Shown here: in pieces, positions 1 to 62,221 of the stretch | Layout: every line of letters starts with the position of its first letter | Position numbering within the stretch: position 1 is the stretch's first letter | IMG/VR virus record: IMGVR_UViG_3300008740_000006 | Location: 1-62,221 of that record | DNA from: a virus | Lineage: Duplodnaviria; Caudoviricetes | Direction: 5' to 3' (one strand) | Length of the DNA stretch: 62,221 nt | Notes under the pieces: generated by a model | Told to the model about the DNA's origin: nothing | What the model saw: the letters and a program-made list of their open reading frames with translations, nothing else | Database searches by the model: none | Translations under genes and position numbers: made by a program

Positions 1-615
1 ACCATCGTCCCCCTGGTCACCGGAGTCACCATCGTCACCAGAGTCGCTCGACTCTTCATCCGACTTGGTGCCGACACCATCACCCTTCTTGTCACCGGGC
101 TCATCACCAACGGGTCCGTTTTCGTAACCGGGCTGGCCCGGTCCATCGTCGCCACCGGGTTGCCCGCCAGTGGGCGGCTTCTTCCCGAAGAGTTCGTCAT
201 GAACTCTCTCTTCTGACCAACCCTTGAACCGATGATTGATCAACCCGTCTTTCGGGAGAGCGGCGTTGATGGCAGGGCCAACCTCTTCAACTAGCAAGTT
301 GATGACGTAATCGAATGACTGGTTCGATTGCTCCGGGTCTGCATCGGGCAATCGGTACGAGTGACCGAAGACCACATGCAAGCACTCATGAGTGAGGAGT
401 CCTCGGCGTTGTGCGTAGGTGAGAGAGCGCCAGAACTTCGGGTTCACGAGCAGATTGACTCCGTTCGTTGCCGCAGTCGGTACAGGCATCCCTCGGTACT
501 CATCGGTGACAACGACGATCAACTTGGCACAAACAGAAAGAGTGGATGCGATCTTCGGAGTGTTGATCAGGTTCGCGAGTTCGCGTTCGACCTCACGTTG
601 GATGTGCAGATTCAT
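1..615 (-). CDS. N-terminal half of DUF2201-type metallopeptidase/VWA protein (runs off the window start)
   Basis: Not in the ORF track because it lacks a stop in the window. ATG at 615 preceded by AAAGGAAA; reads MNLHIQRE...TAATNGVNLLVNPKFW...LLTHECLHVVFGH (HExxH)...DYVIN, then a G/D/S-rich linker to base 1. Confidence 0.85.
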   Translation of the reverse strand, partial: MNLHIQREVERELANLINTPKIASTLSVCAKLIVVVTDEYRGMPVPTAATNGVNLLVNPKFWRSLTYAQRRGLLTHECLHVVFGHSYRLPDADPEQSNQSFDYVINLLVEEVGPAINAALPKDGLINHRFKGWSEERVHDELFGKKPPTGGQPGGDDGPGQPGYENGPVGDEPGDKKGDGVGTKSDEESSDSGDDGDSGDQGDDG

Positions 616-655
616 GGTGTTTCCTTTTGTGGGATGTTCGTCGGGAAGAAAGGGT

Positions 656-695
656 GACGAAGAGGGAGAGGACCGAGGTCCCCTCCCTCTTCATC
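656..695 (-). promoter_or_regulatory. Long intergenic hairpin (~18-19 bp stem, two G-U pairs on minus strand), no U-tail; processing/stability element
   Basis: Minus strand GAUGAAGAGGGAGGGGACC-UC-GGUCCUCUCCCUCUUCGUC. Confidence 0.6.
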
Positions 696-705
696 GGTTG
701 GCTGG

Positions 706-1698
706 CTAGTTGCCGAGAACGTCTGCCAGGATCTCATCGGAAGACTTGATCGCTTCGACCTCACTCAGGATCGCATCGACCTTCACCTTCGCTTGCTTCC
801 TGCGCGCCTCGGATGAAGCACTCTTGCCACGCAAGTCTTCGGGATCGAGGGTCGCAACATCCTTCACGATCTTCGATGCAACCGCATCGAATGCCGGATC
901 GTTGTAGATGTTGAAACCGGGAAGGATCGAACTCAACTCAGCCAGAACCTTGAACCCTTCGTCGCGGAACGAACCCTTGCGCTCGCCCGTGTAGGTACCG
1001 AGTCGATCCGAGTACCAGTTGAGAGACTTCTCGATTCTCTCGATCACATCCCGGTGAGCCGAAGCAGCAAGCTTCTCATGTCGCGAGATCTCATCGGCTG
1101 CGAACTTCTTCGCTTGCTCGACAGAGCATCCAACTCGCACGTCATGCTCGGGATCGGGCAGCGGGTGCCACCGAAGAGTGAGCGAGTACTTCTCTCGCAA
1201 CTCTGCTTCGTCTGCGGGATAGAGACGCTCGTTGAAGAGCGTTCCGATCCCACCTTCGTAGCCGGGAGTCTTCGCGATCTCGATTGCTGCCTCTCGATCC
1301 TCTTCCTTCCTGGCGAGGATCGAAGGGACAACCTTCTGGAAGTAGAAGTCATCGAGGTTGGTTCGCGCGTTGTCGAACCAAGTCTGAACCTTGTCCGATT
1401 GGATGACCGGACAAATCCTGATGTTGTCTTCCAGACCGCACGCAGTCTGCGCTCGGAACGAAGAGCGCAACCCGGATCGAATCCTCGCAGCCTCTTGCAG
1501 TTCGGGAGTCGCAAACACGTTCACCTTCCCGGTGACGCGCCGCTTGTCCTTCACTTTGTACACCTCGGCAATGGTGTTGCCTACTTCCTTCACCGTCCGA
1601 AGTCCCGAAGGCATCGAGACGTGGAAGGTCACGCCGATGTGCGTAGCCTTGATGGTTTGGATCCTTGAGTGTTGGAGCGTGTTGTTCTTGATGGTCAT
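706..1698 (-). CDS. DUF3150-like protein (partner of AAA/VWA module)
   Basis: 330 aa, helical; YP..ELREKYSL, G.F.D and L..FNIYNDP motifs; lies between the AAA and VWA genes. Confidence 0.6.
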   Translation of the reverse strand: MTIKNNTLQHSRIQTIKATHIGVTFHVSMPSGLRTVKEVGNTIAEVYKVKDKRRVTGKVNVFATPELQEAARIRSGLRSSFRAQTACGLEDNIRICPVIQSDKVQTWFDNARTNLDDFYFQKVVPSILARKEEDREAAIEIAKTPGYEGGIGTLFNERLYPADEAELREKYSLTLRWHPLPDPEHDVRVGCSVEQAKKFAADEISRHEKLAASAHRDVIERIEKSLNWYSDRLGTYTGERKGSFRDEGFKVLAELSSILPGFNIYNDPAFDAVASKIVKDVATLDPEDLRGKSASSEARRKQAKVKVDAILSEVEAIKSSDEILADVLGN

Positions 1699-1742
1699 CG
1701 TGATGATGTTTCCTTTTGTTGTGTGTGTTGTGTTGGATGGAT

Positions 1743-1772
1743 GGAGGCGGGGGCTTCGATGCCCCCGCCCCT
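1743..1772 (-). promoter_or_regulatory. GC-rich intergenic hairpin without U-tail
   Basis: GGGGCGGGGGC-AUCGAA-GCCCCCGCCUCC on minus strand, followed by an AC-rich spacer and SD. Confidence 0.55.
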
Positions 1773-1785
1773 TGGTGCTTGGGAC

Positions 1786-2931
1786 TTAGAGTCCCTGGTG
1801 ATCAGCCTTGAACTCGCTGAACTCGTTGCACTGAGCGAACAACTCGTTCGCTTCGACGCATGCGGTGAACGCAAGAACTGCCTGCACCTCGGGCAGTCGC
1901 CCGAAGTACTTGATCAGCGCACCAGCCTGCTCGGGCTGGAGCGACTCGCCTTGCTTGCTCACCCAGCGCACGCAGTTGAACAACACTGCGTGCAGGTGAC
2001 CGAGTTCGCGGTTGCGCTGCGCCGCATAGGAAGTCGAGTCAGTTGCCTCGACACCCCTGTCGTATTGAACCTGCTCACCGTAACTATCGACATAGGTCGA
2101 TGCGCCGAACGGATCGGCAATGATCTCGGTGGGGCGCTGCACTTCCCGCGTGAACGATTCAAACTCCAAGTAGCTGGAGGTTGCATGCGTTCCAAGGTAG
2201 CCATCACCGACGATGCGCTTGGTTGCTTCGTCGGGGTCCAGCCAGAGAACATCCGAAAACTTTTCGGAGTCGCGCGGACTGAGGTTGGGGAGGTCACTGT
2301 TCGGATCGAACTCCGAGAAGAAAGAGAAGTTCGTCCACTGGTGCCAAGCGATCAACGCGGGATAGAAGTTGTTCGCCTTGGCGTGGAGAACCCAACCGTC
2401 TTCGCAAGCCTCGACCGGAACTTCGCAGAGCCGAGATTGAAGAGGCTCGATCAACTTGCTTGCACCGCAGTTGCTATCAGGATCGTTACCCGCGCAGATG
2501 TAGAGGACGTTGTCCGCAACAGGCTTGTCTTCCCATGCCCGGTCTTCGAAGAGACTGAGCAGGATCACCTGCGTCTCTTCAAGAGACGAAGGCAACTCAT
2601 CGAAGAAGACGATGACACCATCGTAGTCTTCTGCGTTCGGGACGCGACCTGCGAGGCGACCACTGGAGTAGTAGTCGAGTTCGCCGGTTTCCTTGTTCGG
2701 GACGTAGTACCCGAAGTCTACGCCGGTACTTCTGGAGAGGATGATGGTCACCAACAGATAGTTGGTGGAGGCAGCGTACTGCTTGACCACTGCGCTCTTG
2801 CCCAGGCCTGGGCCACCAGTCAGGAAGGGGATGATGCCGCCGGTCTTCACGTTGCCCTGCGTATTGCGGGCGAGTTCGAAGATCGGAGCAAGGTTGTCGA
2901 AGGTGAGTTTGACTCGCTGCTTGATACTCAT
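1786..2931 (-). CDS. MoxR/AAA_5-type AAA+ ATPase
   Basis: Walker A GGPGLGKS, Walker B IVFFDE, sensor ICAGN, Arg finger PLQSR, SPR motif. Confidence 0.9.
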   Translation of the reverse strand: MSIKQRVKLTFDNLAPIFELARNTQGNVKTGGIIPFLTGGPGLGKSAVVKQYAASTNYLLVTIILSRSTGVDFGYYVPNKETGELDYYSSGRLAGRVPNAEDYDGVIVFFDELPSSLEETQVILLSLFEDRAWEDKPVADNVLYICAGNDPDSNCGASKLIEPLQSRLCEVPVEACEDGWVLHAKANNFYPALIAWHQWTNFSFFSEFDPNSDLPNLSPRDSEKFSDVLWLDPDEATKRIVGDGYLGTHATSSYLEFESFTREVQRPTEIIADPFGASTYVDSYGEQVQYDRGVEATDSTSYAAQRNRELGHLHAVLFNCVRWVSKQGESLQPEQAGALIKYFGRLPEVQAVLAFTACVEANELFAQCNEFSEFKADHQGL

Positions 2932-2968
2932 GGTGATGGATGTTCCTTTTGTTGGAAGTTCGTTGGGT

Positions 2969-3044
2969 GTGCATCGTTCGATGCAGAGATCGCGCAGCGT
3001 CTAGCACTACGCGGTCCCTGCATCGGTCACTTGCGTGACCGATG
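2969..3044 (-). repeat. 76-bp structured intergenic repeat, copy 1
   Basis: 67/76 identical to 3388-3463; contains CAUCGGUCAC-GCAA-GUGACCGAUG hairpin. Confidence 0.9.
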
Positions 3045-3048
3045 TTTC

Positions 3049-3363
3049 TTACGCTTGCCAGTGATCCTCGTGGATCGTTTCGAAGCCATCGTCCTCGCAG
3101 ACATGCCATGACTTCACATGGTCAGGTATGTCGATGATTTCGAGTTCCGCGAAGTCACCATCGGCTCCCCGTCCAAGTTCCTCGACAACTGCGATCAATC
3201 GAGGATCGTCCCGCTTCGGATCCGTTTTGGGAGAACCCGTGAAGGTCCCGAGGTCTTCGCTGTAGAGGACGAACCACAAAAGCTTTGCAGCGTCCGACAG
3301 ATCGAAGCCACCATACTGCTTGCACAACACTGCCCTCTTTCCCGTTCCTCGTGCGAATGCCAT
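3049..3363 (-). CDS. Conserved small phage hypothetical protein
   Basis: ATG 3363 with AAAGGA SD; YGGFDLS...RDDPRLIAVVEELG...DDGFETIHE pattern common in phage early genes. Confidence 0.75.
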   Translation of the reverse strand: MAFARGTGKRAVLCKQYGGFDLSDAAKLLWFVLYSEDLGTFTGSPKTDPKRDDPRLIAVVEELGRGADGDFAELEIIDIPDHVKSWHVCEDDGFETIHEDHWQA

Positions 3364-3387
3364 GTGCGTGTCCTTTCGTTGGGGTGA

Positions 3388-3463
3388 GTGCATCGTTCGA
3401 TGCAGAGATCGCGCAGCAACGGACACTGCGTGATCCCTGCATCGGTCACTTGCGTGACCGATG
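3388..3463 (-). repeat. 76-bp structured intergenic repeat, copy 2
   Basis: Direct repeat of 2969-3044. Confidence 0.9.
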
Positions 3464-3469
3464 ACAGTG

Positions 3470-3682
3470 TTACGAGGCGACCGCAGTCGCCTCGATGAAG
3501 CTGACCTCTCGGCCAGCAGTGTTGAAAACCTGCTGCCACGCAGCAGTGATCGCGTCTTCGCGCGACTTGCAATCGGCATTGGGGCCGAAGGGAACGGTGA
3601 CCTCGATCACCGGGGGGTGGAGGACGGCACCCAGCGTGCCGCTCTTGTGGTTGTTGCGGAACTTAACGATGACGTTGTTCAT
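3470..3682 (-). CDS. Hypothetical protein (MNNVIVKF...)
   Basis: 3' part of ORF 3470..4132; ATG overlaps the stop of the upstream gene; GGGAG SD. Confidence 0.55.
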   Translation of the reverse strand: MNNVIVKFRNNHKSGTLGAVLHPPVIEVTVPFGPNADCKSREDAITAAWQQVFNTAGREVSFIEATAVAS

Positions 3683-4020
3683 TTGCTTCTCCCTTTCAGT
3701 GCTTCGATCACTTGGTCGAAGCGGTCGTAGGATTCCGGCGTGACGTAGAGGAGGGTCTGGGCTCGCGGATGCGCTTCGGCTTGCACCGATACCCAGGGCG
3801 GGACCTCGGTCGCGATTGCGAGGTGCGATAGGCGCGGGAAGTGCTTGCGGATCTTGATGCGAAGCGACGGGTCCACTTCGTCGCGTCGAGTCCAGCCACC
3901 ACTGTATGTGGTGAAGGTGGAGGTCATCGCGCATCCGTTGTGCGCATCGAGGATCATCAGCGCACGTTCGCTTCCTGCGCTCACGCGCAGCGTCTCGTTT
4001 CCAATCTTGATGGTTCGCAT
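3679..4020 (-). CDS. Hypothetical protein
   Basis: 113 aa, GGAG SD, tightly packed in operon. Confidence 0.6.
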   Translation of the reverse strand: MRTIKIGNETLRVSAGSERALMILDAHNGCAMTSTFTTYSGGWTRRDEVDPSLRIKIRKHFPRLSHLAIATEVPPWVSVQAEAHPRAQTLLYVTPESYDRFDQVIEALKGRSK

Positions 4021-4125
4021 CTACTTCTCTCCAAGTAGGTGCAGCCATGCGATGGCTGCGATGACGATGCACAAGCAAGCAGTGCTTGCGATGACAGTTG
4101 CGAGTCCTGCGATTGCAGGTGTCAT
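4021..4125 (-). CDS. Small membrane peptide (34 aa)
   Basis: MTPAIAGLATVIASTACLCIVIAAIAWLHLLGEK fills the gap exactly; ATGA overlap with upstream gene. Confidence 0.45.
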   Translation of the reverse strand: MTPAIAGLATVIASTACLCIVIAAIAWLHLLGEK

Positions 4126-4328
4126 GCTTCACCTTCCTTGTTCCACCAAGTCTGGTCGATGCCGCGACATTGCAGCCTTGCGTTGTGTCGCTCTACTAGA
4201 GCGGCGAGGCCTTTGATTCGTTCGACGTTCCGGTTGTGTTCCTTGGCCGCAGCGCGGACTGCCTCGGTCTTGCCAATCCATTCGTCAGTGGTGATGATCG
4301 GGACAGTATTCTCTTTGGTTCGTTCCAT
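4122..4328 (-). CDS. Hypothetical protein, first gene of the early operon
   Basis: 68 aa, CCAACGAAAGGAAA leader. Confidence 0.65.
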   Translation of the reverse strand: MERTKENTVPIITTDEWIGKTEAVRAAAKEHNRNVERIKGLAALVERHNARLQCRGIDQTWWNKEGEA

Positions 4329-4474
4329 GCCGGTGTTTCCTTTCGTTGGGTGAGTTGGGTGTGTCGCTATCAGTTTCGGTTTGCGATTGATCTTGTGTGA
4401 GAACCTCTACCCTCTCCCCCGAGCCGGGGGTTGTAGGCGTGCATCAGACGCCTCGTTAGTTGATTGGTAGATGC

Positions 4475-4591
4475 TGCCCCCAACAGGACTCGAACCTGTA
4501 TTTCCGAACCGTAAGGTTTTACCTCGTTGGTCAAACAAGGTTTAGGAGTTGACCAAACTCCACGGCGTCCTACCAGTTAGACGATGGGGAC
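4475..4591 (-). ncRNA. tRNA-like RNA (Glu/Gln-type body) with anticodon arm replaced by a structured insert
   Basis: Acceptor GUCCCCA/UGGGGGC+A, D arm GUCU-AACUGGUA-GGAC, T arm ACAGG-UUCGAGU-CCUGU; CCG/CGG stem encloses three hairpins; no anticodon loop and no encoded CCA. Confidence 0.85.
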
Positions 4592-6158
4592 TCACATTAG
4601 GTGTAACTCGCTTAGCTTCCATCCAAAGCAACACGCTTGTATGCATGCTGCATTGGATGGAACCCAAAAGGGTTCCCAGCGATGGAAGGTTGCATCGCTG
4701 CATCGTGCCCGTTGGTCTCAGGCTTCGCGGTATCCAGGCTGGCTGGAAGACGCTGCGAAGTTGCTGCACGGTTCGATCTGCATCACTGCGACTCGCGACC
4801 GCACACTAGCCTGCACTTGCGTGAAGGGGAACGAGCATGCCACTCACTCTCACGGTGAGGTGAGTGGGTGAGTGCATGACTGGCTCGCGTATGCGGTCGC
4901 GTGTCGCGACCACTGCAATTGATCGGTCTGCTTATGGTGCCGCCCCGGCGTTAGTGGATCGTTCTCCCGTGGACACCTTGCATTGAATCCTCAACTGCAT
5001 GCGTGCCTGCTTCGCGGTTGAAGCCATGAAGCGGATGCGCTGTCGGTGCCGCGACTCTCGATCAGTGGAGAGTCACGCGGACGGTGACGATGCGCGCACT
5101 GCGTGCGTTGAGGAAGTCAGGACCCCACTTTTACCGCCGGTATCCCGGGCGCGTGCAACCGCGCCGTCGACCGACTCCCCTCCCCGCTAGCGCAGGAAAG
5201 CCTCGGAAGTCCCTCGGACCCGGCTGCATGACACGCGCAGTCCTGCGCGCCGGTTCGGGACGAGAAGCTTATGAACCGCCTGCGCTCCCCGCGCCTGGAT
5301 CGCCCGCGTGCCCGTCGGCCCCGTAGCGGGTGTCCCGCTGCCGCTCACGCGCGGCAACAGGTAGTAGGATGCCCCAGGTTCCACCCAGGTTCCACCGGAT
5401 GAACCCGATACCTAGATAAGGAAACAAGACTTTGCCCCTTTCCCCTGCAATATCAGGCACTTAGAGCGATCCATGCCTGGGCCACTTTCTGGCCTGGACG
5501 GCCCTGGCTGCCTGGGTGCGCTCCACCTGGGCGACCCCGCCACACCCAAGTTGCGTGGCACATGCGTGTCACACATGCCGCACTCAAGTGGGATCGTTGT
5601 TAGGCGTAGCTTGTTTACGTCTGACCGAGTGCCGAGAGGAAGTGCGAAGGAACGAGCGGGTAGCAACGCTCTTTTTTACAGTGCTCCTACCAACTCATTG
5701 ATCTCATTGCTCTTGTTAGTCCGAGGGTCGTGCGTCTTCATCGGGTTGACTCGACGCTGGACTGCGTTGCTGCTTGGGTCAGGTGCGAAGCACATGCTCG
5801 GTTCCAAGCGAACCAGCAGTGGGTTGCGACAGTTGTCGCTGGGGAGTTGGCCGTCTCGATGAGACAAGAGACACCCTTCTTCTGGCACATGGGTTCAGCT
5901 AGATGGGGATGGTGGAAGTGGATGACTGGCACTGGTGCGTCGAGTAGTCCAGTGGTCCGCGAGTGGTCCGACTGAGCAGGACTGCTCGCTGAAACGAAGC
6001 TGCATGACACCGTAGTGAGTTGCCTGACATTGCCATGAGTTGGGTGCCTGCACTACTAGAACATGAGGGAGAAGGGCTGTAATGCCCGTTGCAGATAGGT
6101 AGGGAGAGGGTGTAGTTTGACCGGGTAATTAGGGTGACTAGTAGGGGTGATTAGAACG

Positions 6159-6638
6159 ATGGGAAACAAGTCGAATGTCGCTGACCCTGATCAGCTTACG
6201 ATCAAGCAACGCAAGTTCTGTGATGAACTAACGTCAGGCAATAGCTCAACCATGACCGCTGCTTATGCTGAAGCGTATGACGTTGTCCTCGACAACCCGA
6301 AGGCGAAGAGAAGGGCGAGTAGGGAAGCATCGAAGCTTGCGAAACACCCGGGGTGCGTATCCTATATGGAGCGCGCGAGGGCAGCGGTGGCGGCTCAACG
6401 ATCCCGCCGCGACCTGGGCACCCGGGAGATGGTGAAGCGTAGGCTCATCGAGGAGTCAGAGAGTGCCGACAAAGCCTCGGATCGGATCGCTGCTCTTCGC
6501 TTGTTAGGTCTTGAGGCATCGATGTTCACCGAGCGAGTCGAGGTGACCGATGATGCGAGCAAGCTGAGTGACAGTGAGGTGATTGCCGAGATCGAAGCGG
6601 CATTGCTCCAACTAACAAAGGGTGCAACTAACGAGTGA
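6159..6638 (+). CDS. terS: Terminase small subunit
   Basis: LTIKQRKFC...TAAYAEAY HTH, DRIAALRLLG...MFTERVE pattern; upstream of terL. Confidence 0.85.
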   Translation: MGNKSNVADPDQLTIKQRKFCDELTSGNSSTMTAAYAEAYDVVLDNPKAKRRASREASKLAKHPGCVSYMERARAAVAAQRSRRDLGTREMVKRRLIEESESADKASDRIAALRLLGLEASMFTERVEVTDDASKLSDSEVIAEIEAALLQLTKGATNE

Positions 6639-6724
6639 TGTACCCAGTAAGTGGTGCACCTAACAAGTGATGCAACTAACAATGGGTGCAACTAACAAGC
6701 GTTGTACCTAACAACCTAACAAGC
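6605..6724 (+). repeat. Seven degenerate 16-bp tandem repeats (consensus GGTGCAACTAACAAGT) plus a partial copy
   Basis: Units start at 6605, 6621, 6637, 6653, 6669, 6685 and 6701. Confidence 0.85.
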
Positions 6725-7386
6725 AGCAGTGCGGTGCATTCCCGGCTCGATGCGACCCGAGTCGGAGGGTGTTGGGGTTGAGGGTGCAGGGATGGACCCC
6801 GGAGGTTGGGATCCCCCAGGCCACGACCCGGTACCCCCGGTACCCCCCTTCCACAGAGAGCCCAGACGTTTTGGAAGGACACGATTCCAGACGCTGTACC
6901 ACCAATCTGGGTCCCCTATTTACACCACAACCCTGTCCCACATATCTGCCGCGACCCTAGTAGTTCAGATCTACGCGATGATTCTTCCCGGCACATTGAC
7001 CCACTATGAACATATGATTGTTCTTGTTTGTTATTGAACTTTTTTTCAAAAAGTTCTGAATGGCCTAAGTGCCGGACGAGGATACTCTTTTCCAGTTCAT
7101 GCATTAACAATGCAAATTTTTTAGGTTGCTTGTCAAGGGGGGGTGTGTGTTATGGTCTGAGCCACGCAGTACATTGGTTCATCGATATCTCTTTGAAAGT
7201 TTGTACTGACTTAACGGACTACTTCTCGCCCCCCGGGCCGTGTGGCCCGGAGGCGAGTACTTACTAGTGAGTAGTTCCTACTTAGTAGTTCTGTAGTAAC
7301 GAACCATATGAGCTATGGGGGGAATTGTACCCTCTGTTCGATTGTGTCTCCATAACCGAAGGCAAGGCTCCCCAAGCTATGCCTGA

Positions 7387-8898
7387 ATGCAAACTTCTCT
7401 TGCGGCACTACAGCCTCATATAGGGAATCTCGCTAGCCTCGATCCCGAGACGCTCCGGCGAGTCCACACTCTTACTAGCCAGCTAGTTGAACGGAAGAAG
7501 CGCCAAGCGGCCCAGGCGAGCTACTTGAAGTTTGTCTACGAGGTCTGGCCTGCGTTCATCGAGGGTGCTCATCACAGTCTGATGGCTAACGCCTTTGAGC
7601 GAGTGGCCCGTGGTGAGTTGAAGCGGTTGATCATCAATATGCCGCCACGGCACACAAAGTCTGAATTTGCATCGTACTTGCTCCCAGCTTGGTTCCTTGG
7701 CCGGAACCCTGGTGGGAAAGTGATCCAGACAGCCCACACTGCTGAGCTTGCTGTCGGTTTCGGTCGTAAGGTTCGGAACCTTGTTGGGGATAGTTCGTAT
7801 CAGAAAGTGTTCCCTGGTGTCGGACTGCGCGCCGACTCCAAGGCTGCTGGACGTTGGAACACCAGCGCAGGGGGCGAGTACTTTGCAATTGGGGTCGGGG
7901 GTGCTGTTACCGGGAAAGGCGCGGATCTACTCATAATCGATGATCCTCATTCGGAACAAGAGGGTCAGAGTATCGATCCCACGGTCTTTGATCGCGTGTA
8001 CGAATGGTATACATCCGGCCCGCGCCAGAGGCTTCAGCCCGGTGGCTCCATCGTGATCGTCATGACCCGGTGGCACAAGAGAGATCTGACGGGTCAGATC
8101 CTCAAGTCATCGGCTCAACGAGAAGGCTCAGATGAGTGGGAGGTGCTTGAGCTTCCTGCCATTATGCCGTCTGGCAGCGCCCTCTGGCCCGAGTTCTGGA
8201 CAATCGAAGAACTTGAGAAGCTCCGGGCTGAACTGCCTGTCCCCAAGTGGTCTGCCCAGTACCAGCAGAATCCATCCTCTGAGGAGGGTGCCATCGTCAA
8301 GCGGGACTGGTGGAAGATCTGGGAAGAGGAAGATCCTCCCGAGTGCGAGTTCTTGATCCAGTCCTGGGACACTGCGTTCCTGAAGAACCAGCGATCCGAC
8401 TACTCTGCTTGCACTACTTGGGGTGTCTTCTACCGAGAGGGACCCACTGGGAACAAGATGGCAAATCTGATCTTGCTGTCTGCCTACAAGGATCGTCTGG
8501 AATTTCCAGAACTGAAGAAGTTTGCGCTGGAGTACTACCAACGCTGGAAGCCGGATGCGTTTATCGTGGAAGGCAAGGCGGCAGGTATGCCCCTCGTATT
8601 TGAGCTTCGCGCCCAAGGCATTCCCGTACAGGAATACACCCCCGCCCGAGGCAACGACAAGATTGCGAGGGTGAATGCTATCGCAGACTTGTTTGCTTCT
8701 GGGATCGTGTGGCGTCCCGACAAGAGATTTGCCGAGGAGGTCGTGGAAGAGTTCGCGTCGTTTCCCTCTGGTGACCACGACGATCTAGTGGACTCTGCCA
8801 CTCAGGCACTAATTCGTTTCCGTCGAGGTGGCTTTGTGCCGCTTGAGACAGATGATGGTGGAGACGAGTTTCATGGTAGAAGGGCAGACTACTACTAG
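7387..8898 (+). CDS. terL: Terminase large subunit
   Basis: INMPPRHTKS Walker A, LLIIDDP Walker B, SWDTA nuclease motif, HDDLVDS C-terminal motif. Confidence 0.97.
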   Translation: MQTSLAALQPHIGNLASLDPETLRRVHTLTSQLVERKKRQAAQASYLKFVYEVWPAFIEGAHHSLMANAFERVARGELKRLIINMPPRHTKSEFASYLLPAWFLGRNPGGKVIQTAHTAELAVGFGRKVRNLVGDSSYQKVFPGVGLRADSKAAGRWNTSAGGEYFAIGVGGAVTGKGADLLIIDDPHSEQEGQSIDPTVFDRVYEWYTSGPRQRLQPGGSIVIVMTRWHKRDLTGQILKSSAQREGSDEWEVLELPAIMPSGSALWPEFWTIEELEKLRAELPVPKWSAQYQQNPSSEEGAIVKRDWWKIWEEEDPPECEFLIQSWDTAFLKNQRSDYSACTTWGVFYREGPTGNKMANLILLSAYKDRLEFPELKKFALEYYQRWKPDAFIVEGKAAGMPLVFELRAQGIPVQEYTPARGNDKIARVNAIADLFASGIVWRPDKRFAEEVVEEFASFPSGDHDDLVDSATQALIRFRRGGFVPLETDDGGDEFHGRRADYY

Positions 8899-8907
8899 GA
8901 GATAGAG

Positions 8908-9141
8908 ATGCGAGGAGATGAGTTTAGTCGAGTGAGGAAGGAGAAGAAGGAAGAGGCCAAGCAGATCGATGCTGCCAGGAACAATGCTCGATACACTCCA
9001 ATTCCCGAAGAGGAAGTGGATGAGATCGAGGGTTATAACAGTGGTGGTTTGTTTGAGAACAAGAGAGAACAGGTAGAGATGCGTGGCAAGGGTGCGGCGA
9101 ATTCCGAGGGATCAAAGTTCTATCGGAATGTTGGTAGCTAG
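8908..9141 (+). CDS. Small virion-associated protein (YNSGGL and MRGKGAA motifs)
   Basis: GGAG SD; motifs shared with 20209..20439. Confidence 0.65.
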   Translation: MRGDEFSRVRKEKKEEAKQIDAARNNARYTPIPEEEVDEIEGYNSGGLFENKREQVEMRGKGAANSEGSKFYRNVGS

Positions 9142-9732
9142 ATGGCTCGTGAGTCTGAAGAGTTTGATTGGACAGAGAATGATCTTCAGGCTCTTGAAGA
9201 GATCAAGCTTCATGAGGGGTACAGACCTTCCAAAGATGGTAGTGGGATGATTGGTTACTACGACACGAATGGCTACCTGACGACGGGTCGTGGTCATCTT
9301 GTCAAGGGAGCGGAGAGGCGAGAGGATCTTGCCGAACAAGATGTTCCCGAGTTGTACATGACGCTCGATGAAGCGGATGAGCTTTTCAAGCGGGACTATA
9401 TCGAGCATCGAGATGCTGCGACTAGGACTCCTGGCTGGGACAAGGCTTCTCCCAGTCAGCGTCGAGCCCTCATCAATCTCACGTTTAACATGGGCAAGAA
9501 TTGGTGGAAGTCTTGGAAGGACTTTCCCCGTGCTGCTTCCGAGGGAGACTGGGATGCGGCAGCGGATGCCCTGGTTGATAGTTCTTGGTATGAACAGGTG
9601 AAGTCTCGTGGGCCTGAAGTTGTAAGCATGATTCGTCCTGCTCGGCGCGAGGAGGGTGGAGATGAGACTTTGATTGCATCTCTTCCCGGCATGTGGTCCG
9701 GGGGTTTGGTTGGACGGTCGAGGTACACATGA
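9142..9732 (+). CDS. Phage lysozyme (GH24/T4-lysozyme-like)
   Basis: HEG...YYDTNGYLTTGRGHL catalytic E-x-D-x5-T arrangement; ALINLTFNMG; DSSWYEQVKSR. Confidence 0.9.
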   Translation: MARESEEFDWTENDLQALEEIKLHEGYRPSKDGSGMIGYYDTNGYLTTGRGHLVKGAERREDLAEQDVPELYMTLDEADELFKRDYIEHRDAATRTPGWDKASPSQRRALINLTFNMGKNWWKSWKDFPRAASEGDWDAAADALVDSSWYEQVKSRGPEVVSMIRPARREEGGDETLIASLPGMWSGGLVGRSRYT

Positions 9733-10208
9733 AGTTCTTTCTTGCGATTGCTCTTGTTGTGTCTTTGGGTTGTGCGTCTTTGGGTGAGAGTCCCAGGCAG
9801 AAAGCTGCTGCTGTTACAAACATCACACTGGGAGCCCCGTTCTATGCAGCATCCTATGTCTCGGGTTTGTTCCTGAACTTCATTGCCTACGGCACTGCTT
9901 GGATTGCGGGAGACTCTGATGCGGAAGTGGTGGTTTGGTTCAGTGCCGATTACGGGCCTGACTATGCCAGCATGAATACTCCTTGGTGTTGGGTCTATAT
10001 GGGAAGGGAGCCGGTTGATCGAAAGATTGCCGGAGGCATGAGGCCCAACGCTCATATTCGCCAGATTCCGATTGCGGGTTTTGATACGGAGTGGCCGCCC
10101 GATCTCACTTGGTGCAGGACAGAGGTGGGTCTTCGATACAACAAGAGAGGGGATGAATCGTTTCCGCTGGATCCTGAGACAGGTATTGAAATCTACGATG
10201 TCCACTGA
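9729..10208 (+). CDS. Predicted lipoprotein
   Basis: MKFFLAIALVVSLG-C lipobox; ATG overlaps the lysozyme stop. Confidence 0.65.
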   Translation: MKFFLAIALVVSLGCASLGESPRQKAAAVTNITLGAPFYAASYVSGLFLNFIAYGTAWIAGDSDAEVVVWFSADYGPDYASMNTPWCWVYMGREPVDRKIAGGMRPNAHIRQIPIAGFDTEWPPDLTWCRTEVGLRYNKRGDESFPLDPETGIEIYDVH

Positions 10209-10480
10209 TGGAGAATGGTCCCACAGGTAGAGAGTGGGGGGAGTTGTCAAAGGAAGTGGCAGAGATCAGACATGATCTTAGAACCTGTAGGCAGATCGTG
10301 ACATCGCAGGCTGAGGTACTCCACGAATTGGAGATGGAGTTCAGAAAGGAAATGCAGTCTCTTCTGCACAACGTCAACACAGTTCGCACTAAGATCTACA
10401 CAACTATTTCTGTTGTGGGTGTTGTGGCAAGTGTTGTGGCGTTTTTGATCGGGATTGTCCTGCCACTATTTACTAAATAG
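10208..10480 (+). CDS. Coiled-coil protein with C-terminal TM helix
   Basis: Heptad region then ISVVGVVASVVAFLIGIVLPLF. Confidence 0.65.
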   Translation: MENGPTGREWGELSKEVAEIRHDLRTCRQIVTSQAEVLHELEMEFRKEMQSLLHNVNTVRTKIYTTISVVGVVASVVAFLIGIVLPLFTK

Positions 10481-10489
10481 GAGAACAGT

Positions 10490-10699
10490 ATGGCTGCTAA
10501 GAAGAAGCAAGGATACTTGGATCGCGAAGCAGAGAAGACTCCCGGCAAGGGTAAGGGAAAGGTGACACCCAAGACTAGAGCCAAGATGGCTCGTGGTGCC
10601 CGCAAGGCAGACACTGGAACTGGCAAGGGTTCGTATGGTTTCAAGAAGAAGTCTACGAAGAAGAAGGCACGCGCCAAGAAGTTGGCAAAGAAGGCGTAA
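10490..10699 (+). CDS. Small highly basic protein
   Basis: AGGAG SD; K/R-rich 69 aa. Confidence 0.7.
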   Translation: MAAKKKQGYLDREAEKTPGKGKGKVTPKTRAKMARGARKADTGTGKGSYGFKKKSTKKKARAKKLAKKA

Positions 10700-10843
10700 G
10701 TGCCTCTCAAGAAGGGCAGCGGCAGCAAGGCAGTAAGTTCCAATATCAAGGAGCTTAAGAGGTCTGGAAGACCCCAGAAGCAGGCTGTTGCCATTGCTCT
10801 ATCCAAGGCTGGCAAGTCTAACAAGAAGAAGAGAAAGGCTTGA
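10700..10843 (+). CDS. Small basic phage protein (MPLKKG...[13 protein letters not shown])
   Basis: 47 aa, below the ORF-track cutoff; widespread phage motif [10 protein letters not shown]; fills the gap before the portal. Confidence 0.8.
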
Positions 10844-10844
10844 T

Positions 10845-13352
10845 GTGGCGATAGAGAAACCCCTGACAGAGATTCCCGTTACGATGACGGATCTTCTTCC
10901 GAATGAGGAAGAAGAGGAGATGACCGTTGAGGTGGTAAACCCGGAAGCTGTTTCGATTGAGACTGAAGATGGTGGGGTTCTGATTGACTTTGATCCCGAT
11001 GCATCTGGTGCCGAGGGAGAAGATTTCTATTCGAATCTAGCTGAGTTCATAGAGGATGATGTTCTGGGCCGTCTTTCCTCTGAACTTCACGGTCACTACC
11101 TGTCTGACAAGAACAGTCGAAAGGATTGGGAAGAGAGTTACGTCAAGGGTCTTGATCAGTTGGGTATGAAGATCGAGAACCGAACTGCTCCCTGGGAGGG
11201 AGCTTGTGGAGTTACGCATCCGATTTTGTCTGAGGCTGTAGTTCGCTTTCAGAGTCAGTCCATTGTTGAAATCTTTCCTGCCGGGGGTCCAGTTAAGACA
11301 AAGATCGTTGGCAAGATGACGGAGGAGAAGGAGAAGCAGGCACAGAGGGTTCAGGACTTTATGAACTATCTGGCTACTGAGGTCATGACGGAGTACAGGT
11401 CGGAGACTGAGAAGATGCTTTTCAGCTTGCCCCTGTCTGGCTCGGCGTTCCGAAAGGTTTACTGGGACCCGAACATGGGTAGACCTTGTGCGATGTTCGT
11501 TCCATCAGAAGATCTTGTTGTTTCCTATGGAGCTTCTTCTCTGATTACATGCGAACGCATTACGCATGTAATGAAGAGGAACAGTAACGATATTCGAAAG
11601 CTTCAGGTCAGCGGCTTCTATCGAGACGTTGATCTTGGCGACTCTTCTGTTAGCGAAGGAAAGATCCAAGAGAAGTACAACCAGCTTACAGGTGAAGATC
11701 CTAGTTATGAATCAGATGGCAGGCACACTCTTCTGGAGATGCATGTTGACTTGGATCTTGAGGGTTACGAGGACAAGGACGAGTCTGGTGAAGATACAGG
11801 CGTAGCTCTTCCTTACGTTGTCACTATTGATTCTGACAACAACACAGTTCTTTCGGTGAGAAGGAATTGGATGGAGGGAGACGAGAAGAAGCTTCGACGC
11901 GAACACTTCGTTCATTATGAGTACGTTCCGGGTCTTGGCTTCTACGGATTCGGTCTTGTTCATATGATTGGCGGAATCGCGAAGTCTGTGACTTCTGTTC
12001 TTCGCCAACTTGTTGATGCTGGCACTCTCAGTAATTTGCCGGGTGGGTTGAAGTCCAGGGGGCTTCGCATCCGGGGAGACGACACTCCGATTGCACCGGG
12101 TGAGTTTAGGGACGTGGATGTTCCTAGTGGTTCTATTGCTGAGAACATTACGTTCCTTCCATACAAGGAACCTTCGACTGTCCTCTTCTCGTTGATGGGA
12201 AATCTTGTCGAAGAAGGTCGGCGCTTTGCATCGTTGACTGATTTGCAGATCAGCGACATGAATCAGCAGGCCCCAGTGGGAACCACGCTTGCATTGATGG
12301 AGCGGTCCATGAAGGTGATGACCGCTGTTCAAGCCAGACTTCATGCCTCCATGAAGCAAGAGTTTGCAATCTTGGAACAGATCGTTGTAGATCACGCACC
12401 CCATGAGTATCCGTATGATCTTGAGGGTGATGAGGAGATGCGGTTTACGGACTTCGATGATCGCATCGATGTGATTCCGGTTTCTGATCCGAACTCATCG
12501 ACAATGGCTCAAAGGATTATGCAGTATCAAGCTGCTCTGCAGTTGGCTGGTACGGCTCCACAGATGTACGACTTGCCGAAGTTGCACAGGCAGATGCTGG
12601 ATGTTCTTGGCATTCGTGATGCGGAACAGATCATTCCGACAGAGGATGATATCCCTGCGAGAGATCCTGTTTCTGAGAATATGGATTTGATCGTTGGGGA
12701 TCCCGTGCGTGCTTACATTTGGCAAGATCATCAAGCTCACATTGCTGCCCACATGAGTGCAGTGGATGATCCTCGTATTCAAGAGATGGCTGCACAAGCT
12801 CCAAACGCTGGTGCTATTCGTGCGGCTGCTTCTGCCCATGTTGCTGAACATCTTGCCTTCCAGTATCGGCGTGATATCGAGAAGGAACTTGGCGTGACGC
12901 TTCCGCCCCCGAACGAGCCTTTGCCGCAGGATGTTGAGGTTCAGCTTTCCAAGTTGGTTGCGGAAGCCTCTGTTCGTGTGGGTCAACAGCACGCTGCGGA
13001 AGCGATGCAGCGAGAGGCTCAAGAGCAGGCAGAAGATCCCGTTCTCCAGATGCGTCGTCGGGAACTTGACATCCAAGAGCAGGATATTGCTGCTCGTGTT
13101 AAGGAGCGTGAAGCTCGGATTGTTCTTGATGCAGAAAAGATGGAACAGCGAACTGCGGTTGAGCGTGAGAGGATTGCCGCCCAGGAGCGCATGACTGATT
13201 CCAAGCTTGGGGCAGAGATGGCTTCCGAGATTATCGAAGCGGACATAAAGGGTGAGGAGATCTCCAGCCGGGAGGCTCTGGAGAATCTGAAGATTGCAAC
13301 TGATCTTGCAAACAAAGCAGAGGATCGTTTGAGTAAGGATAGAAGGGAGTAG
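10845..13352 (+). CDS. Portal protein
   Basis: GTG start (MAIEKPL); PWEGACGVTHPILSEAVVRFQ, FYGFGLVHMIG, GTLSNLPGG; long C-terminal coiled barrel as in P22-type portals. Confidence 0.92.
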   Translation: MAIEKPLTEIPVTMTDLLPNEEEEEMTVEVVNPEAVSIETEDGGVLIDFDPDASGAEGEDFYSNLAEFIEDDVLGRLSSELHGHYLSDKNSRKDWEESYVKGLDQLGMKIENRTAPWEGACGVTHPILSEAVVRFQSQSIVEIFPAGGPVKTKIVGKMTEEKEKQAQRVQDFMNYLATEVMTEYRSETEKMLFSLPLSGSAFRKVYWDPNMGRPCAMFVPSEDLVVSYGASSLITCERITHVMKRNSNDIRKLQVSGFYRDVDLGDSSVSEGKIQEKYNQLTGEDPSYESDGRHTLLEMHVDLDLEGYEDKDESGEDTGVALPYVVTIDSDNNTVLSVRRNWMEGDEKKLRREHFVHYEYVPGLGFYGFGLVHMIGGIAKSVTSVLRQLVDAGTLSNLPGGLKSRGLRIRGDDTPIAPGEFRDVDVPSGSIAENITFLPYKEPSTVLFSLMGNLVEEGRRFASLTDLQISDMNQQAPVGTTLALMERSMKVMTAVQARLHASMKQEFAILEQIVVDHAPHEYPYDLEGDEEMRFTDFDDRIDVIPVSDPNSSTMAQRIMQYQAALQLAGTAPQMYDLPKLHRQMLDVLGIRDAEQIIPTEDDIPARDPVSENMDLIVGDPVRAYIWQDHQAHIAAHMSAVDDPRIQEMAAQAPNAGAIRAAASAHVAEHLAFQYRRDIEKELGVTLPPPNEPLPQDVEVQLSKLVAEASVRVGQQHAAEAMQREAQEQAEDPVLQMRRRELDIQEQDIAARVKEREARIVLDAEKMEQRTAVERERIAAQERMTDSKLGAEMASEIIEADIKGEEISSREALENLKIATDLANKAEDRLSKDRRE

Positions 13353-13356
13353 TTGC

Positions 13357-13554
13357 TTGCCTCTTTTCGATGAGGTCTTTTTGGAGAAGCTTCGCGAGAT
13401 CAGGAAGGTTCACGCGGATTACATCACGGCTTCTTCTGCAAAGGATTTCTCTGATTACAAGAGAGTTTGTGGTTTTATAGAGGGTATCGATGTGGCTGTT
13501 GCTGAGTTCAAGGAACTCTTGCGTACAGTGGACGGTGACTCTCAGGAACTTTGA
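13357..13554 (+). CDS. Conserved small protein after portal
   Basis: DFSDYKRVCGFIEG motif; GGGAG SD. Confidence 0.7.
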   Translation: MPLFDEVFLEKLREIRKVHADYITASSAKDFSDYKRVCGFIEGIDVAVAEFKELLRTVDGDSQEL

Positions 13555-13558
13555 TTTT

Positions 13559-13609
13559 CGCCCAACAGTGGGCGCAGTGGGAAACGAAGGCTCCCATCAA
13601 TGTCCTTCG
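13559..13609 (+). promoter_or_regulatory. Hairpin plus H-type pseudoknot in the groES leader
   Basis: CGCCCA/UGGGCG hairpin; S1 UGGGA(13578)/UCCCA(13592), S2 CGAAGG(13585)/CCUUCG(13604). Confidence 0.6.
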
Positions 13610-13637
13610 CAGATAGAAGAATAGGAACTTGAACCAA

Positions 13638-14021
13638 ATGGCCGAGGTGATTCAATACAGTGATCGTAAGCCTGAAGAGTTGCAAAAAGCAACACAGTTG
13701 CCCGTACCTTCTGGCTATAGATTGCTAGTTGCTTTGCCTGACGTTGAAGAGACAACAGAGGCTGGAATCTACATTCCGAACGAGAGGCGTGACGCAGAAT
13801 CCGTTGCGAGTGTTGTTGGGTTTGTACTGAAGGTTGGGCCTGATGCTTATGCCGACAAGAAGAGATTTCCGAATGGACCCTGGTGCGAGGAGGGTGATTG
13901 GATTGTGATGCGTGCGTACTCAGGTACTCGCCTTCGCATTCACGGGAAAGAGTTTCGTATCATCAATGATGATTCGGTGGAGGCAGTGGTGCAAGATCCG
14001 AGAGGTGTTGTACGAGCATGA
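13638..14021 (+). CDS. groES: GroES-like co-chaperonin
   Basis: PSGYRLLV...TEAGIYIP...GFVLKVGP...GDWI...YSGT...FRIINDDSVEAVV Cpn10 pattern. Confidence 0.9.
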   Translation: MAEVIQYSDRKPEELQKATQLPVPSGYRLLVALPDVEETTEAGIYIPNERRDAESVASVVGFVLKVGPDAYADKKRFPNGPWCEEGDWIVMRAYSGTRLRIHGKEFRIINDDSVEAVVQDPRGVVRA

Positions 14022-14965
14022 GTGAGGGGAACTATTCAAGTCCGTTTGACGATTTGTCTGGCAATCCGATCACAGAGCCTTTGGTTGAATCTTCGGATGA
14101 GAGCTTGGAAGAGCTTGAGATTGATGTTGTAGACGATAGGCCCGAAAAGGATCGAGTTGCTCCTCGCGATCCTGCTCGTTCAGTTCCAATTGAAGATGTG
14201 GATGACACTGAGCCCGGTCCTGCAGGGGGCCGACTCAGTCGATTGAAGTACGAGTATCATGAAGAGCGCAGAGAGAAAGAAGCTGCAGAGAGGATGCGGG
14301 AGGAGGCGATTCGTTACGCGCAACAAGTTGCGAAGCAGAACGAAGAGCTTCGTGCCGTTCTCGTTCAAGGTGAAAATGTTCTTGTAGATGAGATGAGGCA
14401 GCGTGCAAGAGGGGACCTTGAAAAGGCCAGGGCTGATTACAAAGTTGCCTATGAAGAGGGTAACACTGACGCACTATTGAAGGCGCAAGAAGATCTGAAT
14501 CGCTTTCAGCGTCAATCTGAGTTGGCTGAGTCGCAAGGAACAATTGTTCCCGGCCACCTTCAACAAGGTACTCCCCCTCCCCCCACTGCTGCCCAACCCC
14601 CGCCTGATCCGAAGCTTTCGGAATGGATGGGTAAGAACGAGTGGTTTGGACAGGATCAAGAGATGACTTCGTTTGCTTATGGAGTTCATCACAATCTTGT
14701 TCAAAGTGGTGTTGATCCTCGATCAGAGGATTACTACGCAAAGCTAGACATGAGAGTCAGGGAAGTCTTCCCTGAAAAGTTTGGGAATGGAAAGGCAATG
14801 GAGACGCCTGTTGCAGGTTCTCAGACTACTGTGGTTGCTCCGGCAAATCGTTCATCGGGCAAGCCACGCAGAGTGCAACTAACCTCCACCCAGGTCGCCC
14901 TCGCGAAGCGACTAGGTTTAACTCCAGAACAGTACGCCAAACAACTCCTGAAGGAGATGCGGTAA
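14018..14965 (+). CDS. Capsid scaffolding protein (putative)
   Basis: Acidic N-terminus, long coiled coil, W..KNEWFG, C-terminal VALAKRLGLTPEQYAK. Confidence 0.75.
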   Translation: MSEGNYSSPFDDLSGNPITEPLVESSDESLEELEIDVVDDRPEKDRVAPRDPARSVPIEDVDDTEPGPAGGRLSRLKYEYHEERREKEAAERMREEAIRYAQQVAKQNEELRAVLVQGENVLVDEMRQRARGDLEKARADYKVAYEEGNTDALLKAQEDLNRFQRQSELAESQGTIVPGHLQQGTPPPPTAAQPPPDPKLSEWMGKNEWFGQDQEMTSFAYGVHHNLVQSGVDPRSEDYYAKLDMRVREVFPEKFGNGKAMETPVAGSQTTVVAPANRSSGKPRRVQLTSTQVALAKRLGLTPEQYAKQLLKEMR

Positions 14966-15432
14966 TGACTGACTCGCGCAGCCAAGAGATGAAGCTTGAT
15001 GAACGTAGGGCTTCAACTCGCGATGACGAAAAACGTGAAACACCGTGGAAACCGGCACCGATGTTACCTGAGCCTAATCCGAGAGAGGGTTTGGATTTCA
15101 GGTATGTGAGAGTGTCTATGCGTGGGGAGGCGGATAACATCAATGTCTCCCAGGCCCTTCGTGAGGGATGGGAGCCTGTTCTTTCAACAGACTATCCTGA
15201 ACTCCAAATTGTTTCTGATCGTGGTTCCCAATATCCAGACAATGTAGTTGTCGGGGGTCTTCTGCTTTGCTCAAGGCCCAAGGAGATTGGTGAGGTTACG
15301 AAGAAGCATGCTGCGAAGGAAGTTGCTGAACAGATGGAAGCGGTGGATCGCAATTACTTCAGAGAGCAAGATTCGCGTATGCCTTTGCTCAAGCCTGAGC
15401 GAAGCACGCGGATCACGTTTGGCGATGACTGA
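14965..15432 (+). CDS. Conserved head-module protein
   Basis: FRYVRVS...REGWEPV...VGGLLLC pattern typical between scaffold and capsid. Confidence 0.75.
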   Translation: MTDSRSQEMKLDERRASTRDDEKRETPWKPAPMLPEPNPREGLDFRYVRVSMRGEADNINVSQALREGWEPVLSTDYPELQIVSDRGSQYPDNVVVGGLLLCSRPKEIGEVTKKHAAKEVAEQMEAVDRNYFREQDSRMPLLKPERSTRITFGDD

Positions 15433-15485
15433 CAGTAGATGGACTACTGAAGGCTATCGTCCAATGATAGATAGGAGATAGCCAA

Positions 15486-16034
15486 ATGGCTTTTGGACTA
15501 CGTCCTATTAGGCAGAATGGCAACGCCTACAATACTGCTGGTTTCACGGAGCTTCCGATTGCGGATAGCTACGCAACCAACATTTTTAATGGCGATCCTG
15601 TTCAGCTTAGTAGTGGATTGATCGTTGTTGCTGCGGGTGTTCCGCAGGACGACGCACAGCCCGTTGTGGGCACATTGGTGGGTGCCCGATGGGTAGATGT
15701 CAATGGAACACCGCAGTGGGGACAGTATTACAAGGGTGATTCTGACAACACCGAATGCTTTGCATTTGTGGCAACTGGTGCGGACCAGCTTTTCCTGGTT
15801 CGTTCCGAGACTGCTGTTGCTAACAGCCAGATTGGGGTTCAGTACGAACTCACTGCTGGTTCGGGTGGATCAACGTCAACTGGAAATTCCAGTTACGATA
15901 TTGACGTAAGTGGCGGCGCGAGTGGTACTGGCGGTGTCATTCTGGTCGATTGGCCGAAGAACGGCACAAACGAAACGTCAAGCACGCCGGATGTCATTGT
16001 CAAGTGGGCCTCCGGAACACACTCCGACTTCTAG
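15486..16034 (+). CDS. Capsid decoration/minor capsid protein (putative)
   Basis: FGLRP...IFNGDPV...G.STGNS; directly upstream of the major capsid gene. Confidence 0.7.
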   Translation: MAFGLRPIRQNGNAYNTAGFTELPIADSYATNIFNGDPVQLSSGLIVVAAGVPQDDAQPVVGTLVGARWVDVNGTPQWGQYYKGDSDNTECFAFVATGADQLFLVRSETAVANSQIGVQYELTAGSGGSTSTGNSSYDIDVSGGASGTGGVILVDWPKNGTNETSSTPDVIVKWASGTHSDF

Positions 16035-16052
16035 GAAAGGAGGTAAATCATA

Positions 16053-16973
16053 ATGGCTATTTCACGAGCCCAAATGATGAAGGAACTCCTCCCTGGGCTG
16101 AATGCCTTGTTTGGGTTGGAGTACAAGCAATACGAAGACGAGAGTGCCGAGATCTACGAGACTGAATCTTCCGAGAGAGCTTTCGAGGAAGAGGTCAAGC
16201 TGAGTGGATTCGGTGCTGCACCCGTGAAGAGTGAAGGATCGTCTATCAGTTACGATACCGCTCAAGAACACTTCACGGCTCGTTACACTCACGAGACAAT
16301 TGCAATGGGCTTTGCGATCACGGAAGAGGCTGTCGAAGACAATCTCTATGACTCCGTGTCCGCTCGCTACACCAAGGCACTAGCCCGTGCAATGGCTCAC
16401 ACGAAGCAGGTTAAGGCTGCGTTCCCTTTGAACAACGCCTACGATTCGTCAATCTTTTCTGCTGGTGATAGCAAGGCACTTTGTGCCGATGATCATCCGG
16501 TTGTTTCTGGTTCGGATTTGAGGAACCTGCTTTCGGTCCCAGCTGATCTCAACGAGACTTCTCTTGAGCAGGCTGTGATCGACATTGCGGCTTTCACGGA
16601 TGACCGGGGTCTTATCATCGCGGCCCGTCCAAGGAAGCTGATCATTGCTCCGTACAACCAGTTCGTTGCCACTCGCGTTCTCGATTCGGAACTCCGTGCC
16701 GGGACCGCCGACAACGACATCAATGCACTGCGGACCAATGGAGCCATCCCGAATGGTTATTCGGTTAACCACTTCATTACGAGTGCCAACAAGAGAGAGT
16801 GGTTCCTGATGACCGATGTGCCTAACGGTATGAAGCACTTCACGCGAACGCCGCTTCAGACTGGGATGGACGGTGACTTCGATACCGGGAATGTTCGCTA
16901 CAAGGCGCGGGAACGATACTCGTTCGGCGTCAGCGATTATCTCGGCATCTTTGGCAGTGGCAATTTGGCATAG
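16053..16973 (+). CDS. Major capsid protein (Mu gpT-like family)
   Basis: MAISRAQMMKELLPGLNALFG...DFDTGNVRYKARERYSFG; strong GGAGG SD. Confidence 0.93.
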   Translation: MAISRAQMMKELLPGLNALFGLEYKQYEDESAEIYETESSERAFEEEVKLSGFGAAPVKSEGSSISYDTAQEHFTARYTHETIAMGFAITEEAVEDNLYDSVSARYTKALARAMAHTKQVKAAFPLNNAYDSSIFSAGDSKALCADDHPVVSGSDLRNLLSVPADLNETSLEQAVIDIAAFTDDRGLIIAARPRKLIIAPYNQFVATRVLDSELRAGTADNDINALRTNGAIPNGYSVNHFITSANKREWFLMTDVPNGMKHFTRTPLQTGMDGDFDTGNVRYKARERYSFGVSDYLGIFGSGNLA

Positions 16974-16992
16974 CGGCACATTTTGTACTGCC

Positions 16993-17051
16993 GGAGGGGG
17001 CGGGGTCCATTTGGAAATGGTTCCTGTGGGGGCACCTCGTCCCCTCTTTTT
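16993..17051 (+). terminator. Rho-independent terminator after the capsid gene
   Basis: GAGGGGGCGGGG...CCTCGTCCCCTC followed by TTTTT. Confidence 0.7.
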
Positions 17052-17060
17052 CAAACCAAA

Positions 17061-17123
17061 CTCGTCAGACTTAACCAGACAGCACGCGGACTGGCGAGGT
17101 AGAGGCGTGCATCGAGGTATGCA
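17061..17123 (+). ncRNA. Pseudoknotted element downstream of the capsid gene (Mu-gpT-DE-like cis RNA candidate)
   Basis: S1 CUCGUCAG/CUGGCGAG, S2 GCACGC/GCGUGC; overlapping UGCAU/AUGCA hairpin holds the GAGG SD. Confidence 0.5.
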
Positions 17124-17125
17124 AG

Positions 17126-17566
17126 ATGGGAACCACTACGTTTAGTGGGCCGGTAAAAGCTGGAAACATTTACAATACGACTGGAACGACTGCCGGAACC
17201 GATATGGCAAATGTCGGCTTTGCGGTTATGGCTCAGTCTGCTTCCATTTCAGAAACTGGAGATGGTGCGACTACGGGGATTGTGATTCCTGCCAAGAGCC
17301 AGATTGTTGGGATTTTTATCTATCCCACAGTTTCGTTTGAAGGAAATGTAACCCTTGGCAGTACGGTTAATGGAACAGACCTTTCAGCGGCCCTGACTGC
17401 ACCGGCTGATAATAGTCGTAGCATTTTTGCTCCTGCAACCAACGAAGTGTGGCACGACATTGGTGACACTGACTTTGAGGTTTTCCACGACAGTACCAAC
17501 GCTGGCGCTGGTAACGGGCTTGCCGTTATTACTGTTGAATATGTGCAGGCAATCGACCTGTTGTAA
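17126..17566 (+). CDS. Virion structural protein (MGTTTFSGPV family)
   Basis: Characteristic N-terminus seen after gpT-like capsid genes. Confidence 0.75.
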   Translation: MGTTTFSGPVKAGNIYNTTGTTAGTDMANVGFAVMAQSASISETGDGATTGIVIPAKSQIVGIFIYPTVSFEGNVTLGSTVNGTDLSAALTAPADNSRSIFAPATNEVWHDIGDTDFEVFHDSTNAGAGNGLAVITVEYVQAIDLL

Positions 17567-17572
17567 TCCACT

Positions 17573-17601
17573 GGGGGCACCTTCTGGTGCCCCCTTCTTC
17601 T
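17573..17601 (+). terminator. Probable terminator
   Basis: GGGGGCACC-TTCT-GGTGCCCCC then TTCTTCT. Confidence 0.55.
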
Positions 17602-17612
17602 GGTGACTTCCA

Positions 17613-17951
17613 ATGCTGATTGGTTCCGAAGAACAGAATACGAACAATGTTCATTCCAAGAGGATCGCCACTGTTGATACAACTGGTGATACTGCTGTAG
17701 GTAGACCGGCCAACTTGGTTGGGTTCTGGGTTATGCCGGGTTCAGAAAATAGTGTGTTTAGTTTTTATAACGATACAGATGGAGCCGCCATTGGTCTCGT
17801 GTTTCTTGAATTGGATGTTCCCAAAATTGGTGGTGACGACGCACAGCAATGTCTTGGAATGACACTTCCCGGTAACGGAATTAGATTTGATAAAGGAATC
17901 TGGGTTGTGGGTTCGGTTAATGCTGGTTCTTTAACAGTTTTTTACCAATGA
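17613..17951 (+). CDS. Small structural protein, paralog 1
   Basis: GRPANLVGFW...GMTLPGNGIRFDKGIWV...VFYQ. Confidence 0.75.
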   Translation: MLIGSEEQNTNNVHSKRIATVDTTGDTAVGRPANLVGFWVMPGSENSVFSFYNDTDGAAIGLVFLELDVPKIGGDDAQQCLGMTLPGNGIRFDKGIWVVGSVNAGSLTVFYQ

Positions 17952-18011
17952 CCTGTCTTTGTCCAACATAAAGGAATGTGACCATGATTCAAATGAACGA
18001 GGTTATTCAAT

Positions 18012-18356
18012 ATGGCTTTTACAAATAACACTCTTTCCGTTCGGGTTCCCACCCCGGACGATGATGGTGCTAGTGGAGTTGGTCGCCCCTGTAATTTGCG
18101 GGGTTTTTGGTTTGGACCCGGAACTTCCGACGTTGTAGTCAAGCTTTACAACAGCACAATCTCGGCTGATGGCGGAGGTACTTTTGACTCTACGACCCTT
18201 CTTCTTGAGATTGATGCGATGAAGGAGGGTGATCCCAACTACCAGCAGGCAACCGGAATGACGTTGCCTGGAAATGGAATTAGATTCGATGAAGGAATCT
18301 GGGTTATTGGTGCTGCTGCCAACACCATTGCAGGCATCACCCTTTTCTATCAGTGA
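18012..18356 (+). CDS. Small structural protein, paralog 2
   Basis: GRPCNLRGFW...GMTLPGNGIRFDEGIWV...LFYQ. Confidence 0.75.
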   Translation: MAFTNNTLSVRVPTPDDDGASGVGRPCNLRGFWFGPGTSDVVVKLYNSTISADGGGTFDSTTLLLEIDAMKEGDPNYQQATGMTLPGNGIRFDEGIWVIGAAANTIAGITLFYQ

Positions 18357-18359
18357 CCT

Positions 18360-18653
18360 ATGTCTAGGGATATTTCCGTGACCTCGTTCTGGTCGATTGT
18401 GTCCATCGTGGCCGCCTGCATTGGCGGCCTTTTGTTTGTGATGATGAGCCACGCGAACACACCCAAGCATTCCGGGGCAGCAAGGGAAGAGGCGGTTTCA
18501 AGCCTTGAGGTCAAGGTGGAGCGAGTTGCCACCAAGGTGGACAGTAACCGATACATCTTGGAAGAAGTGAAGGACGATCTCAGAGACATGAGGGCTGAGC
18601 AGAACACATACACAGAGGCTGTTCTGGAAGCCATCGAGAGGAATGGTCACTGA
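18360..18653 (+). CDS. Membrane-anchored coiled-coil protein
   Basis: N-terminal TM helix then heptads. Confidence 0.65.
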   Translation: MSRDISVTSFWSIVSIVAACIGGLLFVMMSHANTPKHSGAAREEAVSSLEVKVERVATKVDSNRYILEEVKDDLRDMRAEQNTYTEAVLEAIERNGH

Positions 18654-19402
18654 TGGCGATTAGCGGGACTTACATATTCAACCCCGATGTAACCGAGCTT
18701 GTAGAAGAGGCTTACGAACGGGCTGGTCTTGAGATGAGATCAGGTTATGACCTTCGCACTGCGAGGAGAAGCCTGAACTTCTTGATGCTGGAATGGCAGA
18801 ACAGGGGTATCAATCTTTGGACAATCGAAGAGAAGACTCTGGAAACTTCTGCTTACGGTGGTCTTAGCAGTCAGCTTGTCAAGGGTGTTAGTAAGTATGA
18901 CATAGCGACTGGGACCATCGGTTTGCTCGATGTCATCCTTCGTACAAATGATGGGTCCACTTCCAGTCAGGCCGACTATCACATCTCTCGCATCTCTGAG
19001 CCGACTTACGCAAACATTCCAAACAAGTTGACACAGGCTCGTCCTTTGCAGTTCCTTTTTGACAGAAAGGAGATCCTGGGTGCTGGAACAGATGGAGCGG
19101 ATCAGCCGTCCACGATCACGTTCTGGCCGGTTCCTGATGACAGCGAAAAGTACAAGGTGATCTATTGGAGGATTTCGAGAATCGCTGACGTTGGCAATCT
19201 CGGTTCTAACACCATGCAGGTTCCAGATAGATTTCTCCCTGCACTGGTTTCTGGCTTGGCTTATCAGATTGCAATGAAGCGACCAGAGGCTGCTCCTCGT
19301 GTTGTTCCTTTGAAGCAACAGTATGAGGAGTTGTTCAAAGAAGCTGCCGACGAGGACAGGGTGAAGACTTCTGCCAGATTTGTTCCGAGGGTTGGCTACT
19401 AG
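18653..19402 (+). CDS. Head-tail adaptor protein
   Basis: EEAYERAG...GYDLRTARRSLN...WQNRGINLWT...PDRFLPALVSGLAY. Confidence 0.8.
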   Translation: MAISGTYIFNPDVTELVEEAYERAGLEMRSGYDLRTARRSLNFLMLEWQNRGINLWTIEEKTLETSAYGGLSSQLVKGVSKYDIATGTIGLLDVILRTNDGSTSSQADYHISRISEPTYANIPNKLTQARPLQFLFDRKEILGAGTDGADQPSTITFWPVPDDSEKYKVIYWRISRIADVGNLGSNTMQVPDRFLPALVSGLAYQIAMKRPEAAPRVVPLKQQYEELFKEAADEDRVKTSARFVPRVGY

Positions 19403-19404
19403 GA

Positions 19405-20202
19405 ATGTCTGGTCCCTATGCAGTTGGTAAGCATGCGTTTGGCTTTTGTGATCGCTGTGGCTTCCGATACCCGCTGGTCGAATTGAAGAACGAAGTGATC
19501 GCTCTGCAGGAAACTTCTCTGAAGGTTTGCCCCGAGTGTTGGGACCCTGACAATCCGCAGAACAATCTTGGAAGATTCACATTCGATGACGCCCAGGCTT
19601 TGAGGAATCCGAGGCCACCGCTTGGTCTTGTCGAGAGTCGTTACGGTGATGCAATTCGCAATGACTTCCTTTTGGGAACAGTCACCAATGAACCAAGAAA
19701 TGCGATTGAGGGTTGGTTTTACAATACTTATCCTTTTGGAGAAACAACTTCTTGGAACTCCACTGATAAGACAATTTACTGTGACAACCAGGGGGACGTA
19801 GAGAATACAAGTGCAGGACTTGTAAATTATGAGTACTACAGCGGTGGGGGTGGCCTTTCTGTTGATGCTTCGGTTTACAAGTTTGTTCGCGTTAGGATGC
19901 GGATTGTAGACAGAGGGACAGACACTCAGGACAATGCTTGGGATGGGGCATTCAGGTGGTACATCGGTGATCCATCGATTTATCTTGCGACACCGTTCGC
20001 CCAAAACCCACCTCGCTTTGTTCCTTCTCCTGACTTCAATGCAATGGGAGATCCTTGGCATATTATTACTTGGGATATGCGAAATGTTTCAGATTGGACT
20101 GGAACTGTAACTGGGGCATCTTTTGATTTTTTCGAGTACACAAGTACTACAACTACAAAGAAGCTTATCGAAGTGGATTGGATTCGGTTTGAGAGTTCAT
20201 AG
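19405..20202 (+). CDS. CxxC-CxxC neck protein with C-terminal beta-sandwich extension
   Basis: CDRCGFRY...VCPECWDPDNPQ...QALRNPRP followed by an aromatic-rich domain. Confidence 0.7.
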   Translation: MSGPYAVGKHAFGFCDRCGFRYPLVELKNEVIALQETSLKVCPECWDPDNPQNNLGRFTFDDAQALRNPRPPLGLVESRYGDAIRNDFLLGTVTNEPRNAIEGWFYNTYPFGETTSWNSTDKTIYCDNQGDVENTSAGLVNYEYYSGGGGLSVDASVYKFVRVRMRIVDRGTDTQDNAWDGAFRWYIGDPSIYLATPFAQNPPRFVPSPDFNAMGDPWHIITWDMRNVSDWTGTVTGASFDFFEYTSTTTTKKLIEVDWIRFESS

Positions 20203-20208
20203 GGGGGC

Positions 20209-20439
20209 GTGCTGATGCCCAAGGTTGGTGACAAGACATTTGAATACTCTCCGCAGGGAATGAGAGAAGCTCAGGAGTATGCGGCCAAGACGGGTCTCCC
20301 TGTTGAGAAGTCTCAGAGATACCATGTGGGTGGAATTGTTTGTCCTTCGGATAAGGCCAAGGGCAAGAAGAATGTTCGTGGTATGGGAATCGCTCGTAGG
20401 GGTGGGAGCTTCAATCCCACTGAGAACTCTCACAGTTAG
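20209..20439 (+). CDS. Small virion-associated protein
   Basis: MPKVGDKTFEYS...YHVGGIV...VRGMGIARRG. Confidence 0.7.
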   Translation: MLMPKVGDKTFEYSPQGMREAQEYAAKTGLPVEKSQRYHVGGIVCPSDKAKGKKNVRGMGIARRGGSFNPTENSHS

Positions 20440-20448
20440 GATCTGCCG

Positions 20449-21477
20449 ATGAACTATTCCCAGTTGAAACAAGAGATTCAGGATTATTGCCAGAACAATG
20501 AATCCACTTTTGTTAGCAACATCGACAACTTCATTCGGGCAGCAGAGGACAAGATCTTTTCAGCATTGGAGCTTCCTGCTTTTTGGAAGTCCGATTCCAC
20601 AATCTCCCTGTCTGCAGACACTCCAGAGTACACCCTCAAGGCCGGAACTATTGATGTCTTGTCTGTGAGAATCTCTGCTGGCTTGTATTCTTTGAATACA
20701 AGTAGTTCTTCTACTTATCCTTATCCGATAGCGACTCTTCCGGGTCCGGGCTTGTTGATTTACAAGAACGGAATCAGCGGCTCTCCCGTTAACTTGCTTG
20801 CAACAGATTCTGTTTATCTCTCTGGACTAACTGGCACAGTAGCTAGCTTGGACACAGATGACCTGAACGGAGAGTGGTGGGATGTTGGTTCGGTTACGGA
20901 TGACTACTTCACAATAGCTGGTCCGACAGTGTCCAGTGTGCAGACTACTGGTGGTGGAGATAATGGTAAGTTCCGCAGGAAGAATGCTGCCGGGGTTGTA
21001 GATGAATTGGGTCCAGTCAGTTACTTGCTTCGCAAGGACTACGACTTCCTATTAGAGGCATACCCGGGAAGTTCTGGAGCCATGACAACGGGTACTCCTC
21101 TGTACTATTCGATTTCCTCTTCGGGCGTAGATGCAACATCTACCAGTGATCCGAATATGACAATTCGGGTTGGACCCATTCCAGATACTTCTCTTCCATT
21201 GGTAGTTACTTACTATGGAAAGACTACATCTGATTCTATTACTGGTGGTACGACAACAACGACCACTTGGCTTTCAACAACCTTCCCCGATGTGCTGTTG
21301 AACGGATCACTTGTTCACGCTTACTTGTTTATGAAGAGTGATCCTGAAGTGGTTCAGATCTACGAGAGGCAGTACTCGGAAGGCATTCTTCTTTTGAAGA
21401 ACATTGCAGATACAAGGCAGCAGTCTGGAGACTATCGTCGCAGTCCAGCGACGGACCTGAATCTCCCGCCTCAATAA
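20449..21477 (+). CDS. Head-tail connector/adaptor with internal insertion
   Basis: MNYSQLKQEIQDY...FIRAAEDKI and TTWLS..PDVLLNGSLVHAYLFMK termini. Confidence 0.75.
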   Translation: MNYSQLKQEIQDYCQNNESTFVSNIDNFIRAAEDKIFSALELPAFWKSDSTISLSADTPEYTLKAGTIDVLSVRISAGLYSLNTSSSSTYPYPIATLPGPGLLIYKNGISGSPVNLLATDSVYLSGLTGTVASLDTDDLNGEWWDVGSVTDDYFTIAGPTVSSVQTTGGGDNGKFRRKNAAGVVDELGPVSYLLRKDYDFLLEAYPGSSGAMTTGTPLYYSISSSGVDATSTSDPNMTIRVGPIPDTSLPLVVTYYGKTTSDSITGGTTTTTTWLSTTFPDVLLNGSLVHAYLFMKSDPEVVQIYERQYSEGILLLKNIADTRQQSGDYRRSPATDLNLPPQ

Positions 21478-21486
21478 GGACCGTAA

Positions 21487-24369
21487 ATGGCTACTACTTT
21501 CAGTTCAAACTATCAGATCAAGCTCATTGGTGACGGTCTTGAGGCTGGAACTTGGGGTTCATCTACCAACCAGAATCTCCAGAGGTTGGAGGAAGCAATT
21601 GGTGGCAGCTACGTCTCCCTAGACATCACCAGTCCTGGCTCTGCCTCCACTTACGAGGGAGATGCGGGTGCAAATACCCTGTGGTGGGTAACGTCAAATT
21701 CTGCTCCTGCCGGACATGAAAATGCGTCAGGCAGGAGTAAGTACATTGTACTTACTGGTTCCGTTGGTGCAGACCAGACGGTGAAGATTTACGGGGATGA
21801 TACTGATATCAATCCAGAACGTGTCTTCTTTGTCAAGAATGGAATAACCGCTCCGTATGACATTATTCTGCAGTGTGATGATTCGTCTCCTGGTACATAC
21901 ACACTCAAGAATGGTGCATACGCAGCGATCTATACCAATTCATCTGCATCTCCAAAGATTGGAAATGTTCTTAGCAACATGCAGGTTGAGGGAGTTGTTC
22001 TTGCTGGTGCCACTGGAGAGCCCGCGATCTCTGTACCAACAAACTTGGCAGACGCTCTCTCGATTGAGGACGATGCCTCTTCCCCCTCCACGCTTCTGCA
22101 ACTAGACACCAGAGATGATGTCACTGCGAATATTGATTCTATCGTCAGGTCGCCAGCCGAATCCGGTCCTATCGGTACAGCCACAAAAACCAAGCCCGTT
22201 GTTGTGACTGCGACAAATACCTTTGTTGAGAACGATGTAATTAGAATTACTGGTGTTGCTGGCATGGATGAGATCAACAGGGTCTTCAAGGTTATTGCCA
22301 GTGATGGCTCTACCTTTAGCATCAAGACACTTGCCGGTAACGATGTAGATGGTACTGACTTTGGTGCGTGGACGACTTCCACGGGAACGGCAGTTGGAAC
22401 AACTGCGCTTGTCACAACCGATGTCGCTCACTCTTTCGCAAATAACGACCGAGTCAAGATAACCGGCCTTGTCGCAGACAAGATGACTTCGGTCAACAAC
22501 AAGACATTCACTATCGATACAGCTACGCCCGGTCTTGGTGATGATGAGTTCAATCTTGTTGGAATTGATGTATCTGGTGATGATGATGAGGTGTCTGGTT
22601 CAGGCGGTGTTGCAACCCAGGTGCTTCGCGCTGTGGATTTCAAGGATGTTGGCAACTTAGATATAGACGCCAATGTCTTGGACATATCCACCCAGTCAAC
22701 CGTTGTGACGGTTGCTGATGATACGGATAGTTCGCTCGGTGTGTTTCAAGCTGGCAACAGCTACATCGAGATAGACACTACGGACTCTTCGGAGCGGGTT
22801 GTTATTGGAAGGGACTCCTCTGACTGCGACAAGCTGGATATCGATACCGCCACTGTAGATCTTACTTCACAGGCAACGACACTTCTCCTTACGGAGGGAA
22901 GTGCGACAAGCCTGGATGTATGGGAGACAGCGCCAACTACTGGCGAAGGTGGTGTTCAGTTGATCACGGTGGACACAACCACACCGAAGGTCACTGTTCC
23001 GGTTGAACTTGAAGCAGGTGGTTCTCTTGAGGTTACGGGGAACTTGGATGTCAATAGCACTTCTGACTTCGCCGACACAGCCACGTTCGCGAAGCTGGCT
23101 ATGGATGGTTCCGGCGGGGACATAGATCTCACTGCTGGTGCGGAAGACATTAATATATCTGGTGGGACGAGTGCCCTGAATGTCCAAGAGGTACGGACGT
23201 ACATTGTACCTGATCCGCCAGTGAGCGGACCGATGCAAGGTCCCTTTCAGAACACAGAGACACTAGTTTACGATCAGGTTAAGGTTTATTTTCCCGACTA
23301 CGACAGGTTTGTTGGAGAAACCCTGACCATTTCTGGTCAAACTACTGACGAGAATCCTTATTACACTGCGTCCCAACTCAATGGCGAACACACGATTATT
23401 GAAACTCAGTCAACCAATTGGCTAACTGTTCAGATTTCTGGATCGAGTGCGACAAGCGCAACTACGATTGGTGATGTGGGTATAAAGCTATCCTTTTCAC
23501 CCAGGGACTACCTGAACTTCGACACAACGAACAAGTTGCTGGAAGTGGGGAAGACTGCTTTTGGAACTTCTGAGCAAGAGACGGTTGTTCCAACATTCCC
23601 CAACGCTCTTCTCACCGGCACTGCTGGCTATCTGGCTTTCAATGCCTTGGATCTTGCCAATCTCAGTTCCAGTTATGGCATTCGGAATAACAGCGGAACT
23701 GTTCAGGGAAGAAATAATGTTGCGGCCCAAGACTGGACTGGCCTTGTAACGACAACTCCTAATGATGGAGTTGTAACTGGTCTTACTACACCATTGGTAG
23801 CTATCACCTCAAATCCCACGGTAACTGTTAACAGCGATGGTGTTGATAGGGCTACTGGTGATCGTGTGACAATCAGTGGTCAAACATCTACCCAGCATGG
23901 TCTGACTGCTGAAGATATCAATGGCACTTATGTGATTACTCGCAAGGATGTGGATTCTTATTACATTACGATGCAGGATTCACTCCCAACGTCGGGTGGA
24001 GCGTTTGGAGACTCAACTCTTCGCTTCCAGTATGTAAGTCGTGCAACGGACCAAGAAACTAAAGAGGTTTCCGGTTCGTTTGATATTGGTCCGCTTCGGT
24101 TCATTTTCAATACAGTGGATGCAGAAGGGGATGGACATTCATCGGGGGATATCACTCTTGGCGATACCGGAAAGGGAACATCTGTCACGATGAACTCACA
24201 ACTTTATTTGGTTCTTGCAACTCAGGCCGAGCAGAATGATGTTAATAATAATGTTACTGCCACGATTTTAGTTGGAACTCTCAAAGAAGGTGCTTTGAAG
24301 TTTAACTTTGGAGTCCCTGATGGAAAAAGAAGGTGTACCTACTTGGCGATAGGTGATTCGGGTAACTGA
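21487..24369 (+). CDS. Tail fibre/spike protein 1
   Basis: GLEAGTWGSSTNQNL N-terminal anchor; T/S/G/D-rich beta repeats. Confidence 0.75.
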   Translation: MATTFSSNYQIKLIGDGLEAGTWGSSTNQNLQRLEEAIGGSYVSLDITSPGSASTYEGDAGANTLWWVTSNSAPAGHENASGRSKYIVLTGSVGADQTVKIYGDDTDINPERVFFVKNGITAPYDIILQCDDSSPGTYTLKNGAYAAIYTNSSASPKIGNVLSNMQVEGVVLAGATGEPAISVPTNLADALSIEDDASSPSTLLQLDTRDDVTANIDSIVRSPAESGPIGTATKTKPVVVTATNTFVENDVIRITGVAGMDEINRVFKVIASDGSTFSIKTLAGNDVDGTDFGAWTTSTGTAVGTTALVTTDVAHSFANNDRVKITGLVADKMTSVNNKTFTIDTATPGLGDDEFNLVGIDVSGDDDEVSGSGGVATQVLRAVDFKDVGNLDIDANVLDISTQSTVVTVADDTDSSLGVFQAGNSYIEIDTTDSSERVVIGRDSSDCDKLDIDTATVDLTSQATTLLLTEGSATSLDVWETAPTTGEGGVQLITVDTTTPKVTVPVELEAGGSLEVTGNLDVNSTSDFADTATFAKLAMDGSGGDIDLTAGAEDINISGGTSALNVQEVRTYIVPDPPVSGPMQGPFQNTETLVYDQVKVYFPDYDRFVGETLTISGQTTDENPYYTASQLNGEHTIIETQSTNWLTVQISGSSATSATTIGDVGIKLSFSPRDYLNFDTTNKLLEVGKTAFGTSEQETVVPTFPNALLTGTAGYLAFNALDLANLSSSYGIRNNSGTVQGRNNVAAQDWTGLVTTTPNDGVVTGLTTPLVAITSNPTVTVNSDGVDRATGDRVTISGQTSTQHGLTAEDINGTYVITRKDVDSYYITMQDSLPTSGGAFGDSTLRFQYVSRATDQETKEVSGSFDIGPLRFIFNTVDAEGDGHSSGDITLGDTGKGTSVTMNSQLYLVLATQAEQNDVNNNVTATILVGTLKEGALKFNFGVPDGKRRCTYLAIGDSGN

Positions 24370-24372
24370 TCG

Positions 24373-26826
24373 ATGTTGAAGCGTGTTGCGATTCCTCCCG
24401 GCATAGATAAAGAGTCTACGCAGTATTCTGCTGCGGGCCGGTGGTTTGACTGTAACAACATGCGCTTCCGTGGTGGTGTGCCGGAAGTAATTGGTGGTTG
24501 GTCGCAAGATGGAAGCTACACGCTAGAGGGGCTGGCGCGTGCCTCGTTCACATCAAGGGATTACAGCGGAAACAACTTCCAGTTTGTTGGCACAGATTGG
24601 AAGTACTATGTGATCTCTGGTGATGGCGCACATGATATTACGCCCGTTCGTGCAGACGGCACGGTTTCTATGGTTTTCAAAAGTGAAAATTTGAAGCCAA
24701 ATATCCGTGTCACTCATACTAATCATGGTCTTTCCGTTGATGACTGGGTTGTTTTTACCAGTGGTATAACTGCCGATCTTGGAGATGTGACATCTGAAAT
24801 ATTGATGCAGCCTGAAGGTTTTCAGGTTTCTTGGGTTGATAGTCCTGATGTCTATTACATCTACACTGTCAACAGGACGGTTGATCCACCTGTTGTTGTT
24901 CTACCAGATGCTTCTGAGGAAACTTTTGCGAGTACAGGTTATTCGTACAAGGTTACCTCTGGTATCAGCACCGTTGTTACTGGTTCTGGTTGGGGTGCTG
25001 GTGAGTGGGGTGGCGATGAGGATCTGAAGACGGTTTATGATCTCGTTGAAGATCCTATTGGCTACGAGCAGGATAATGGGTTGGGAACGGAGGGTGGATA
25101 CTGGGTCAAGATTCCTGATGGAATGTTGTCCGAGCTTCCGTCTGTAGATACAGGGGATTCAACGATTCCTCTTTCGTCAGATGCTGAGGATGCTGGCTTC
25201 AGGATACTTATTCGTGGTCTTAATTCTCTTGAACTTGTTAATGGTATAAGTTCTGTCTATTTACTCCAGAATTATGGTGTTGGCTTTTGGGATGTTTCCC
25301 TGAAGAGGGCATACATTTATCCGGTACAGGGTGCGATTGGTAGTGGTGCGACACCGTTTCCCGCACCTTCAAATCCTGAACCATCTTATGGTGGTGGAAC
25401 TGATGGGAATATCTGCCTAACCCTTCGTGGTTGGGGGACTGCATCTTCTGTCCAGCTTGCAACGGATGAGCTTCGTCGGGTCTACATCGACAACTACGGT
25501 GAAGATGTGATGTTCTGCAATAGTGGGGGGCCGATCTATTATTGGGATGTTAGTGAGAATACATCGACGGGTGTTCCCGTTGTGGGTGAATCCGGTGTTG
25601 CCGTTGCAATGACAAAGACTTCTGTGTTTACAGAAGCTGTTGGTGTGCCTTCTGTTGTTGATAGCTTTTTGATTTCCAAGAAAGATGGTCATTGTGTTGC
25701 TCTGGGCTGTAACGATTTGGGAGCGGTTCCAGAGGTTATGAACTCACTTCTTGTGAGGTGGTCTGACCAAAGCAATCCATTTGATTGGATTCCGACAGCA
25801 ACCAATACTTCTGGTGGTCAGGTGTTGCGAGTTGGTTCTCGGATTATCGGTGGCGTAAGCACCAAGGACGAGGTGGTTATCTTCACGGATGCGGCTGTCT
25901 ATTCGATGAGATTCATCGGGGCTCCTGTCACATTTAGTTTCACATTGATTACGGAAGGAGTTGAGCTTCTGTCTCCTCTTTGCGCTGTCAATGTTGTGAA
26001 TTCTGTTTTCTTCATGGGGAACGACGGCTTCTATACTTACACCGGATCGGTTGCCCCGTTGCCCTCCACTGTTTCCAAGTATGTTTTCGATGACATCAAT
26101 TTGTCAGAGAAGGGCAAGGCGTTTGCTGCGGTGAACTCAGCCTTTTCTGAAGTGATGTGGTTCTATCCATCAAGGGATTCCTTTGAACCGGACAGATATG
26201 TGGTGTTCAACTACGAAGAGAATGTTTGGTCTATTGGAAAATTTGATATGTCTTCATTGAGCTACGCAACTGGTGGAGGCGAGTCGTATGCAAGAACCTC
26301 TTGGAGGGATGCAATCGTTTACAGCAATCCAATGGCGACATACATCTCTAACTACAATCCGTTGTCAACTGGCGAAAAATATTCAACTGTTCCGATGGTG
26401 AAGAATTCTGCCGTGATGGTTCACGAGAAAGGATCTTCTGCTCAGAGCAAGGGACTAGATCCCTACATTGAAAGTGGTGAAGTTGAAATTGGAGAAGGGG
26501 ATTTCTTTTCCTTTGTGTCTCGGATCATTCCAGATTTGCAGTTGTTTGATTATCAAGACCCCCTCCTTACCAGTGAGCCTGTTGTGAACATCTCCTTGTT
26601 CGGCAGAGACTATCCAGGCAATGCTGTTTCTTCTTCTTCAAGTACGGATGTCACGTTTGCCAGAGATGGCAGTTTACTGACTGGAACCTATGAGCCAACA
26701 GGAAGTAGTACTGCCATCCGAATGCGTGCAAGAACTATTGCTATGAAGTTGAGTAGTGGAAGTACGAGTTTCAAGTGGAGGTCTGGTGCTATTCGATTTG
26801 ATGCCAGACCGGATGGTATGCGTTGA
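24373..26826 (+). CDS. Tail nozzle/stabilisation protein (beta-propeller)
   Basis: PGIDKEST...WFDCNNMRFRGG.PE.IGGW; LVRWSDQ; EVMWFYPS; PDGMR end. Confidence 0.8.
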   Translation: MLKRVAIPPGIDKESTQYSAAGRWFDCNNMRFRGGVPEVIGGWSQDGSYTLEGLARASFTSRDYSGNNFQFVGTDWKYYVISGDGAHDITPVRADGTVSMVFKSENLKPNIRVTHTNHGLSVDDWVVFTSGITADLGDVTSEILMQPEGFQVSWVDSPDVYYIYTVNRTVDPPVVVLPDASEETFASTGYSYKVTSGISTVVTGSGWGAGEWGGDEDLKTVYDLVEDPIGYEQDNGLGTEGGYWVKIPDGMLSELPSVDTGDSTIPLSSDAEDAGFRILIRGLNSLELVNGISSVYLLQNYGVGFWDVSLKRAYIYPVQGAIGSGATPFPAPSNPEPSYGGGTDGNICLTLRGWGTASSVQLATDELRRVYIDNYGEDVMFCNSGGPIYYWDVSENTSTGVPVVGESGVAVAMTKTSVFTEAVGVPSVVDSFLISKKDGHCVALGCNDLGAVPEVMNSLLVRWSDQSNPFDWIPTATNTSGGQVLRVGSRIIGGVSTKDEVVIFTDAAVYSMRFIGAPVTFSFTLITEGVELLSPLCAVNVVNSVFFMGNDGFYTYTGSVAPLPSTVSKYVFDDINLSEKGKAFAAVNSAFSEVMWFYPSRDSFEPDRYVVFNYEENVWSIGKFDMSSLSYATGGGESYARTSWRDAIVYSNPMATYISNYNPLSTGEKYSTVPMVKNSAVMVHEKGSSAQSKGLDPYIESGEVEIGEGDFFSFVSRIIPDLQLFDYQDPLLTSEPVVNISLFGRDYPGNAVSSSSSTDVTFARDGSLLTGTYEPTGSSTAIRMRARTIAMKLSSGSTSFKWRSGAIRFDARPDGMR

Positions 26827-29800
26827 TGTCTATCGAATTTCGTCCGCTTGAAAATGCACCTGAGGAGTATTCTCAGGAGTCGGAGTCTCGGTTTCGCAGG
26901 GAGTTGGAAACCAGCTTGTTGCAGCTTTCGTCTTCACTAAACGGGTTCTTGACGTTTAGCGACCCGGAGTCATCTGCGAACATCAAGCGAGAGTTTTTTC
27001 TTTCACTGCCCCTTGGTATCCATGTTGACGGAGAAACAGCTACTCCTCCCGGTGGTGCGGGTAGCTTTACAACGCTGGATGTCAGTGGGGTTGCTACGTT
27101 TGGCGGAGCTTTGGATGTAAACAATACATCCGACTTCTCTGCTCTTGCAGTATTCAACTCTGGAATTGGCACTGATGATATTGGTGAGATCACATCAGGT
27201 CACGGTGTTGAGGTTGACTCTGTCCTACTGAAGGATGGAGTGGTTACCGGGGATCTCATTGGGGACGTAACCGGCAACGCGACCACTGCAACCACTGCAA
27301 CCACTGCAACGACTGCGACCAACGCGACCAATGCGACCAATGCGACCAAGGCCTCGATCACAGACACGACTACCGCTGCTACCCATTACTTGACTTTTGT
27401 TGATGCCTCGACAGGCAATGAGGATCTCAAAGTAACAACAGATGGTGGAACTAGTGGTCCGTTGGGATTCAATCCATCAACAGGGAGTATGTCCCTACCA
27501 CAAGGAGGCACGCTAACTGCCTCACATTTGAATGGTTATGTGGATTGTTCGGCCTGGAGGTACAAGGTTGGGCTCTTGGATCAAGTAACAATAGAGGCTT
27601 CTGAGACTACTGATGAGTACACGATCACCTTGCCTGGAGACATAGCTTCTACGGGCGAGTACCTGAAGGTTTCCTCTGTAACTGGGGGAGACACAGTTGT
27701 TGCGGACTGGGCATCTCTATCTGGTGATTTGGTCGGGAATGTCACTGGGAACGTGGAAGGCGATCTCACTGGGGACGTAACCGGGGATGTCACCGGGGAT
27801 GTGACCGGCGATCTCACCGGGGATGTTACTGGTGGGACGGGTTCGTTCACTAGGGCACTGACCGGTGCTGGCGATGAGTATGTAGTTAGTTCTATAGCTA
27901 CTGGTTCAGAAGCTGCTGGGGATTCCCTTCTGTATCTACGTTGCGATAGCGCAGGATTCGGTAGTACGACAAAATTTGCAATCGATTATTTTAACAATTC
28001 TTTTATTGCCAACAAGCATAGGTTTACAGTTGATGGCAACGGAGCGGTTATCGCTCAGGGCTCTGTAACTTCCTCTGCTGGATTTGTCGGGGATGTAACC
28101 GGGGATGTGGAAGGCGATCTGACTGGGGATGTGGAAGGCGATCTCACTGGGAATGTAACCGGGGATGTGGAAGGCGATCTCACTGGAAACGCGGATACTG
28201 CGACCAAGGCTGCCATCACAGCAACAACTACGGACGCTACCCATTATTTGACCTTTGTTGATACTTCAACGGGTAATGAGGATCTCAGAGTAACAACAGA
28301 TGGTGGGACTGGTGGTCCGTTGGGATTCAATCCATCAACAGGGAGTATGTCCCTACCCCAAGGAGGCACGCTAACTGCCTCACATTTGAATGGTTATGTG
28401 GATTGTTCGGCCTGGAGGTACAAGGTTGGGTTCTCGGATCAAGTAACAATAGAGGCTTCTGAGACTACTGATGAGTACACGATCACCTTGCCTGGAGATA
28501 CAGGTTCCGCGGGTGAATACCTTAAGGTTTCCTCGGTAGGTGGAGACACGGTTACTGCGGACTGGGCATCTCTATCGGGTGATCTCACCGGTAACGCGGA
28601 CACTGCGACCAACGCGACCAATGCAACCAACGCAACCAATGTCAATGTCACAGAGAATACAACTTCCTCCAGTCCTCTCTACTTGGGCTTTGTAGACGGA
28701 ACTACTGGAAACCAAGAGTTAGAAGTAGATTCAGATTTGGCCTATTACCCGTCAAGTTCTGAGCTTAAAGTGTCTGATATCCGCATTTCCGGAACTGCGG
28801 GCACGGTTTCTAGGCCGAGTTCGACTTTGGCGGTTACTGCTAATCAAGTGGATGTAACTGGTTCTGGTAATGGTGTAAACATAGAAGATGTAAATTTCAA
28901 CGGTGCCGATATACAGTATGTTGGTGAAATTAAAGCCCAAACTTACACAGCTCCTGAGTTTCAAACAGCTTCCTTTATTGGCGATCTCACCGGGGATGTT
29001 ACCGGTAACGCGGACACTGCCACAACAGTGACTGGGGTAGCGCAGGCTGCAATCACATCTGCTGTCAATCTGGCTAGCGTCGGTGCGTTGGATTCGGGGA
29101 GCATCACCTCCAACTTTGGCAACATCGATGTTGGGTCCAGCAATATCGAGTGCAATGTCTCGACGGCAAATCAATTCAAAGCGGAGGCTGTTGCCGGATC
29201 TGTTGCGGTCGTCACGCTGAAGGAGGATGTTGACAACGGGGAGAAGAAAGTCGATCTGCGCGCTGCGTCGGAAATGACGGGTAGCTTCAAGTTTATTTTC
29301 CCCGACTCGTACACGGGTGCAGCGGTTGACGATCATCTTGCCATCTCCAGTATCGACAACACAAACGAACTGAGCATGAAGTGGGCTCCAACCGTCGCTT
29401 CGCTTTCCGGGTTTCTTGCCGGAGCCCACACCACTGGTCTAGCGATGGATGCGACCACATGGTATCCGTGCAACGCGGGCGGCGGCAGTTCGTATGCGAC
29501 GAGCAACACCAGCAGTGTGTTTGAGATTCCGAGTGGCGACAGACCGATCTTCAAATACACCGGCTCCGATTCCATCATTGCGGATGTGACAATCACAGGC
29601 AGCGTGCTCAAGACAACTGCCACTCCAGCGGATGTGAGCGCGCTGTTTGTGCGATTTGGTCAAAAGAACAACGGTCTTCCGACTGGCTCCGATGTCTTGA
29701 CGACGGGTGCGTCTATTATTTTGGGCAGTATTCCGTACAACGAATGGCACTCTTACACGCTGAAGATGTCACTGGAGTTGGAAGAGAATGACTATGTGTG

Positions 29801-29885
29801 TGGCATGTACTTGTGCTACGGGGTCGATCACACATTTCGCCTTGGTTACCAGCAGATAAGCATCCAGGGAATCAGGAAGGCATAA
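26823..29885 (+). CDS. Tail fibre protein 2 with internal duplication and G(D/N)(V/L)(T/E) repeats
   Basis: 1020 aa; ATT/ATN and GDVT/GDLT arrays; ~128-aa block present twice. Confidence 0.75.
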   Translation: MMSIEFRPLENAPEEYSQESESRFRRELETSLLQLSSSLNGFLTFSDPESSANIKREFFLSLPLGIHVDGETATPPGGAGSFTTLDVSGVATFGGALDVNNTSDFSALAVFNSGIGTDDIGEITSGHGVEVDSVLLKDGVVTGDLIGDVTGNATTATTATTATTATNATNATNATKASITDTTTAATHYLTFVDASTGNEDLKVTTDGGTSGPLGFNPSTGSMSLPQGGTLTASHLNGYVDCSAWRYKVGLLDQVTIEASETTDEYTITLPGDIASTGEYLKVSSVTGGDTVVADWASLSGDLVGNVTGNVEGDLTGDVTGDVTGDVTGDLTGDVTGGTGSFTRALTGAGDEYVVSSIATGSEAAGDSLLYLRCDSAGFGSTTKFAIDYFNNSFIANKHRFTVDGNGAVIAQGSVTSSAGFVGDVTGDVEGDLTGDVEGDLTGNVTGDVEGDLTGNADTATKAAITATTTDATHYLTFVDTSTGNEDLRVTTDGGTGGPLGFNPSTGSMSLPQGGTLTASHLNGYVDCSAWRYKVGFSDQVTIEASETTDEYTITLPGDTGSAGEYLKVSSVGGDTVTADWASLSGDLTGNADTATNATNATNATNVNVTENTTSSSPLYLGFVDGTTGNQELEVDSDLAYYPSSSELKVSDIRISGTAGTVSRPSSTLAVTANQVDVTGSGNGVNIEDVNFNGADIQYVGEIKAQTYTAPEFQTASFIGDLTGDVTGNADTATTVTGVAQAAITSAVNLASVGALDSGSITSNFGNIDVGSSNIECNVSTANQFKAEAVAGSVAVVTLKEDVDNGEKKVDLRAASEMTGSFKFIFPDSYTGAAVDDHLAISSIDNTNELSMKWAPTVASLSGFLAGAHTTGLAMDATTWYPCNAGGGSSYATSNTSSVFEIPSGDRPIFKYTGSDSIIADVTITGSVLKTTATPADVSALFVRFGQKNNGLPTGSDVLTTGASIILGSIPYNEWHSYTLKMSLELEENDYVCGMYLCYGVDHTFRLGYQQISIQGIRKA
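27342..28586 (+). repeat. Intragenic direct duplication (~27342-27729 vs ~28200-28586)
   Basis: Core GPLGFNPSTGSMSLPQGG...EYTITLPGD nearly identical at DNA level. Confidence 0.9.
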
Positions 29886-29891
29886 CGGTTT

Positions 29892-30287
29892 ATGACTGAT
29901 CGATACAAAATTCTGGGCCAGGAGTCGATTGACAAGACTGATTCTGCAGACTTGTACGAGGTTCCGTCTGCTGCGGCTGTGTCAGTTGGAACTGTTGAGG
30001 TGTCTCCGAAGTCGGCTTCTTTGCATGTGCGAACACTGGTTACAAGCATCATTGTTTGTAATACAGATGGTGTTGCTGGATCAATTACCATTAAACTTGT
30101 TTCGGCTGCCAGCAAGGAAACACATTTACTAAAGGGGAACTCTATTCCTGGCAATGGGACCAAGACTCTATCTCTTGGGCTGGTCTTGTCTTCTGGTGAA
30201 AAGATAACTGGAAGTTCCCATGATGCGGATTACGACTTCACTGTAATGGGCGTAGAGATTTTGAGTGGTGGGGGTCCAAGTGGCTGA
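29892..30287 (+). CDS. Small tail protein
   Basis: YKILGQ...LYEVPS...VTSIIVCN...LGLVLSSGEKI. Confidence 0.75.
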   Translation: MTDRYKILGQESIDKTDSADLYEVPSAAAVSVGTVEVSPKSASLHVRTLVTSIIVCNTDGVAGSITIKLVSAASKETHLLKGNSIPGNGTKTLSLGLVLSSGEKITGSSHDADYDFTVMGVEILSGGGPSG

Positions 30288-32805
30288 TGAATATGTAGGT
30301 CTAGCAAACGAACTTGCGAAGCAAGGTCGTTATGGCGACACAACGTTGATACATGTCAACCCTGTTGAATTACAGGGATTGGCTTCTGCTTATCCTGGGA
30401 TGATTACCAGAAATCCAAAGACGGGTTTGCCTGAAGCTTGGATTCCCCTTGTAGCAGGAGCACTTCTTGGTGCCGCTGGTGCAGGAATCATGGGTCCCAA
30501 GGATGTTCCTCTTTGGCAGCGTGTGTTGGTTGGTGCTGCCGGTGGTGCGGTCATGGGCTATGCGGGTGGTGCGCTTGCTGGTGCCGGTGGTGCTGGTGCT
30601 GCTGCTACTACTCCTGTTGCTACTACTGGTGCTGGTACGGCCAATGCAACTGCCATCAATACGGCGCTTCAGTCAGCAATGGGTCCCGCTGAACTGTCAA
30701 CTTCTGCACTCCTGAACCCAGCAGCTTCTACCTTGGGTTCTACGGGTTCAGTTCCTGGCCTACTTGGTGGTACGCTTGAATCTTCCATTGCGGGTATGAC
30801 TCAACCAGGCCCTGTTAGCCTACTAGCTCCTGCACCCCCTCCTGCACCCCCTCCTGCACCCACTCCTGTACCCACTACTGCCCCTCCAGCGGTTGACATT
30901 ACTCCTGTGGATCTGGGTAGGCAGACTGCGGGTCCTCTCACTCAGTCAGCGCCCGAGTCGGTTGTCACGGCAGTGGAGCAGGCTCCTGCAGCAGTAGTGG
31001 AGCAGGCTCCTGCAGCAGTGGTTGATCAAGCCTCCACAGCAGCAGACGCTGCCACGGCTGCGTCCGAGAAGGCTGCCGATCCCACCATAATGCAGCAGGT
31101 CAAAGACTTCGGTCTAACGAATGCTGCTCTTTCGGGTACGGCTGGTATCGCAGCCTCTTCACTTCTTCCCGGCAAAGAAGATGATGATGACTTCGATTAC
31201 GAAGGAACTCCTTACGTCTGGGATCAAGACTTTGATGAGAGTGGTGTTCGTCGGGCAAACTTCCCCGGTCCAAACATTTCTCGCAATGAGCTTTTGGGAT
31301 GGTCTTACTATCCGAGTACCCGAAACAGGGGATTCTCTGTTCGTGGTAATGCAGGTGGATTGATTGCGAACGGTGGGATTGTTAGGGGTTTTGCTAGGGG
31401 TGGTTATGCTGGTGACAGAGGGACTCCAACGGAGCGACGTATTGCAAGAGGATACCCCGGACTTGAACAGTGGAGAGCGGATACTGCTGCACTTCCACCC
31501 GGATGGACCCGTGGTGAACCTTTCTGGGTAAACGATAACCGACAACATGGGTCCACTGGTAAGTGGGTCACGCCGAAGGCAGTTTACGGTGGTATTAGTA
31601 GCACTCTTCCCGCTGGCGGTCCCTCGTGGGAATCCGGGTTGGGTTTGTCCCCGCTAGCTTCTGGTGCCATCGATCTATATGGTAGAGGAGCGCCAAGTAG
31701 TGGTTCTCCTTCTTGGCAAGCTGGTCTTGATAATGCAGTCATTCCAGTTTCCGAGGGTGGAGATTTCCATTCGGAACTAGCTGAGTTCATAGTAAAGGGT
31801 ATTCCGTCTGGACGCACTCCAAGTTGGGATGATTCTGGAAGAAAGGAATTTTCCAGAACAATTCACAAGCATCCACCGAAGACCACTCCCGCTTGGGGTT
31901 ATGATCCAGGCAAGAGGCGTAGCGTTCCCGATATTACGGGATTGGGTTACACGGCGACTATGGCAGCTTTGGATAATCCTCATGCCCGGGTTTTCATTGA
32001 TGGAATCACTCCCTCGTGGGAGAAGAATGCAGGAGTTGATATGAACAGCAGGAATTTCAATAGAAACCTGGGAGCATTTCGTCCCAATGCGTGGGCTCCT
32101 GATTCATCAGGTATTGCAGGTGGTGGCAGGGGAACTGCCGCCCTTCTTAGTGGCATGGCAAGTCTTCAACCGTCTGTGAATTCAGTTGGAAGTATCGGAC
32201 AACTCGCTGCCCCCAGAGTTGGCATGCAGGCGGGTGGCATTCTTGATGCATCTGTCATGATGGGAGCCGATCCGACTCGTGGTCAACTCCAAGCAGATGA
32301 GCAGGAGTTGATGATGTCTGGTGGCGACGGGATGAGTGATTCTGTTCCCGCACAAATTATGCCCCCGGGTCCAGGCGGCATGGATGTATCGGTTGCACCT
32401 TCTTTTGGAGAAGCCGATGCCGTTGTTCCCGAGACGAATGCTGAGTTGTCTGATCAGCAAATGTTGCTTCAGATTGTTGTTGACGCGAAGTCTGCACTTG
32501 AAGGGACTCATCCCAATCCTGAAGAGGCAATTGTGAAGTTCCTTGAAGTGTTTGGAGAAGCGGAGCTTGAGAGCCTGAAGGTTGCAGTGATGGAGGAGCG
32601 GGGCCAGGGTGGTGAACCGGAGCAGATTGCTGTTTCTGGTGGTGAGTACATTGTGGATGCTTCTGCTGTTAGCGATCTAGGGAATGGTGACACCAATGCT
32701 GGCGCGCAGCGTCTTGATGATATGGTGAACAGAATCAGAACAGCTAGGCATGGTACTGAGATTCAGCCTCCTCAGATTTTTGCAGAAGAAGTTCTTCCGG
32801 TTTGA
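30280..32805 (+). CDS. Internal virion/DNA ejection protein
   Basis: GRYGDTTLIHVNP...NPKTGLPEA start, glycine-zipper TM segment, C-terminal GDGMSDSVPA...SGGEYIV...LGNG. Confidence 0.7.
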   Translation: MADEYVGLANELAKQGRYGDTTLIHVNPVELQGLASAYPGMITRNPKTGLPEAWIPLVAGALLGAAGAGIMGPKDVPLWQRVLVGAAGGAVMGYAGGALAGAGGAGAAATTPVATTGAGTANATAINTALQSAMGPAELSTSALLNPAASTLGSTGSVPGLLGGTLESSIAGMTQPGPVSLLAPAPPPAPPPAPTPVPTTAPPAVDITPVDLGRQTAGPLTQSAPESVVTAVEQAPAAVVEQAPAAVVDQASTAADAATAASEKAADPTIMQQVKDFGLTNAALSGTAGIAASSLLPGKEDDDDFDYEGTPYVWDQDFDESGVRRANFPGPNISRNELLGWSYYPSTRNRGFSVRGNAGGLIANGGIVRGFARGGYAGDRGTPTERRIARGYPGLEQWRADTAALPPGWTRGEPFWVNDNRQHGSTGKWVTPKAVYGGISSTLPAGGPSWESGLGLSPLASGAIDLYGRGAPSSGSPSWQAGLDNAVIPVSEGGDFHSELAEFIVKGIPSGRTPSWDDSGRKEFSRTIHKHPPKTTPAWGYDPGKRRSVPDITGLGYTATMAALDNPHARVFIDGITPSWEKNAGVDMNSRNFNRNLGAFRPNAWAPDSSGIAGGGRGTAALLSGMASLQPSVNSVGSIGQLAAPRVGMQAGGILDASVMMGADPTRGQLQADEQELMMSGGDGMSDSVPAQIMPPGPGGMDVSVAPSFGEADAVVPETNAELSDQQMLLQIVVDAKSALEGTHPNPEEAIVKFLEVFGEAELESLKVAVMEERGQGGEPEQIAVSGGEYIVDASAVSDLGNGDTNAGAQRLDDMVNRIRTARHGTEIQPPQIFAEEVLPV

Positions 32806-32819
32806 TCGGAATCAATTGA

Positions 32820-33272
32820 ATGTTGACAAGGAAGATGCCCTGGGAACTTGGACGAGAAGAGATCAACTTTTTCTACAGGGCTGTTGAAACAGATGAACAT
32901 TCTGGAAGTGTGGACGATGTATCAGAGGACATTCTCAATGGGAGTCTTTCTCTTTGGATCTGGGAAGAGGATCATCAGCCTGAGTCCGACCCGCCCGTAA
33001 TTCGCCGCCCCTTGGTCGTGGTCATTACCGAGGTCTGCAAATACAGGGATGGTTACAAAGAATTTTGTGTGAAGATGCTTGCAGGAACTGGTGGTGTTGA
33101 ACACCAACCAGAGATTGTTGAGAGCTTGTGCAAGGAAGCTGCGGCTGCTGGGTGTAAGAAGATGATTGCCTACATGAAGCCATTTCTCTTTGAGAAATTT
33201 GATATCGAAAATGTGATTCCGAATTTTCCTTCCGCAGAGAAGCTTTACGTTGTGATAGGCATGGAGGTTTAG
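32820..33272 (+). CDS. GNAT-fold-like protein between ejection genes (putative)
   Basis: LSLWI...VITEV..Y...LAG...AAAAGCKKM pattern. Confidence 0.5.
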   Translation: MLTRKMPWELGREEINFFYRAVETDEHSGSVDDVSEDILNGSLSLWIWEEDHQPESDPPVIRRPLVVVITEVCKYRDGYKEFCVKMLAGTGGVEHQPEIVESLCKEAAAAGCKKMIAYMKPFLFEKFDIENVIPNFPSAEKLYVVIGMEV

Positions 33273-33273
33273 A

Positions 33274-34290
33274 ATGGGTGGTGGTGGTGGTAGCAAGCAA
33301 GAGTCGAGTGCATCGAGCATGCCCCTGTGGGCTGAGCCCTATCACAAGGAGTTGCTTGGAAGGGCTGCTCAGTTTGCATACGGTCAACCCTACGAAGCAT
33401 ATTCGGGCCAGAGGATTTCCGATTTCTCACCAGAGGAAGAGGCTGCTTTTGGGGTAGGTCGAAATATGTACGAGACAGGTGATGAGTATGCCCGTCCCGC
33501 AGCATCAAGTGTTGGCAAGGGTGTGACCAGATTGGATCAGATGTCTCCGGCCCAGAGCGCTGGTGGATTCACGCCTCAATCCTACGACTTCTCAAAGTTT
33601 GATCCGAACGAGTATGCATCCCCGTATCAACAAGCAGTTACAGACATTGCGCTCAAGCGGGCGAGAGAGGATTTTGATAGGCAGGAAAGAGATCGCAGAT
33701 CTCAGTATTCTTCCTATGGAGCATCGGGCGGATACAACGAGAGACTGGATGACATTCTTGGTGGTCAGGGTCAGGCAATGACACTTGCTGATATCCAGGC
33801 CGCTGGTAGTCAGAGTGGTTGGGATGCCGGTGTGGACATTTGGAAGGGACAGCAACGCGCGGACATTGAAGCCGCAAAGATGGGCCAATTGGATCGCCAG
33901 CGTATGGCAGAATTGTCACTCCAGTCACAAGAGCAGAACCAAAGGAACTTGTTAAACGCGGCTCGTGGTTATTCCGGGTTGGCACAAACAACGGCTGGTC
34001 TTGGTAGGAGTGCCCAAGATTGGCAGCTTGCCATGCAGAGGAATCTTGGCGCTACGGGTGAAATGCAGAGAATGCAGGATCAAGCATATCTTGATCAGGC
34101 ATATGCTGATTACAGAGCGCAAACAGATTATCCCAAGACGCAGATGAATTGGTTGCAGGGGATTCTTTCTGGAGTCCCGGTGGGACCCGGCGCAATCACA
34201 AGCCCGGGACCGGATCGTATGTCGCAGGCAATTGGTACTGGTCTTGGTGCTGCTGCAATAGCTTCCGGTATAAATCAGGTGGGTGGATAG
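33274..34290 (+). CDS. Internal virion/ejection (pilot-like) protein
   Basis: MGGGGGS start, Q-rich coiled coil, SPYQQAV.D, C-terminal GLGAAA. Confidence 0.7.
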   Translation: MGGGGGSKQESSASSMPLWAEPYHKELLGRAAQFAYGQPYEAYSGQRISDFSPEEEAAFGVGRNMYETGDEYARPAASSVGKGVTRLDQMSPAQSAGGFTPQSYDFSKFDPNEYASPYQQAVTDIALKRAREDFDRQERDRRSQYSSYGASGGYNERLDDILGGQGQAMTLADIQAAGSQSGWDAGVDIWKGQQRADIEAAKMGQLDRQRMAELSLQSQEQNQRNLLNAARGYSGLAQTTAGLGRSAQDWQLAMQRNLGATGEMQRMQDQAYLDQAYADYRAQTDYPKTQMNWLQGILSGVPVGPGAITSPGPDRMSQAIGTGLGAAAIASGINQVGG

Positions 34291-34311
34291 CTTCCGGTAC
34301 AGAGGGATGAA

Positions 34312-36027
34312 ATGAAGAGAAACACCTTTGGTGCGAATGGGGCTGGTGGTCATTCATCAGCCCCTTCCTTTAGTAGCGTGATCGATATTGAGGATGAGTT
34401 GAAGGGTTGGGGTGACGACATGCTGCTTGAAGAGATGCAGCAACCCCGCTTTCCTCATATGCAATATCTGGTCTTCTCGGAGATCAATCGCAGGAAGGAA
34501 GATCGAGACAGGGTTAATAGAGAGAAGCAGGCTCAGGCCGCTCCCCAGGTTTCGATGGCAGAGGAGGTTGTGATGTCTGCCTCTGCTCCTCCCGGTGGCG
34601 CACCTCCGGGTGGAATCCCTATGCCGCCTCCCGAAGGAATGCCCCCCGGTATGCCTGTGGGTATGCCACCGGCTGGACCCCCCGCTCCCCAGCAGTTGCA
34701 AGGACCCGTTGGTATCGAGCAAGCATACCCGCCTGTCGAACGCCCTCTTCCCGGCACTATGGTTCAAGGAGCCAACAGGGGTGGTCTTGTTAAGGGATAC
34801 AATCAGAGCCAGAGGCTTCCGTACTATTGGGAGGTTGATGCTCAACGTAGGCGGGACAGGAGGGAAGAGGAGGCCAAGATTAGGGCTGGTCAGGAGTGGG
34901 AAGGTTTTCCAACTTGGTTGGGTGAAGTGCCCGGTAGAGTAGGTTCTTTCCTGGGGGATGCTTTTAGTGCGGTGGGAGAAGCCAAAGCGGCACGAGGTGC
35001 GGTACAGCGGGCCGCTGGTACTCATTTCATGCTTGGAACTCGTGCTGGGGAGGAGTTTGAGAAAAGTCTATTGGTTCCAGACTCCTCTTCGGAGGAAGTG
35101 CTTTCTACTCAAGATCCATCTTTAGTTGATGTATCGCTCACTTCACCAGTTGATGGATTATCCACGCAAGTTAATTCGTCACAAGATCCAGCCTTGAATG
35201 CGATTGTTGATGAGAGGGCCGCTCTGCTTGCCAAGGAAGAAGCTGCCCGGCGGGCCGAGGCTGAGCGCCGAGTTGCGGTGACGGGAAGAGTTCCGAGAAC
35301 CGAGGACCCTCTTGATGCTTACAGAAAGTCGTTGGGGGCTATTTCTGCGTATAGTGGTGACAAGGAGAGGGAGATCCTTGAAAGGAGAAGGTCCGAGCTT
35401 GAAGAGACTTTCGCTGGACCGAGTGATGCAGACAAGAGGCGAAACATTCTCCTTGCTCTTGCCGAGGGCTTCCTAGATCCCAGCGTCAATGAGGAGACAG
35501 GTGTAGCAGCGGGACTTGGTAAAGGTATTAGTAATGCAAGGAAGGTTATACGGAACAGGGAAGTTAGTGAAAACGAGAGAAAGAGGAATTTGGCAACAGC
35601 CCGCATTGCTCTTGATCAAATGGGTATCGAGGTGTTCAAGGAAGAAGATAAGTCTGCCAGAGATATTGCTCTCGCCAGGGCCAAGGGTGAACTTGAGATA
35701 GGTCTTGCTGGGCAGAAGCAAGCTTCTGCAAAGGCTATTCAGGATTCGATCAATACTGTTCACAAGGAAATTGCCGAGGGGCGTGCTGCTGGTTACATGA
35801 AGAGGGAGAGTCTGAAGGGTATTGATAAGGCAATTTTAGAGATTGAGGAGACTATTAGTACTAGATATTCTCTTATGAGCCCTGATCAAATGAGTGATCA
35901 TGAGCGCAAGATGAAGGAGAATTTGGAGCAACGATTGCAGGGTTTGTATCTTGCCAGAAAGCGGGTTTCGGGTGTAGATATGCGGATCAATCGCGACTTT
36001 GTTCCCAGGGCGAATCAAGGTGGTTGA
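34312..36027 (+). CDS. Internal virion/ejection protein
   Basis: YLVFSEINRRK, Pro/Gly-rich linker, coiled coil. Confidence 0.65.
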   Translation: MKRNTFGANGAGGHSSAPSFSSVIDIEDELKGWGDDMLLEEMQQPRFPHMQYLVFSEINRRKEDRDRVNREKQAQAAPQVSMAEEVVMSASAPPGGAPPGGIPMPPPEGMPPGMPVGMPPAGPPAPQQLQGPVGIEQAYPPVERPLPGTMVQGANRGGLVKGYNQSQRLPYYWEVDAQRRRDRREEEAKIRAGQEWEGFPTWLGEVPGRVGSFLGDAFSAVGEAKAARGAVQRAAGTHFMLGTRAGEEFEKSLLVPDSSSEEVLSTQDPSLVDVSLTSPVDGLSTQVNSSQDPALNAIVDERAALLAKEEAARRAEAERRVAVTGRVPRTEDPLDAYRKSLGAISAYSGDKEREILERRRSELEETFAGPSDADKRRNILLALAEGFLDPSVNEETGVAAGLGKGISNARKVIRNREVSENERKRNLATARIALDQMGIEVFKEEDKSARDIALARAKGELEIGLAGQKQASAKAIQDSINTVHKEIAEGRAAGYMKRESLKGIDKAILEIEETISTRYSLMSPDQMSDHERKMKENLEQRLQGLYLARKRVSGVDMRINRDFVPRANQGG

Positions 36028-39000
36028 TAAGAAGTATGGCTGGTAGGTACACATCTAGTGAACTAGAGGGGTTCCTTTCTAGCGCGACAGATTTGTACGG
36101 GAATCCACTGTCTAGTGGTTCTATCTCTGGTGCAAATCGCGAAGACCTCTTGAGGTATCTTGAAGAGGAGTCGCGCAAGCGGGGTATCAACCCGGCTCTT
36201 GCTGCTTCCATGATGGAGCAGGAGTCCAACTTCGATCCTTCGATTGCCTCTCGCGTGAATGAGGACAGGGAGGGTGAATACCGGGCCGCTGGCTTGTTCC
36301 AGCTTGCGCCAGAAACCGCACGCGAGCTTGGTGTCTCCAATCCCCTTGATGTTCGCGAGTCAATTCGCGGTGGTCTTACATACATAGACAGACTGTTGAC
36401 CAAGTATGGTGATGATCCAATTCTTGCCGTTGCAGCCTACAACGCTGGTCCCGGTGCTGTTGATAAGTATGGAGGTATTCCTCCTTATCAAGAGACTGAA
36501 GACTATGTGAGAAGAGTGACTGGTTCCTTTGAGGACAGTCAGGGCAACACTATCAATCGCTACGAAGAGAACATGCGGCGTTTCGGGGTTCCTCTCCCCG
36601 GAGAAGAGGAGGCTCCGGTTGATGAGGTTGCACGGGCAGAGCCCGTAGAGGAAGAGGCTGAAGATACTTACGAACTGATTCTTCCTGACGGAAGTTTCAT
36701 GAATGTTCCAATTGGAATAGACAAAGAGGAGGCAAGAGAGTCTGCGCGGGAGGCATATCCAATGGCTTTCCGTGGCGAAGTGTCAGAAGAAGAAGAGAGC
36801 AACATGCTCGACGCAGGTCTTTCTGCTCTTTATCGCTCGGTCTACGGAATTCCAATTGGTGCATCGTATGTGGGTGCCTTGTTCGGAGATGATCAGGAAG
36901 CTTTTGATCTGACCTCAGAGAGACTCCACGGTATATCCAAAACGGCTCATGGATTTGCTCCAGGGCTAACAACTCTCGATGATGTTTCAAGGGCATACGA
37001 AGATGAGGGCGTCCTTGATGCTGCGGCAAAGTTCATAGAATTCAGTGGCGAGAAGATTGGAGAGAGTCTCGGGTTCATGCTTCCAAGTATTGTTAGCGGT
37101 GCTGCACTTGGATGGCTTGGCGCACTGGCCGGAAGTGTCATTGCCCCTGGAGTCGGAACAGTTGTTGGTGGTCTTACAGGAAGGGCACTTGGTGCTGTTG
37201 TTGGCAGAACTATGGGGTTCCTTGGCACCCAGGTATTCAACTACCTGTCGATGAATATCGAGCGTGGTGTTGAGAACGGTCAAGTCAGTGTCGATGACTA
37301 CAATCTAATAAATCAGACAATGGCTGCTGGAACGCAAGCTGGACTCGATGGTCTTCTTGTGTTGATGGCGGGTGGCAAGGTTGCTCTCGGTGTTGGGACA
37401 GAGATTGCAACGACTGCAGGAAGGCAGGCGATTACTCGCGGCGGGGCACAGGGTCTTAGCAAGGGTGGGATTGAGGCTGTTAGGAATTCCTTTGCTCAAA
37501 CAATGGCAGGACTAGAAGCCCTTAGTCCTGTCAAAAGAATGGGTGCTGTGATGCTTGAGGAGAGCGTTGCAGAACTTGGACAGCAAGCAATCGAGCGTGG
37601 TGCTGCTGGTCTTGAGGTGAGCCCTGCCAGCAAGGAAGCAAGAGACGAATACCTAGAGGTACTTCTTTCTACAATTGGTCCGTCTTTTGCCTTTGGTGGA
37701 ATTGGTGGAGTAAGTGCGAAGTGGTCGCAGACCAAGCAGAAGAGGGCAGAAGAAGGTTTAGTAAAGTCATACGAGGACAGGGCTCTTGTTGTCAACAACC
37801 AAGTCAAGAGTGCCGAGGAAGCAGAGGCCAATGAGCTAGAGCGTGTTGCTGGGGAGGCGGCTGAGGCTGGTCGGATCCCCCTTGAGGCTTCCCTTCTTGC
37901 CGCTCCAACGGCAGCGGATATACACACGATAGCGAAGGACCGGAACATCAACTCAGAGGATGCTGGCTTCCATCAGTTCTCAAGAAGAACTGTCGGAAAG
38001 GAACATCTTGATGACATGAACGCGGCGGAACTCAAGCAGGTTTATGACAAGCTTGCTTCGATGCCGGTTCAAGATGCGCGCATCAGCTTCTCTGTTGCGA
38101 ACAACCAAGATGCCATCGACGTTGCGTCTCGCATTCGGTCCAACAGCAGTAAGAAGAGTGGAGCGATCCCTCTATCGGATACTGATTCGCAGATTAGAAC
38201 TGCGATCCAGCAGACCGGAAAGCTCAATTTCAAAAATGTTGACAAGAAGGTTGTCGATGAAACTGTTGCAGCATACAGGCGAGCAATGGTCAATCTTCGA
38301 TTGGTTGAAAAGAAGGATGGAAAGCTAAGGCTTGTTCGCACGAGGCCAACCACTTCCTCTGCGCTGACCGAAGTTGAATACGACAAGGTTGTTGATTTCA
38401 TTAACCTTGAGGGTCGCTTCCCCAACCCTGAAGAGTTCGGATCTATTACCGGAATCAGGAATGAGGAGTTCTACGAACTCGCCATTCAGGATGCTGTAAA
38501 TCGTAATGACATCAAGCTGGACAAGGATGGCTATGTCCCGGTAGAGCCAACGTCACAGAGGGAGGAGAGATTCTTCCTGCGTGTGAACGGTGTCACAGAG
38601 GACAAGTCATACAGAACTGAGGCTCAGGCGAATGAGGCTCGTGGAGAGCGGATCAGAAGCTTTGAGGAATCTGCCGCAGCGAGAACAAGGGAGGAGCTTG
38701 CCGCGCGTGGTCGAGGGATTCTTCCATCGAGACTTACTGCGCCAGCAGAAGAGCTTGCCCCCAGTGTCGAAGTTGTTTCTGCGGACACGCCACTTCTTTC
38801 CAGTCCGAAGGCTGATCTTGTTACCGAATACGAATATTCGGTGGAAGAGTCTCCGCAGTGGGTGGTCAGGGATGATACGGCTGGCTCTGAGCCTGTTGGA
38901 AATTACGACAACGAAGAGCAGGCAAGGAAGAAGGCGAAGCAACTCGGTGATCAGAAGAGTTGGGTTGTTCGTGACAGCAATGGTGTGGTTGTTAATACAT

Positions 39001-42000
39001 CTGGAAGCAGGGCTGAGTCAGATGCGTATATCAAGCAGCAGTCTGAGTTGGCTGGCGGTATCGCGAGGGATACATACAGAAACAGAAGGGAGGGAGAGGG
39101 TCCCTATCCGACCGGGAGGGAGAGGGTTTCGGGACCCGAACTTGGTGATCCCCGTCCGGGGATGCTCCCGCGCTTAAGGAAGGAAGCGACCTGGGAAGAG
39201 AGAGGTCTTACGCAGGAGGAAAAGAAGAAGGCTAGGGACAAGAGCAATGCGATTGCTCGCTCGATCCACAAGGGTTCAAGGATTGCTTACGAAAGGGCGA
39301 AGAACAAGAAGAGGCGAGAGCTTCTCGCTGGCCGCGAGGCTGTCCAGCGGAACTACACCTATGAAAGGGAGGATGGATTCGTTGTCAATGAGACAACAGT
39401 CACAGAGAGTGGTCGCAGGAGTAAGCCTGCAACTCGGGCCTTCTTCTCCGGCACTGATCCCTCAGAGGCAGAGACTCAGAGGCAGTCTTACGAGGCGTCG
39501 AGAGTCGGTGGTGAGTCCTTTGGTGGTGATCTAATTGAGGCGGGTGTCACTGCTGAAAATATAAGGCAGCTTCGCGATGACCCGAAGGGTTTTGCCGAGA
39601 GGCTAAAGCCGGATGGCACGAACGCTCCTCCCGCACAGGAAGAGTTGTTGGACAGGTTGGCGAAGGCGATTGAGAAGGAACTTGCCGGTCGAAACCTGCG
39701 TGGAATAGGTGTCAAGATTGTCAGGGGGATGAAGGGAGCGGAGGCTGGATTCAACAGTGTCACCCGTACTATCTCTCTTAGCCTTGATCCCGGGATGGAG
39801 AATCTAAGTGACAAGGAGATACTAGAAGAGCTTGGTCGAAGGACAGATCATGAACTAATTCATTCCCACAGGAAGTCTGGTTTGATTTCTCCAGGGGAAT
39901 GGAAGGTCTTCGTCAGGTACGCGAGAAAGGTTCCCATCAAGGCGAGTGTCTTGAAGCGGATCAATGATAGAAGGTTGGAGAATGGCCTTGATCCCAAGCC
40001 GGTGAGTACGACGTACTACGACTTGGCCCTTGATACCTATGGTGTGAAGGGAGAAGCTGAGGGCTGGTTCGATGATGACTACAACGAAGAAGCTGTGGCT
40101 TTCATGCGTCAGGATTTCGCAAATGATCCTGCGGCAATCACAGGTAAGCCTGCTGCTTTGTTCAGAAGAACTGCGAGCGTAATTGGGAAGCTCAGAAATG
40201 CACTGAACGGCGCTGGTTACAAATCAGATTCTGAAGTCTTTGAAGTTCTTTGGGGCAAGGAGATGGGTAACCGTCTTGCCGCTGACAAGATGTTGGATAT
40301 CTGGTGGCTCAAGAGACGTAATCAGCCTGAGTACAGAGATCTTGTCCAGTACATTGTACTGGCTCAAGAGGCTGGAGAGCTAGGTGCCGCAGAGAGAGCG
40401 GGTGCGTTGAACCAAGAGGGACTCGCTAGGCTTGAGTTGATTCGGTCAAGGATCGGTGATGCAGTTCTCGATCCGGTAGCTGAGTCCAAGCTGAGAAAGT
40501 ACACGGATCTCTTTGGCAAGAGGAAGAGGATTCCGGTTAGATACACAGATGCTCCCCCCGAAGAAGATGTTGAAGAGGGGGTCGTTGTCGAGGATCAGGG
40601 CACTGGTCGCGCTGCTCTTCGTCGGGAAGACCTTGTTCAAGATGATGGAGTTCAATCAAGGGCTAGGACTGGTGGCGAGTATGGACCCAACGGTGATTGG
40701 TATGCCGGTGGGCAGTGGATAGCTACAACTGAGCTTCCAAAGAGGGAGCGTTCAAAGATAGAGAGGTCTGCCTCAAAGAAAGAGCAGGTTGAGTTCTTTG
40801 AGGGGGGTGTCGAGATTGATCCTGGGAGGATTCCTATCGTTGCTCGTGGTGGTGGAACATGGCTTAAGCCAGATGGAAGATTGAATTATGATTTCATTGA
40901 AAGACAAGGATGGAGTGACCAGAAAATTGCTGAAGCAGAGAGTATGTCTGAGGCGTACCTTCGTGGTGAGCGTTTTGTTGGAGCAGTAGAGCATCCAATT
41001 TTGGCTAGTTTTCAGGATGCATCAAGAATGATTTTGGCAGGGATGAGTGTCCCTGGTGCAATGCTGGACAAATTTTCACCCGATGTTCGTGATAGACTTG
41101 AACGATTAGCTCCACAAGAACTTGGAGTTCCTATTACCGAAGGCACTGGTCGCGCTGCGTTGAGAAGAGATATAACACCAGAGATACAAGAGGCGGCTCG
41201 TCAGGAAACTAGCAGGGGTGCTGATGCTGTAGCGGACAGGATGGATGCGATCTTGCCGGAGGCTGAAAGGCTTACAGATGGTTCGTCTACTTACACTGCG
41301 GGGCAACCGGATGGTGTTCCCTGGACCGATCTTTCTCAGACAGAGTTGAACGAGCGAGGTGCTGGCATCAGAGATGTCGGAGAGCTTAGAGAAGCTCTCG
41401 TTGATATATGGCAGGAGACGCTGAATCGTGTGAGCATCGCAGCGAGGGATGCCGTAGAGGAAACGGGAGCATCGTTCAGTCTTCTTCCAGAAGAAGTGGA
41501 CGCTGCATTCCGCCTCCCCCTTAGCGCACAGCTTTGGTACGAGTTGGGTGGTGAGACGTTTGGACAAAATCTTCCACCCCTGGATAATCGCACTATGGGT
41601 CTTTTCTTTGATCTAATCGGTGCAACTTCTGCGCGGACTGAGCCAAGAGATAATATGTATCGTGCGATTTCGGTTCTTTCTCAGGTTCTAAGGGAAGTTC
41701 CAGTTGATGTAGATCTTGCTATGACTGGTCCCGTTGGGAAGGCTCTCTCTCGCGATGGTGTAGATGTAACTAATTTGGATGGAAACAAGACTGGTCAATT
41801 TAGTGGCACTCTCATGCTTACGTCTGGCATGCCAGTTCCTGTTCCATTCCCTGTAAATGATGTTTGGGTGGGTCGCATTTATGATGTAACAGAGAAGCAG
41901 CTTGCTGATAATCCCAGCTTGCATGAAGTGATGGCAGTTCACCAGACTCTTCTGACAAAGTGGATCAACGAGAACTCACCCCAAAAAATTCCTCACCAAC

Positions 42001-45000
42001 CCTGGCAGACACAGGCTAGAAACTGGGTTCAGTTGCGAACTTCCGATCAAGGTGTTGATACGTCTGGTTCACTTGAGAACATCAGGGGTAATGATTATCG
42101 GTCTGAGTGGGCCAATATGATTCAGCTTCTCAAGTCTGCTGGCGTGGGAGGTATTGATGGACAAAAACTTTCCATCGATGCACTCCTAGACCCCAAGTTG
42201 GTTGACGCACTTCGTCCAACTGTTCCCGTCTTCCGCAAAATTCCGAAGGCGACGGTCGAAGTAGGTACCTTGCTTACGGATACGGGTCGTTCAGCTAGGA
42301 TGCTGTTTGACTTAGCCCAGTCTGTTGGTGACAAGTTGTCGGAGAGGGAGTATCTGGCAACTCTTACAGGTCCGATGTCGGCTTCAGCGAAGGGCAAGCC
42401 AACCCCGTGGGAGGAGTTGGTCCGTGCGATTACTGGTCGCTCCGATAAATTGTCGCGGATTGTTAGTGCAAGAGTTAATGCACCATTCGCAGTAGCTGGA
42501 ACATATGAGGGTGCTGTTGCACCTAACTTGCGAATACCACTTGGTCAGATTCTGGGCGCAGGTGTAGTTCTTACCGATGAGCAGATTGAAATTTTCAATG
42601 CGATTGCTGGTGAGCATTTGTCGCAGGCAGCAATGGCGGCTAGCCATGTAAGGCTTTTGAATGATGGTGAAGCTGTTCCGGAGGGATCGACAAAGGGTTA
42701 CTCAGTTTTCCTGAATGGTGAGATCGAGATGACTGAAGATCTTCTAAGGTCTTTAGATCAAGCATTGCCAGAAGGACATTCTCTTAGTGGATATGAAGTT
42801 CCTGGTGGATATGTCTTAGATGTTAATCCACGCTGGGATGATGATGGTCCGCTGGGAATTTCTCAGGATGAAATAGACGCTGCAATTGTTTCTTCTGGAT
42901 TTGACAAGCTTGGCATTCCTGTTGGAGTTAAGAGACATGCCTATCGGAGTGTGTATACTGAGAATACTGATTACTCTGTAATCAAAGATCGGTTTACAAG
43001 GGGGATTTTTGAAGATGTCATCGAAGAACTACAAAGACTTGGAGTCGGAGAAGAGCAAGCTTCTGCCGCAGCCGTCGCAACGCGAGCAACAGGAGGCGAA
43101 ACAGGATTTGATTTACTCGGGAAAGTTTCGGCTGTCACCAGAGGCAGAGCGAAAACTGTCCTCAAGCGTTACGGGAGGCGCCTTCGTAATCTCGCCCACG
43201 CCGAGGGTGCGATCCAGGGAATCGCGAGAGACGTAGAGAAACGTCAGCAAGTTTATCTTGAGAAAGCTTCAAAGAGGTTAATCAAGGCAGGCCACCTAGA
43301 TGCTAGGCGTGTCCAAACGTCTTCTTTTCGTTCAGCAAGAGATGTTCGGTTGGGACTGCCTGCGCGCAGAACTATTTCAGATCAGCCAATTGATCCTGTT
43401 GCTTCCAAAACATCTGAAACTTTCCCTGGCACAGGTGAGGGGAGAGGTTTTCTCTCCCAACTTCCACCACATCTAAGAGACAAGACTACCGGTTACCCTC
43501 TATCCACTAAAGATACTGGTCGCTCTGCTGTTCGTCGTGGTGATGTTGGAGTGCCAGATTCCTTTAACCAAGTTTTGATTGTTCATGGTCCCTGGGCAGA
43601 AAGAATTCTTAGTGGTGAGAAGACCGTTGAGACTTCTGGTCAATCCCTTAAGGCTGATGGGGCTGCGCCCGGATGGGTTTTACTTCGTGATGACAGTGGT
43701 AGAGCCGATGGTGCTGCGAAGCTTGGTAAGCGAATACTCTACAATACTGAAGAAGAGTTCTTGGAAGACCAAGACAAACATTTGGTTACTAAGGGTGATG
43801 AGTTCTATTTTGGTAACCGTGTTCGTACATATGGATATCCAATTGAAGATGTTATTCGCTTTGATGAGTCGGTAGATATTCCTCCGCTTGGTAGGGATCA
43901 GAGAAGAATAAAGCCTCTCGGCAAGCCTATTGGTAACCCTCTCTCTACTGAAGGCACTGGTCGCGCTGCTGTTAGGCGTGAGCTAATTGGTATTACACCA
44001 GATGATGTTTCTGGAATATCCGATACGACATTCTTTCATGGTACTGATGCTACTGACTTGACCACTATCAGGTCTGGTAGCGAGGGTGGTTCTCTTGGAA
44101 ATGGTATTTATCTAACACCGTATGCTGAAAGGGCGACAGGCTGGGGGAGGAATGTTCTTCCTGCGAGAGTTGACATTAAGAATCCATTGGTTGTTGATAC
44201 ATCAACGGATGATTTTCGTAATCCGGCAGTAGATTTGCTTGTTCAGCTTGGTGTTAGTGAGGATGGTGCGTTTAATATTGTAGAGAAGGAGGAGGAGGAA
44301 TACGGGTATGTTAGGAACAAGATTAGATCGAGAGCAAGGTCGCAGGGCTATGATGGCATAGTTCAATTTGTGGATGGGAATCTTTCTGAGGTTGTTGCGT
44401 TTAACAAGAATCAGGTTTCTATCCAACCCGCTCCACTCGACACCGAAGGCATTGGTCGTGCTGCTGTTCGGCGTGAAGAGATGGGTATCCTTAGCCCGGA
44501 TCAGGCGAGGGCTCAGGCACGCACTGCCTCGTTTGATGAGTTAACAGGCAAGTGGTCTGACGGTGCATTCATTCCTGTTGGTGACTGGGAAAATTCTGAG
44601 TTCTTAGATCTCAGCAAGGGTCTTATTCCTAGTGCGAGAGAGATGAATGAGAAAGGTAAGAAGTTTGGTGATCGCGTTCAGAAGAATCGGGAGTTAGATG
44701 AGAACGGTGGTTGGACTGACAGGAACGGCAGGTACCGTAGGCTTTTGGATGGTACGAAGGCGAGGGTTCGGATAGACATACCCTTCTTTAATGAGACTGG
44801 TAAGTACGTTCAGTCCATTCACGGTGAGGGCTCCAGGCTTCCCGGAATTTCTGTTGGTTATGATTCGGTTGTACGGCTTCGTGGTCCGGTATCGTTTGAA
44901 TCTGATGAGGTAAGGGCGGGGGAGGTTCTGAATGAAGGAGAGTACAAGTCTCCGTTCGCAACAGTAGAGGGGGAGCTTACTCAGGATAGGTCTAGGCCCA

Positions 45001-48000
45001 AGGATATAGACAAATGGACTCCTGTTGGATTCGATCCTCACAAGGGAGTTTACTTCTACGACAAGAAGAACGGTCGTGAGGTTATCGGCGGAACGGATGC
45101 TTACTCAGTAGGCAATACGGTCTATGTCAGAGAGGTTGAGTACGGGAAGAGAAAGCTAAGAGCATCGACTCGCCCGCGTAGAAGTTTTGTTGGTCGTGCT
45201 GCTGTTCGGCGTGAAGAGTCACAGGATTCTGTCCGCAATCCCAGTGATAGAAGATCTCTGAGTATTCCCCCCTGGAAGGAGGCTGAGGCAAAGGAGAGGC
45301 GGCATGATGCTGGTGGCCTTTGGCCTTTCACTTGGGGCTTCATCAAGTTCAATGCTGAAGGTGAGTACAGGAAGGCAGGGAATGGTGTTCCCCTCTTAGT
45401 TCCCTACGGCTCGACTGCCAAGTATGGCGAGAGACACATTGAGTTGCCCAGGGTTCTTCCGAATGGAACCGAGAGGCCGAGTCATGATGAAGAGATTCGC
45501 AACAATACTCCCTACGAAAACTGGAAAGAGTTTATCCAGGGATTTGCAAGGTCTATGGGCCTGCAGCCCAGGGGGCTAAAGGGTGGTGACATTATTCCCC
45601 TTCATCAGCCATTTGATAACAAGATGGTTTTCTTCTGGGATGATGCCGAGTTCAAGAGTCCCGGTGTTGTTGTTATGGAGTACAGGAATGGAGAGGTTGT
45701 TGATGGCGTTGAACTCCCCGATCACTACTCACTGACTACTGCGTTTGTTTCAGAGAGATACGGTGAGAACATGCCTCCTCCCAGTAAGTTTACTGGTCCG
45801 CAGAGAGGCAAGGGTGTTAAGACCAAGTCGGTGATGGTGTTTGAAAACTATCGTCGCCCGGAGGTGGCGGAAGCTTGGTGGAAGACCCAGTCCTCAAAGG
45901 GCAGGTTCGCTGTTGATCGAAGTGCAGCTTACAGTTCAGTTGCTCAGAAGGATGCAGTAGGCAAGCTTGTTCCCCAGGGAGAGCCGAACGCAGATAGCCT
46001 GATCGGTCGCATGATAAAGGCAATCATGTGGCGACAGGAGTACGACATTCCTTGGATCGAAGAAGCGAGAATGCGCTACCTCGATAGGTACGAAAGGATT
46101 TTCACCCAGGGAGTTTCTGCCACAGAGAAGCGCATAGAGAAGATGAGGGCAGATGGAAAGCTTGGACTAACGGTCTACGAGATGGCATCCGTTTCTGCTC
46201 ACGCTATGGCGCTTCTGGTTGATCGGGTCGGATCTCTCACGGAGAACGCGATGCTCTTCGGCATCCCCGTATTCTCCAAGCTTGAGCTACCCGGTGGTCA
46301 CGCATCAGAGGGGTCTGTCTACATAGAAGAGACTGAGCTTGTTAGCGAGACTCGTTCGAACATCCCCGTTTACAATCCAGAGACAGGTTCGATTGAATAC
46401 GGAAAACATGTTGCTCCCAATCCTGATGCTTGGTCTGGAACTGGTGGTATCTGGAAGATACTTGGGACGATTGGTCGCCCTGATGAGAATCGGAGCGTGA
46501 AGACCTTTGCCTTTGGTCGTGCAGTTAGGGCGTACAACAAGCTCAAGTATGAGAATAAGCCGGTCCCGTTTGATGATGAGACAATTCGAGAGGGACTTCA
46601 GATTGGCTGGGAAGATCCAGAGATTGTTGTTGCATGGGAAAACATGCAGAACTGGAACAAGGGAGTGGTCAAGTTCCTTGTTGATACAGAGACAATAACG
46701 AAGGAAGAGGCTGCTGTTTGGGTGGAGCATGCTGACTATCTACCGTTCTATTTGAACCTAGACGGTGAGATGACAGAGGAGATGCAAAGGGTATTCAGGG
46801 ACAAGCTGAACAAGGATTCCTCGTATCGCTTCTTGGATAGTATCCTGCCTACTACTCCTTCCAAGAAGTACAGGGGATTCAGCCAGGGCGAGTTGGTTGA
46901 TCCCATTACTGCCTTGATGAGGAACACGAATGCTCTTTTGACTGCTGGTGTTCAGAACCTTGCAGCAAGAAGGGCTATCCGAGATCAAGAGATTCATGAA
47001 CAGGCTCGCAAGGTGGATGCTCCGACTGCGTCTACGGTGAGTGTTCGCGAGAAGGGCAAGGTGGTTCATTATGAGATTGATGATGAGCCGATGCTTCGCA
47101 CAATGATGGGATCCTTTGATGGTGTTGCCCCGGAAGTTCACGGGTTGATCAAGGCAGCTTCTATTCCAGCAAGAGTTCTCAGGGAGATGGTTACGAGGAT
47201 GCCCGATTTCATGTTTGGAAATACGGGTCGCGATTCAGTCTTTACTTACAATGTTCATGGCACAGACAAGAATCCAGTTAGTGCCTTGTACAGTTCCTAT
47301 TCAATGCTTTTTGAAAGACTGATCAATAGATACAAGGGGGCTAGGACTGGAGATCCAACAAAGGGATTCAGTGAGATCTATTCGATGATCAAGAGAACTG
47401 GAGGTGTTGGCGGTTACGAGATGAGAGATACGGACCTCAACAGTATCCAGCGTAAATTTATGCGTGGCATAAATCAGGAGAAGAATGTAGTAGCTGTGAT
47501 CGGAAAGATGTGGGATGCCCTTGGAGAGGCGAGCAACATTGCTGAGAACATTGCTCGCGAGAAGGTGTTTAGAGATTCCTATGAATCTGCCAAGGCAGAT
47601 TACATTACGATGGGTTTGTCCGAAAAGGATGCAGGCATCCAGGCAATGATGGAGGGTGGGCATCAGGCTGTTGAGGCTTTGAATTTCGGAAGGCACGGAA
47701 ATTCCGAGGGCTTGAAGCTCCTCACATCGGTTGTTCCGTTTACGAACTCACGCATTCAGGGACTAGATGTGTTTGCAAGGAGTGGTATAAGCGGCAGGAA
47801 TATCTTGCGAAAGGATTCGAAGGCTGCTCGCACTGCCCTGGTGAGGCGTGGTCTTTACATTGCTGGGATGAGCATGCTCTACGCGATGATGACCCACGAT
47901 GATGATGACTTTGAAAGACAACCTCTCCATGTAAAGGCTGACAATTGGCTGATCCCGTTGGGTCCGTTCGCTTCCAAGGATGTTAAGTTCCTTGCTATTC

Positions 48001-48785
48001 CGACTCCGTTTGAACCGGGTATTATTTTCAAGTGGTTGCCGGAAAACATTGTTCGTGTTGCAATGGGTCAGACCCTGGATGAATCATTGGACGCTGCGAT
48101 GCATTCCACATTCTCCACGCTGAACTTCAATCCGATACCCCAAGCTGTTAAGCCTATTGCAGAGGCGGCTTTCAACATAAACATGTTTACGATGCAACCG
48201 ATTGTTCCTTTCTATATGGAGGGCGTTAAGACTTCGGAGCAGTATCGAGACACAACTCCTGCTGTTGCGAGGCTTCTCGGCAAGGCGGAAGTGGTGAGTC
48301 CCCTCACTATCGAGAACACGCTTCGTGGTTACTTTGGTTCCGTTGCAACGTATGCATTCTTTGCATCGGACTGGATTCTCCACCGTCCAGCCTTTGGCTT
48401 CACTACAAAGCCAACATCTCTTATGAGTCAGAAGCCTTTCTTCAGAAGGTTCCTCAAGAGTGGGCTTGGTACGAAGGATGCTGATTCTTTCTACGAGGTC
48501 AGGGGCAAGATCAATGAGGTAGTTCAAACTGTTAACATCCTCAAAGAGAGAGATCCCGGCAGAGCCCTCAAGTATGAGATGGAGAATGCAAATGTCTTGG
48601 TCTTCAAGGACATGGTCCGAGATATTGATAAGTCCTTGAGCGAGCTTCGCTCGCAGGAAAGGATGATCAGGCGAAGTGGTATGTCTGATGACGAGATGAG
48701 AGACGCCCTATGGAACCTGAACAACATGCGCGCCTCGCTGATGAGTATGTCTCCAGCAATGCGTAGGCAGATTAACAGTTGGTAA
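36024..48785 (+). CDS. Giant polyvalent virion protein: SLT transglycosylase, zincin metallopeptidase, glycosylase-like, ASCH, ART-PolyVal-like, PBECR-like and LPD38-like domains
   Basis: ESNF...GLFQL...AAYNAGPGAV...ETEDYV; HELIH at 39849; PWAERILSGEKTVE; FHGT...GIYLT...GYDGI; GERHI...H...TTAF; NFGRHG...PFTNSRIQG...IPTPFE. Confidence 0.85.
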   Translation: MIRSMAGRYTSSELEGFLSSATDLYGNPLSSGSISGANREDLLRYLEEESRKRGINPALAASMMEQESNFDPSIASRVNEDREGEYRAAGLFQLAPETARELGVSNPLDVRESIRGGLTYIDRLLTKYGDDPILAVAAYNAGPGAVDKYGGIPPYQETEDYVRRVTGSFEDSQGNTINRYEENMRRFGVPLPGEEEAPVDEVARAEPVEEEAEDTYELILPDGSFMNVPIGIDKEEARESAREAYPMAFRGEVSEEEESNMLDAGLSALYRSVYGIPIGASYVGALFGDDQEAFDLTSERLHGISKTAHGFAPGLTTLDDVSRAYEDEGVLDAAAKFIEFSGEKIGESLGFMLPSIVSGAALGWLGALAGSVIAPGVGTVVGGLTGRALGAVVGRTMGFLGTQVFNYLSMNIERGVENGQVSVDDYNLINQTMAAGTQAGLDGLLVLMAGGKVALGVGTEIATTAGRQAITRGGAQGLSKGGIEAVRNSFAQTMAGLEALSPVKRMGAVMLEESVAELGQQAIERGAAGLEVSPASKEARDEYLEVLLSTIGPSFAFGGIGGVSAKWSQTKQKRAEEGLVKSYEDRALVVNNQVKSAEEAEANELERVAGEAAEAGRIPLEASLLAAPTAADIHTIAKDRNINSEDAGFHQFSRRTVGKEHLDDMNAAELKQVYDKLASMPVQDARISFSVANNQDAIDVASRIRSNSSKKSGAIPLSDTDSQIRTAIQQTGKLNFKNVDKKVVDETVAAYRRAMVNLRLVEKKDGKLRLVRTRPTTSSALTEVEYDKVVDFINLEGRFPNPEEFGSITGIRNEEFYELAIQDAVNRNDIKLDKDGYVPVEPTSQREERFFLRVNGVTEDKSYRTEAQANEARGERIRSFEESAAARTREELAARGRGILPSRLTAPAEELAPSVEVVSADTPLLSSPKADLVTEYEYSVEESPQWVVRDDTAGSEPVGNYDNEEQARKKAKQLGDQKSWVVRDSNGVVVNTSGSRAESDAYIKQQSELAGGIARDTYRNRREGEGPYPTGRERVSGPELGDPRPGMLPRLRKEATWEERGLTQEEKKKARDKSNAIARSIHKGSRIAYERAKNKKRRELLAGREAVQRNYTYEREDGFVVNETTVTESGRRSKPATRAFFSGTDPSEAETQRQSYEASRVGGESFGGDLIEAGVTAENIRQLRDDPKGFAERLKPDGTNAPPAQEELLDRLAKAIEKELAGRNLRGIGVKIVRGMKGAEAGFNSVTRTISLSLDPGMENLSDKEILEELGRRTDHELIHSHRKSGLISPGEWKVFVRYARKVPIKASVLKRINDRRLENGLDPKPVSTTYYDLALDTYGVKGEAEGWFDDDYNEEAVAFMRQDFANDPAAITGKPAALFRRTASVIGKLRNALNGAGYKSDSEVFEVLWGKEMGNRLAADKMLDIWWLKRRNQPEYRDLVQYIVLAQEAGELGAAERAGALNQEGLARLELIRSRIGDAVLDPVAESKLRKYTDLFGKRKRIPVRYTDAPPEEDVEEGVVVEDQGTGRAALRREDLVQDDGVQSRARTGGEYGPNGDWYAGGQWIATTELPKRERSKIERSASKKEQVEFFEGGVEIDPGRIPIVARGGGTWLKPDGRLNYDFIERQGWSDQKIAEAESMSEAYLRGERFVGAVEHPILASFQDASRMILAGMSVPGAMLDKFSPDVRDRLERLAPQELGVPITEGTGRAALRRDITPEIQEAARQETSRGADAVADRMDAILPEAERLTDGSSTYTAGQPDGVPWTDLSQTELNERGAGIRDVGELREALVDIWQETLNRVSIAARDAVEETGASFSLLPEEVDAAFRLPLSAQLWYELGGETFGQNLPPLDNRTMGLFFDLIGATSARTEPRDNMYRAISVLSQVLREVPVDVDLAMTGPVGKALSRDGVDVTNLDGNKTGQFSGTLMLTSGMPVPVPFPVNDVWVGRIYDVTEKQLADNPSLHEVMAVHQTLLTKWINENSPQKIPHQPWQTQARNWVQLRTSDQGVDTSGSLENIRGNDYRSEWANMIQLLKSAGVGGIDGQKLSIDALLDPKLVDALRPTVPVFRKIPKATVEVGTLLTDTGRSARMLFDLAQSVGDKLSEREYLATLTGPMSASAKGKPTPWEELVRAITGRSDKLSRIVSARVNAPFAVAGTYEGAVAPNLRIPLGQILGAGVVLTDEQIEIFNAIAGEHLSQAAMAASHVRLLNDGEAVPEGSTKGYSVFLNGEIEMTEDLLRSLDQALPEGHSLSGYEVPGGYVLDVNPRWDDDGPLGISQDEIDAAIVSSGFDKLGIPVGVKRHAYRSVYTENTDYSVIKDRFTRGIFEDVIEELQRLGVGEEQASAAAVATRATGGETGFDLLGKVSAVTRGRAKTVLKRYGRRLRNLAHAEGAIQGIARDVEKRQQVYLEKASKRLIKAGHLDARRVQTSSFRSARDVRLGLPARRTISDQPIDPVASKTSETFPGTGEGRGFLSQLPPHLRDKTTGYPLSTKDTGRSAVRRGDVGVPDSFNQVLIVHGPWAERILSGEKTVETSGQSLKADGAAPGWVLLRDDSGRADGAAKLGKRILYNTEEEFLEDQDKHLVTKGDEFYFGNRVRTYGYPIEDVIRFDESVDIPPLGRDQRRIKPLGKPIGNPLSTEGTGRAAVRRELIGITPDDVSGISDTTFFHGTDATDLTTIRSGSEGGSLGNGIYLTPYAERATGWGRNVLPARVDIKNPLVVDTSTDDFRNPAVDLLVQLGVSEDGAFNIVEKEEEEYGYVRNKIRSRARSQGYDGIVQFVDGNLSEVVAFNKNQVSIQPAPLDTEGIGRAAVRREEMGILSPDQARAQARTASFDELTGKWSDGAFIPVGDWENSEFLDLSKGLIPSAREMNEKGKKFGDRVQKNRELDENGGWTDRNGRYRRLLDGTKARVRIDIPFFNETGKYVQSIHGEGSRLPGISVGYDSVVRLRGPVSFESDEVRAGEVLNEGEYKSPFATVEGELTQDRSRPKDIDKWTPVGFDPHKGVYFYDKKNGREVIGGTDAYSVGNTVYVREVEYGKRKLRASTRPRRSFVGRAAVRREESQDSVRNPSDRRSLSIPPWKEAEAKERRHDAGGLWPFTWGFIKFNAEGEYRKAGNGVPLLVPYGSTAKYGERHIELPRVLPNGTERPSHDEEIRNNTPYENWKEFIQGFARSMGLQPRGLKGGDIIPLHQPFDNKMVFFWDDAEFKSPGVVVMEYRNGEVVDGVELPDHYSLTTAFVSERYGENMPPPSKFTGPQRGKGVKTKSVMVFENYRRPEVAEAWWKTQSSKGRFAVDRSAAYSSVAQKDAVGKLVPQGEPNADSLIGRMIKAIMWRQEYDIPWIEEARMRYLDRYERIFTQGVSATEKRIEKMRADGKLGLTVYEMASVSAHAMALLVDRVGSLTENAMLFGIPVFSKLELPGGHASEGSVYIEETELVSETRSNIPVYNPETGSIEYGKHVAPNPDAWSGTGGIWKILGTIGRPDENRSVKTFAFGRAVRAYNKLKYENKPVPFDDETIREGLQIGWEDPEIVVAWENMQNWNKGVVKFLVDTETITKEEAAVWVEHADYLPFYLNLDGEMTEEMQRVFRDKLNKDSSYRFLDSILPTTPSKKYRGFSQGELVDPITALMRNTNALLTAGVQNLAARRAIRDQEIHEQARKVDAPTASTVSVREKGKVVHYEIDDEPMLRTMMGSFDGVAPEVHGLIKAASIPARVLREMVTRMPDFMFGNTGRDSVFTYNVHGTDKNPVSALYSSYSMLFERLINRYKGARTGDPTKGFSEIYSMIKRTGGVGGYEMRDTDLNSIQRKFMRGINQEKNVVAVIGKMWDALGEASNIAENIAREKVFRDSYESAKADYITMGLSEKDAGIQAMMEGGHQAVEALNFGRHGNSEGLKLLTSVVPFTNSRIQGLDVFARSGISGRNILRKDSKAARTALVRRGLYIAGMSMLYAMMTHDDDDFERQPLHVKADNWLIPLGPFASKDVKFLAIPTPFEPGIIFKWLPENIVRVAMGQTLDESLDAAMHSTFSTLNFNPIPQAVKPIAEAAFNINMFTMQPIVPFYMEGVKTSEQYRDTTPAVARLLGKAEVVSPLTIENTLRGYFGSVATYAFFASDWILHRPAFGFTTKPTSLMSQKPFFRRFLKSGLGTKDADSFYEVRGKINEVVQTVNILKERDPGRALKYEMENANVLVFKDMVRDIDKSLSELRSQERMIRRSGMSDDEMRDALWNLNNMRASLMSMSPAMRRQINSW

Positions 48786-49258
48786 ACATCGAGCAGAGGC
48801 TGACGCCCCACTTCACGCTGGGCGAGATGATTCAAAGCTCAACCGCTGTTCGCCTTGGGATCAAGAACATCCCAGGCAACGAAGAGATTGAGGCGTTGAA
48901 GTTGGTTTGCGAAGAGATACTGGAGCCAGTTCGTATGAACTACGGGATTCCGTTCAGCCCATCATCTGGCTACCGAAGCGTGGCACTTAACTCTGCGGTT
49001 GGAAGTAGACCGAACAGTCAACACTGCCTGGGTCAAGCTGCCGACTTTGAGGTTCCGGGTATAAGCAATGTGGATGTGTTTGAATTTGTTTCAAAGAATC
49101 TTTGCTTTGATCAATTGATACTGGAGTACCACAGGATTGGTAATCCGAACTCCGGTTGGATTCATGCTTCTGTTGCTGGTGTAAGAACCTTTGTTGTTTC
49201 CGATTCGAATAGATCAGAAAGACTGGTCTATGATGGTTTGAGTTATTCGGAGTATTGA
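48779..49258 (+). CDS. Endolysin, peptidase M15A family
   Basis: HFTLGEM...LEPVR...SSGYRS..LN.AVG...SQHCLGQAAD...FDQLILE...WIH. Confidence 0.9.
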   Translation: MVNIEQRLTPHFTLGEMIQSSTAVRLGIKNIPGNEEIEALKLVCEEILEPVRMNYGIPFSPSSGYRSVALNSAVGSRPNSQHCLGQAADFEVPGISNVDVFEFVSKNLCFDQLILEYHRIGNPNSGWIHASVAGVRTFVVSDSNRSERLVYDGLSYSEY

Positions 49259-49266
49259 GGAGTAAT

Positions 49267-49476
49267 ATGATGGATAGTGTTATGACATTCTTGAGTGGAA
49301 AGAAGACGTACATTCTTTTGGCGTTGCTGGCGATTCTCACATTTGTGAATGGCACACCACCGGGAAGCCTAGATCTTGGTGCCTTGCTTTCGGACAACAA
49401 ACTGCTGGAACAGGAACTGATGTTGGCCTTGATTGCTGCCGGTCGAAGCGCAGTTGCGAAGATCGGAGTGAATTAG
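49267..49476 (+). CDS. Holin (putative)
   Basis: LSGKKTYI + TM helix, second hydrophobic segment, RSAV end; GAGGAG SD; follows the endolysin. Confidence 0.7.
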   Translation: MMDSVMTFLSGKKTYILLALLAILTFVNGTPPGSLDLGALLSDNKLLEQELMLALIAAGRSAVAKIGVN

Positions 49477-49479
49477 GGT

Positions 49480-49686
49480 CTATCGCTTCTTGATTCTTAC
49501 TCTCTTCTTGATTCGCCGGGGAGGTGCAAGGTCTTCGCATTCCATCGGGGGGGGACAGATTGCAACTCTTACGGTTCGCTCCTGTCCTTGTACAATGATG
49601 GTCTTCTTGACTCTCTTGAGTTTCTTTACTTGCCTCTCTCTTTCGGGCGTACTCTTCTGTCGAAACTTCATCGATGATCTTGCCAT
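49480..49686 (-). CDS. Small basic protein in antisense orientation
   Basis: AGGAG SD 5 nt before ATG; K/R-rich 68 aa; fills the holin-spanin gap. Confidence 0.55.
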   Translation of the reverse strand: MARSSMKFRQKSTPERERQVKKLKRVKKTIIVQGQERTVRVAICPPPMECEDLAPPRRIKKRVRIKKR

Positions 49687-49707
49687 GTGTTCTCCTGGGA
49701 AATTGAT

Positions 49708-49917
49708 ATGGAAATTTTGATTATCGCTCTTGTTCTTGGTGCTGCTTGCTTGGCTACGATTGTTGGTCTATCGAGACTTCTTGGATACGCAGAGTCTGAC
49801 CGTGATCACTCCGAACTTGACATCAAGAATTTTGAAAGAGTTCGTGAGGCTTTGAATGAAGCATTACCGGAAGCTGAAGATACTGATGCTATCCGTGATC
49901 TTATTGATGATCGTTAA
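49708..49917 (+). CDS. Inner-membrane spanin-like (Rz-like)
   Basis: N-terminal TM helix then charged helix; overlaps the following lipoprotein gene. Confidence 0.55.
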   Translation: MEILIIALVLGAACLATIVGLSRLLGYAESDRDHSELDIKNFERVREALNEALPEAEDTDAIRDLIDDR

Positions 49918-50074
49918 TTGTGAATCGGGCAGTCGCCTGACACCAACGTGCATGGCTTGGTCTGAGGTGGGCACGGAAGAGTTGGTTGCATACATCGAGG
50001 AGCATGGACGAACACCGATGGTGGAAAGCATCTTGAGAGATGCTCAAGTGTGTCGGGCTCTCGGGAGAATCTAA
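49856..50074 (+). CDS. Outer-membrane spanin-like lipoprotein (Rz1-like)
   Basis: MKHYRKLKILMLSVILLMIVN-C signal peptide; out-of-frame overlap with the previous gene. Confidence 0.5.
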   Translation: MKHYRKLKILMLSVILLMIVNCESGSRLTPTCMAWSEVGTEELVAYIEEHGRTPMVESILRDAQVCRALGRI

Positions 50075-50352
50075 TGTTGTTTGATGACATACTTACATGG
50101 GACAATCTTCTTCATGTAATAGGTGGTGCTGCAATTGCAGGGCTACTCATTCCCGTCTATTGGAACGCTTCGCTGTTTCCATTGTGCGTGTTTGTTACTT
50201 GGTGTGCTTGGGGGCTGTTGAGAGAACAAGCCCAATCGAAAGACGAGGGATTTTTCTCTGGGACCAAGAACTTTCACAAGACATGCGAAGGATTGTCATG
50301 GGGATTTGGCGGATTGATTGTAACGATCATTCCGTTACTGTTCATTTTGTAG
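50074..50352 (+). CDS. Multi-TM membrane protein
   Basis: DNLLHVIGG...GLLRE...D/E-L..GFGG; three hydrophobic segments. Confidence 0.65.
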   Translation: MLFDDILTWDNLLHVIGGAAIAGLLIPVYWNASLFPLCVFVTWCAWGLLREQAQSKDEGFFSGTKNFHKTCEGLSWGFGGLIVTIIPLLFIL

Positions 50353-50423
50353 GTGGCTTCTTGTTAGTGTGAACTCAGTGTGAGTTGCGCTGCAACTGCG
50401 GGGAGCCTTGAAGCTACCTACTC

Positions 50424-50456
50424 GGGGGGAGTCGCTTAGGCGGCTCCCCCCTTTTG
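50424..50456 (+). terminator. Terminator ending the late operon
   Basis: GGGGGAGTCGC-TTAG-GCGGCTCCCCC-TTTT; preceded by long hairpin GTAGGTGGCTTC/GAAGCTACCTAC. Confidence 0.75.
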
Positions 50457-50461
50457 CGATT

Positions 50462-50493
50462 GCCCCGTTTCCACCGGGCGGGGCCACCCCGGT
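50462..50493 (-). ncRNA. H-type pseudoknot repeat, copy A
   Basis: ACCGGG-GUG-GCCCCG-CCCGGU-GGAAA-CGGGGC. Confidence 0.65.
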
Positions 50494-50549
50494 TCACAGC
50501 ACAACATGGTCACCCTGGGGGATGGGGTAGCGTTGTGCCGTGAAGAGTT

Positions 50550-50586
50550 GTCCCGTTTTGGAACCATCGGGCGGGACCACCCCGAC
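50550..50586 (-). ncRNA. H-type pseudoknot repeat, copy B (compensatory changes)
   Basis: GUCGGG-GUG-GUCCCG-CCCGAU-GGUUCCAAAA-CGGGAC. Confidence 0.65.
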
Positions 50587-50764
50587 ATGGTCGAAGGTAC
50601 TCGGCGCAGTGAAAGGGAGATAACTCCACGCCTTTCCCTCCGGGTTCATCGCGCCTCGCCCACACAGAAAACGAGGCACGATTCAATCGCACCTGACGCA
50701 TTTTTATCTTCGGCAGAAGCAGAATACGGCATGCCATTTGCCACACTTAGTCATTTCCATCCTC

Positions 50765-51301
50765 CTAGTTACTTCTTGTAGAAGGCGACCATTGCCTTCT
50801 GTGTAGAAGTGACGATCCAAGCAGGAATCGTCTCTTGACGGTGAATGGAGGTAACCAAACCTCTCCCGTGAAGTGCATCTTGTTACCAGGGAATGCAGCA
50901 ATTCTACGCGGACCATCTTGCGGTCTGTCAACATCGGGTTCGGTGTAGTAGTCCCAGTCCAGAACGACAAGTTTGCGCGTACCCTCCACTTCGATGCCGA
51001 CAACTTCTGCACCAGCATTCAACTTCGCCGTGGGTCTCTCGGACACCTTGAACGGATGAGAAGCTATCCACAGCAAGCTACCAGCCTCTGTTCTAGAGTC
51101 ACACTTCGGCCACCGCAGTTCACACATAGCCATTGCCCATTCGTACAAATTGCCTACTCCCTGTTCCAACGGTACGCCTCGCTCGCGATTACACTTGTGC
51201 CGCGTGCGAGGCTTCGCCGCCGCCTTCTCCTTGCGTCTTTTGCCAGAGTGAATCGGCAAGTCTTCAGGCGCGAACGATTCAGTCGATGTAGCGCGGATCA
51301 T
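50765..51301 (-). CDS. Hypothetical protein
   Basis: ATGA overlap with the HTH gene stop; 3' end uncertain. Confidence 0.45.
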   Translation of the reverse strand: MIRATSTESFAPEDLPIHSGKRRKEKAAAKPRTRHKCNRERGVPLEQGVGNLYEWAMAMCELRWPKCDSRTEAGSLLWIASHPFKVSERPTAKLNAGAEVVGIEVEGTRKLVVLDWDYYTEPDVDRPQDGPRRIAAFPGNKMHFTGEVWLPPFTVKRRFLLGSSLLHRRQWSPSTRSN

Positions 51302-51534
51302 CGGAGCCTTACCCTCCCACCTGTTGCTTTGGAGATCTTCCTGCATGTTTCTGGGGAGAACGCATGGCTCAACTTGCGCCTTTCTTCGTCACCATCAAGT
51401 TGTATCAGGGAAGGATTCTCATCTGCTTCTTGGCGGCGAACGATCCGGCTTATGAGTGATTGAGACAGACCGGCCAGCCTCGCGAAATTGTTTTGCGAGA
51501 TCTTCTTTTCACGCAAGTAGTCGTTGAGCTTCAT
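51298..51534 (-). CDS. Cro-like HTH transcriptional regulator
   Basis: MKLNDYL...ISQNNFARLAGLSQSLISRI...KATGGRV. Confidence 0.8.
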   Translation of the reverse strand: MKLNDYLREKKISQNNFARLAGLSQSLISRIVRRQEADENPSLIQLDGDEERRKLSHAFSPETCRKISKATGGRVRLR

Positions 51535-51540
51535 CGGATT

Positions 51541-51951
51541 CTAATCTTCGGATCGAAGCTTCCATACATGCAAGAGCCTTGCGTGATTCGTAGTTCGTTT
51601 CGACTTGCGAAACTCTCCGGTCGGTATGAACTCGCGAGTCTTGAACAGCGAACCCGCTGCTGGCCCAAGAGACTTGATGCCGTATCGATGCTGCAAGACT
51701 CTGCCCACATCATCTGCGGTGGCTGATCCTTTCTGCAGGCAGATCTCGTAAGCGATCCCCCTGGCTAGATCGAGCGACCGGACCTTGGACTTGGCGGCGA
51801 CCAGCATGCCATTCTTCTTTCTGTCCTCAGACTCTTTCTTGTCAAACAAGTTCAGAGGAAACTGTACCGGACCATCTTCTCTCATGTAGTACTCCCTTGC
51901 CAAGTTACCAAATGGCTTCGCATCTAATTGGAATTTGGGTACGTCTCCCAC
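51541..51951 (-). CDS. Hypothetical, winged-helix-like phage protein
   Basis: TADDV...AAGSLF...S.R..NHAR...VW; start uncertain. Confidence 0.6.
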   Translation of the reverse strand: MGDVPKFQLDAKPFGNLAREYYMREDGPVQFPLNLFDKKESEDRKKNGMLVAAKSKVRSLDLARGIAYEICLQKGSATADDVGRVLQHRYGIKSLGPAAGSLFKTREFIPTGEFRKSKRTTNHARLLHVWKLRSED

Positions 51952-52391
51952 TCACCCCAGGGCCACGGGCTTGCGCCCTTTCCATCCCAAGCCACACCCC
52001 AACCTTCCCGTATCAGAATGTCTTTGACGAGATCAAGACGCTGACCTCCTCGGATCACCTCTACGTCGGCCAGCACGATGGTGGGCTCGATCACCAGGGC
52101 CCGGGCCAGGGCAACCCGCAGCATCTCGCCACCCGAGTCGGGGTTTTTATGGGTCGTAATCTTGACCTCTTTGAATTGTCCGTTGCTGTCGCGGAGCAGT
52201 CGATCCACAAACTCTGTGCAAGTTCTTCCGTGGTGAGCCCACTCGCCGCGCGGCTCCGGGCAGTTAACACCGGCCAATCGCAGCCAGACTCGGTGAGTGA
52301 TTCGGAAACCCAGATCTAAGTCTACGATCATCGTGTCACCATCGACCACTCGGGTTGGCGTCGCGAGATACTTGTACTCAAAGCTATTCAT
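51924..52391 (-). CDS. Thermonuclease (SNase-like) with foreign 24-aa segment
   Basis: RVVDGDT...DLGF...RLAGVNCPE; the expected D.YGR motif is replaced by SGGEMLRVALARALVIEPTIVLAD. Confidence 0.8.
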   Translation of the reverse strand: MNSFEYKYLATPTRVVDGDTMIVDLDLGFRITHRVWLRLAGVNCPEPRGEWAHHGRTCTEFVDRLLRDSNGQFKEVKITTHKNPDSGGEMLRVALARALVIEPTIVLADVEVIRGGQRLDLVKDILIREGWGVAWDGKGASPWPWGEWETYPNSN

Positions 52392-52419
52392 TCACATTCC
52401 CCCACATCCGCTCCTTGTT

Positions 52420-52456
52420 GCCCCGTTCTCGTACCACCGGGCGGGGCCACCCCGGT
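52420..52456 (-). ncRNA. H-type pseudoknot repeat, copy C
   Basis: ACCGGG-GUG-GCCCCG-CCCGGU-GGUACGAGAA-CGGGGC followed by AACAAGGAG. Confidence 0.65.
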
Positions 52457-52585
52457 CCAACAGGAACTCTGCAACGAATCCCTTGGTACTTCTATTTCGT
52501 CCGCGTGTGTCCAGCGTTAATTTTTTGGGATGAGGCACTCGTTCACCGTAAGGTTAGAACCCTCCCTCATCCCCTTTGTGCTTAT

Positions 52586-52909
52586 TTAGAATTCTTCATC
52601 CTCTGATGCTGCATCAAATGCATCGCTGTTTGCGGCTACCGGATCTTCCCGTCTTTGTTCTGGTTCAAAGGTCACGAAGGTGTACTGGTTGCCTTGCTTG
52701 GAGGTTCGCTCCCAGGATGCACACCTCATCTTGACAACGTCCTCATCGGTTTCTTTTGCTGCCTCTACGATCTTCCTGAGTGCAAGCTTTGAGATCTCGA
52801 CCGGACCTGTCTTCGACGGATGCTTGTCGCTCTTCTTGTACTTGTTGGGATAGAGCCAGAGCTTTCCCTTTTCATCCTGAGTTGCGTAAGTTCCGTTTCC
52901 GTTTGCCAT
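52586..52909 (-). CDS. Single-stranded DNA-binding-like protein
   Basis: LYPNKYKKSDKHP..TG...ASWERTSKQG..Y; acidic tail ending EDEEF; follows the SSAP gene. Confidence 0.65.
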   Translation of the reverse strand: MANGNGTYATQDEKGKLWLYPNKYKKSDKHPSKTGPVEISKLALRKIVEAAKETDEDVVKMRCASWERTSKQGNQYTFVTFEPEQRREDPVAANSDAFDAASEDEEF

Positions 52910-52931
52910 TCTGCTCTCCTTGATTGTTGGT

Positions 52932-53639
52932 CTACGCCTGTGCATCAGGCAGTTGTTGAAGCTCTTTCTTTCTGTTTGAAAAAGCTTGCATCGTGATCTT
53001 GTGCGCCTCGGGATCTTCCTTCTCCATCTTCTTGATGACTTCCTTGTTGGATCGATACAGGTCCCTGAGTTCCTCAAGGTTCTTCGCACCGCTGGCGAAT
53101 ACATCCAGGGTCATTGCCACCTTGTTCTCCGGTACCTTCCCGTTCCCCTTTGGCCCATCCTTACCAGACTTCTTTGGAGACTTCTTCTTAGTTGTCTTGG
53201 TCGCACTAGACTTGGGCTTGGTTACTTCGGATGTCTCGGCGGGTACGTCATCGAAGTTCTTCTGGTACAGGTTGATGCCCAGTCCCCACATCGCACAAGT
53301 CTTAACCAGTGCGCGCTGCTTGCAGTCATTGATTGCTCGGGCATCGGGATTGATGATTGCGTTGTGCCGATAGTCCATGACTGGAAGATGACAAGATCGG
53401 GTGTGCAAGTTGATCTCAACGAAGCAATGAACCTCTGCGCTCCCGTCATTGAAGTAGTACACACCACCATTGTCATGATGGTGGTACCAGTAGCGAGCTT
53501 GTGGGTACTTGCTTTGCAACAAGATCCAAGCTGCACCCCATGCCAAGTAATCAAGTCCAGCCCTCGGCTCGACCCACTTTGAAACATCAACTGCTGTCAG
53601 TGTTTCCCAGATCTCTTTCGGTCCATGATCTTCAGACAT
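52932..53639 (-). CDS. Sak/Rad52-like single-strand annealing protein (DUF1071-like)
   Basis: LDYLAWGAAW...LPVMDYRHNAI...INDCKQRALVKTCAMWGLGINLY. Confidence 0.85.
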   Translation of the reverse strand: MSEDHGPKEIWETLTAVDVSKWVEPRAGLDYLAWGAAWILLQSKYPQARYWYHHHDNGGVYYFNDGSAEVHCFVEINLHTRSCHLPVMDYRHNAIINPDARAINDCKQRALVKTCAMWGLGINLYQKNFDDVPAETSEVTKPKSSATKTTKKKSPKKSGKDGPKGNGKVPENKVAMTLDVFASGAKNLEELRDLYRSNKEVIKKMEKEDPEAHKITMQAFSNRKKELQQLPDAQA

Positions 53640-53658
53640 TCTTTTTTCTCCCTTTTTG

Positions 53659-53994
53659 CTAATGCTCGATCCAGTACCACGCTTTCGCTTTGTTGCCAGC
53701 GGCAGCCTTGTACGCTTCCTCGGCAGATTTGCTCACCTCCGAAAGCTCGTCACGCCAGATTTTCCTGCAGATGCCGTCGCGCGGCTTGAGCCTGGAGATC
53801 ACGAAAGTGATCTCGGGGTCTGTGACTCCCGGGACTGATCGGTGGTAGTCCTTGTGCCACTCTTCGGTCTCGTTGTAGATGCCTTCCGAGCAGCAAAAAA
53901 ACTCCCCTGACTTGTCTAGGTAGTTGCGGGTGTGGGGGTTCAGCGTGAGTTTGACTGCGACTATTCCATCTGCTCGCTTTCGATATGCCTTCAT
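53659..53994 (-). CDS. Hypothetical protein
   Basis: 111 aa, GGGAG SD, ATGA overlap. Confidence 0.65.
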   Translation of the reverse strand: MKAYRKRADGIVAVKLTLNPHTRNYLDKSGEFFCCSEGIYNETEEWHKDYHRSVPGVTDPEITFVISRLKPRDGICRKIWRDELSEVSKSAEEAYKAAAGNKAKAWYWIEH

Positions 53995-54863
53995 TGGCTA
54001 TCTCCCTTTTCTCTGGCCCATTGTGGGCAGAAACTTGAAACACCGCAGTAGTTCCCTTCGCAGCGAGTGTTGATGGCTGGCCTTTCGTGAACGTAGAGAT
54101 TCACGCGAGAGCTTTTTCTGGTTTGCTCATCGACATATTGGTTCGCCTCGTCCCTGGTACTGCAAACTTTCTTGGCCCTCGTTGCTGAGCTTGAATGGAC
54201 TGCGAATTTTCCGGGTTGCTGCCACTGCTCTTCCGGCCAGCACTCAGAGTTCTCATTCAGGTGGGCTCCGATTCTTCCATGCAGGTAAGACACAATTGCA
54301 TGTTCGGACCACATGATGATTGGCATCCTGACAACGGGAGCCTTGGGGTAGTTGGCATACCTCTTCAGGTTGGCTCGCGACCAGTCCCGCAGGATCGCAA
54401 TGACCTCAAGCTTCGCAACCTTTCTCTCGTTGGCGCGAAGTAACTGGGCGTAGCAATTCAACTGCTCGATCCATTCCCGTTTCCCGGTTGGGTTGAATTG
54501 AATCGCTGAGGTTGAACAGGTCTTCCAGTCGGTTATGATTGCACCTTCGTCTGTTGGAGACTGGAGATCGATTTGACCACTGATCTTCATCCCGTCCATC
54601 TCCATGTGGAGACGCTCTTCAACGATGGACTCTTCCCCGGCACCTTGTCGCAAGATCTCGTGAACTGCTGTTCCGAGGATGGACATAACATTGTCGGAGA
54701 TGTCTTCGCTGAGTTCGTCAGCGTATTCGGTTCTGAGTCTGTGAATCTGGGGACTGTCAATCAGGGAAGTGACAGTGATGTCTGCACCCTCGGAGTCGTG
54801 TGGATTTCTTTCCGAGAAACGTGTGAAGGCTTCAGGAAGATGGTACTTGTTTGTTAGTTTCAT
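53991..54863 (-). CDS. PD-(D/E)XK exonuclease (Cas4/RecB-like)
   Basis: GTAVH...VEER...ISGQID...DWK...QLNCY; C-terminal RC..YC.V..FC Cys cluster. Confidence 0.85.
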   Translation of the reverse strand: MKLTNKYHLPEAFTRFSERNPHDSEGADITVTSLIDSPQIHRLRTEYADELSEDISDNVMSILGTAVHEILRQGAGEESIVEERLHMEMDGMKISGQIDLQSPTDEGAIITDWKTCSTSAIQFNPTGKREWIEQLNCYAQLLRANERKVAKLEVIAILRDWSRANLKRYANYPKAPVVRMPIIMWSEHAIVSYLHGRIGAHLNENSECWPEEQWQQPGKFAVHSSSATRAKKVCSTRDEANQYVDEQTRKSSRVNLYVHERPAINTRCEGNYCGVSSFCPQWAREKGDSQ

Positions 54864-54893
54864 TCGTTGTCTCCCCTTCGGTGTTAGCACATT

Positions 54894-55346
54894 ATGGTAC
54901 AGCATGATGAAGGCAAAGCAAGTAACGAGGGTGTCTTTGAGTGCATGATTCTCGGTGAACCTGCGAGTGCAAAGAACCAACGCAGAATTGTTCAGGTTGG
55001 TGGTAAGCCCAGGTTGATCAAGTCCAAGAAAGCTTTGGACTACGCAAAAAGTTTTGAGGCCCAGTGCCCTGTCTTGCCGGAACTCATCACAACAGATGTC
55101 TCATTAAGGCTCGACGTTTGGTACGGATCGAGGCGTCCAGATCTAAGTGCGTGCGATCTCATCATGGATTTACTTCAGGGACATGTGTATAAGAATGACC
55201 GCCAAGTCAAAGCAACGATGTCTATTTGGAATCTTGATCGGGAAAATCCAAGATGTTTGATAAGGGTGATGAGCCTGGATTACGAATGCTTGTCAGGTCT
55301 ATCGTCATTGGAGCCCTCAAAGATCTGGGGTCTGGATCAGATTTAG
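54894..55346 (+). CDS. rusA: RusA-like Holliday junction resolvase
   Basis: GEPASAKN...RRPDL...IMDLLQG.VYKNDRQV...ENPR. Confidence 0.85.
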   Translation: MVQHDEGKASNEGVFECMILGEPASAKNQRRIVQVGGKPRLIKSKKALDYAKSFEAQCPVLPELITTDVSLRLDVWYGSRRPDLSACDLIMDLLQGHVYKNDRQVKATMSIWNLDRENPRCLIRVMSLDYECLSGLSSLEPSKIWGLDQI

Positions 55347-55522
55347 ATAGAGAGAAGGTTTGTTCTTGGATAAAGACTCGTCACTTTGAAGAGATGTGTT
55401 CCTTTGCTGGTTGGTCCGATGAGTGGATGGTCGATGTGTTCAGGCGTGTTGACGAGTTGGAGGGGGAGGTTCGCAAGTCAATCAGTGATCAGTGCATTCA
55501 CATGCTCAAGTTTATTCCTTGA
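55253..55522 (+). CDS. Hypothetical protein
   Basis: RSIVIGALKD...W....HFEEMCSFAG pattern common before phage primases. Confidence 0.6.
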   Translation: MFDKGDEPGLRMLVRSIVIGALKDLGSGSDLDREKVCSWIKTRHFEEMCSFAGWSDEWMVDVFRRVDELEGEVRKSISDQCIHMLKFIP

Positions 55523-57274
55523 ATGCCACAAACACAGGAGAAAGATGTGGATATAAGTTACGGCATCAAAGATGCTGTTATGTCTTTGGGTCTGTCGCCC
55601 GGAGTACAGACAAGAATCCAGTGCCCAGAGTGCAGCGAACACAGGAGAAAGAGTCGGGAGAAAACGCTGTCACTGAAGGTCGAGTCTGATCATGCTTTGT
55701 ACCAATGTTATCACTGCAACATATCTGGTCGTGTACATCTTGATTCAGTTGCTTCTCGTAGCAATGGATTGAATGGGACAAACATTGCGAAGAGAGAGAT
55801 CCCTGAAACTGTCGAGCTAGATGAGTCACATCTTGAATGGTTTGGAACCAGGGCAATCAACCAAGAGACACTCTCTCGCTGTGGTGTCGTGGCGAGTGAT
55901 GTCTATCTGAAGACGAGGGGCAAGAAGATCAGTTGTGTTGGATTCCCATACAAGAATCCAGATGGAACGATTGCTGCCATAAAGTTTCGGGATTCGATGA
56001 AGAACTTTTCCCAGGTTGGATCGGCCAACAGCCTGTGGAGGATCGAACAATTTACTGGTGGTGATCTTGTTGTTTGCGAGGGAGAGTTGGACAGTCTTTC
56101 CTACGAGCAGGTTGGAATCTTCTCAACCTCTGTTCCCAATGGCGCACCTTCTGGAACACCTTCTCGGAAGACAGGGAAGTATGACTATCTTTGGGAGGGC
56201 AGGGATGCCCTGGCAAATGCTGACAGGATTCTCATTGCAACTGACAATGATGGACCCGGTCACTTGCTTGCAGAAGAGATTGTCAGGAGATTGGGCAGGG
56301 GAAAGTGTTGGCGTGTTGAGTTTCCAAGTGGCTGCAAAGATGCATCAGACGTTTTAACTAAGTTCGGAGAGGATGCGCTAAGAGAGACAATTGAGAGGGC
56401 TACTCCGTGGCCCGTTATTGGCATTCGTGATGCGTCCGAGTTCCGAGAACGAGCGGTCAAGTTGTACGAGGGCGGCATGGATCGCGGCGTTTCGATGGGG
56501 ATGCCAGCCCTCGACAGGATCTTCCGGGTTACACCACAACAACTCACTGTTGTGACGGGTGTCCCAGGCTCTGGCAAAAGTACGTTCCTGACGTTCCTGA
56601 GTGTCCAGCTTGCGAGGCTCGGCTGGCGATCCGTTGCAATCTCTTTCGAGACACCTACCGAGATACACGTTCTTCAGTTGGCATCTTGTTACTTGGGCAA
56701 ACCCTTCAGGGGTCCGAACAAGATGAGTAAAGAAGAACTGGATACTGGTTTGGACTGGGTTCAAAACAACTTCACCTTCCTGTCGGAGTCGGACACAAGC
56801 ATAAGTTCTGTACTTGATCGAGCAGCAATCTCGATCATGCGTCACGGTGCAAGGTTCCTGACGATTGACCCGTTCAATTTTCTAACCCTGAATGATTCTT
56901 CTGATAACTCCGTTTCTCAGATCAATCAGTGCCTGACCAGCCTGAAGAACTTTGCAGTTGAGCATGACGTAAGCGTGGCACTCGTTGCTCATCCGGTGAA
57001 GATCTTTCGAGGGCCGGATGGACGAATGCCGCAGCTTGACCTGTACTCAATCTCTGGAAGTTCTGGCTTTGCGAATACGTCAGACTCAGGTCTTGTTGTT
57101 TCAAGGGGTGAACAACTAGGTGAGAGCTATGTCGAGTGCGTGAAGTCAAGATACTCGTGGCTCGGTTCTCTTGGTGGGACAGTGTTGGAACTTGAATCTG
57201 AGACAGGGGTATTCACGGCACCGTTGTTGGGTGGGGGCAATGACCAAGAGGCTTTCGATTTCGATGATTTCTGA
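55523..57274 (+). CDS. Bifunctional primase-helicase (T7 gp4/Twinkle-like)
   Basis: Zn finger CPEC...CYHC; TOPRIM VCEGELD, TDNDGPG, KDASD; Walker A TGVPGSGKS; IDP, VAHP. Confidence 0.93.
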   Translation: MPQTQEKDVDISYGIKDAVMSLGLSPGVQTRIQCPECSEHRRKSREKTLSLKVESDHALYQCYHCNISGRVHLDSVASRSNGLNGTNIAKREIPETVELDESHLEWFGTRAINQETLSRCGVVASDVYLKTRGKKISCVGFPYKNPDGTIAAIKFRDSMKNFSQVGSANSLWRIEQFTGGDLVVCEGELDSLSYEQVGIFSTSVPNGAPSGTPSRKTGKYDYLWEGRDALANADRILIATDNDGPGHLLAEEIVRRLGRGKCWRVEFPSGCKDASDVLTKFGEDALRETIERATPWPVIGIRDASEFRERAVKLYEGGMDRGVSMGMPALDRIFRVTPQQLTVVTGVPGSGKSTFLTFLSVQLARLGWRSVAISFETPTEIHVLQLASCYLGKPFRGPNKMSKEELDTGLDWVQNNFTFLSESDTSISSVLDRAAISIMRHGARFLTIDPFNFLTLNDSSDNSVSQINQCLTSLKNFAVEHDVSVALVAHPVKIFRGPDGRMPQLDLYSISGSSGFANTSDSGLVVSRGEQLGESYVECVKSRYSWLGSLGGTVLELESETGVFTAPLLGGGNDQEAFDFDDF

Positions 57275-57848
57275 TCTGTTCATGAGCGAGGAACAGAGGA
57301 AGAAGTTCTCGGTGAAAAAAGAATACGTTGACTACCGACAGGTTGTTTCAAGAAACAGGATCCAGAACCAGACGATCTATGACGTGTTGTTTGTTAGAGA
57401 TTACATCGAGCAGGCCCAGCATGAGGCTGCGATCTTGTTCATGGAAGAGTTGTCACACTCAGGTGCCAACCCGGCAAGTGTGAGCCTCGATGCGATCAAC
57501 CATGTTCCTGCGTACTTGGTTGGAGACAGAATGTCAGAGAGACGCATGGCTTTCTCCGACTCATATCGGAGCATGGTGTCTGCGTGCGGCAAGCGCAGCG
57601 CGAACTACATGATGACCACTGCGGCAAACGTCTATGTCTTTCCTGGGGCATCTGCTCCAGGGACTAGCGAGAAGCGGAATGACCAAGAGGATTTCGCGAA
57701 ACGAGTGGCTCGCTTGATTAGCCCTCCGCTCTGGGCGCTCGCCGCCCACTTCGGGACAGACAAGAAGTCTGACCCACGCAACATCATCCGCAGGCAGATG
57801 GGTCATCGTAACCACAAACAAAAAAAGCCCCGGAGCAGATGCGGCTAA
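57264..57848 (+). CDS. Hypothetical protein (possible late-transcription regulator)
   Basis: Follows primase-helicase; QTIYD.L..RDYI...QHEAA; function is inference only. Confidence 0.55.
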   Translation: MISDLFMSEEQRKKFSVKKEYVDYRQVVSRNRIQNQTIYDVLFVRDYIEQAQHEAAILFMEELSHSGANPASVSLDAINHVPAYLVGDRMSERRMAFSDSYRSMVSACGKRSANYMMTTAANVYVFPGASAPGTSEKRNDQEDFAKRVARLISPPLWALAAHFGTDKKSDPRNIIRRQMGHRNHKQKKPRSRCG

Positions 57849-57865
57849 GCATCCACTCCGGGGCT
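57819..57865 (-). terminator. Terminator at convergence of early arm and replication genes
   Basis: Minus strand AGCCCCGGAGUGGAUGC...GCAUCUGCUCCGGGGCU-UUUUUU. Confidence 0.8.
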
Positions 57866-57879
57866 AGGTCTTCTCTTCT

Positions 57880-58161
57880 TCAGTTGAGTTTTGTGTTGAG
57901 TTTGTCGAGGCTAACTCCATCCACTGCTGGCTCGACGCAGTAGTAGTCCTCGATGCTGATCTCTTCCCCACCTTCCAAGTCGATGGTGTGTGCCAGAAAC
58001 TCCCAGCAGGGAAAGACAGTGATGAGTCCTGTCTCGAAATATCCGGCGATAAACTCGCCAGACTTTGTTACCAGAATTGATTCGGGCCAGTGCTCTGGCT
58101 TGTCCTCGGCATCGCAGTTCAGTTGCATCAACACATCGGATATCCCACTCATCAATCTCAT
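57880..58161 (-). CDS. Hypothetical protein
   Basis: 93 aa, ATGA overlap. Confidence 0.6.
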   Translation of the reverse strand: MRLMSGISDVLMQLNCDAEDKPEHWPESILVTKSGEFIAGYFETGLITVFPCWEFLAHTIDLEGGEEISIEDYYCVEPAVDGVSLDKLNTKLN

Positions 58162-58400
58162 TGCGTACCCCTGATCTCAAGTATCGCAGCGTCCAGTATT
58201 TCCTTCGACTCTCTTGAGAGAGAGAGTCCCTTCGCATCGTTGCTCAACAGGAACGTGATGAGATGGTTCTGAATCGTTGAGAAAACTTCACTCTGATGCT
58301 CACCACTTCGAAGAGCCTTGATCGCTTTGCTCTTCAAGTCCTGCTTCAAGATCTTCAACTGACTCTGTTGCAGTGGGCTCAGGCTGGTCGCTCTCTTCAT
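58158..58400 (-). CDS. Hypothetical protein (MKRATSL...)
   Basis: 3' part of ORF 58158..58496; overlaps the tail of the Arc-like gene; start uncertain. Confidence 0.4.
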   Translation of the reverse strand: MKRATSLSPLQQSQLKILKQDLKSKAIKALRSGEHQSEVFSTIQNHLITFLLSNDAKGLSLSRESKEILDAAILEIRGTQ

Positions 58401-58593
58401 CTTGCATGTCCCATCCGTATGGTGCGTGATCGTTGATCCACGTCTTGAGGATCCACGCCACTTGATTGCTGAGGCTTCTACTCTCTCGGTCTGCAAGGTC
58501 TTGCAGGTAGGCCTTCATCACTTCGCCATGCTTGACTGGCAGGCTTACGACGATCTGTCGCTTGCGCCTGTCGCGTGCTTCAACTGACTCCAT
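58300..58593 (-). CDS. Arc-like ribbon-helix-helix regulator
   Basis: IVVSLP...LQDLADRESRSLSNQVAWIL; GAGGAG SD. Confidence 0.75.
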   Translation of the reverse strand: MESVEARDRRKRQIVVSLPVKHGEVMKAYLQDLADRESRSLSNQVAWILKTWINDHAPYGWDMQDEESDQPEPTATESVEDLEAGLEEQSDQGSSKW

Positions 58594-58638
58594 GTCACTC
58601 TCCTCGGATTGAAAGGGTCTTGGTTAGGGTTGGGTTCA

Positions 58639-58679
58639 TTGACTGTCAACTGTTCTATATACACTTCATTGTGTACATA
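58639..58679. promoter_or_regulatory. AT-rich promoter/operator region with two inverted repeats
   Basis: TTGAC-T-GTCAA and TATATACAC-N6-GTGTACATA between a terminator and the Arc-like gene. Confidence 0.45.
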
Positions 58680-58684
58680 CTCAC

Positions 58685-58727
58685 AAAAAAATGGCCGGGA
58701 CCCAGGTCGCTCGCCTGGACCCCGGCT
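58685..58727 (-). terminator. Rho-independent terminator
   Basis: GCCGGGGUCCAGG...CCUGGGUCCCGGC-CA-UUUUUUU. Confidence 0.8.
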
Positions 58728-58728
58728 C

Positions 58729-59135
58729 CCCCCTGGCTGCCCGCCCTCACGCTCTAGGTGGCTCAGGTGTGGCTAGAAGGCTTACGAGAATGCCCTGTAA
58801 GGGACGTTCTCGGCTTTCCTGCACTCCCGTAGCCCTGCCTCTCGTAGAGAGGCGTACAGCGCAGTACGGGAGGCGTGGAGCATCTGGCTTATATGGGGTG
58901 CAATGCACCCATCTCATCCGGTGTCCACCCCCCGCGCGAGAGGTGGACGTTGGGCGGTTCGGCTCCCTCCCTGGGAGGGGAGGCAAGGCGCGAGCCAGGA
59001 GGTGCGATCACGCTCCCCCCGAAGCGTCCTCTGGATACCGGCGAGGAGGTCCGGGTTCTGGGTCAGGCTACGTCATATCCGATGCACCTCGATGGATCGA
59101 TGGCCGCACCCAACTGATCGGGTTGGTGCGGGACG
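58729..59135 (-). ncRNA. Large structured non-coding RNA candidate
   Basis: Long-range stems 58729-38/58993-59002 and 58741-46/58952-57 enclose at least 5 hairpins; G-U pairs favour the minus strand. Confidence 0.6.
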
Positions 59136-59147
59136 TTAGGTTCAGCA

Positions 59148-59321
59148 TCAGTCAATCCTCTCGACCTCGTTGATCGGAACCGTTCGCCTGTCGAGGGTTC
59201 CATCGTCTCGGCTTCGCGAGATGTTCACGCGAAAGCCTTCGGTGTTGGTGTCCCAGACCGAGGTCACCTCGTAGAGGTCACCACTGAATCGAACAAGGTC
59301 ACCAGTGATCACTGTCTTCAT
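59148..59321 (-). CDS. Small hypothetical protein (SH3/KOW-like beta pattern)
   Basis: MKTVITGDLVRF...YEVTSV; AAAGGGAG SD. Confidence 0.6.
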   Translation of the reverse strand: MKTVITGDLVRFSGDLYEVTSVWDTNTEGFRVNISRSRDDGTLDRRTVPINEVERID

Positions 59322-59410
59322 GAGTTCTCCCTTTCTTTTGTTGGTCCGAGTGAACAGGCGACCGGACTCGACCCGGTCGCCCATCACAAACGTGTACTTG
59401 AATCCACCCC

Positions 59411-59992
59411 TCACTTGAGGCGCGAATACTGGAGACGTTCCTGGCTTGCCCGCCCCTTGTTCAGTGACTTGTAGGTTGAAGTGAGAGCGTGGCAGTTCGG
59501 GCAGATGAGTCGAAGGTTTTCCTCGGTGTTGTTCGAAGAGTCGCCGTCGATGTGGTCAACCTCCAAGGCGACTCGCCCGCTGAACGGATTGACCTCGGAC
59601 CATCCGCACTCGCAGCATTCGTTGTCGAACTTCTTGAAGATGAAGTTACGAACAACAGTCTTCAGCCTGCCACCAGCCTTGGTCCCACTGTCCTCGCCAG
59701 ACTTCCAAGCTTCCAAGATCTTCGAAGACCTCTCCGCATTCTGGCAGGCGTTGTCGCAGTACTTGTTGTGTCGCTTGTTTCTGGTTGCAGGGATCTCTTC
59801 ACCGCAGTGAGCGCAACTCTTCTCACCTCCTGCGATGCGAGCGAGTCCCTCCCTAACACGTTCAAGATCTTCGGGTGCCCCCAGCTTCCTCGCAATCTGC
59901 TCCACCGTCATACCCTTCTCGTGCAACTTTTTGATACGCGCGTCCTTGTGATTGAACATCTTCCGCTTATCTCCTTTGCTTGTAGCAAGCAA
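59411..59992 (-). CDS. HNH endonuclease
   Basis: CAHC...YCDNAC; CCECG...LEVDHIDGDSSNN.EENLRLICPNCH; N-terminal HTH-like segment. Confidence 0.9.
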   Translation of the reverse strand: MLATSKGDKRKMFNHKDARIKKLHEKGMTVEQIARKLGAPEDLERVREGLARIAGGEKSCAHCGEEIPATRNKRHNKYCDNACQNAERSSKILEAWKSGEDSGTKAGGRLKTVVRNFIFKKFDNECCECGWSEVNPFSGRVALEVDHIDGDSSNNTEENLRLICPNCHALTSTYKSLNKGRASQERLQYSRLK

Positions 59993-60005
59993 TTGCTAGT
60001 CCCTT

Positions 60006-60260
60006 CTAGTGTCCGCGATTGCGGCGGCTATGTGAAATGGCTTTCGTCAACGTCTTGCCGTCGAACTCCCAGCGAGTTCGTTGCTTGCTTGCAGGTGAGC
60101 GACCGGAAGCGTGATGACTTCCAGCCTCATGATTCGCGCCGCGAATCTTGTAGCCGCAAGAGCATCGAGGCTTTCCGTTGCTAGGCGGGGTGCGACTCAG
60201 CTTCTTCGAAGTGATCCACACCTTCCCAGCCTTCTTCTTCTCAGCGTCACTCATCGTCAC
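60006..60260 (-). CDS. Hypothetical protein, CxC...H..GxHH putative Zn ligands
   Basis: CSCGYKIRGANHEAGSHH. Confidence 0.5.
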   Translation of the reverse strand: MTMSDAEKKKAGKVWITSKKLSRTPPSNGKPRCSCGYKIRGANHEAGSHHASGRSPASKQRTRWEFDGKTLTKAISHSRRNRGH

Positions 60261-60459
60261 TTTCTCCTCTCCCTTCTCGTTGTCCCAACTCGAAAGCGTA
60301 CTGCACTAGATCCTCGACGTGATAGTTGTCGGGATGGTTACCGTCGAAGAACGCTTCCAGCTTCGGGAACTTCTTGAAGACCTCTCCCCAGAGGGTCTTC
60401 TTCCCATTGCCAAGCTTGATGTACCTCACTTGCCAACTCCCCAGGGACAGTCGGGGCAA
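60247..60459 (-). CDS. Hypothetical protein
   Basis: 70 aa ending YAFELG; start uncertain. Confidence 0.45.
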   Translation of the reverse strand: MPRLSLGSWQVRYIKLGNGKKTLWGEVFKKFPKLEAFFDGNHPDNYHVEDLVQYAFELGQREGRGESDDE

Positions 60460-60765
60460 CCGACTGACCCATCATCGCAGTCCCATGCTGCTTCCTTTGT
60501 GTGCCCGTTACTGAGCGCAGTCCCGATGCATGCCAGTTCGTTGGCATCCTCTTCGGATCGAATGCTTGCCTCTGCAAGCGCACTCACGCATTGCGTCTTC
60601 ACTTCTCCTCTCCTCTCAGTGCCTTCAAGTCTTCTTCCTGCTGGAACTCATGAGCGTCACGCGCGCCGATGCTCCAGCCTCGATTGAATCCGATCTCTCT
60701 GCCATGCATGTGCGTTGCGTAGAACAGTGCGAGTAGTACCAGCGAAATCCCAAAGTCAATCAGTG

Positions 60766-60969
60766 TCACTTCGCTTCCCCTCCCTGCTCCAGCACGCGAA
60801 GAAGGGCGGCGAACTCATGGTCAAGCAACACACTCGCCGGGACATAATCCGAGATTATTTGAGGGACAAACTCCTCAACCATTTCTATTGCTTCTCGCTG
60901 CGAGCTATCGCCCGAAGCATTGTCTCGCGCAAGTCCAAGAACAATTCCGATGGCTCGTTGCATGTTCAT
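60766..60969 (-). CDS. Hypothetical protein
   Basis: CTAACGAAAGGGAAA leader. Confidence 0.6.
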   Translation of the reverse strand: MNMQRAIGIVLGLARDNASGDSSQREAIEMVEEFVPQIISDYVPASVLLDHEFAALLRVLEQGGEAK

Positions 60970-60984
60970 ATCGTTTCCCTTTCG

Positions 60985-61200
60985 TTAGTTGGTTTCAGTA
61001 TCCCAGTAGCTGTCATCGTCCACTGTCTCACTGTAGTTGGCCGAATCTGATGCTTCGTTCTCATAAAACTGAACATCGATTCTGAAGTGGAATCCGGTTG
61101 GCTTGAAGTTCTTGTTACGCAGAGAGCGCAAGACGATACTGGAAATATCTTGTGAATCGCTCATGTCGAAACTTGCGAGATCTAGCTTGATTCTGGGCAT
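60985..61200 (-). CDS. Hypothetical protein (MPRIKLD...)
   Basis: CTAACAAAAGGGAAA leader; acidic tail. Confidence 0.6.
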   Translation of the reverse strand: MPRIKLDLASFDMSDSQDISSIVLRSLRNKNFKPTGFHFRIDVQFYENEASDSANYSETVDDDSYWDTETN

Positions 61201-61305
61201 CAAAATTTCCCTTTTGTTAGTTGTTTTCAATGGTGCAAGCGCATGACGAAGGTCATGCGAGGAAGGTTGCCCCCTGGCCCGCAGGCCAGGAGGTCTTGGT
61301 GTCAC

Positions 61306-62221
61306 TCACCCAACAACGTCGATCTCTACGGCCAAGCCGTAGGGAGGTTTGTTCCACTTGCTCACCGGATCGGTGCTTGCCCAAAGGATCGGGCACTTGG
61401 GTGCCGGTCCATATCGGCTATCGCCCAGGTCAGTGAAGACCACAACTGCGTCGGCCTTCTGTCCGTAGCGTCGGTACCAGTTCGACATGCAAGTGAAGTT
61501 CGTTCCGCCTCCGACATTGAAGTTTGTCGGAAGCTTCTTGCCGTGGCGCACCTCAACAACACTGTCGGAGTGGATCGATGTAGAGAAGGGAACCACTGTC
61601 ACCTTCTCGATACGAACCTTCTCCCGAAGCTTATCGATGTTGTTGAAGCAAGCGATCAGTCGGCGACGATCCATCGAGTAGGAAACGTCAACGAAGATGA
61701 GCATCTCGTTGATGCCACTGCAAACCTGACCGGGGATGGGAATCCCAAGAGCAAGACCTCGACGCGACTGCTTCCGGTAAGACGTACCGACCGGAACCCC
61801 TCGCTTCGAAACCCACTCGTTGAAGACCTCGGTCCACGAAGCCTTCGGCTTGCGAACCCGCTCGATGCCGAGACGAAGACCACCTGCACCTTCGTCACCT
61901 GCACGCGCGATCCCTCGCCGCAACTCCTCACTCAGGTCAGCGAGTGCCTTCTGACACTCCTGCTTGTCAAGCGGCTTGCCTTCATCATCGAGTGCCGGGA
62001 AGACCTGACCGAGTGAACCGCTCTCATCGAAGCGCGGAACAACTCGCTCACCATCGTTCACGTTGTCATCGTCGCCGCCAGCATTGGAGTCGCCACCCTC
62101 TCCGTTGCTTCCGGCATCGCTGCCATCGCTGGTGTCTCCCTGGTTCCCTTCATCACCCTGGTCCCCCTGGTTCCCCTGGTCACCGGAGTCACCGGAGTCA
62201 CCGGAGTCACCGGAGTCACCG
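61306..62221 (-). CDS. C-terminal half (acidic linker + VWA domain) of the same DUF2201-type protein
   Basis: Frame is open to the window end (GDSGDSGDSGDQGNQ...). VWA MIDAS-like motifs IFVDVSYSM, GGGTNF and VVFTDL. Confidence 0.85.
   Translation of the reverse strand, partial: GDSGDSGDSGDSGDQGNQGDQGDEGNQGDTSDGSDAGSNGEGGDSNAGGDDDNVNDGERVVPRFDESGSLGQVFPALDDEGKPLDKQECQKALADLSEELRRGIARAGDEGAGGLRLGIERVRKPKASWTEVFNEWVSKRGVPVGTSYRKQSRRGLALGIPIPGQVCSGINEMLIFVDVSYSMDRRRLIACFNNIDKLREKVRIEKVTVVPFSTSIHSDSVVEVRHGKKLPTNFNVGGGTNFTCMSNWYRRYGQKADAVVVFTDLGDSRYGPAPKCPILWASTDPVSKWNKPPYGLAVEIDVVG
62160..62221 (-). repeat. 9-bp GGTGACTCC (Gly-Asp-Ser) tandem repeat at the contig break, continuing at bases 1-45
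   Basis: caccggagt repeated at the end; related units caccggagtcaccatcgtcaccagagt at the start. Confidence 0.85.

What the first reader, a model, noticed from the sequence alone, without database searches (positions are those of the whole stretch)
4475..4591. tRNA scaffold whose anticodon arm is replaced by a kissing-loop multi-way junction
Seen: the minus strand gives a canonical tRNA body. It has a 7-bp acceptor GUCCCCA/UGGGGGC with discriminator A, U8, a D arm GUCU-AACUGGUA-GGAC resembling tRNA-Glu/Gln, a short variable region AAAU and T arm ACAGG-UUCGAGU-CCUGU. In place of the anticodon arm, a CCG/CGG stem encloses three hairpins: GGAGUU-UGGUC-AACUCC, ACCUUGUU-UGACC-AACGAGGU and AACC-UUAC-GGUU. 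The first two loops are complementary (UGGUCA/UGACCA), giving a loop-loop kiss or an alternative 8-bp helix UUGGUCAA/UUGACCAA. There is no anticodon and no encoded CCA. It heads the early minus-strand operon. Known: tmRNA and YrlA are tRNA mimics but differ in topology; engineered tRNA scaffolds carry cargo RNA in exactly this position. Inference: a natural tRNA-scaffolded RNA, possibly a decoy for anticodon nucleases or tRNA-sensing defences, a ribosome/synthetase ligand, or an RNase P/Z processing signal for the early transcript.
Basis: partly seen in the sequence, partly recalled or inferred. Interest (0 to 1): 0.9.

Follow-up and report, generated by a model that had tools for sequence, protein, structure and literature searches.

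The report
Phage tRNA-Glu mimic with inserted domain
A marine phage encodes an RNA shaped like a glutamate tRNA whose decoding loop is displaced by a folded insert; the same module recurs in a few otherwise dissimilar phages, so it looks like a real, apparently undescribed RNA whose job is unknown.

Summary
It is the most diverged member of a small family: 9 loci, 8 distinct sequences, about 4 sequence types, all from marine viral or metagenome contigs.

Across the family the tRNA frame is kept by compensatory changes in the acceptor stem, T stem and hairpins 1 and 2, and by a covarying Levitt pair 15-48. The frame is closest to tRNA-Glu. A 45-66 nt structured insert sits at position 31/32. 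A relic UUC stands in anticodon register in 8 of 9 loci; the window has UAC.

It is probably not a spliced tRNA. There is no conserved anticodon loop, no bulge-helix-bulge motif and no encoded CCA, although four other tRNA genes checked on related contigs encode CCA.

The complementary loops are conserved but show no covariation, and hairpin 3 is unique to the window.

New here: the element always comes with a near-invariant 70-92 nt downstream domain. In 8 of 9 loci it also follows a sigma-70-type promoter and a leader hairpin.

It matches no Rfam family except a partial fit to tRNA. The scan has noted tRNA-framed phage RNAs on other DNA, but no look-alike of this sequence. Function is unknown.

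The parts
4606..4673 (-). Long imperfect hairpin directly upstream of the element. It occupies the position of the leader hairpin seen in relatives. No sigma-70-type promoter was found upstream of it in the window.
   Evidence: Hairpin-type matches at 4606-4673. The upstream 100 nt fold at -44 kcal/mol. No minus-strand promoter match in 4000-6300.
4475..4591 (-). tRNA-Glu-derived tRNA-like element, 117 nt: acceptor, D arm, remnant anticodon stem, 45-nt insert, 4-nt variable loop, T arm, discriminator A, no CCA.
4567..4582 (-). D arm GUCU-AACUGGUA-GGAC (element positions 10-25), with A14, A15, G18, G19 and A21.
   Evidence: The Levitt pair A15-U48 changes to G15-C48 in L096.
4545..4561 (-). Hairpin 1 (positions 31-47), GGAGUU-UGGUC-AACUCC. 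The UUGGU loop motif is invariant in the family.
   Evidence: Pair 38-46 of alignment A1 shows AU/UA/CG.
4521..4541 (-). Hairpin 2 (positions 51-71), ACCUUGUU-UGACC-AACGAGGU. Its loop is complementary to the loop of hairpin 1.
   Evidence: Three stem pairs show changes on both sides.
4507..4518 (-). Hairpin 3 (positions 74-85), AACC-UUAC-GGUU. It is specific to the window and holds the relic anticodon-loop segment CUUACGG.
4483..4499 (-). T arm ACAGG-UUCGAGU-CCUGU (positions 93-109).
   Evidence: Pair 49-65 shows GC/UA/AU across the family.
4398..4474 (-). Near-invariant downstream domain. Closing helix UCUACC/GGUAGA starts 3 nt after the discriminator and encloses hairpin P (AGGCGU-CUGAUGC-ACGCCU) and hairpin Q (CCCCCG-GCU-CGGGGG). 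It ends in GGUUCUCA.
   Evidence: blastn, alignments, consensus fold.
4125..4328 (-). First ORF of the minus-strand operon, 68 aa, with no family match. It starts 147 nt after the element.

Best explanation
The element is a conserved, non-decoding RNA derived from a tRNA-Glu(UUC) gene.

What it is:
- It keeps the full L-shaped tRNA frame: acceptor stem, D arm, T arm, elbow and Levitt contacts.
- A 45-66 nt folded insert sits at position 31/32. The remnant anticodon stem now carries two hairpins whose apical loops are complementary (UUGGUCA and UGACC/AACCAG). The old anticodon is left as a relic that is partly base-paired.
- It is one half of a composite non-coding module: a host-type promoter and leader hairpin (in relatives), then the tRNA-like body, then 3 nt, then a near-invariant three-helix domain, then small ORFs and, in some phages, ordinary tRNA genes.

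Proposed mechanism (all steps inferred, none shown):
1. Host RNA polymerase transcribes the module first.
2. RNase P recognises the intact acceptor/T-arm/elbow and cuts at G1, removing the leader.
3. A cut after the discriminator frees a stable tRNA-shaped RNA and gives the downstream domain a defined 5' end.
4. The freed RNA cannot decode or be charged, so it acts by imitating the body of tRNA-Glu towards a tRNA-binding host factor.

I put the identity at about 0.85: a real, selected, tRNA-Glu-derived non-decoding RNA. I put this particular working model at about 0.45, which is the confidence given for this explanation.
For: Fold:
- The fold is as described.

Family:
- Nine loci, 8 distinct sequences, were found by pattern scans.

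Covariation on alignment A1 (8 of the 9 loci; L091 was dropped because it is identical to L087):
- 88.6% of cells are paired, against 80.4 +/- 1.0 in shuffles.
- Eight pairs show changes on both sides, against 3.2 +/- 1.4 (0 of 500 shuffles reach this). Slid controls give 0-5.
- RNAalifold independently recovers the acceptor, D and T stems.

Tertiary contacts:
- Pair 15-48 is A-U in three types and G-C in L096.
- L096 also lacks the D-loop GG and has U at T-loop position 56.

Relation to tRNA-Glu:
- Among 33 bona fide tRNAs, the frame of all 4 types scores best against tRNA-Glu.
- UUC stands in anticodon register in 8 of 9 loci.
- Infernal fits L095 to the tRNA model at 39.2 bits, with a 66-nt insertion in place of the loop.

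Evidence that it does not decode:
- ARAGORN -i gives Val, Glu (4 loci), Leu, Arg and nothing (2 loci).
- L094 and L096 have G32 G33, so there is no U33.
- No CCA is encoded in 9 of 9 loci. All 4 other tRNA genes whose 3' ends were printed (L096 Ile and Pro, the odd L094 tRNA, L011 Cys) encode CCA.

Module:
- The downstream domain has 55 invariant columns and folds as a closed multi-helix domain.
- A promoter TTGAC[AT]-16/17 nt-TA[TG]NNT ends 67-70 nt before G1 in 8 of 8 non-window loci.

Distribution:
- It is the only sequence shared between dissimilar contigs.
- It is absent from 5 of 5 near-complete TerL relatives and from 80 TerL-related loci.
Against: - No RNA data exist: no holder of this DNA is on record as RNA, so transcription, RNase P cleavage, 3' cleavage and stability are all inferred.
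- The window's own copy lacks the promoter seen in the other 8 loci.
- The kiss has no covariation: 3 pairs are invariant and 2 are broken in some members. A competing local UGGU/ACCG helix forms in 7 of 8 sequences.
- The interior of the L087 group is no more stable than shuffles, with z from +1.26 to -0.69.
- All relatives were found with patterns that include the downstream domain or its first 8 nt, so the co-occurrence of element and domain is partly by construction.
- The family is small, with about 4 independent sequence types, so the statistics rest on few events.
- The strongest conservation lies in the downstream domain, not in the tRNA-like part. The tRNA-like part may therefore be only a processing handle.
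Confidence: 0.45

Rival explanations
1. Pure punctuation. The tRNA-like body is only a cis-acting RNase P / 3'-endonuclease entry site that trims the leader and sets the 5' end of the near-invariant downstream domain or mRNA. The excised tRNA-shaped piece has no job of its own.
For: - It always stands between a leader and the downstream domain, 3 nt apart, with no terminator before the following ORFs or tRNAs.
- The downstream domain is far more conserved than the element.
- In the L093 lineage and in L096 the unit also holds ordinary tRNAs that need the same enzymes.
Against: - RNase P needs only the acceptor/T-arm and elbow, yet the insert keeps invariant loop motifs and covarying stems.
- The remnant anticodon stem is also kept.
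Confidence: 0.25
2. A working intron-bearing tRNA (Glu in relatives, Val in the window). The insert is removed and the product decodes.
For: - ARAGORN -i calls tRNA-Val(UAC) here and tRNA-Glu(UUC) in 4 relatives.
- UUC stands in correct register in 8 of 9 loci.
- L095 passes the Rfam tRNA threshold.
Against: - The hosts look bacterial: the nearest cultured relatives by TerL are Pelagibacter phages and cyanophages, the promoter is sigma-70 type, and an endolysin is present.
- That bacteria lack a splicing route for 45-66 nt tRNA introns is established knowledge that I recalled, not something I tested.
- There is no strict bulge-helix-bulge motif in 5 of 8 sequences, and none at the junctions in the other 3.
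- L094 and L096 lack U33.
- The predicted anticodons disagree, even between near-identical L093 and L095.
- The 'spliced' stems carry mismatches.
- No CCA is encoded, unlike the 4 other tRNA genes checked.
- The window has a Glu body with a Val anticodon.
Confidence: 0.07
3. A DNA-level site. The complementary motifs TTGGTCA and TGACC would be an inverted repeat bound by a protein, or the block would be an attachment or replication site, and the RNA fold would be incidental.
For: - The two motifs are invariant without covariation.
- Their start-to-start spacing is 23 nt in the window and 32-33 nt elsewhere, roughly whole helical turns.
- The downstream domain is conserved in sequence rather than by compensation.
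Against: - Compensatory changes in five helices and in a tertiary pair make sense only for an RNA.
- Hairpin Q of the downstream domain changes CG/UG/UA while staying paired.
- A dedicated promoter points into the element.
Confidence: 0.07
4. A decaying tRNA pseudogene or insertion scar with no function.
For: - The anticodon loop is disrupted and there is no CCA.
- The window copy fails the Rfam threshold.
- Relatives of the window phage lack it.
Against: The frame is kept by compensatory and tertiary covariation across types that differ at many positions, and it is retained in three dissimilar genomic contexts together with a promoter.
Confidence: 0.04

Closest known systems
Canonical bacterial/phage tRNA-Glu (Rfam RF00005)
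   Same: - Acceptor stem, D arm with U11-A24 and U13-G/A22, 4-5 nt variable loop, T arm, and elbow and Levitt contacts.
- tRNA-Glu is the best match among 33 real tRNAs.
- One relative passes the Rfam threshold.
   Different: - A 45-66 nt structured insert at 31/32.
- No conserved 7-nt anticodon loop and no U33 in two types.
- No CCA, although the other tRNA genes checked encode it.
- The window copy scores only 15.9 bits, and only partially.
Phage T4 RNAC and RNAD (small stable RNAs of the T4 tRNA gene region)
   Same: They are small phage RNAs encoded among tRNA genes whose roles are unknown (passages read in PMC3014915 and PMC9697503). Earlier notes of this scan name them as the nearest precedent for tRNA-framed phage RNAs.
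   Different: - I did not compare sequences or structures.
- That T4 RNAC and RNAD have a tRNA-like frame is recalled and taken from unchecked notes, not from a call.
- T4 RNAC and RNAD are classed as late RNAs (PMC9697503). This module follows a host-type promoter.
Bacterial and phage YrlA / Y RNAs (Chen et al. 2014, PMC4201824, passages read)
   Same: It is a non-coding tRNA mimic, also found in phages, with D- and T-arm-like parts. One member is cut by RNase P and receives CCA.
   Different: - In YrlA the 'acceptor' is a closed stem-loop, and the RNA ends form the Ro-binding helix with a GNCGAAN0-1G motif.
- YrlA genes lie next to a Ro60/TROVE gene.
- Here the 5' and 3' ends form the acceptor, the motif is absent from the module, and the genome has no TROVE gene.
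tmRNA
   Same: It is a tRNA-like domain joined to further structured RNA.
   Different: - In tmRNA the tRNA-like domain lacks an anticodon arm and encloses pseudoknots and a tag reading frame between its two halves.
- ARAGORN -m and Rfam find no tmRNA.
- No CCA is encoded here.
Engineered tRNA scaffolds and MALAT1 mascRNA-type processing
   Same: In an engineered scaffold, cargo RNA sits at the anticodon end of an intact tRNA frame. In the mascRNA case, a tRNA-like fold in a longer transcript is cut out by RNase P/Z. Both points are recalled.
   Different: These are artificial or eukaryotic. There is no Rfam mascRNA match.

Membership tests
tRNA (Rfam RF00005) | Score at or above the gathering threshold of 29 bits | tested here: inconclusive
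   Window copy: 15.9 bits over 4475-4549 only. Relative L095: 39.2 bits over the full length, with a 66-nt insertion. In the scan of L094, L095 and L096, only L095's element was listed at E up to 1.
tRNA (Rfam RF00005) | Acceptor, D and T stems with elbow and Levitt tertiary pairs | tested here: met
   Acceptor 100%, D stem 96.9% and T stem 100% of cells paired, with compensatory changes. Pair 15-48 covaries A-U/G-C.
tRNA (Rfam RF00005) | 5-bp anticodon stem closed by a 7-nt loop with U33 and a conserved anticodon | tested here: not met
   The loop is replaced by 56-69 nt. L094 and L096 read GGUUCGG. ARAGORN -i gives inconsistent anticodons.
tRNA (Rfam RF00005) | 3' CCA (encoded or added) and aminoacylation | not testable with these tools
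   CCA is not encoded in 9 of 9 loci, while 4 of 4 other tRNA genes checked encode it. Addition and charging need experiments.
Intron-containing tRNA, archaeal type | Bulge-helix-bulge motif (two 3-nt bulges around a 4-bp helix) at the exon-intron junctions | tested here: not met
   A permissive script search found no strict motif in 5 of 8 sequences. Hits in the window, L094 and L087 are not at the junctions and are not homologous.
Intron-containing tRNA, bacterial group I type | Group I intron, hundreds of nt, in the anticodon loop | tested here: not met
   The insert is 45-66 nt. There is no Rfam intron match at E up to 10. The usual size of group I introns is recalled.
YrlA / bacterial Y RNA | Encoded next to a Ro60 (TROVE) gene | tested here: not met
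   No PF05731 match in the complete 62-kb genome.
YrlA / bacterial Y RNA | GNCGAAN0-1G motif and a Ro-binding helix formed by the RNA ends | tested here: not met
   The motif is absent from the module in 4 of 4 types. One chance match lies 121 nt upstream of the L094 element. The ends form the acceptor stem.
tmRNA | Detected by ARAGORN -m or the Rfam tmRNA models | tested here: not met
Phage tRNA-framed stable RNAs (T4 RNAC/RNAD kind) | Stable small RNA excised from a tRNA-containing transcript | not testable with these tools
   No RNA data. Ordinary tRNAs lie in the same apparent unit in the L093 lineage and in L096.

The most novel reading that the evidence does not exclude
This is a previously undescribed RNA module that moves between unrelated marine phages. 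It consists of a tRNA-Glu body whose decoding loop was replaced by a self-locking two-hairpin knob, fused to an almost invariant three-helix domain. It is made first after infection from a host-type promoter. It acts in trans as a tRNA-Glu impostor that captures or blocks a host factor which reads the tRNA body, such as a tRNA-directed defence nuclease, GluRS or a Glu-tRNA-dependent enzyme. Its excision by RNase P also launches the early message.
Probability: 0.2. Interest if true: 0.8.

Novelty: new variant of a known kind. Interest (0 to 1): 0.6.

Why it matters
Phages are known to carry tRNAs and a few tRNA-shaped RNAs of unknown role. This family is a clean, testable case. The tRNA frame is kept by selection down to tertiary pairs. 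The decoding end has been rebuilt. The RNA is welded to a second, almost invariant domain and to a strong promoter, and it is shared by phages that share nothing else in the stretches compared.

If it is a decoy or a processing device, it would show how phages use the host's tRNA machinery beyond decoding. It would also add a natural counterpart to the engineered tRNA scaffold. The downstream domain may prove the more important part.

Tried and rejected
**Searches that found nothing**
- Default ARAGORN and Rfam at gathering thresholds on the window: nothing.
- blastn of the region, and of L094's module, against 50,697 phage records: no match.
- Viral-contig patterns requiring the D arm plus T loop, both loops plus T loop, the T arm plus flank, or the 5' body plus T arm: 0 hits each.
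- The 220-aa neighbouring protein has no relatives in viral contigs. The 68-aa neighbour has only two near-identical homologues.
- 80 TerL-related loci: no intron-type tRNA, and no nhmmer or blastn match to the element or to 4001-6200. Profile searches with A1, A2 and A3 against all held loci found only the known members and re-fetched duplicates of them.
- Five near-complete TerL relatives: only one 21-nt match at E = 0.0105, taken as chance.
- Earlier scan notes by sequence: 0 windows.

**Sequencing runs**
- 11 holders in 6 studies, all marine or seawater metagenomes. No RNA holder is listed.
- Laying runs X3-X6 showed diverged variants: X5 has a contig over 4463-4820 with 5 differences, and X6 has one over 4490-4572 with 11. 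The tool does not print the contigs, so the variants could not be aligned.

**Ideas rejected**
- Archaeal host and bulge-helix-bulge splicing.
- A virion RNA polymerase reading hairpin promoters: the 4253-aa ORF is a polyvalent protein with SLT, ART-PolyVal and LPD38 domains.
- Pairing of GCAUC at the start of the downstream domain with the loop of hairpin P: the loop centre varies while GCAUC does not.
- A small ORF in the downstream domain: length differences of 1 and 3 nt, and no conserved ATG.
- Nitrospinota as host: this rests on one 5-kb contig binned into a MAG. I do not rely on it.

**Literature**
- Searches returned no description of this module.
- I read passages only of PMC4201824, PMC10690425, PMC9697503 and PMC3014915.
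It might hold this motif.

**Errors corrected**
- mislocated two motifs. It was corrected.
- MAFFT misplaces the helix I 3' strand of the L087 group by one column in A1, and the first 11 nt of L094 in A2. This lowers the counts for helix I and for the closing helix.
Full report

- a 7-bp acceptor stem, a D arm and a T arm;
- a CCG/CGG stem enclosing three hairpins.

The energy is -41.4 kcal/mol, against a mean of -33 (sd 3.65) for 200 dinucleotide shuffles. That gives z = -2.30, and 2 shuffles fold as well. The 56-nt interior on its own gives z = -3.04 against mononucleotide shuffles.

The standard detectors miss it. ARAGORN finds 0 genes in the window. Rfam gives 0 matches at gathering scores. 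A permissive Rfam scan gives only a 15.9-bit partial tRNA hit on the T arm and acceptor.

With introns allowed, ARAGORN calls the exact span as tRNA-Val(UAC) with a 45-nt insert at 31/32. Hairpin 3's UUAC therefore sits where an anticodon would sit.

**2. What kind of genome is this?**

The window is a whole IMG/VR virus record of 62,221 bp, estimated 100% complete. It is a tailed phage with a large terminase, portal, head protein and primase/helicase.

Its 4253-aa ORF is a polyvalent protein with SLT, ART-PolyVal and LPD38 domains. It is not an RNA polymerase.

By TerL, the nearest cultured phages are Pelagibacter phages HTVC027P and HTVC023P (54.5% and 49.9%) and cyanophages (46.8%). The DNA is held by marine metagenomes from six studies.

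The element lies at the 3' end of a roughly 1.7-kb GC-rich stretch without convincing ORFs. It is 147 nt before the first gene of the minus-strand operon.

**3. Finding relatives**

Several searches gave nothing:
- Eighty loci around related terminase genes (64-77% identity) hold no homologue.
- Five near-complete relatives hold none.
- 50,697 phage records hold none.

Laying four metagenome runs on the region showed diverged variants. One loose end kept the T arm and the six letters after the discriminator but had a different acceptor strand.

A pattern built on that observation found 9 metagenome loci. Four of them (L087, L090, L091, L092) are true homologues.

Their alignment revealed a second conserved block downstream of the element. 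A pattern from that block found four viral contigs, L093-L096, plus the L087 contig again inside a MAG.

In all there are 9 loci, 8 distinct sequences and about 4 sequence types:
- the window;
- L094;
- L096;
- the L087 group (L087, L090, L091, L092, L093, L095).

One caveat applies. Every relative was found with a pattern that includes the downstream block or its first 8 nt. The linkage of the two parts is therefore partly by construction.

**4. The tRNA frame is under selection**

I aligned 8 sequences as A1, leaving out L091 because it is identical to L087. RNAalifold recovers the acceptor, D and T stems.

My explicit structure, with the kiss written as a pseudoknot, gave these results:
- 88.6% of cells are paired, against 80.4 +/- 1.0 in shuffles.
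- Eight pairs show change on both sides, against 3.2 +/- 1.4. None of 500 shuffles reaches this.
- Slid controls give 0-5 such pairs.

Individual pairs with several pair types:

| Pair | Pair types seen |
|---|---|
| 2:71 | AU / GU / CG / UG |
| 4:69 | CG / UA |
| 49:65 | GC / UA / AU |
| hairpin 1, columns 38-46 | AU / UA / CG |
| three pairs of hairpin 2 | changes on both sides |

Tertiary contacts covary too. The Levitt pair is A15-U48 in three types and G15-C48 in L096. L096 also lacks the D-loop GG and has U at T-loop position 56.

This rules out a decaying pseudogene and argues for a true L-shape.

**5. It derives from tRNA-Glu**

I compared the frame with 33 distinct bona fide tRNAs, taken from a MAG and from the phage contigs. 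All four element types score best against tRNA-Glu. The MAG's tRNA-Glu(UUC) shares its first 14 nt with the window element.

Counting back from the T arm, positions 34-36 read UUC in 8 of 9 loci and UAC in the window.

Infernal threads L095 through the tRNA model at 39.2 bits, above the threshold of 29. It keeps a 4-bp anticodon stem (CCGC/GCGG) and places a 66-nt insertion where the loop should be.

**6. It is probably not a spliced tRNA**

- ARAGORN's 'anticodons' disagree: Val, Glu (4 loci), Leu, Arg and none (2 loci). They disagree even between near-identical L093 and L095.
- L094 and L096 read GGUUCGG, so they have no U33.
- A permissive search finds no bulge-helix-bulge motif in 5 of 8 sequences, and none at the junctions in the rest.
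- The hosts look bacterial.
- None of the 9 loci encodes CCA. All are followed by GCAUCUACCAA. By contrast, all 4 other tRNA genes whose 3' ends I printed encode CCA: L096 Ile and Pro, the odd L094 tRNA and L011 Cys.

**7. The insert**

All types share the following:
- hairpin 1, capped by UUGGU(C/A)A;
- a longer hairpin whose apical loop carries UGACC or AACCAG;
- a UU-N-CGG segment before the 3' strand of the remnant stem.

Hairpin 3 is unique to the window.

The two loops can pair as follows:

| Member | Watson-Crick pairs | With G-U allowed |
|---|---|---|
| window | 8 | 8 |
| L094 | 5 | 6 |
| L096 | 5 | 6 |
| L087 group | 4 | 5-6 |

Two fixed 10-nt windows in shuffled window interior reach 5 Watson-Crick pairs in 3.9% of trials.

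The kiss shows no covariation. Three pairs are invariant and two are broken in some members. A local UGGU/ACCG helix is possible in 7 of 8 sequences, the window being the exception. The L087 group's interior is no more stable than shuffles.

The kiss is therefore plausible and conserved, but not shown.

**8. The module around it**

*Downstream.* I aligned 7 sequences as A2, leaving out L091 and L095. The alignment has 55 invariant columns.

The consensus fold is a compact domain:
- It is closed by UCUACC/GGUAGA, starting 3 nt after the discriminator.
- It holds hairpin P, with 6 bp and a 7-nt loop whose centre varies.
- It holds hairpin Q, which changes CG/UG/UA while staying paired.
- The L087 group has an extra arm capped by GGAA.

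Length differences of one nucleotide exclude a coding explanation.

*Upstream.* In 8 of 8 non-window loci, TTGAC[AT] is followed by 16-17 nt and then TATACT, TATGAT or TATCCT. This ends 67-70 nt before G1. A leader hairpin with some covariation follows.

The window lacks this promoter and instead has a long hairpin of -44 kcal/mol.

**9. Distribution**

The module is the only sequence shared by the window and the other contigs. L096 shares only about 430 nt with the L094 lineage.

The neighbouring genes differ:
- In L096: thymidylate synthase, ribonucleotide reductase and a RuvC-like resolvase, with tRNA-Ile and tRNA-Pro nearby.
- In the L093 lineage: an aminotransferase, an epimerase and an exonuclease, with tRNA-Leu and tRNA-Thr downstream.

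The contigs are short, so 'unrelated' holds only for the stretches compared.

**10. How it most likely works**

Shown:
- The fold is selected.
- It descends from tRNA-Glu.
- It lacks a working anticodon loop and CCA.
- It is linked to the downstream domain.
- In 8 of 9 loci it follows a promoter.

Inferred:
- Host RNA polymerase transcribes it.
- RNase P cuts at G1.
- A 3' cut frees a stable tRNA-shaped RNA and defines the 5' end of the downstream domain.
- The freed RNA imitates the body of tRNA-Glu towards a host factor.

A leaner rival is that the tRNA-like part is only a processing handle for the downstream domain, which is the better conserved half.

**11. Comparison with what is known, and novelty**

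It is not YrlA and not tmRNA. It matches no Rfam family other than an imperfect fit to tRNA.

The nearest precedents in kind are T4 RNAC and RNAD. These are small RNAs from the T4 tRNA region whose roles are unknown (passages of PMC3014915 and PMC9697503).

My literature searches found no description of this module.

Earlier notes of this scan report tRNA-framed phage RNAs with inserts on other DNA. None shares sequence with this family.

I rate it a new variant of a known kind, with interest 0.6.

Noticed in passing
window 4592-6100: About 1.5 kb of GC-rich (about 58%), hairpin-rich sequence without convincing ORFs lies between the element and the plus-strand packaging genes. Short motifs around ATGCAG/CATGC recur. 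Variant contigs show 1-nt indels at 5310-5359, which fits non-coding DNA.
   Followed up: partly
window 4398-4474 (-), and the same block in L087, L090-L096: A near-invariant three-helix RNA domain (closing helix UCUACC/GGUAGA, hairpins P and Q) lies directly after the tRNA-like element. It is more conserved than the element itself and may be the main functional part.
   Followed up: partly
L094 11559-11634: An odd tRNA gene about 40 nt after the downstream domain. ARAGORN calls it tRNA-???(atga). It has a 6-bp stem, an 8-nt anticodon loop and an encoded CCA.
   Followed up: no
L099 (G006 contig C96) 257-363, minus strand: A 107-nt match to the Rfam tRNA model (41.2 bits) with extra sequence in the middle. 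It lies next to a tRNA-Ile(UAU) on a 1.9-kb MAG contig and may be another insert-bearing tRNA-like gene.
   Followed up: no
L084-L086 and L088: Other metagenome loci share the T arm plus CAGCATCT and a CCTTTCTGGTT motif, but have no recognisable 5' acceptor strand. They are unexplained tRNA-like 3' ends.
   Followed up: no
window 36024-48785 (+): A 4253-aa polyvalent protein with SLT transglycosylase, ART-PolyVal ADP-ribosyltransferase and LPD38 domains.
   Followed up: partly
L087 = L097 (contig binned in a Nitrospinota MAG): A 5-kb contig carrying the phage module, its promoter and a tRNA is binned into a bacterial MAG. This is either mis-binning or a weak host hint.
   Followed up: partly
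window 4656-4675 and upstream of the promoter in L094 and L096: The 11-mer AACCCTTTTGG is shared upstream of the module in the window, where it forms a hairpin, and in relatives, where it lies about 190 nt before the element.
   Followed up: no

Follow-up and report, generated by a model that had tools for sequence, protein, structure and literature searches.

The window analysed here, a 62,221-nucleotide stretch of DNA from a phage known from a metagenome record only, carries in its structural module a giant open reading frame, flanked on the 5' side by a PHROG 'DNA ejection protein' gene (33274-34290) and on the 3' side by an endolysin gene (48779-49258). Its product, P0001, scores above the Pfam cut-offs for SLT, ART-PolyVal and LPD38 domains which, together with the placement of the gene, bears out the original prediction of a polyvalent virion protein; it probably lies inside the capsid together with the DNA. 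The features considered below are as follows.

36024..48785, plus strand: giant ORF, polyvalent virion/ejection protein P0001 (TTG start, 4253 aa)
36156..36485, plus strand: SLT lytic transglycosylase domain, aa 45-154 (PF01464, 72.8 bits, cut-off 21.3)
39504..40373, plus strand: putative zincin-like (MPTase-like) domain, aa ~1161-1450 (HELIH at 39849-39863, conserved EEA glutamate downstream)
40605..40625, plus strand: linker 1, GRAALRR, first junction after the zincin-like domain (position kept in relatives L005, L007, L008, L010 and P0008)
40626..41147, plus strand: cassette M1, 174 aa, without a family
41148..41168, plus strand: linker 2, GRAALRR (motif search)
41169..43517, plus strand: cassette M2, 783 aa, matching protein P0002
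43518..43538, plus strand: linker 3, GRSAVRR (motif search)
43539..43958, plus strand: cassette M3, 140 aa, weakly ASCH-like (Pfam ASCH E=0.0079, 17.3 bits, below the cut-off of 21.2)
43959..43979, plus strand: linker 4, GRAAVRR, in a segment of pLDDT 35-49 directly before the confident ART fold
43980..44453, plus strand: cassette M4, ART-PolyVal ADP-ribosyltransferase (PF18760, 42.9 bits, cut-off 31.2)
44454..44474, plus strand: linker 5, GRAAVRR, within the 29-nt exact repeat 44452-44480
44475..45191, plus strand: cassette M5, core aa 2902-3044 (44727-45155) like Mycobacterium phage L5 gp82 (PF25735)
45192..45212, plus strand: linker 6, GRAAVRR, within the 29-nt exact repeat 45190-45218, at the junction to the conserved chassis (counterparts GRFSLRR in P0008 and GRKSLTR, GRQSLSR and GRQALSR in other relatives)
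45213..45899, plus strand: M6, part of the conserved chassis and not one of the variable cassettes
45900..45920, plus strand: linker 7, GRFAVDR, a degenerate window copy at a conserved position (counterparts GRFSLNR in P0008 and GRRAASR in P0089, L005, L007, L008 and L010)
45921..48782, plus strand: conserved C-terminal region with LPD38, aa 3960-4116, nt 47901-48371 (PF18857, 97.7 bits; also phrog_9854)
52932..53639, minus strand: Sak single-strand annealing protein (PF06378, E=3.4e-24)
53991..54980, minus strand: PD-(D/E)XK nuclease (PF12705, E=5.6e-9), the likely partner of the annealing protein

The HELIH sequence, at residue 1276 (nt 39849), stands ahead of the linker array, as the original prediction had it. 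Among eight aligned homologues H127, E128, H131, E207 and A208 are invariant, giving an HExxH...EEA signature, and phmmer envelopes in relatives span 1161-1451. The AlphaFold2 core of the domain has pLDDT values above 90 and comprises three strands followed by helices. The Pfam MPTase family has no match in P0001, a profile search of PDB sequences with the domain returned nothing relevant, and the best Foldseek match, to a minigluzincin (selecase), was non-significant (E=0.9); a wide structural search gave helical-hairpin matches only, with Z up to 5.4. The zincin assignment is thus a putative one, drawn from motifs and predicted topology, with no confirmation from the fold searches. Linker 1 was modelled as disordered (pLDDT ~30), outside the active site, and in relatives the first heptad is always downstream of the HELIH domain.

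The heptad GR[A/S]A[V/L]RR recurs six times, with the degenerate GRFAVDR as a further copy, all within the giant ORF. Occurrences of GR[AFS]A[VLA][RD]R start at residues 1528, 1709, 2499, 2646, 2811, 3057 and 3293, and the intervals of 181, 790, 147, 165, 246 and 236 residues are those originally given; the positions then assigned to copies 1-5 mark the (G/D)(T/I) in front of GR, two codons earlier. The longer prefix P(L/I)xTEG, proposed as part of the repeat, is found whole in copies 2, 4 and 5 only; copy 3 has part of it (PLSTKD), and copies 1 and 6 lack it. Across the six frames of the window GR[AS]A[VLI]RR has six matches, every one in the giant ORF; the relaxed motif does not occur in any of the 22 other structural-module ORFs (8769 aa). 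Strict GRAA[VL]RR is found five times in P0001, compared to a mean of 0.0 in 2000 protein shuffles.

Conservation extends to the DNA, as had been proposed. Exact copies of the 17-mer GGCACTGGTCGCGCTGC lie at 40599, 41142 and 43953 (copies 1, 2 and 4), and one with two mismatches at 44448, the expectation from 100 shuffles being 0.00, and 44452-44480 is identical to 45190-45218 across 29 nt. Linker copies 5 and 6 have nine of nine codons in common (P ~2.7e-5 per pair) and the first Arg of the heptad is encoded by CGY in all six copies, so that recent shared ancestry or gene conversion explains part of the similarity, alongside peptide selection. The heptad is nevertheless under constraint at the peptide level: its invariant part is G-R-x-[A/S]-x-x-R, the AALRR of copies 1 and 2 is the same peptide with four codons different, and of the codon differences among the six copies in the window, 36 are synonymous and 13 non-synonymous (105 codon pairs).

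Six distinct relatives share with P0001 the HEL[I/V/Y]H domain and the chassis at both termini, and in these the core [G/S]Rx[A/S]xxR is present at 25 of 25 junction instances, against a background of 0.045 per 1000 residues in 151 other proteins. Between the motifs the cassettes differ, and homology ends with the final residue of one motif and returns with the opening residue of the next. L007 and L008, for example, are 92% identical as far as the motif's final residue (1283/1294) and 97.7% identical from the first residue of the following motif (1451/1603); L007 and P0089 break and resume in the same manner, while L010 and L005 break at 1168/1276 and regain homology at 1328/2192. L008 and P0089 are 99.7-99.9% identical apart from an indel of ~143 residues three residues past the motif. 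DNA identity drops at the same bases as the protein breakpoints. The ART cassettes of P0001 and L007, compared motif to motif, are 51% identical and the GNAT cassettes of L008 and P0008 78.5%, both above the 28-38% identity of the chassis, showing that cassettes move between chassis. The heptad is therefore where cassettes are joined and exchanged, relatives gaining, losing and replacing cassettes exactly there; the proposal of cassette swapping at the linker is strongly supported by these whole-cassette differences, with breakpoints on the motif in both protein and DNA. M6 and the C-terminal region are contiguous in P0008, P0089, L005, L007, L008 and L010, which corrects the original reading of the last interval: M6 and GRFAVDR belong to the conserved chassis. 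Cultured phages of Vibrio, Bacillus, Escherichia, Pelagibacter and cyanobacteria carry regions ~25% identical to the C-terminal region.

The cassettes are unrelated modules, and their boundaries mostly coincide with the linkers, as expected originally. M1 has no Pfam match at E values up to 10 and aligns to none of 153 other proteins. M2 is 43% identical to P0002 residues 968-1666, in an alignment that begins directly after linker 2 and ends, in P0002, directly before that protein's own QTLEQ. Homologues of M3 cover residues 2500-2640 only. The core of M5 aligns to 115 of the 153 proteins; the PF25735 assignment comes through a homologue, P0134 (34.5 bits, cut-off 27), the window M5 itself reaching only E=0.052. 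Alignment starts and ends of 172 domain hits cluster at 2500-2640, 2660-2800 and 2890-3050, and in AlphaFold2 models linkers 4 and 6 lie in low-scoring segments (pLDDT below 50) that border the ART fold (87-98) and the C-terminal half of M5 (78-89). Some alignments do cross linkers (one at linker 2, two at linker 4, seven at linker 5, ten at linker 6 and three at linker 7), most overrunning by 5-25 residues. In P0066 and P0123, ART and M5 are ordered as in the window with a different joining sequence.

Other polyvalent proteins have private repeated junction motifs of their own: RPET, MPEAP, MPSTA, QPADE, QTLEQ, GKASR and Cys-rich linkers. A 5-mer in at least three spaced copies was found in 23 of 104 large relatives, compared to 24 of 2080 shuffles, and in ten of 19 M5-domain proteins with a repeated 5-mer a copy lies no more than 28 residues from the domain end. 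Comparison of P0004 with P0102 places RPET at both the start and the end of modules. An HExxH sequence accompanies nine of ten non-cysteine private motifs and two of 11 sets of Cys-rich linkers, in hand-picked proteins that are metagenomic and possibly fragments. Private junction motifs are a general pattern among polyvalent proteins.

We propose that P0001, a polyvalent protein, is packaged and then ejected and has a constant chassis, comprising the N-terminal SLT and a hydrophobic region, the zincin-like HELIH domain, M6 and the C-terminal LPD38 region, and a variable middle formed by a series of unrelated effector cassettes with the heptad at every junction. The zincin-like domain, which precedes the cassettes in the same chain, would recognise and cleave the heptad, and cutting in the capsid or after ejection would yield the chassis and free effectors: the ASCH-like module, the ADP-ribosyltransferase, the gp82-like module and two unknowns. 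Each cassette would have to keep a site on both sides, so that the ~20-30 nt of encoding DNA would form short shared homologies, which the annealing protein and nuclease of the phage may use to swap cassettes. That the heptad is cleaved by the HELIH domain we infer only from the co-occurrence of motif and HExxH domain and the absence of another protease; given a junction that is itself directly observed, we consider the chances about even that the zincin-like domain cuts there and that the encoding DNA provides homologies for exchange. The Sak annealing protein provides a context for short-homology recombination.

Among the alternatives, a chance or compositional artefact, for which no point in favour was found, has a negligible probability and is refuted by the shuffles (no occurrence in 2000, and the 17-mer expectation), by the background rate in other proteins and by conservation across six relatives. 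An unlikely reading is that the heptad is a permissive flexible joint for recombination in a protein that works uncut, as a beads-on-a-string multi-enzyme, the heptad being shared because cassettes were inserted there by short-homology recombination. The DNA-level breakpoints exactly on the motif, the 29-nt and 17-nt repeats and the annealing protein and nuclease genes all agree with this, and the recombination handle of the original prediction is plausible on the codon identity of copies 5 and 6 and on the same two genes; alone, however, it leaves unexplained the amino-acid conservation across the synonymous changes. Nothing in a DNA handle calls for G, R, [A/S] and R to be kept, with constant distances between them, at every junction instance across such divergent chassis, nor for an identical AALRR in copies 1 and 2 from different codons, and homologous junctions in other clades keep different peptide motifs. 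The virion RNA polymerase of phage N4, which bears an MPTase domain, is described in the available text of Iyer et al. (2017, PMC5512222) as packaged unprocessed, which counts against cleavage and in favour of an uncut joint.

It is distinctly improbable that the arginine-rich heptad is a non-proteolytic binder of packaged DNA, the capsid interior or the ejection channel that spaces or threads the modules. Two arginines are invariant, a third is frequent, the segments are predicted to be disordered, and a capsid location with the DNA agrees with the presence in virions of an LPD38 relative, phi24B gp47 (bioRxiv 10.64898/2026.04.10.717836, as far as its available text goes). Yet MPEAP, MPSTA, QPADE, QTLEQ and RPET are not basic, so that charge is not the common property, and the fixed G, R, [A/S], R spacing suggests a specific pocket. 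Cutting by a different protease, either an unrecognised head-maturation enzyme or a host protease met after ejection, is also improbable. T4 gp21 offers a precedent, cutting internal proteins and Alt at L/I-x-E. Likewise, the available text on SPN3US has its prohead protease gp245 cleaving after A-X-E in head and ejection proteins, one of the latter having several such sites (PMC10052503). Several ORFs adjacent to the capsid gene have no known family. Against this, PHROGs and Pfam reveal no protease family in 37 other ORFs, the ORF in the scaffold/protease position looks only weakly scaffold-like, the capsid protein is short (306 aa, without a long N-terminal extension), the relaxed motif is confined as described above, and heptad and HEL[I/V/Y]H domain occur together in six of six relatives.

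Viral polyproteins of the picornavirus 3C and flavivirus NS3 types combine a cis-encoded protease with a repeated cleavage-site consensus, and resemble P0001 in their unrelated units, in-chain protease-like domain and short consensus at each junction; P0001 differs in belonging to a dsDNA tailed phage, in that its units are exchangeable accessory effectors and not essential replication proteins, and in that its cleavage is inferred. Polymorphic toxins and MuF-type phage toxins share with it a constant delivery part and exchangeable effector modules replaced by recombination, but have a single variable C-terminal tip, whereas the cassettes of P0001 are serial, mid-chain and each bounded by the same heptad. 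The SPN3US gp245 substrates, as presented in the available text (PMC10052503), are similarly packaged and ejected with repeated short consensus sites; in the window no prohead protease gene was found, other head proteins lack the heptad, and the heptad would place Gly/Arg rather than Glu at P1. By its description in the available part of the preprint, phi24B gp47, a 2811-residue LPD5/LPD1/LPD38 polyvalent protein, is giant like P0001 and has LPD38 and a metallopeptidase domain; it was found in virions by proteomics, is not seen in the cryo-EM map and has been put forward as an ejection protein, with no junction motif or processing reported there (bioRxiv 10.64898/2026.04.10.717836).

The polyvalent proteins of phages and conjugative elements described by Iyer, Burroughs, Anand, de Souza and Aravind (2017, PMC5512222) have, in the available text, the same single-chain mix of SLT, zincin-like, ART-PolyVal, LPD38 and further unrelated domains, likewise encoded in the phage structural module. 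Autoproteolytic domain release by MPTase domains was proposed there with the site left unnamed; in the available main text the word 'linker' is absent and no cleavage or junction motif is named. Beside this known class, what is new is the heptad at every cassette junction, the layout of chassis versus cassettes and the replacement of cassettes exactly at the heptad, which thereby offers a specific candidate for the site at which polyvalent proteins have long been proposed to be cut.

The virus record (62,221 bp, 51% G+C) looks complete. Its structural module lies on the + strand and encodes a large terminase, a portal, a probable scaffold, a capsid protein of 306 aa, two SU10-type adaptors and large tail proteins. 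A gene matching the PHROG category 'DNA ejection protein' lies ahead of the giant ORF (P0001) and an endolysin gene directly after it. The features bearing on this setting are as follows.

9142..9732 (+): second lysozyme-like gene, adjoining the terminase; PHROG matches to endolysin, to tail lysozyme and to internal virion lysozyme
13629..14021 (+): GroES-like co-chaperonin gene between the portal and the scaffold-like gene (phrog_3188, E=1.4e-15)
14018..14965: ORF with a weak scaffold lead only (ESM Atlas)
34312..36027: ORF preceding the giant ORF, its end overlapped over 4 nt by the listed TTG start of the latter (36024..36035)
36024..48785 (+): giant ORF, 4253 aa; true start uncertain because an ATG lies five codons downstream of the listed TTG

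Pfam identifies in the giant protein an SLT domain (aa 45-154, above cut-off), ART-PolyVal (PF18760, aa 2669-2798; cut-off 31.2 bits, exceeded with 37.3 bits by the whole protein and with 42.9 bits by the cassette alone) and LPD38 (PF18857, aa 3960-4116; 97.7 bits, cut-off 27), together with a weak ASCH match. Separate sets of homologues were found for each of the inter-linker modules M2, M3, M4, M5 and M6. With unrelated domains in one phage polypeptide and an LPD domain present, the giant protein qualifies as polyvalent as defined by Iyer et al. 2017. It sits where an ejection protein gene would, and delivery with the DNA is predicted from this gene position and from its likeness to phi24B gp47, a related giant LPD38 protein that a preprint describes as present in virions (bioRxiv 10.64898/2026.04.10.717836). 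Against cultured phages the DNA of the cassette region gave zero matches, and the protein search matched C-terminal regions only, at around 25% identity; M2 used as a query found no related locus among viral contigs.

The repeated heptad described in the original prediction was confirmed. The motif GR[A/S]A[V/L]RR starts at aa 1528, 1709, 2499, 2646, 2811 and 3057 (linkers 1 to 6), with a degenerate GRFAVDR at aa 3293 (linker 7), and it is absent from 2000 shuffles and from the rest of the window in six frames. The relaxed form GRx[A/S]xxR does not occur in the 22 other structural ORFs (8769 aa); it is matched nine times in the giant protein and five and three times in the related proteins P0008 and P0089, respectively, compared with a background of 0.045 per 1000 aa across a further 151 proteins. 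P(L/I)xTEG, a longer prefix originally included as a general part of the motif, had to be discarded because copies 1 and 6 and the relatives lack it. Other resemblances to the heptad within the giant ORF are:

37419..37439 (+): AGRQAITR (aa 466), a relaxed match that may be chance or an extra site
39330..39350 (+): AGREAVQR (aa 1103), about 60 aa ahead of the zincin-like domain and unconserved in aligned relatives; likewise either chance or an extra site
42279..42296 (+): DTGRSA (aa 2086-2091), the hexapeptide of linker 3 recurring inside M2, followed by RMLF and lacking the rest of the heptad

To judge from codon comparisons, both peptide and DNA leave a signal at the heptad. The six window copies show, over 105 codon pairs, 36 synonymous differences against 13 non-synonymous, and AALRR in copies 1 and 2 is the same peptide spelled with four different codons; the excess of synonymous differences and the different encoding of AALRR establish, at this level, that the heptad peptide is constrained and under selection. 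Conservation of the linkers as DNA, also part of the original prediction, held equally: copies 1, 2 and 4 have an exact 17-mer in common, and copies 5 and 6 are identical over 29 nt. The latter two have 9/9 codons in common (P ~2.7e-5 per pair, ~4e-4 for 15 pairs), and the first arginine is CGY in 6/6 copies although AGR is commoner in the giant ORF, from which it follows that some copies share recent descent or conversion. The window also encodes a phage recombination pair:

52932..53639 (-): Sak single-strand annealing protein
53991..54980 (-): PD-(D/E)XK nuclease

Given this pair and the identities of 17-29 nt between linker copies, exchange of cassettes by short homology at the linkers is plausible.

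Six distinct retrieved proteins share with the window a common chassis at 28-38% identity, made up of the N- and C-terminal regions, the HEL[I/V/Y]H domain and M6. What lies between their motifs differs.

Proteins sharing the chassis, with length and cassette content
Window protein: 4253 aa; five cassettes
P0008: 3881 aa; three or four cassettes
L005 (L006 and L009 identical): 3372 aa; about 900 aa, with a second HExxH among them
L008: 2783 aa; the 160-aa module of P0089 plus a GNAT acetyltransferase
L007 (L011 identical): 2631 aa; one ART cassette
P0089: 2626 aa; one 160-aa module of no named family
L010: 5'-truncated; one ART cassette

At the junctions the motif is retained in 25/25 instances, with G (24) or S (1) at position 0, R at positions 1 and 6, and A or S at position 3. 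L007 and L008 are 92% identical through the final residue of motif 1, then unrelated over 167 and 308 residues, respectively, until 97.7% identity restarts on the first residue of motif 2. DNA identity drops and returns at the same bases, and the same breakpoint pattern is seen for L007 against P0089 and for L010 against L005. L008 and P0089 are 99.7-99.9% identical save for the GNAT cassette, which in L008 begins three residues past motif 1 and lies ahead of a degenerate, motif-like PRFRLKS. In P0089 (aa 1282-1300) PRFRLKS stands 9 aa after the first heptad, and it aligns with GRFSLRR of P0008. The L008 GNAT cassette (aa 1298-1459) falls exactly between heptad and PRFRLKS, so that the two proteins look like the filled and empty states of one slot. 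Cassettes are more similar than the chassis that carry them: the ART cassettes of the window and L007 are 51% identical and match from motif to motif, the GNAT cassettes of L008 and P0008 are 78.5% identical, and M5, the last cassette in the window, is the first in P0008. Cassettes therefore move between chassis and are joined at the heptad, which on these alignments serves as both cassette junction and exchange point. The proposal that relatives would gain or lose cassettes at the linker is thus upheld, with whole-cassette differences and breakpoints on the motif in protein and DNA alike. It fails for the last interval, once counted as a cassette, since M6 and linker 7 belong to the constant chassis. 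As to how the breakpoints arose, the same picture would be expected if recombination took place in the well-conserved flanks and selection then favoured intact junctions.

To assess domain boundaries, aa 2477-3319 served as query in an exhaustive HMMER search, which found 908 proteins; the best 150 of these, with the proteins of an earlier search, were re-aligned to the whole protein, yielding 172 domain hits in 153 proteins (P0007, an identical fragment of the window's protein, was left out throughout). Alignment starts and ends cluster at aa 2500-2640 (M3), 2660-2800 (ART) and 2890-3050 (M5 core). Linkers 1 to 7 are crossed by 0, 1, 0, 2, 7, 10 and 3 of the 172 alignments, mostly as overruns of 5-25 residues. 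There are true exceptions: P0066 and P0123 carry ART then M5 in the window's order with other joining sequence, and P0008 and P0089 align unbroken from just ahead of linker 6 to the C-terminus. An AlphaFold2 model of aa 2477-3319, built on an imperfect alignment, has a mean pLDDT of 55, within which the ART fold (pLDDT 87-98) and the second half of M5 (78-89) are confident; low confidence in the first half of M5 and in M6 is uninformative because the alignment (A5) misplaces the N-terminal half of M5 homologues. Linkers 3, 4 and 6 lie in segments of pLDDT <50 beside the ART and M5 folds, linker 5 lies in a helix (pLDDT ~60) directly after the ART fold, and no confident fold in this model spans any linker. 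The expected agreement of boundaries with linkers holds for the most part: domain ends cluster between linkers and no confident fold straddles one, but some alignments cross and two proteins are joined otherwise. By alignments and model together, the short consensus marks every junction where two independently folding units of the giant protein meet.

44727..45155 (+): M5 core (aa 2902-3044), RIDIPxF...WTPVGFDPHK..YFYDK...GNTV(F/Y)V, resembling Mycobacterium phage L5 gp82 (PF25735); found in 115/153 retrieved proteins, usually within giant proteins, and followed in many by [F/Y]-[R/M/Q]-P junction motifs

The strict window heptad occurs in 0/153 other retrieved proteins, many of which have private repeated motifs: QTLEQ in P0002, GKASR in P0003, RPET in P0004 and P0102, MPEAP in P0097, MPSTA in P0104 and QPADE in P0042. 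A 5-mer in at least three spaced copies was found in 23/104 proteins of at least 1000 aa, against 24/2080 shuffles, some of the 23 being duplicated domains. These motifs also lie at module edges: the M2 homologue of P0002 ends directly ahead of QTLEQ, the ART homologue of P0003 begins at GKASR and the M5 homologue of P0004 ends 5 aa ahead of RPET. A motif copy lies no more than 28 aa past the M5 domain in 10/19 motif-positive proteins with M5, and the modules common to P0004 and P0102, and to P0097 and P0004, start and end at RPET or MPEA.

Two related Cys-rich linkers, SRAFC(P/A)TGxGGGx(D/K)N(S/D)C with a Gly/Ser-rich stretch after it, and (E)SRxxDCGRxxxGxFGxGNDCA, were seen in 3-6 copies per protein between modules of P0021, P0029, P0035, P0039, P0048, P0051, P0061 and P0081. 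Cys-rich linkers occur also in P0014, P0022 and P0060, and 9/11 proteins bearing them are without HExxH. They may be a second punctuation system, possibly self-cleaving or metal-binding; a literature search with the motif strings gave nothing relevant. HExxH is present in 9/10 proteins with non-cysteine motifs against 2/11 with Cys-rich linkers, an association that is no more than suggestive, since some of these proteins may be fragmentary. The 21 proteins compared were hand-picked: P0044, P0085, P0102, P0153 and P0154, seemingly of low complexity or with duplicated domains, were dropped from the 23 positives, and P0004, P0008 and P0089 were added.

In the domain around HELIH (aa ~1161-1450), H127, E128, H131 and E207, that is HExxH and the glutamate of a downstream EEA, are invariant in 8/8 aligned homologues, which agrees with the HExxH helix and later third-ligand glutamate of the zincin-like MPTases in polyvalent proteins. 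The AlphaFold2 model (core pLDDT >90) has strands at 80-84, 93-95 and 100-104, then helices, and three strands followed by helices is the MPTase description given by Iyer et al. 2017 (PMC5512222). The zincin fold is nevertheless unconfirmed: Pfam gave no MPTase match in the giant ORF, the best Foldseek match in the PDB was selecase at a non-significant E=0.9, and VIA wide gave Z up to 5.4 for helical hairpins only. Nothing relevant to the region was found among PDB sequences by phmmer or by profile, a word-indexed protein search gave no match, and ESM Atlas contributed unnamed clusters only.

The suggestion that the linker is a protease site must be weighed against other roles. Modification of the heptad by the ART cassette, through arginine ADP-ribosylation, was rejected, as L008, P0089 and L005 keep the heptad and show no ART cassette. 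Cleavage by a prohead protease has a precedent in SPN3US, where such an enzyme is described as cutting ejection proteins at repeated A-X-E sites (PMC10052503). The site of a prohead protease would be expected in other head proteins (capsid, scaffold, portal) as well, but the heptad is found in 0/22 other structural ORFs; a profile search of 37 other ORFs found no protease family, prohead protease included, although absence there is not proof. Matches of the capsid protein to capsid-protease fusion PHROGs are confined to their capsid part, and a short capsid protein with a scaffold-like ORF fits a head made without a protease. With no other protease seen and HExxH kept, the zincin-like domain of the same chain is thus the most economical candidate, and we give about even chances to the heptad being its cleavage site; cleavage there by some protease of whatever origin is somewhat likelier. 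Modelled together, the zincin and linker 1 gave a mean pLDDT of 56.7 with the linker disordered and undocked, and a predicted complex between the zincin core and a linker-4 peptide of 40 aa, run without controls, scored 0.00 and has no bearing either way. N4 vRNAP, according to Iyer et al. 2017 (PMC5512222), is packaged uncut. Cutting at the heptads would release fragments of 1527, 181, 790, 147, 165, 246, 236 and 961 aa.

More tentatively, polyvalent proteins could be true phage polyproteins, in which each lineage's own punctuation peptide co-evolves with a zincin of the same chain and is putatively cut to free effectors; we regard this broader picture as possible rather than probable. Punctuation would be exemplified by GRx[A/S]xxR here and by [F/Y]-[R/M/Q]-P-x-x, QTLEQ and GKASR elsewhere, and since every cassette must keep it on both sides it would double as a universal plug. 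Recombination by annealing proteins would then move anti-host effectors between chassis only ~30% identical, and the Cys-rich linkers of zincin-less chains would represent the second, possibly self-cleaving, punctuation system.

The polyvalent protein class was known already; the searchable literature yielded no account of the punctuation, of how it is conserved along with the chassis or of cassettes being swapped at the heptad. We found no paper on repeated junction motifs in polyvalent proteins, and supplements, including that of Iyer 2017, lay outside the search and may hold relevant alignments. Processing of polyvalent proteins into separate effectors has been proposed since 2017 and is hard to test because no site was named; the junction heptad offers exact predicted fragment boundaries and a simple reporter assay, as well as a rule by which giant metagenomic proteins may be parsed into cassettes. 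The cassette logic could help in engineering protein cargo to be delivered by phages in laboratory phage-host systems. For the phages themselves, swaps at near-identical flanks show how they re-arm with new anti-host enzymes.

Follow-up and report, generated by a model that had tools for sequence, protein, structure and literature searches.

The window, by which we mean the whole stretch of DNA analyzed here (62,221 nucleotides, a complete 62-kb marine phage record), carries on its minus strand three repeats that, judged from sequence, are genuine copies of one small H-type RNA pseudoknot and members of an uncatalogued family of 32-40-nt H-type pseudoknots in uncultured phage and metagenome contigs. 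Our confidence in the fold and the family taken together is very high. We estimate a probability of about 0.4 that the knot functions in cis at the 5' border of ribosome-binding sites, the main rival to this reading being a directional roadblock to enzymes that track along RNA. Very few phage cis-acting RNA structures are understood, and this one is small enough to be synthesized and crystallized.

Three pseudoknot copies in the window

The copies lie as follows:

52420..52456, minus strand: pseudoknot copy C, with the same stems as copy A (covariance model score 42.6 bits)
Parts of copy C, minus strand: S1 52451-52456, L1 (GUG) 52448-52450, S2 52442-52447, S1' 52436-52441, L3 52426-52435, S2' 52420-52425
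50550..50586, minus strand: pseudoknot copy B, with stems GUCGGG/CCCGAU and GUCCCG/CGGGAC (39.8 bits)
50462..50493, minus strand: pseudoknot copy A, with an L3 of 5 nt (43.9 bits)

The initial annotation had proposed three minus-strand copies at these positions with a common S1-GUG-S2-S1'-L3-S2' layout, and parsing, shuffling and the covariance model all confirm it. The parses read ACCGGG-GTG-GCCCCG-CCCGGT-GGTACGAGAA-CGGGGC for copy C, GTCGGG-GTG-GTCCCG-CCCGAT-GGTTCCAAAA-CGGGAC for copy B, and ACCGGG-GTG-GCCCCG-CCCGGT-GGAAA-CGGGGC for copy A. The 17-nt core CGGGGTGGYCCCGCCCG occurs three times in the window with up to 3 mismatches, compared with 0.24 occurrences expected from shuffles, and three were reached in 0 of 100 shuffles. 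The best covariance model match in the window outside the copies scores 7.7 bits. Copy B does carry the compensatory changes described for it, with a C-G to U-A swap in both stems and one additional A-U to G-U change. The GG and AA ends claimed for L3 hold within the window, whereas across the family the final A is the only invariant position of this loop. The energies of nested folds, calculated with a tool that does not model pseudoknots, are not below those of shuffles for the three copies, and in the window copies the pseudoknot has a competitor, the hairpin CGGGG-UGG-CCCCG.

A scan for sigma-70 promoters gave 3 sites compared with 2.9 expected, none of them beside any copy. An N4-type hairpin promoter was considered and rejected, the 4253-aa protein being a polyvalent SLT/ART/LPD38 protein and not a virion RNA polymerase. 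One metatranscriptome run yielded only a 158-nt contig at 50922-51079, away from the pseudoknots.

Both stems covary across the family

The family numbers at least 50 distinct versions, spread over 120 contexts, with a consensus of S1 (6 bp of any sequence), L1 of GU(G/U/A), S2 of G-Y-N-C-C-G, no L2, S1', L3, S2' and A. L3 ranges from 2 to 11 nt and ends in A (typically GCGAACA). The sequence of S1 is unconstrained so long as pairing holds. The junction is fixed, consisting of S1 G-C pairs beside S2, the S2 end C-C-G/C-G-G and a 3-nt L1 starting with GU; two A residues are fixed as well, the final one of L3 and the one following S2'. An invariant junction combined with free stems usually points to a specific partner or to a special three-dimensional property, and either of these would be a new means of controlling phage genes.

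Pairing was assessed in searches that each left one stem or loop unconstrained. With S1 free, 21 distinct variants were recovered, in which S1 pairs at 6/6 positions in 14 and at 5/6 in 5, compared with mostly 1-4 pairs (range 0-5) in controls whose 5' strand was shifted upstream by 1-3 or 7-8 nt; the two failures, L212 and L213, resemble chance matches. With the interior of S2 free, nine matches had at least 5 S1 pairs, and eight of these form all six S2 pairs, seven through compensated exchanges (GUACCG/CGGUAC, GCACCG/CGGUGC, GUGCCG/CGGCAC, GUUCCG/CGGAAC) and L364 (GUUCCG/CGGGGC) through G.U wobbles, while L384 forms three. The 14 matches of the same search with at most 4 S1 pairs form 3-5 S2 pairs. 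With L1 free, this loop measured 3 nt in all 51 instances (GUG 45, GUU 5, GUA 1).

In alignment A3 (50 distinct sequences), 97.8% of stem cells are paired, compared with 34-42% when the partner strand is slid, and changes on both sides occur in 7 of 12 pairs (S1 5/6, S2 2/6); these values are to be read in light of the fact that most alignment rows come from pattern searches fixing parts of the motif, S2 p1, p5 and p6 always among them, and that many rows are close relatives from one clade whose nearest protein matches are actinophages. S2 pairing in A3 is 100%, with a model that itself contains no S2 pairs. G.U or U.G pairs stand in 19 stem cells and A.C or C.A in none, which indicates that the sense strand is what folds. 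The motif thus has the class feature of an H-type knot, two interleaved stems with covariation in each, and the earlier proposal of such a fold at the RNA level is supported by homologues in other phages, where both stems covary and G.U is seen, A.C never; none of the findings named in the initial annotation as refuting it turned up. Six rows (L034, L105, L111, L133, L163, and L186) had been left out of the seed alignment A1: their L3 ends in GG or their S2' starts with U, and they were rejected as plain G+C hairpins or coding sequence.

A compact H-type fold with no L2, a short L1 and an A-rich L3 is also characteristic of luteovirus-type frameshift pseudoknots such as that of BWYV, which likewise has conserved positions at its junction. 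By analogy, L1 may lie in the deep groove of S2 and L3 along the minor groove of S1; loop-groove contacts of this kind made by the fixed junction would give a compact, mechanically stiff knot. Unlike the BWYV element, the knot lies after stop codons and outside reading frames, in the message of a DNA phage rather than a plant RNA virus. A slippery heptamer, which a -1 frameshift stimulator needs 5-8 nt upstream and inside a reading frame, was found in only 2 of 119 contexts, and the placement is not that of such a stimulator.

Distribution and comparison with known RNA classes

The view that the motif is undescribed and belongs to no known Rfam family was borne out in the window and at 15 homologous loci. 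Rfam 15 gave zero matches at the gathering score over the whole window and, at E<=10 between 50200 and 52800, three unrelated weak matches, none on any copy; at E<=1, the 15 loci gave no match on the motif, with riboswitch and ribozyme models included. Two motif versions run by BLAST against GenBank phages gave only chance partial matches, and motif strings in literature text hit only unrelated primer or promoter sequences. The motif is not in the six supplementary files searched of a catalogue of 10,006 candidate viral structured RNAs (PMC10690425), although it may still be inside that catalogue. The accessible portion of a 2026 preprint on genome-language-model mining contains nothing bearing on the motif.

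These searches bear on the idea of a new small self-cleaving ribozyme that would cut multi-gene messages at gene boundaries, to which the invariant nucleotides at the pseudoknot junction lend some appeal. No ribozyme family matches, however, and we know of no self-cleaving class as small or as simple as 32-40 nt without internal loops. Such an activity strikes us as extremely improbable.

Alternatively, the junction could form a pocket for a small molecule, making the knot a riboswitch of the 34-nt class, or could be recognized by one specific, conserved host protein, so that neighboring genes would be tuned to the state of the host. In size, in its H-type fold and in having variable stems but invariant nucleotides in junction and loops, the knot resembles small pseudoknot riboswitches (preQ1-I, guanidine-III, SAM-II), and the smallest known riboswitch aptamers equal it in size. 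Most carriers also hold a single copy (one in 17 and two in 2 of 19 other carrier records; one further record, scanned because of what proved a chance pattern match, has none). Unlike those riboswitches, the knot lacks L2, and an expression platform, with the Shine-Dalgarno (SD) sequence or a terminator strand within the aptamer, is absent by eye: the SD lies outside S2', and we saw no alternative pairing with it. The neighboring genes have no common metabolic theme, and no Rfam riboswitch model matches even weakly. We therefore hold a sensor or operator of this kind to be improbable.

The number and arrangement of copies also speak to a trans-acting role, in which the knot, excised from or within the message, would titrate some factor of the host, for instance by imitating a type III antitoxin or a different anti-defense RNA. 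The antitoxins of type III systems (ToxI and relatives) consist of pseudoknot units of ~35 nt, close to the size of our motif, and phages can carry copies of them. The knot is portable and sits in any transcribed gap, and copies are sometimes near-tandem, as with A and B in the window and the two copies of L367, which lie ~90 nt apart. Yet the antitoxin analogy drawn in the initial annotation does not hold up, the window copies being 56 nt (A-B) and about 1.9 kb apart and forming no head-to-tail array. Across 185,579 species genomes (one genome per species) neither tandem arrays nor a cellular counterpart came to light, just 23 single matches, mostly coding sequence with unpaired S1, or chance. 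No PADLOC toxin match of the ToxN/AbiQ nuclease type was obtained in 10 neighboring frames, nor one in Pfam or PHROGs, and no neighbor looks toxin-like or defense-like. The knot is, moreover, rich in G+C, whereas ToxI is A/U-rich. A decoy function appears to us very unlikely. A host repetitive extragenic element or CRISPR-repeat mimic was rejected on the same scan, which revealed neither arrays nor many copies.

The carriers themselves are diverse. By BLASTP, the large terminase alone is common to this phage and 8 other carrier records, and the nearest cultured relatives of carriers are pelagiphages and actinophages, whose bacterial hosts are quite different, so any partner of the knot would be host-wide or absent. 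A 193-aa protein of the window, used as a query for relatives of this phage, found none.

Placement at ribosome-binding sites

All 21 loci examined in detail (5 + 16) are intergenic and share the orientation of the genes on either side. An SD and a start codon follow 15-52 nt past the knot in at least 83 of the 120 contexts, mostly at 20-25 nt. Where distances were measured, the knot lies 4-130 nt after a stop codon and 13-36 nt before a start, and the SD begins 8-18 nt past S2'. The 12 nt past the knot are rich in A and C (A 49%, C 23%, G 8%, T 20%). The downstream genes vary, and include an exonuclease, phrog_1221, a head-tail adaptor and genes after the major head protein.

Copy C exemplifies this arrangement:

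52586..53104, minus strand: gene 5' of copy C, without family match; acidic C-terminal tail with a final F
52384..52419, minus strand: tail of copy C, with an AAC linker, AAGGAG at 52411-52416 and ATG at 52405-52407
51924..52391, minus strand: nuclease gene 3' of copy C; N-terminal half matches phrog_452 endonuclease

As previously noted, AAGGAG stands 3 nt past copy C, at 52411-52416, and the layout agrees with the family pattern of pseudoknot, A/C-rich linker, SD and ATG. The ATG at 52405-52407, 3 nt after AAGGAG, opens a frame of only 7 codons, which stops at 52384-52386 and overlaps the nuclease start at 52391; AAGGAG sits 19 nt ahead of that nuclease ATG. The gene 5' of copy C probably starts at an internal ATG after the Sak gene, and its putative label as SSB-like derives solely from the acidic C-terminal tail.

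The knot is carried in sense orientation in untranslated gaps of the multi-gene messages of unrelated tailed phages. We suggest that its place there is the 5' border of a ribosome-binding site: an unstructured linker rich in A and C would come next, then the SD. From there it could act in cis on the downstream cistron, either as a standby platform on which the 30S subunit or protein S1 docks, or as an insulator keeping the ribosome-binding site open. Either role would set the translation and lifetime of that cistron. A self-contained module before ribosome-binding sites would also be a possible part for synthetic operons.

A precedent is the tisB mRNA of E. coli, in which a 5' H-type pseudoknot with a nearby single-stranded stretch serves as an S1/30S standby site, the knot being proposed to raise S1/30S affinity (PMC7708055). 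A pseudoknot with an adjacent single-stranded stretch before the ribosome-binding site is found in 83 of our 120 contexts. In tisB the knot occupies a 5' end created by processing, and about 100 nt separate it from a binding site that is sequestered (PMC7708055), whereas the knot here is intercistronic with an open SD 8-20 nt away, and the two have no sequence likeness. ACA motifs 5' of the SD boost translation (PMC3879156).

Several points count against placing the function at the ribosome-binding site. Dense phage genomes put any intergenic element near some start; copies A and B in the window have no convincing gene to serve, L085/L202 adjoin a terminator, and several other contexts have no ribosome-binding site, or have one or two hairpins ahead of one. 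The binding of protein S1 is usually not sequence-specific, so it alone cannot account for the invariant junction. Complementarity to, or mimicry of, 16S rRNA was rejected as inconsistent, by eye, between the C and U variants of S2.

In phage T4, an H-type pseudoknot followed by an unstructured stretch leading into the ribosome-binding site of gene 32 is bound by the gene 32 product. An analogy to this operator had been suggested, with the neighboring SSB-like protein as the partner, but neither idea is upheld: the T4 operator lies upstream of gene 32 itself, whereas copy C follows the SSB-like gene and precedes the nuclease gene, and the knots precede many unrelated genes in carriers that have quite different neighbor genes, no common SSB-like protein and only the large terminase in common.

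As a side observation, a weak tRNA-like match (27.6 bits, below threshold) lies 2 nt past the knot at L150/L247, where ARAGORN calls no tRNA.

Copies beside terminators

Some copies precede terminators, among them A and B:

50704..50754, minus strand: Cys-rich micro-frame of 16 codons (MTKCGKWHAVFCFCRR) with a strong AGGAGG ahead; read from sequence
50664..50694, minus strand: hairpin resembling a terminator, its tail rich in T, upstream of copies B and A; found by consensus scan only
50424..50455, plus strand: intrinsic terminator closing the late genes of that strand, GGGGGGAG...CTCCCCCC with TTTT behind it

The two copies are thus flanked by a terminator-like hairpin on one side and the late-operon terminator on the other, with no convincing downstream gene. 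The TGA at 50494-50496 adjoins copy A, in agreement with the reported UGA directly before it, and the 61-aa frame closed by this TGA matched nothing in Pfam, PHROG or PADLOC. Read on the minus strand, the hairpin of the late-gene terminator begins 10 nt past copy A; a weak sobemo_FSE match there was discarded, as it only traces this hairpin. The micro-frame lies between the 193-aa gene and the terminator-like hairpin. Elsewhere, an intrinsic terminator follows within 3 nt of the knot at L085/L202.

Such contexts are accommodated by the main rival reading, a directional roadblock in which a stiff knot stalls an RNA-tracking enzyme (a 5'-to-3' exonuclease such as RNase J, RNase E in 5'-end-dependent scanning, Rho helicase, or a 3'-to-5' exonuclease approaching from the opposite side), so that decay or termination would halt at gene boundaries. 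The cistron on one side would be protected, or a small stable RNA reaching from knot to terminator would be left. This reading, which we consider doubtful but worth serious attention, fits every context, including the knots just before terminators and those right behind highly expressed genes (the SSB-like gene here and the major head protein genes of L053 and L055, which the knot follows by 4-21 nt), and needs no phage partner. A fixed junction with free stems suits a constraint on tertiary structure rather than a recognition code, and the freshwater-clade carriers look like actinophages, RNase J being present in Actinobacteria. However, ordinary hairpins serve this purpose in bacteria, so that one conserved fold across phages is not obviously needed, and neither the tight spacing from knot to start nor the A/C-rich linker is accounted for. 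To our knowledge, simple H-type knots do not stop exonucleases as the ring-forming xrRNAs of viruses do.

With xrRNAs of RNA viruses (bioRxiv 10.1101/2024.12.17.628992), the motif has in common small pseudoknots that sometimes stand in tandem before a 3' end, whereas the topology of a ring around the 5' end is not evident in a plain H-type knot, and the hosts here are bacteria. We consider it unlikely that the knot represents, for the first time in a bacterial virus, an RNA resistant to exonucleases or helicases, a portable, direction-dependent mechanical block handed on among phages of different bacterial phyla. If it did, 5'-to-3' decay or Rho would be halted at gene boundaries, and the tandem of B and A before the terminator would leave a stable small RNA, like flavivirus sfRNA.

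Knots at probable module junctions

Relatives in other marine data sets retain 52417-52700, and their similarity stops precisely where copy C ends on its 3' side; one has 383 other letters in place of the nuclease gene, and in one 16.5-kb contig the knot is the sole sequence in common. Together with the finding that copies C and A are 23-nt direct repeats around a 1.9-kb block, this raises the question of a DNA-level element, such as an operator, a signal in single-stranded DNA or a boundary sequence for recombination, the RNA fold being incidental. Set against it, compensatory changes keep pairing and not sequence, the tolerance of G.U and absence of A.C point to one folded strand, the length of L3 is variable, the orientation is always that of the genes, and recombination at a short common sequence is an expected by-product. 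A DNA-level element seems to us highly improbable.

Under our preferred reading of a cis element at ribosome-binding sites, a short sequence common to unlike phages could also serve as a recombination joint for swaps of gene modules, and gene-less copies such as A and B would be left-overs of such swaps, unless they carry the roadblock function. The knot would then mark points of phage module exchange and bear on the origin of mosaic genomes. The initial annotation had described the copies as bracketing an SNase-wHTH-Cro block, which is literally correct; because the homology of the relatives breaks at the 3' end of copy C, the arrangement is better read as a knot at a module junction. Within this block, residues 72-109 of the nuclease (51924..52391) resemble an ABC-ATPase signature.

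Genome context and the three window copies

The window, 62,221 bases long, is an entire IMG/VR virus record with a completeness rating of 100%, and marine metagenome runs contain DNA near-identical to it. The frames at its two ends, 1-615 (-) and 61306-62220 (-), match consecutive parts of phrog_1314 (profile positions 12-181 and 161-392 of 394) and so form a single gene across the record ends, the genome being circularly permuted or circular. Its large terminase, nearest to that of Pelagibacter phage HTVC027P (54.5% identity), is encoded on the plus strand together with portal, major head protein, virion and ejection proteins, an M15 endolysin and a 4253-aa polyvalent protein (SLT, ART-PolyVal, LPD38). 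The pseudoknots lie on the opposite strand:

54980 to ~50400, minus: leftward operon encoding a PD-(D/E)XK exonuclease, a Sak annealing protein, a nuclease (phrog_452) and an HTH_3 protein; other frames of 172 aa (acidic tail, no family assigned), 136 aa and 193 aa
52540-52578, minus: 9-bp hairpin GGGAUGAGG...CCUCAUCCC, then A6, within the 130 nt that separate copy C from the SSB-like gene
52420-52456, minus: pseudoknot copy C
50704-50754, minus: 16-codon Cys-rich micro-frame after a strong AGGAGG, then a terminator-like hairpin at 50674-50694
50550-50586, minus: pseudoknot copy B
50462-50493, minus: pseudoknot copy A

The initial annotation had described three H-type pseudoknots, and all three are present, parsing as S1(6)-GUG-S2(6)-S1'(6)-L3(5 or 10)-S2'(6), where S1/S1' and S2/S2' are the strands of the two stems, GUG is loop L1 and L3 is the second loop. 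The compensatory C-G to U-A exchanges noted in both stems of copy B are likewise found. The 17-nt core is present three times where 0.24 occurrences would be expected, and 0/100 shuffles gave three. Nested folding of the copies, a method blind to knots, says nothing on the fold; an alternative hairpin, CGGGG-UGG-CCCCG, can compete energetically with the knot in the window copies but not in the commonest relatives.

Copies C and A are 23-nt direct repeats flanking a 1.9-kb block. Copy C is followed by AAC and then AAGGAG, the knot/linker/SD pattern of the wider family; the ATG 3 nt past this AAGGAG opens only a 7-codon frame, and the nuclease start, which this frame overlaps, lies 19 nt past AAGGAG. 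Copies B and A sit between the terminator-like hairpin and the late-operon terminator, and a 61-aa frame crossing copy B has no family match.

Evidence for the pseudoknot fold

Each element of the fold was examined with a search that left it unspecified. For S1, the pattern GTGGTCCCG-N6-N{0,8}-ACACGGGAC omitted the 5' strand and left S1' free; among 21 distinct variants, 14 form 6/6 pairs and five form 5/6, and the two that fail look like chance matches. Controls with the 5' strand shifted upstream give mostly 1-4 pairs (range 0-5). S2 was probed with two patterns that required a base other than C at position 3 or 4 and left the S2' interior free, yielding 42 and 26 loci (23 distinct variants). 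Nine variants have at least five S1 pairs. In eight of them S2 pairs fully, by compensated exchange in seven (GUACCG/CGGUAC, GCACCG/CGGUGC, GUGCCG/CGGCAC and GUUCCG/CGGAAC) and by G.U wobbles in one (L364); the ninth (L384) forms 3/6. The 14 variants with four or fewer S1 pairs form 3-5 S2 pairs, and the position 4 pattern gave no family-like variant. In a metagenome scan omitting both L1 and the 5' S1 strand, the best S1 register leaves a 3-nt L1 in 51/51 cases (GUG 45, GUU 5, GUA 1).

In the pooled alignment of 50 distinct sequences, 97.8% of cells are paired, compared with 34-42% when the partner is slid, and 7/12 pairs vary on both sides. S2 is paired in 100% of cells, though the model contained no S2 pairs. 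Covariation, initially claimed from the window copies, is thus found in both stems among homologues. G.U or U.G occurs 19 times and A.C or C.A never, a pattern that favours folding of the sense-strand RNA over the antisense strand or a double-stranded palindrome. No variation occurs at the first two positions of L1 (G and U), at the A that ends L3, or at S2 positions 1 and 4-6, of which 1, 5 and 6 were fixed by every search pattern; an A follows S2' in 46/50. The conserved positions gather at the helix junction and in loop ends expected to occupy the grooves there, the arrangement of mechanically strong, compact H-type knots. Luteoviral frameshift knots share such an H-type design. Judged from sequence, the window knots are members of a real, covariation-supported family of phage RNA pseudoknots.

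Distribution across phages

An exact core scan of IMG/VR contigs returned 49 loci, mostly chance matches in G+C-rich DNA; seven loci have a matching S2' strand 2-15 nt past S1'. With S1 relaxed, the scan yielded at least 120 loci; a large clade with very different S1 (e.g. GGAUGG/CCAUCU, CACUGG/CCAGUG, AGGAGC/GCUCCU) appears among the 80 matches listed. A covariance model built from a 30-row seed alignment, with six plain-hairpin-like rows left out, matches the window at the three copies only. Among 19 other carrier records, 17 have a single copy by this model and two (G010, G019) have a pair; a twentieth record (G018), the source of a chance match (L212), has none. A scan of 185,579 bacterial and archaeal species, with one genome per species, turned up 23 single matches, nearly all with unpaired S1 or inside conserved coding sequence, and no array, and BLAST against 50,697 GenBank phage records gave nothing convincing. 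The family is, so far, confined to uncultured phages.

Within these it is found across lineages and probably spans host phyla. Between the window phage and eight other carrier records, BLASTP finds the large terminase as the only common protein; the commonest clade's exonuclease is nearest to actinophage exonucleases. Because carriers share so little and cross lineages, any partner must be a host component of a general kind, if one exists at all. A decoy role is highly unlikely, and a defining feature of type III antitoxins, named initially as an analogue, is not seen.

Placement and probable function

At the loci inspected closely (5 + 16), the knot falls between genes and is encoded on their strand. 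It follows two major head protein genes, 4 and 21 nt past the stop, and elsewhere a small gene directly behind a third, or genes for large terminase, methyltransferase, transglycosylase or a repressor-like HTH protein; the genes past it include those for a Cas4-like exonuclease, phrog_1221 and a head-tail adaptor, along with several unknowns. An SD and start codon stand 15-52 nt (mostly 20-25 nt) past the knot in 83/120 de-duplicated contexts (50 distinct knots), a filter that admitted a few probable chance matches, missed three GAGAG-type sites and included two truncated loci. The 12 nt past the knot are A 49%, C 23%, G 8% and T 20%; the preceding 12 nt hold G 28% and T 37%.

Beyond fold and placement, we infer, with a probability of roughly 0.4, a cis role at the ribosome-binding site. 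We rank this reading first because the commonest layout, in which an A/C-rich single strand leads from the knot to the SD, is reminiscent of the bipartite S1/30S standby site of tisB mRNA (PMC7708055), and the linker is reminiscent of ACA translation enhancers (PMC3879156). Second, and more tentatively, the knot could act as a directional roadblock or punctuation, since this alone accounts for terminator-adjacent copies such as those at L085/L202, with an intrinsic terminator at most 3 nt past the knot. Functionally, the family may still resemble standby pseudoknots or xrRNAs. Its function is directly testable.

A sensor or operator is unlikely. The analogies suggested initially with the T4 gene 32 operator and small riboswitches fail as class membership, a defining feature of each class being absent. 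A ribozyme is the least probable reading. No Rfam 15 family reaches threshold across the window and none overlaps a copy at E up to 10, in keeping with the initial view of the motif as new. Literature text searches for motif strings gave nothing relevant, with a large viral structured-RNA candidate catalogue covered in part, where an unnamed entry is possible; the family is apparently undescribed. Frameshift stimulators were rejected, since the slippery heptamer that defines them occurs in only 2/119 contexts.

Some leaders carry one or two hairpins between knot and start. At L193, L242, L262 and relatives, two extra hairpins precede the exonuclease start, whose ATG lies ~113 nt past the knot; the loop of the second hairpin contains CUCCUU. 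Several freshwater-clade members (L196, L194, L367 and relatives) have a covarying 9-11-bp hairpin 6-10 nt upstream of the knot, keeping UCAUUUC on the loop's 3' side (e.g. GUUUGUUCAUUUC), so the full element may be larger there; knots directly after head-protein genes have no such hairpin. At L150/L247, a tRNA-like stretch with a GGUUCGAUUCC T-loop begins 2 nt past the knot (tRNA-Sec model, 27.6 bits, sub-threshold); ARAGORN finds no tRNA there.

Probable module junction at copy C

Contigs of other marine studies match 52417-52700 and diverge at copy C's 3' end; one has 383 other letters in place of the nuclease gene, resuming at 51876, and in a 16.5-kb contig the knot itself (52419-52457) is the sole common stretch. 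We read these patterns as recombination across a short stretch in common, a side effect of the spread of the knot and not its purpose. A DNA-level element, which ranks below even a decoy, is very improbable.

The nuclease gene (51924-52391, minus) may be chimeric, either genuinely or as an artefact of assembly. Residues ~72-109 (52064-52137, minus) resemble an ABC-ATPase signature/Walker B with a weak Pfam ABC_tran match, the PHROG endonuclease match is restricted to residues 2-85, and many unrelated metagenome contigs match, at high depth, this ~40-70-nt ABC-like piece and nothing else. Along the polyvalent protein (36024-48785, plus), a motif of the type G-[TI]-GRAA-[VL]-RR-[ED] recurs at least six times; these repeats may be processing sites.

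Follow-up and report, generated by a model that had tools for sequence, protein, structure and literature searches.

How did a piece that reads like part of an ABC ATPase come to lie in the middle of a phage nuclease gene, and what did it do to the nuclease? The question is raised by IMGVR_UViG_3300008740_000006, a marine phage record of 62221 bp with a CheckV completeness of 100%. The window analysed here is this whole record, and all positions refer to it. We consider it very probable that the segment, called the patch below, is a real and recent capture of a sub-genic piece of cellular DNA, which was acquired by microhomology and probably crippled the nuclease.

The nuclease gene and its neighbourhood

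The gene that carries the patch (51924-52391, minus strand) is an ORF of 155 aa belonging to the SNase-like (thermonuclease) family. The N-terminal half of the protein contains the family motifs of the staphylococcal nucleases, VDGDT...R...NCPE, and PHROGs assigned the gene to the endonuclease phrog_452 (E 8.4e-15), with a match limited to residues 2-85. The residues V16, D17, G18, D19, T20, R38, P45 and E46, which occupy invariant or nearly invariant columns, are all present. In the S. aureus nuclease, the DGDT residues, the Arg before x-P-E and the Glu of P-E have metal-ligand or catalytic roles.

On its upstream side the nuclease gene is adjoined by genes of a Sak-type single-strand annealing protein (52935-53639, minus strand) and of a PD-(D/E)XK exonuclease (53994-54980, minus strand). 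The former matched PF06378 (E 3.4e-24; 85.6 bits with a cut-off of 22.3; residues 10-151 aligned to positions 2-144 of the 152 in the profile) and phrog_8492 (E 8e-31), the latter the exonuclease phrog_2139 (E 1e-29) and PF12705 (E 5.6e-9), in agreement with an initial annotation made from the sequence, which had credited the phage with a Sak-like annealase and an exonuclease. Downstream of the nuclease gene there is a Cro/C1-type HTH regulator (51301-51534, minus strand; PF01381, E 3e-6), and beyond the exonuclease, on the opposite strand, a primase/helicase (55523-57271, plus strand; phrog_239, E 2.4e-79). These neighbours place the nuclease gene within a replication/recombination module.

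Between the nuclease and Sak genes lies a 172-aa ORF (52586-53104, minus strand) with an acidic C-terminal tail ending in DEEF. PHROG and Pfam searches found no match for this ORF, which may, from its resemblance, be SSB-like or gp2.5-like. Elsewhere in the window there is a single ORF of 4253 aa (36024-48785, plus strand), of which residues 39-176 are lytic transglycosylase- or endolysin-like (phrog_669, E 1e-21) and the C-terminus matches phrog_9854, a family of unknown function (E 6e-32). Our guess is that this ORF may encode a giant virion or ejection protein.

A foreign segment in the nuclease

Read on the minus strand, 52065-52136 (72 bp) gives 24 in-frame codons, SGGEMLRVALARALVIEPTIVLAD, which correspond to residues 86-109 of the nuclease and are flanked by HKNPD and VEV; translation thus confirmed what had been noticed at the outset. 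When a 30-aa piece containing the patch was compared with the PDB, 254 sequences were found at E<=10. The best 60 of these 254 matches were ABC ATPases throughout, nearly all of them aligning query positions 4-27 to the region extending from the signature motif to Walker B, and in these 60 the alignment of SGGE...IVLAD places a signature motif and a Walker-B strand ending in Asp in the nuclease. The sole Pfam match of the whole nuclease was ABC_tran (PF00005; E 0.0032; residues 72-109 aligned to positions 96-133 of the 137 in the profile), with 18.5 bits, below the gathering cut-off of 25, whereas Pfam SNase (PF00565) did not match the patched protein at E<=10. In NCBIfam the whole nuclease matched 11 families, every one of them an ABC ATPase family and none a nuclease family. 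The patch makes family models label the nuclease as ABC-like, so annotation of such a gene can mislead.

When residues 78-117 were searched against a word index of 5.8 billion proteins, 34 proteins were found, the query and 33 others, and ABC_tran was present in all 33. The metagenomic ABC ATPase P0036 (248 aa) is identical to the patch in 24/24 residues, P0045 in 23/24. In an alignment of 16 members of this LolD/FtsE/MacB-like family, which we regard as the donor family, LSGGEMLRVALARALVIEP and LAD are invariant and 3 of the 24 positions vary; the complete match of P0036 rests on these three positions (T-I-V), the other 21 being invariant in the family.

The codons of the patch differ from those of the phage. 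Twenty-two of the 24 end in G or C, where the codon usage of the phage itself would lead one to expect 11.7 (P about 6e-6); the initial annotation had remarked on this in writing of almost only G/C-ending codons. In the remainder of the nuclease gene the count is 79 of 131. The GC content of the patch is 0.72, that of the whole phage 0.515. In a crude set of ORFs two places reach 22/24 G/C-ending codons, the patch and 3581-3682 (minus strand), the latter of which may be a spurious antisense frame. A scan of the remainder of the phage for ABC-like stretches found none besides the patch. The PDB and Pfam matches, the identity with P0036 and the foreign codon usage support the view that the patch is foreign DNA derived from an ABC ATPase gene, and with it the earlier proposal that the phage had captured cellular DNA.

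The nuclease family at the patch site

The ABC-like appearance could also have arisen by convergence in an insertion loop native to this nuclease lineage. The two sequences have some similarity of this kind: S-F-G-R-W-L of the nucleases and S-G-G-E-M-L of the ABC ATPases share S, G and L at equal spacing, and both are followed by LAD. Such a loop would, however, be expected neither to be identical to a cellular ABC ATPase in all 24 residues nor to depart in its codons from the usage of the phage, and the nuclease family speaks against it as well. In an alignment of 35 family members the insert columns contain residues only in the nuclease of this phage (P0001) and in P0029, a 99%-identical variant (H81N) found on an ENA contig, which is patched too. 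The other 33 read D-S/K-F/Y-G-R-W-L-A at the patch site, so that the comparison with the closest SNases, a check proposed in the initial annotation, found the segment native to none of them. These 33 all keep the Arg, for which P0001 and P0029 have Glu (Glu89 in P0001). The profile of the nuclease family matched staphylococcal nuclease in the PDB (E 4e-15), with dkfGrwla aligned to DKYGRGLAY, a segment which holds the catalytic Arg87 (S. aureus numbering). That the patch stands in place of the SNase motif, including its Arg, had been stated correctly from the sequence. The native-loop reading is refuted by the unpatched allele described in the next section, and we regard it as vanishingly improbable.

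An unpatched homologue, P0002, is detected by the Pfam SNase profile (24.6 bits with a cut-off of 21). The exact patched protein occurs on 4 contigs, which come from JGI/IMG, Logan and ENA. A scan of viral contigs with the nuclease alignment gave 30 loci, none of them close, the best segments being at most 61% identical and mostly N-terminal. In the GenBank phage collection 49 records were found, all of them below 60% identity and below 80% coverage of the query.

Alleles and junctions in public metagenomes

Part of 51700-52600 is contained in 20 public runs, which belong to 13 studies and are marine throughout. Four of the 20 (X1, X3, X5 and X7) were compared, all as Logan contigs rather than raw reads; for X3, X5 and X7 the interpretation was confined to the parts that contigs cover. 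In X1, the possible source sample, a contig of 22151 nt (record 1) has 0 differences over the whole compared stretch, including the patch and both junctions. X3 is a second sample of the same study; its contig (record 9, 418 nt), which is shallow (depth 3.2), covers 51935-52352 with 0 differences and thus has the patched allele with both junctions in a second sample. The contig from X7, a run of a different study (record 24, 247 nt), is also shallow (depth 2.2). It matches 51925-52074 and 52134-52214 with 0 differences and lacks the patch: in place of 52075-52133 it has 11 other letters, which, read on the minus strand in the frame of the gene, restore the family motif DSFGRWLAD (...NPDSFGRWLADV...). 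The X7 allele is the ancestral, unpatched form. From this allele, with its identical flanks, we can tell that 59 nt took the place of 11 nt (net +48 nt, +16 aa), and the 0 differences over 231 flanking bases between patched and unpatched alleles argue for a recent event.

Comparison of the two alleles also defines the extent of the new DNA. The segment of 72 bp described in the initial annotation is real, but only 59 nt of it (52075-52133, minus strand) are new, its outer 3 and 10 bases being common to both alleles. The 10-base junction (52065-52074, minus strand) consists, in both phage alleles, of the last base (G) of a Val/Trp codon and the Leu-Ala-Asp codons; the LAD microhomology had been suggested before, and the LAD codons are indeed common to the patched and unpatched forms. 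The 3-base junction (52134-52136, minus strand) is a Ser codon in both phage alleles and matches the Ser of the ABC signature LSGG. The 11 replaced bases are the codons for F-G-R and most of that for W in DSFGRWLAD. At the junction sites the donor family proteins read LSGG... and ...VLADE; the shared length on the donor side is deduced from these proteins, the phage alleles and the junction positions being observed in contigs. At both junctions the phage gene and the donor gene agree in codon phase, which explains why the frame was preserved, and selection need not be invoked.

The initial annotation had named an assembly chimera as the alternative to capture, and the contig data allow this to be judged. 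A piece of an abundant ABC gene could have been stitched into the phage contig during assembly or library preparation, and many ABC-gene contigs of the same samples do align to 52064-52137, with less than 90% likeness, raising the summed depth. An assembler would nevertheless have had to pass through only 3 and 10 shared bases, in our judgement too short a path for word-based assembly, and the co-occurring ABC contigs all have less than 95% likeness to the patch. Mapping across the junctions, performed here on Logan contigs, found both of them bridged in X1 and X3 with 0 differences. Two samples have contigs that bridge the junctions, 4 contigs from three sources encode the exact patched protein, and the 99%-identical variant haplotype is patched too; we therefore reject the chimera, which we consider extremely improbable.

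The stretch 52064-52137 has a further property. Many contigs of unrelated ABC ATPase genes from the same metagenomes align to it; they are 80-90% alike here, have loose ends at either side and inflate the summed depth several-fold. We considered the rise in depth over 52072-52133 as a signal of the phage and rejected it, because it comes from the ABC genes of other organisms. As the patch attracts unrelated ABC-gene contigs, host linking based on coverage or similarity would be misled at this locus.

A third form of the locus was found in X5, a hydrothermal vent metagenome from a third study. Its contig (record 17, 255 nt, depth 5.3) runs directly from position 51894 to 52413, and both flanks have 0 differences. 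The segment missing across this join (51895-52412, 518 nt) holds the whole nuclease gene, so at least one relative can do without it. A direct repeat of 5 bases, CCTTG, marks the two ends of the indel (51895-51899 and 52413-52417), which looks like a second microhomology event at the nuclease locus. By our own reading, the CCTTG repeats fall, on the coding strand, in ribosome-binding-site-like sequences that precede the nuclease gene and the next one.

Donor family and host

In a phylogenetic tree the donor family groups as a clade of its own with support of 98/89 (26 rows), apart from the LolD/MacB-like ATPases of many phyla. Among its members are L032, a MAG whose title gives Deltaproteobacteria and to which the tree tool assigned the label Myxococcota, and two further genomes of the order of L032; L032 is the only named member. 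It was also the only donor-family member found in a scan of genome contigs, with 67% identity (21/24 aa and 51/72 nt in the patch). An orthologue of P0036 (E<=1e-70) was present in 2 of 401 genomes sampled from the phylum of L032 and, within its order, in 5 of 193; identity reached 66% at best. Assignment of the donor to the Myxococcota is biased and weak, because the lineage of L032 was the only one searched.

The initial annotation had suggested that the patch may identify the host, and had proposed comparing the 72 bp with co-occurring contigs. This expectation was not borne out. In the runs X1, X3, X5 and X7 no donor DNA was found, the phage's own records being the only ones with at least 95% likeness, and among 251 SGGxxxR stretches in the fetched loci the best 72-nt identity was 55/72. 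In JGI metagenome contigs the matches listed were dominated by DEPTGSLD, a generic pattern; GGEMLRVA occurred in none of their 80 loci, of which the best had 51% identity to P0036. Viral contigs contained 0 matches to a degenerate DNA pattern for GGEMLRVALARALVIEP. As the GC content of the phage (0.515) is far below that of the patch (0.72), the donor need not be the usual host.

A real patch could conceivably have reached this phage by way of another phage, a plasmid or a prophage-borne ABC gene, or have been picked up in a dead-end host, in which case it would tell us nothing about the usual host. The difference in GC content and the lack of a donor in the samples containing the phage are in line with this. 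On the other hand, donor-family members were found on contigs as long as 141 kb and within MAGs of 5.3-7.3 Mb, the motif search in viral contigs gave no copies, and the phage has no further ABC-like stretch. On balance we think a relay or a dead-end host unlikely, and we retain direct capture from a cellular gene as the preferred reading.

Proposed mechanism of capture

In the mechanism that we favour, a bacterium of high GC content would have supplied the template, a gene for a LolD/MacB-like ABC ATPase, from which 59 bases were copied in frame out of the region extending from the signature through the following helix to Walker B. The event would be a microhomology-mediated illegitimate recombination, and could have taken one of two routes: the 10-base match may have primed a template switch, or a single-stranded host fragment may have annealed. 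The annealase and the exonuclease encoded next to the nuclease may have helped the capture, a suggestion prompted by their adjacency.

The literature on phage recombinases gives some measure of the lengths involved. According to De Paepe et al. (PMC3945230), Sak is a member of the Rad52-like recombinases and ~30 bp is the minimum for Red-beta recombination; according to Martinsohn et al. (PMC2327257), RecET recombines at 5-13 bp with a frequency of about 1e-8, in rare illegitimate events. The lengths of the junctions are far under the ~30 bp of Red-beta (PMC3945230) and within the 5-13 bp range reported for RecET (PMC2327257).

A bolder version would be that annealase/exonuclease pairs carry out a natural 'oligo recombineering', and that the product was retained here as a nuclease-dead decoy for ABC-type ATPases. 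If this were true, pasting of short single-stranded pieces of host genes at codon-phase microhomologies would be a routine source of sub-domain protein chimeras, and an SNase scaffold showing an ABC signature helix and a Walker-B strand would act as a decoy for transporters or for ABC-like defence ATPases. We consider this combination very unlikely and prefer the simpler illegitimate event.

Probable consequences for the nuclease

The AlphaFold2 model of the patched protein has a mean pLDDT of 75.7; the blocks of the SNase core reach 86-93, residues 81-100 about 52. Residues 91-98 are modelled as a helix, and residues 105-114 as a strand that continues the SNase sheet. In a Foldseek search of the PDB the top matches were staphylococcal nuclease (E 1.6e-5, TM 0.54-0.62), thus the model has the OB-type fold of the SNases. 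By its fold and N-terminal motifs the product of the patched gene is a member of the SNase family, one that lacks the Arg and falls below the Pfam threshold.

In the patched allele Glu stands in place of the invariant Arg, and 16 residues, modelled as a helix and a loop, are added beside the active site. These two changes, as read from the sequence, suggest that the patched nuclease is probably dead or crippled, as the initial annotation had thought probable. A crippled nuclease could be tolerated, given that the gene is dispensable, as indicated by the relative in X5 that lacks all of it.

Could the patch be adaptive instead, a nuclease-fold scaffold whose ABC signature helix and Walker-B strand interfere with an ABC-type ATPase or mimic it? 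The frame remains open, the SNase core is retained in the model, which has a helix at 91-98, and the patched allele has been found in two or more haplotypes and in two or more samples. This distribution is compatible with a null allele and can also fit retained function. Against adaptation, the in-phase microhomologies account by themselves for the preserved frame, the confidence of the model is low over the patch, the Walker A motif, Q-loop and H-loop are all absent, and the gene is dispensable in the X5 relative. An adaptive role of the patch seems highly improbable to us, and loss or impairment of the nuclease remains our preferred interpretation.

Comparison with known systems

The patched protein shares with staphylococcal nuclease (PF00565; phrog_452) the N-terminal VDGDT...R...NCPE motifs and the OB-like fold. 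It differs in that the Arg of D-x-[FY]-G-R-x-L-A is replaced by Glu, 16 residues are inserted, and there is no Pfam SNase match. With the LolD/FtsE/MacB-type ABC ATPases (PF00005) of the LSGGEMLRVALARALVIEP clade it has in common 24 residues, from the signature through the Walker-B Asp, which are identical to those of P0036. In contrast to these enzymes, it contains this 24-residue fragment only: the Walker A motif (G-x4-G-K-[ST]) was looked for in the 155-aa nuclease and is absent, as are the Q-loop, D-loop and H-loop, and the Glu that follows the Walker-B Asp in the donors (LADE) is Val in the phage nuclease. Judging from this motif content, the patched nuclease is not an ABC ATPase.

Eukaryotic microhomology-mediated end joining yields templated (filler) insertions. 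The event described here resembles these in combining an 11-nt deletion with a 59-nt templated insertion bounded by microhomology, and differs from them in its phage/bacterial setting without polymerase theta.

Illegitimate recombination as a source of phage mosaicism is usually inferred from old, blurred junctions. Here, alleles from before and after the event, with identical flanks, were found in the ocean, and the junctions, the sizes and the donor gene family can be read directly. They show that phage genes can take up pieces of host DNA smaller than a domain, and the patched locus offers a concrete substrate for testing capture by the Sak annealase and the PD-(D/E)XK exonuclease. Among the titles listed in a literature search there was none on a short in-frame host-gene patch inside a phage gene.

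Another parallel is the phage mosaicism studied by Martinsohn et al. (2008, PMC2327257) and De Paepe et al. (2014, PMC3945230), in which foreign DNA is likewise joined at very short identities in a phage that encodes a Rad52-like (Sak) recombinase and an exonuclease. The exchanges described in these studies are gene- or module-sized, take place between phages and prophages, and involve flanking homology. By comparison, here a 59-nt in-frame patch lies inside a gene, it comes from a cellular gene of housekeeping type, and both alleles are observed. What took place here is a variant, at small scale, of the illegitimate recombination that has long been put forward for phage mosaicism; it is unusual in being sub-genic, in frame and from a cellular gene, with the alleles before and after the event both documented.
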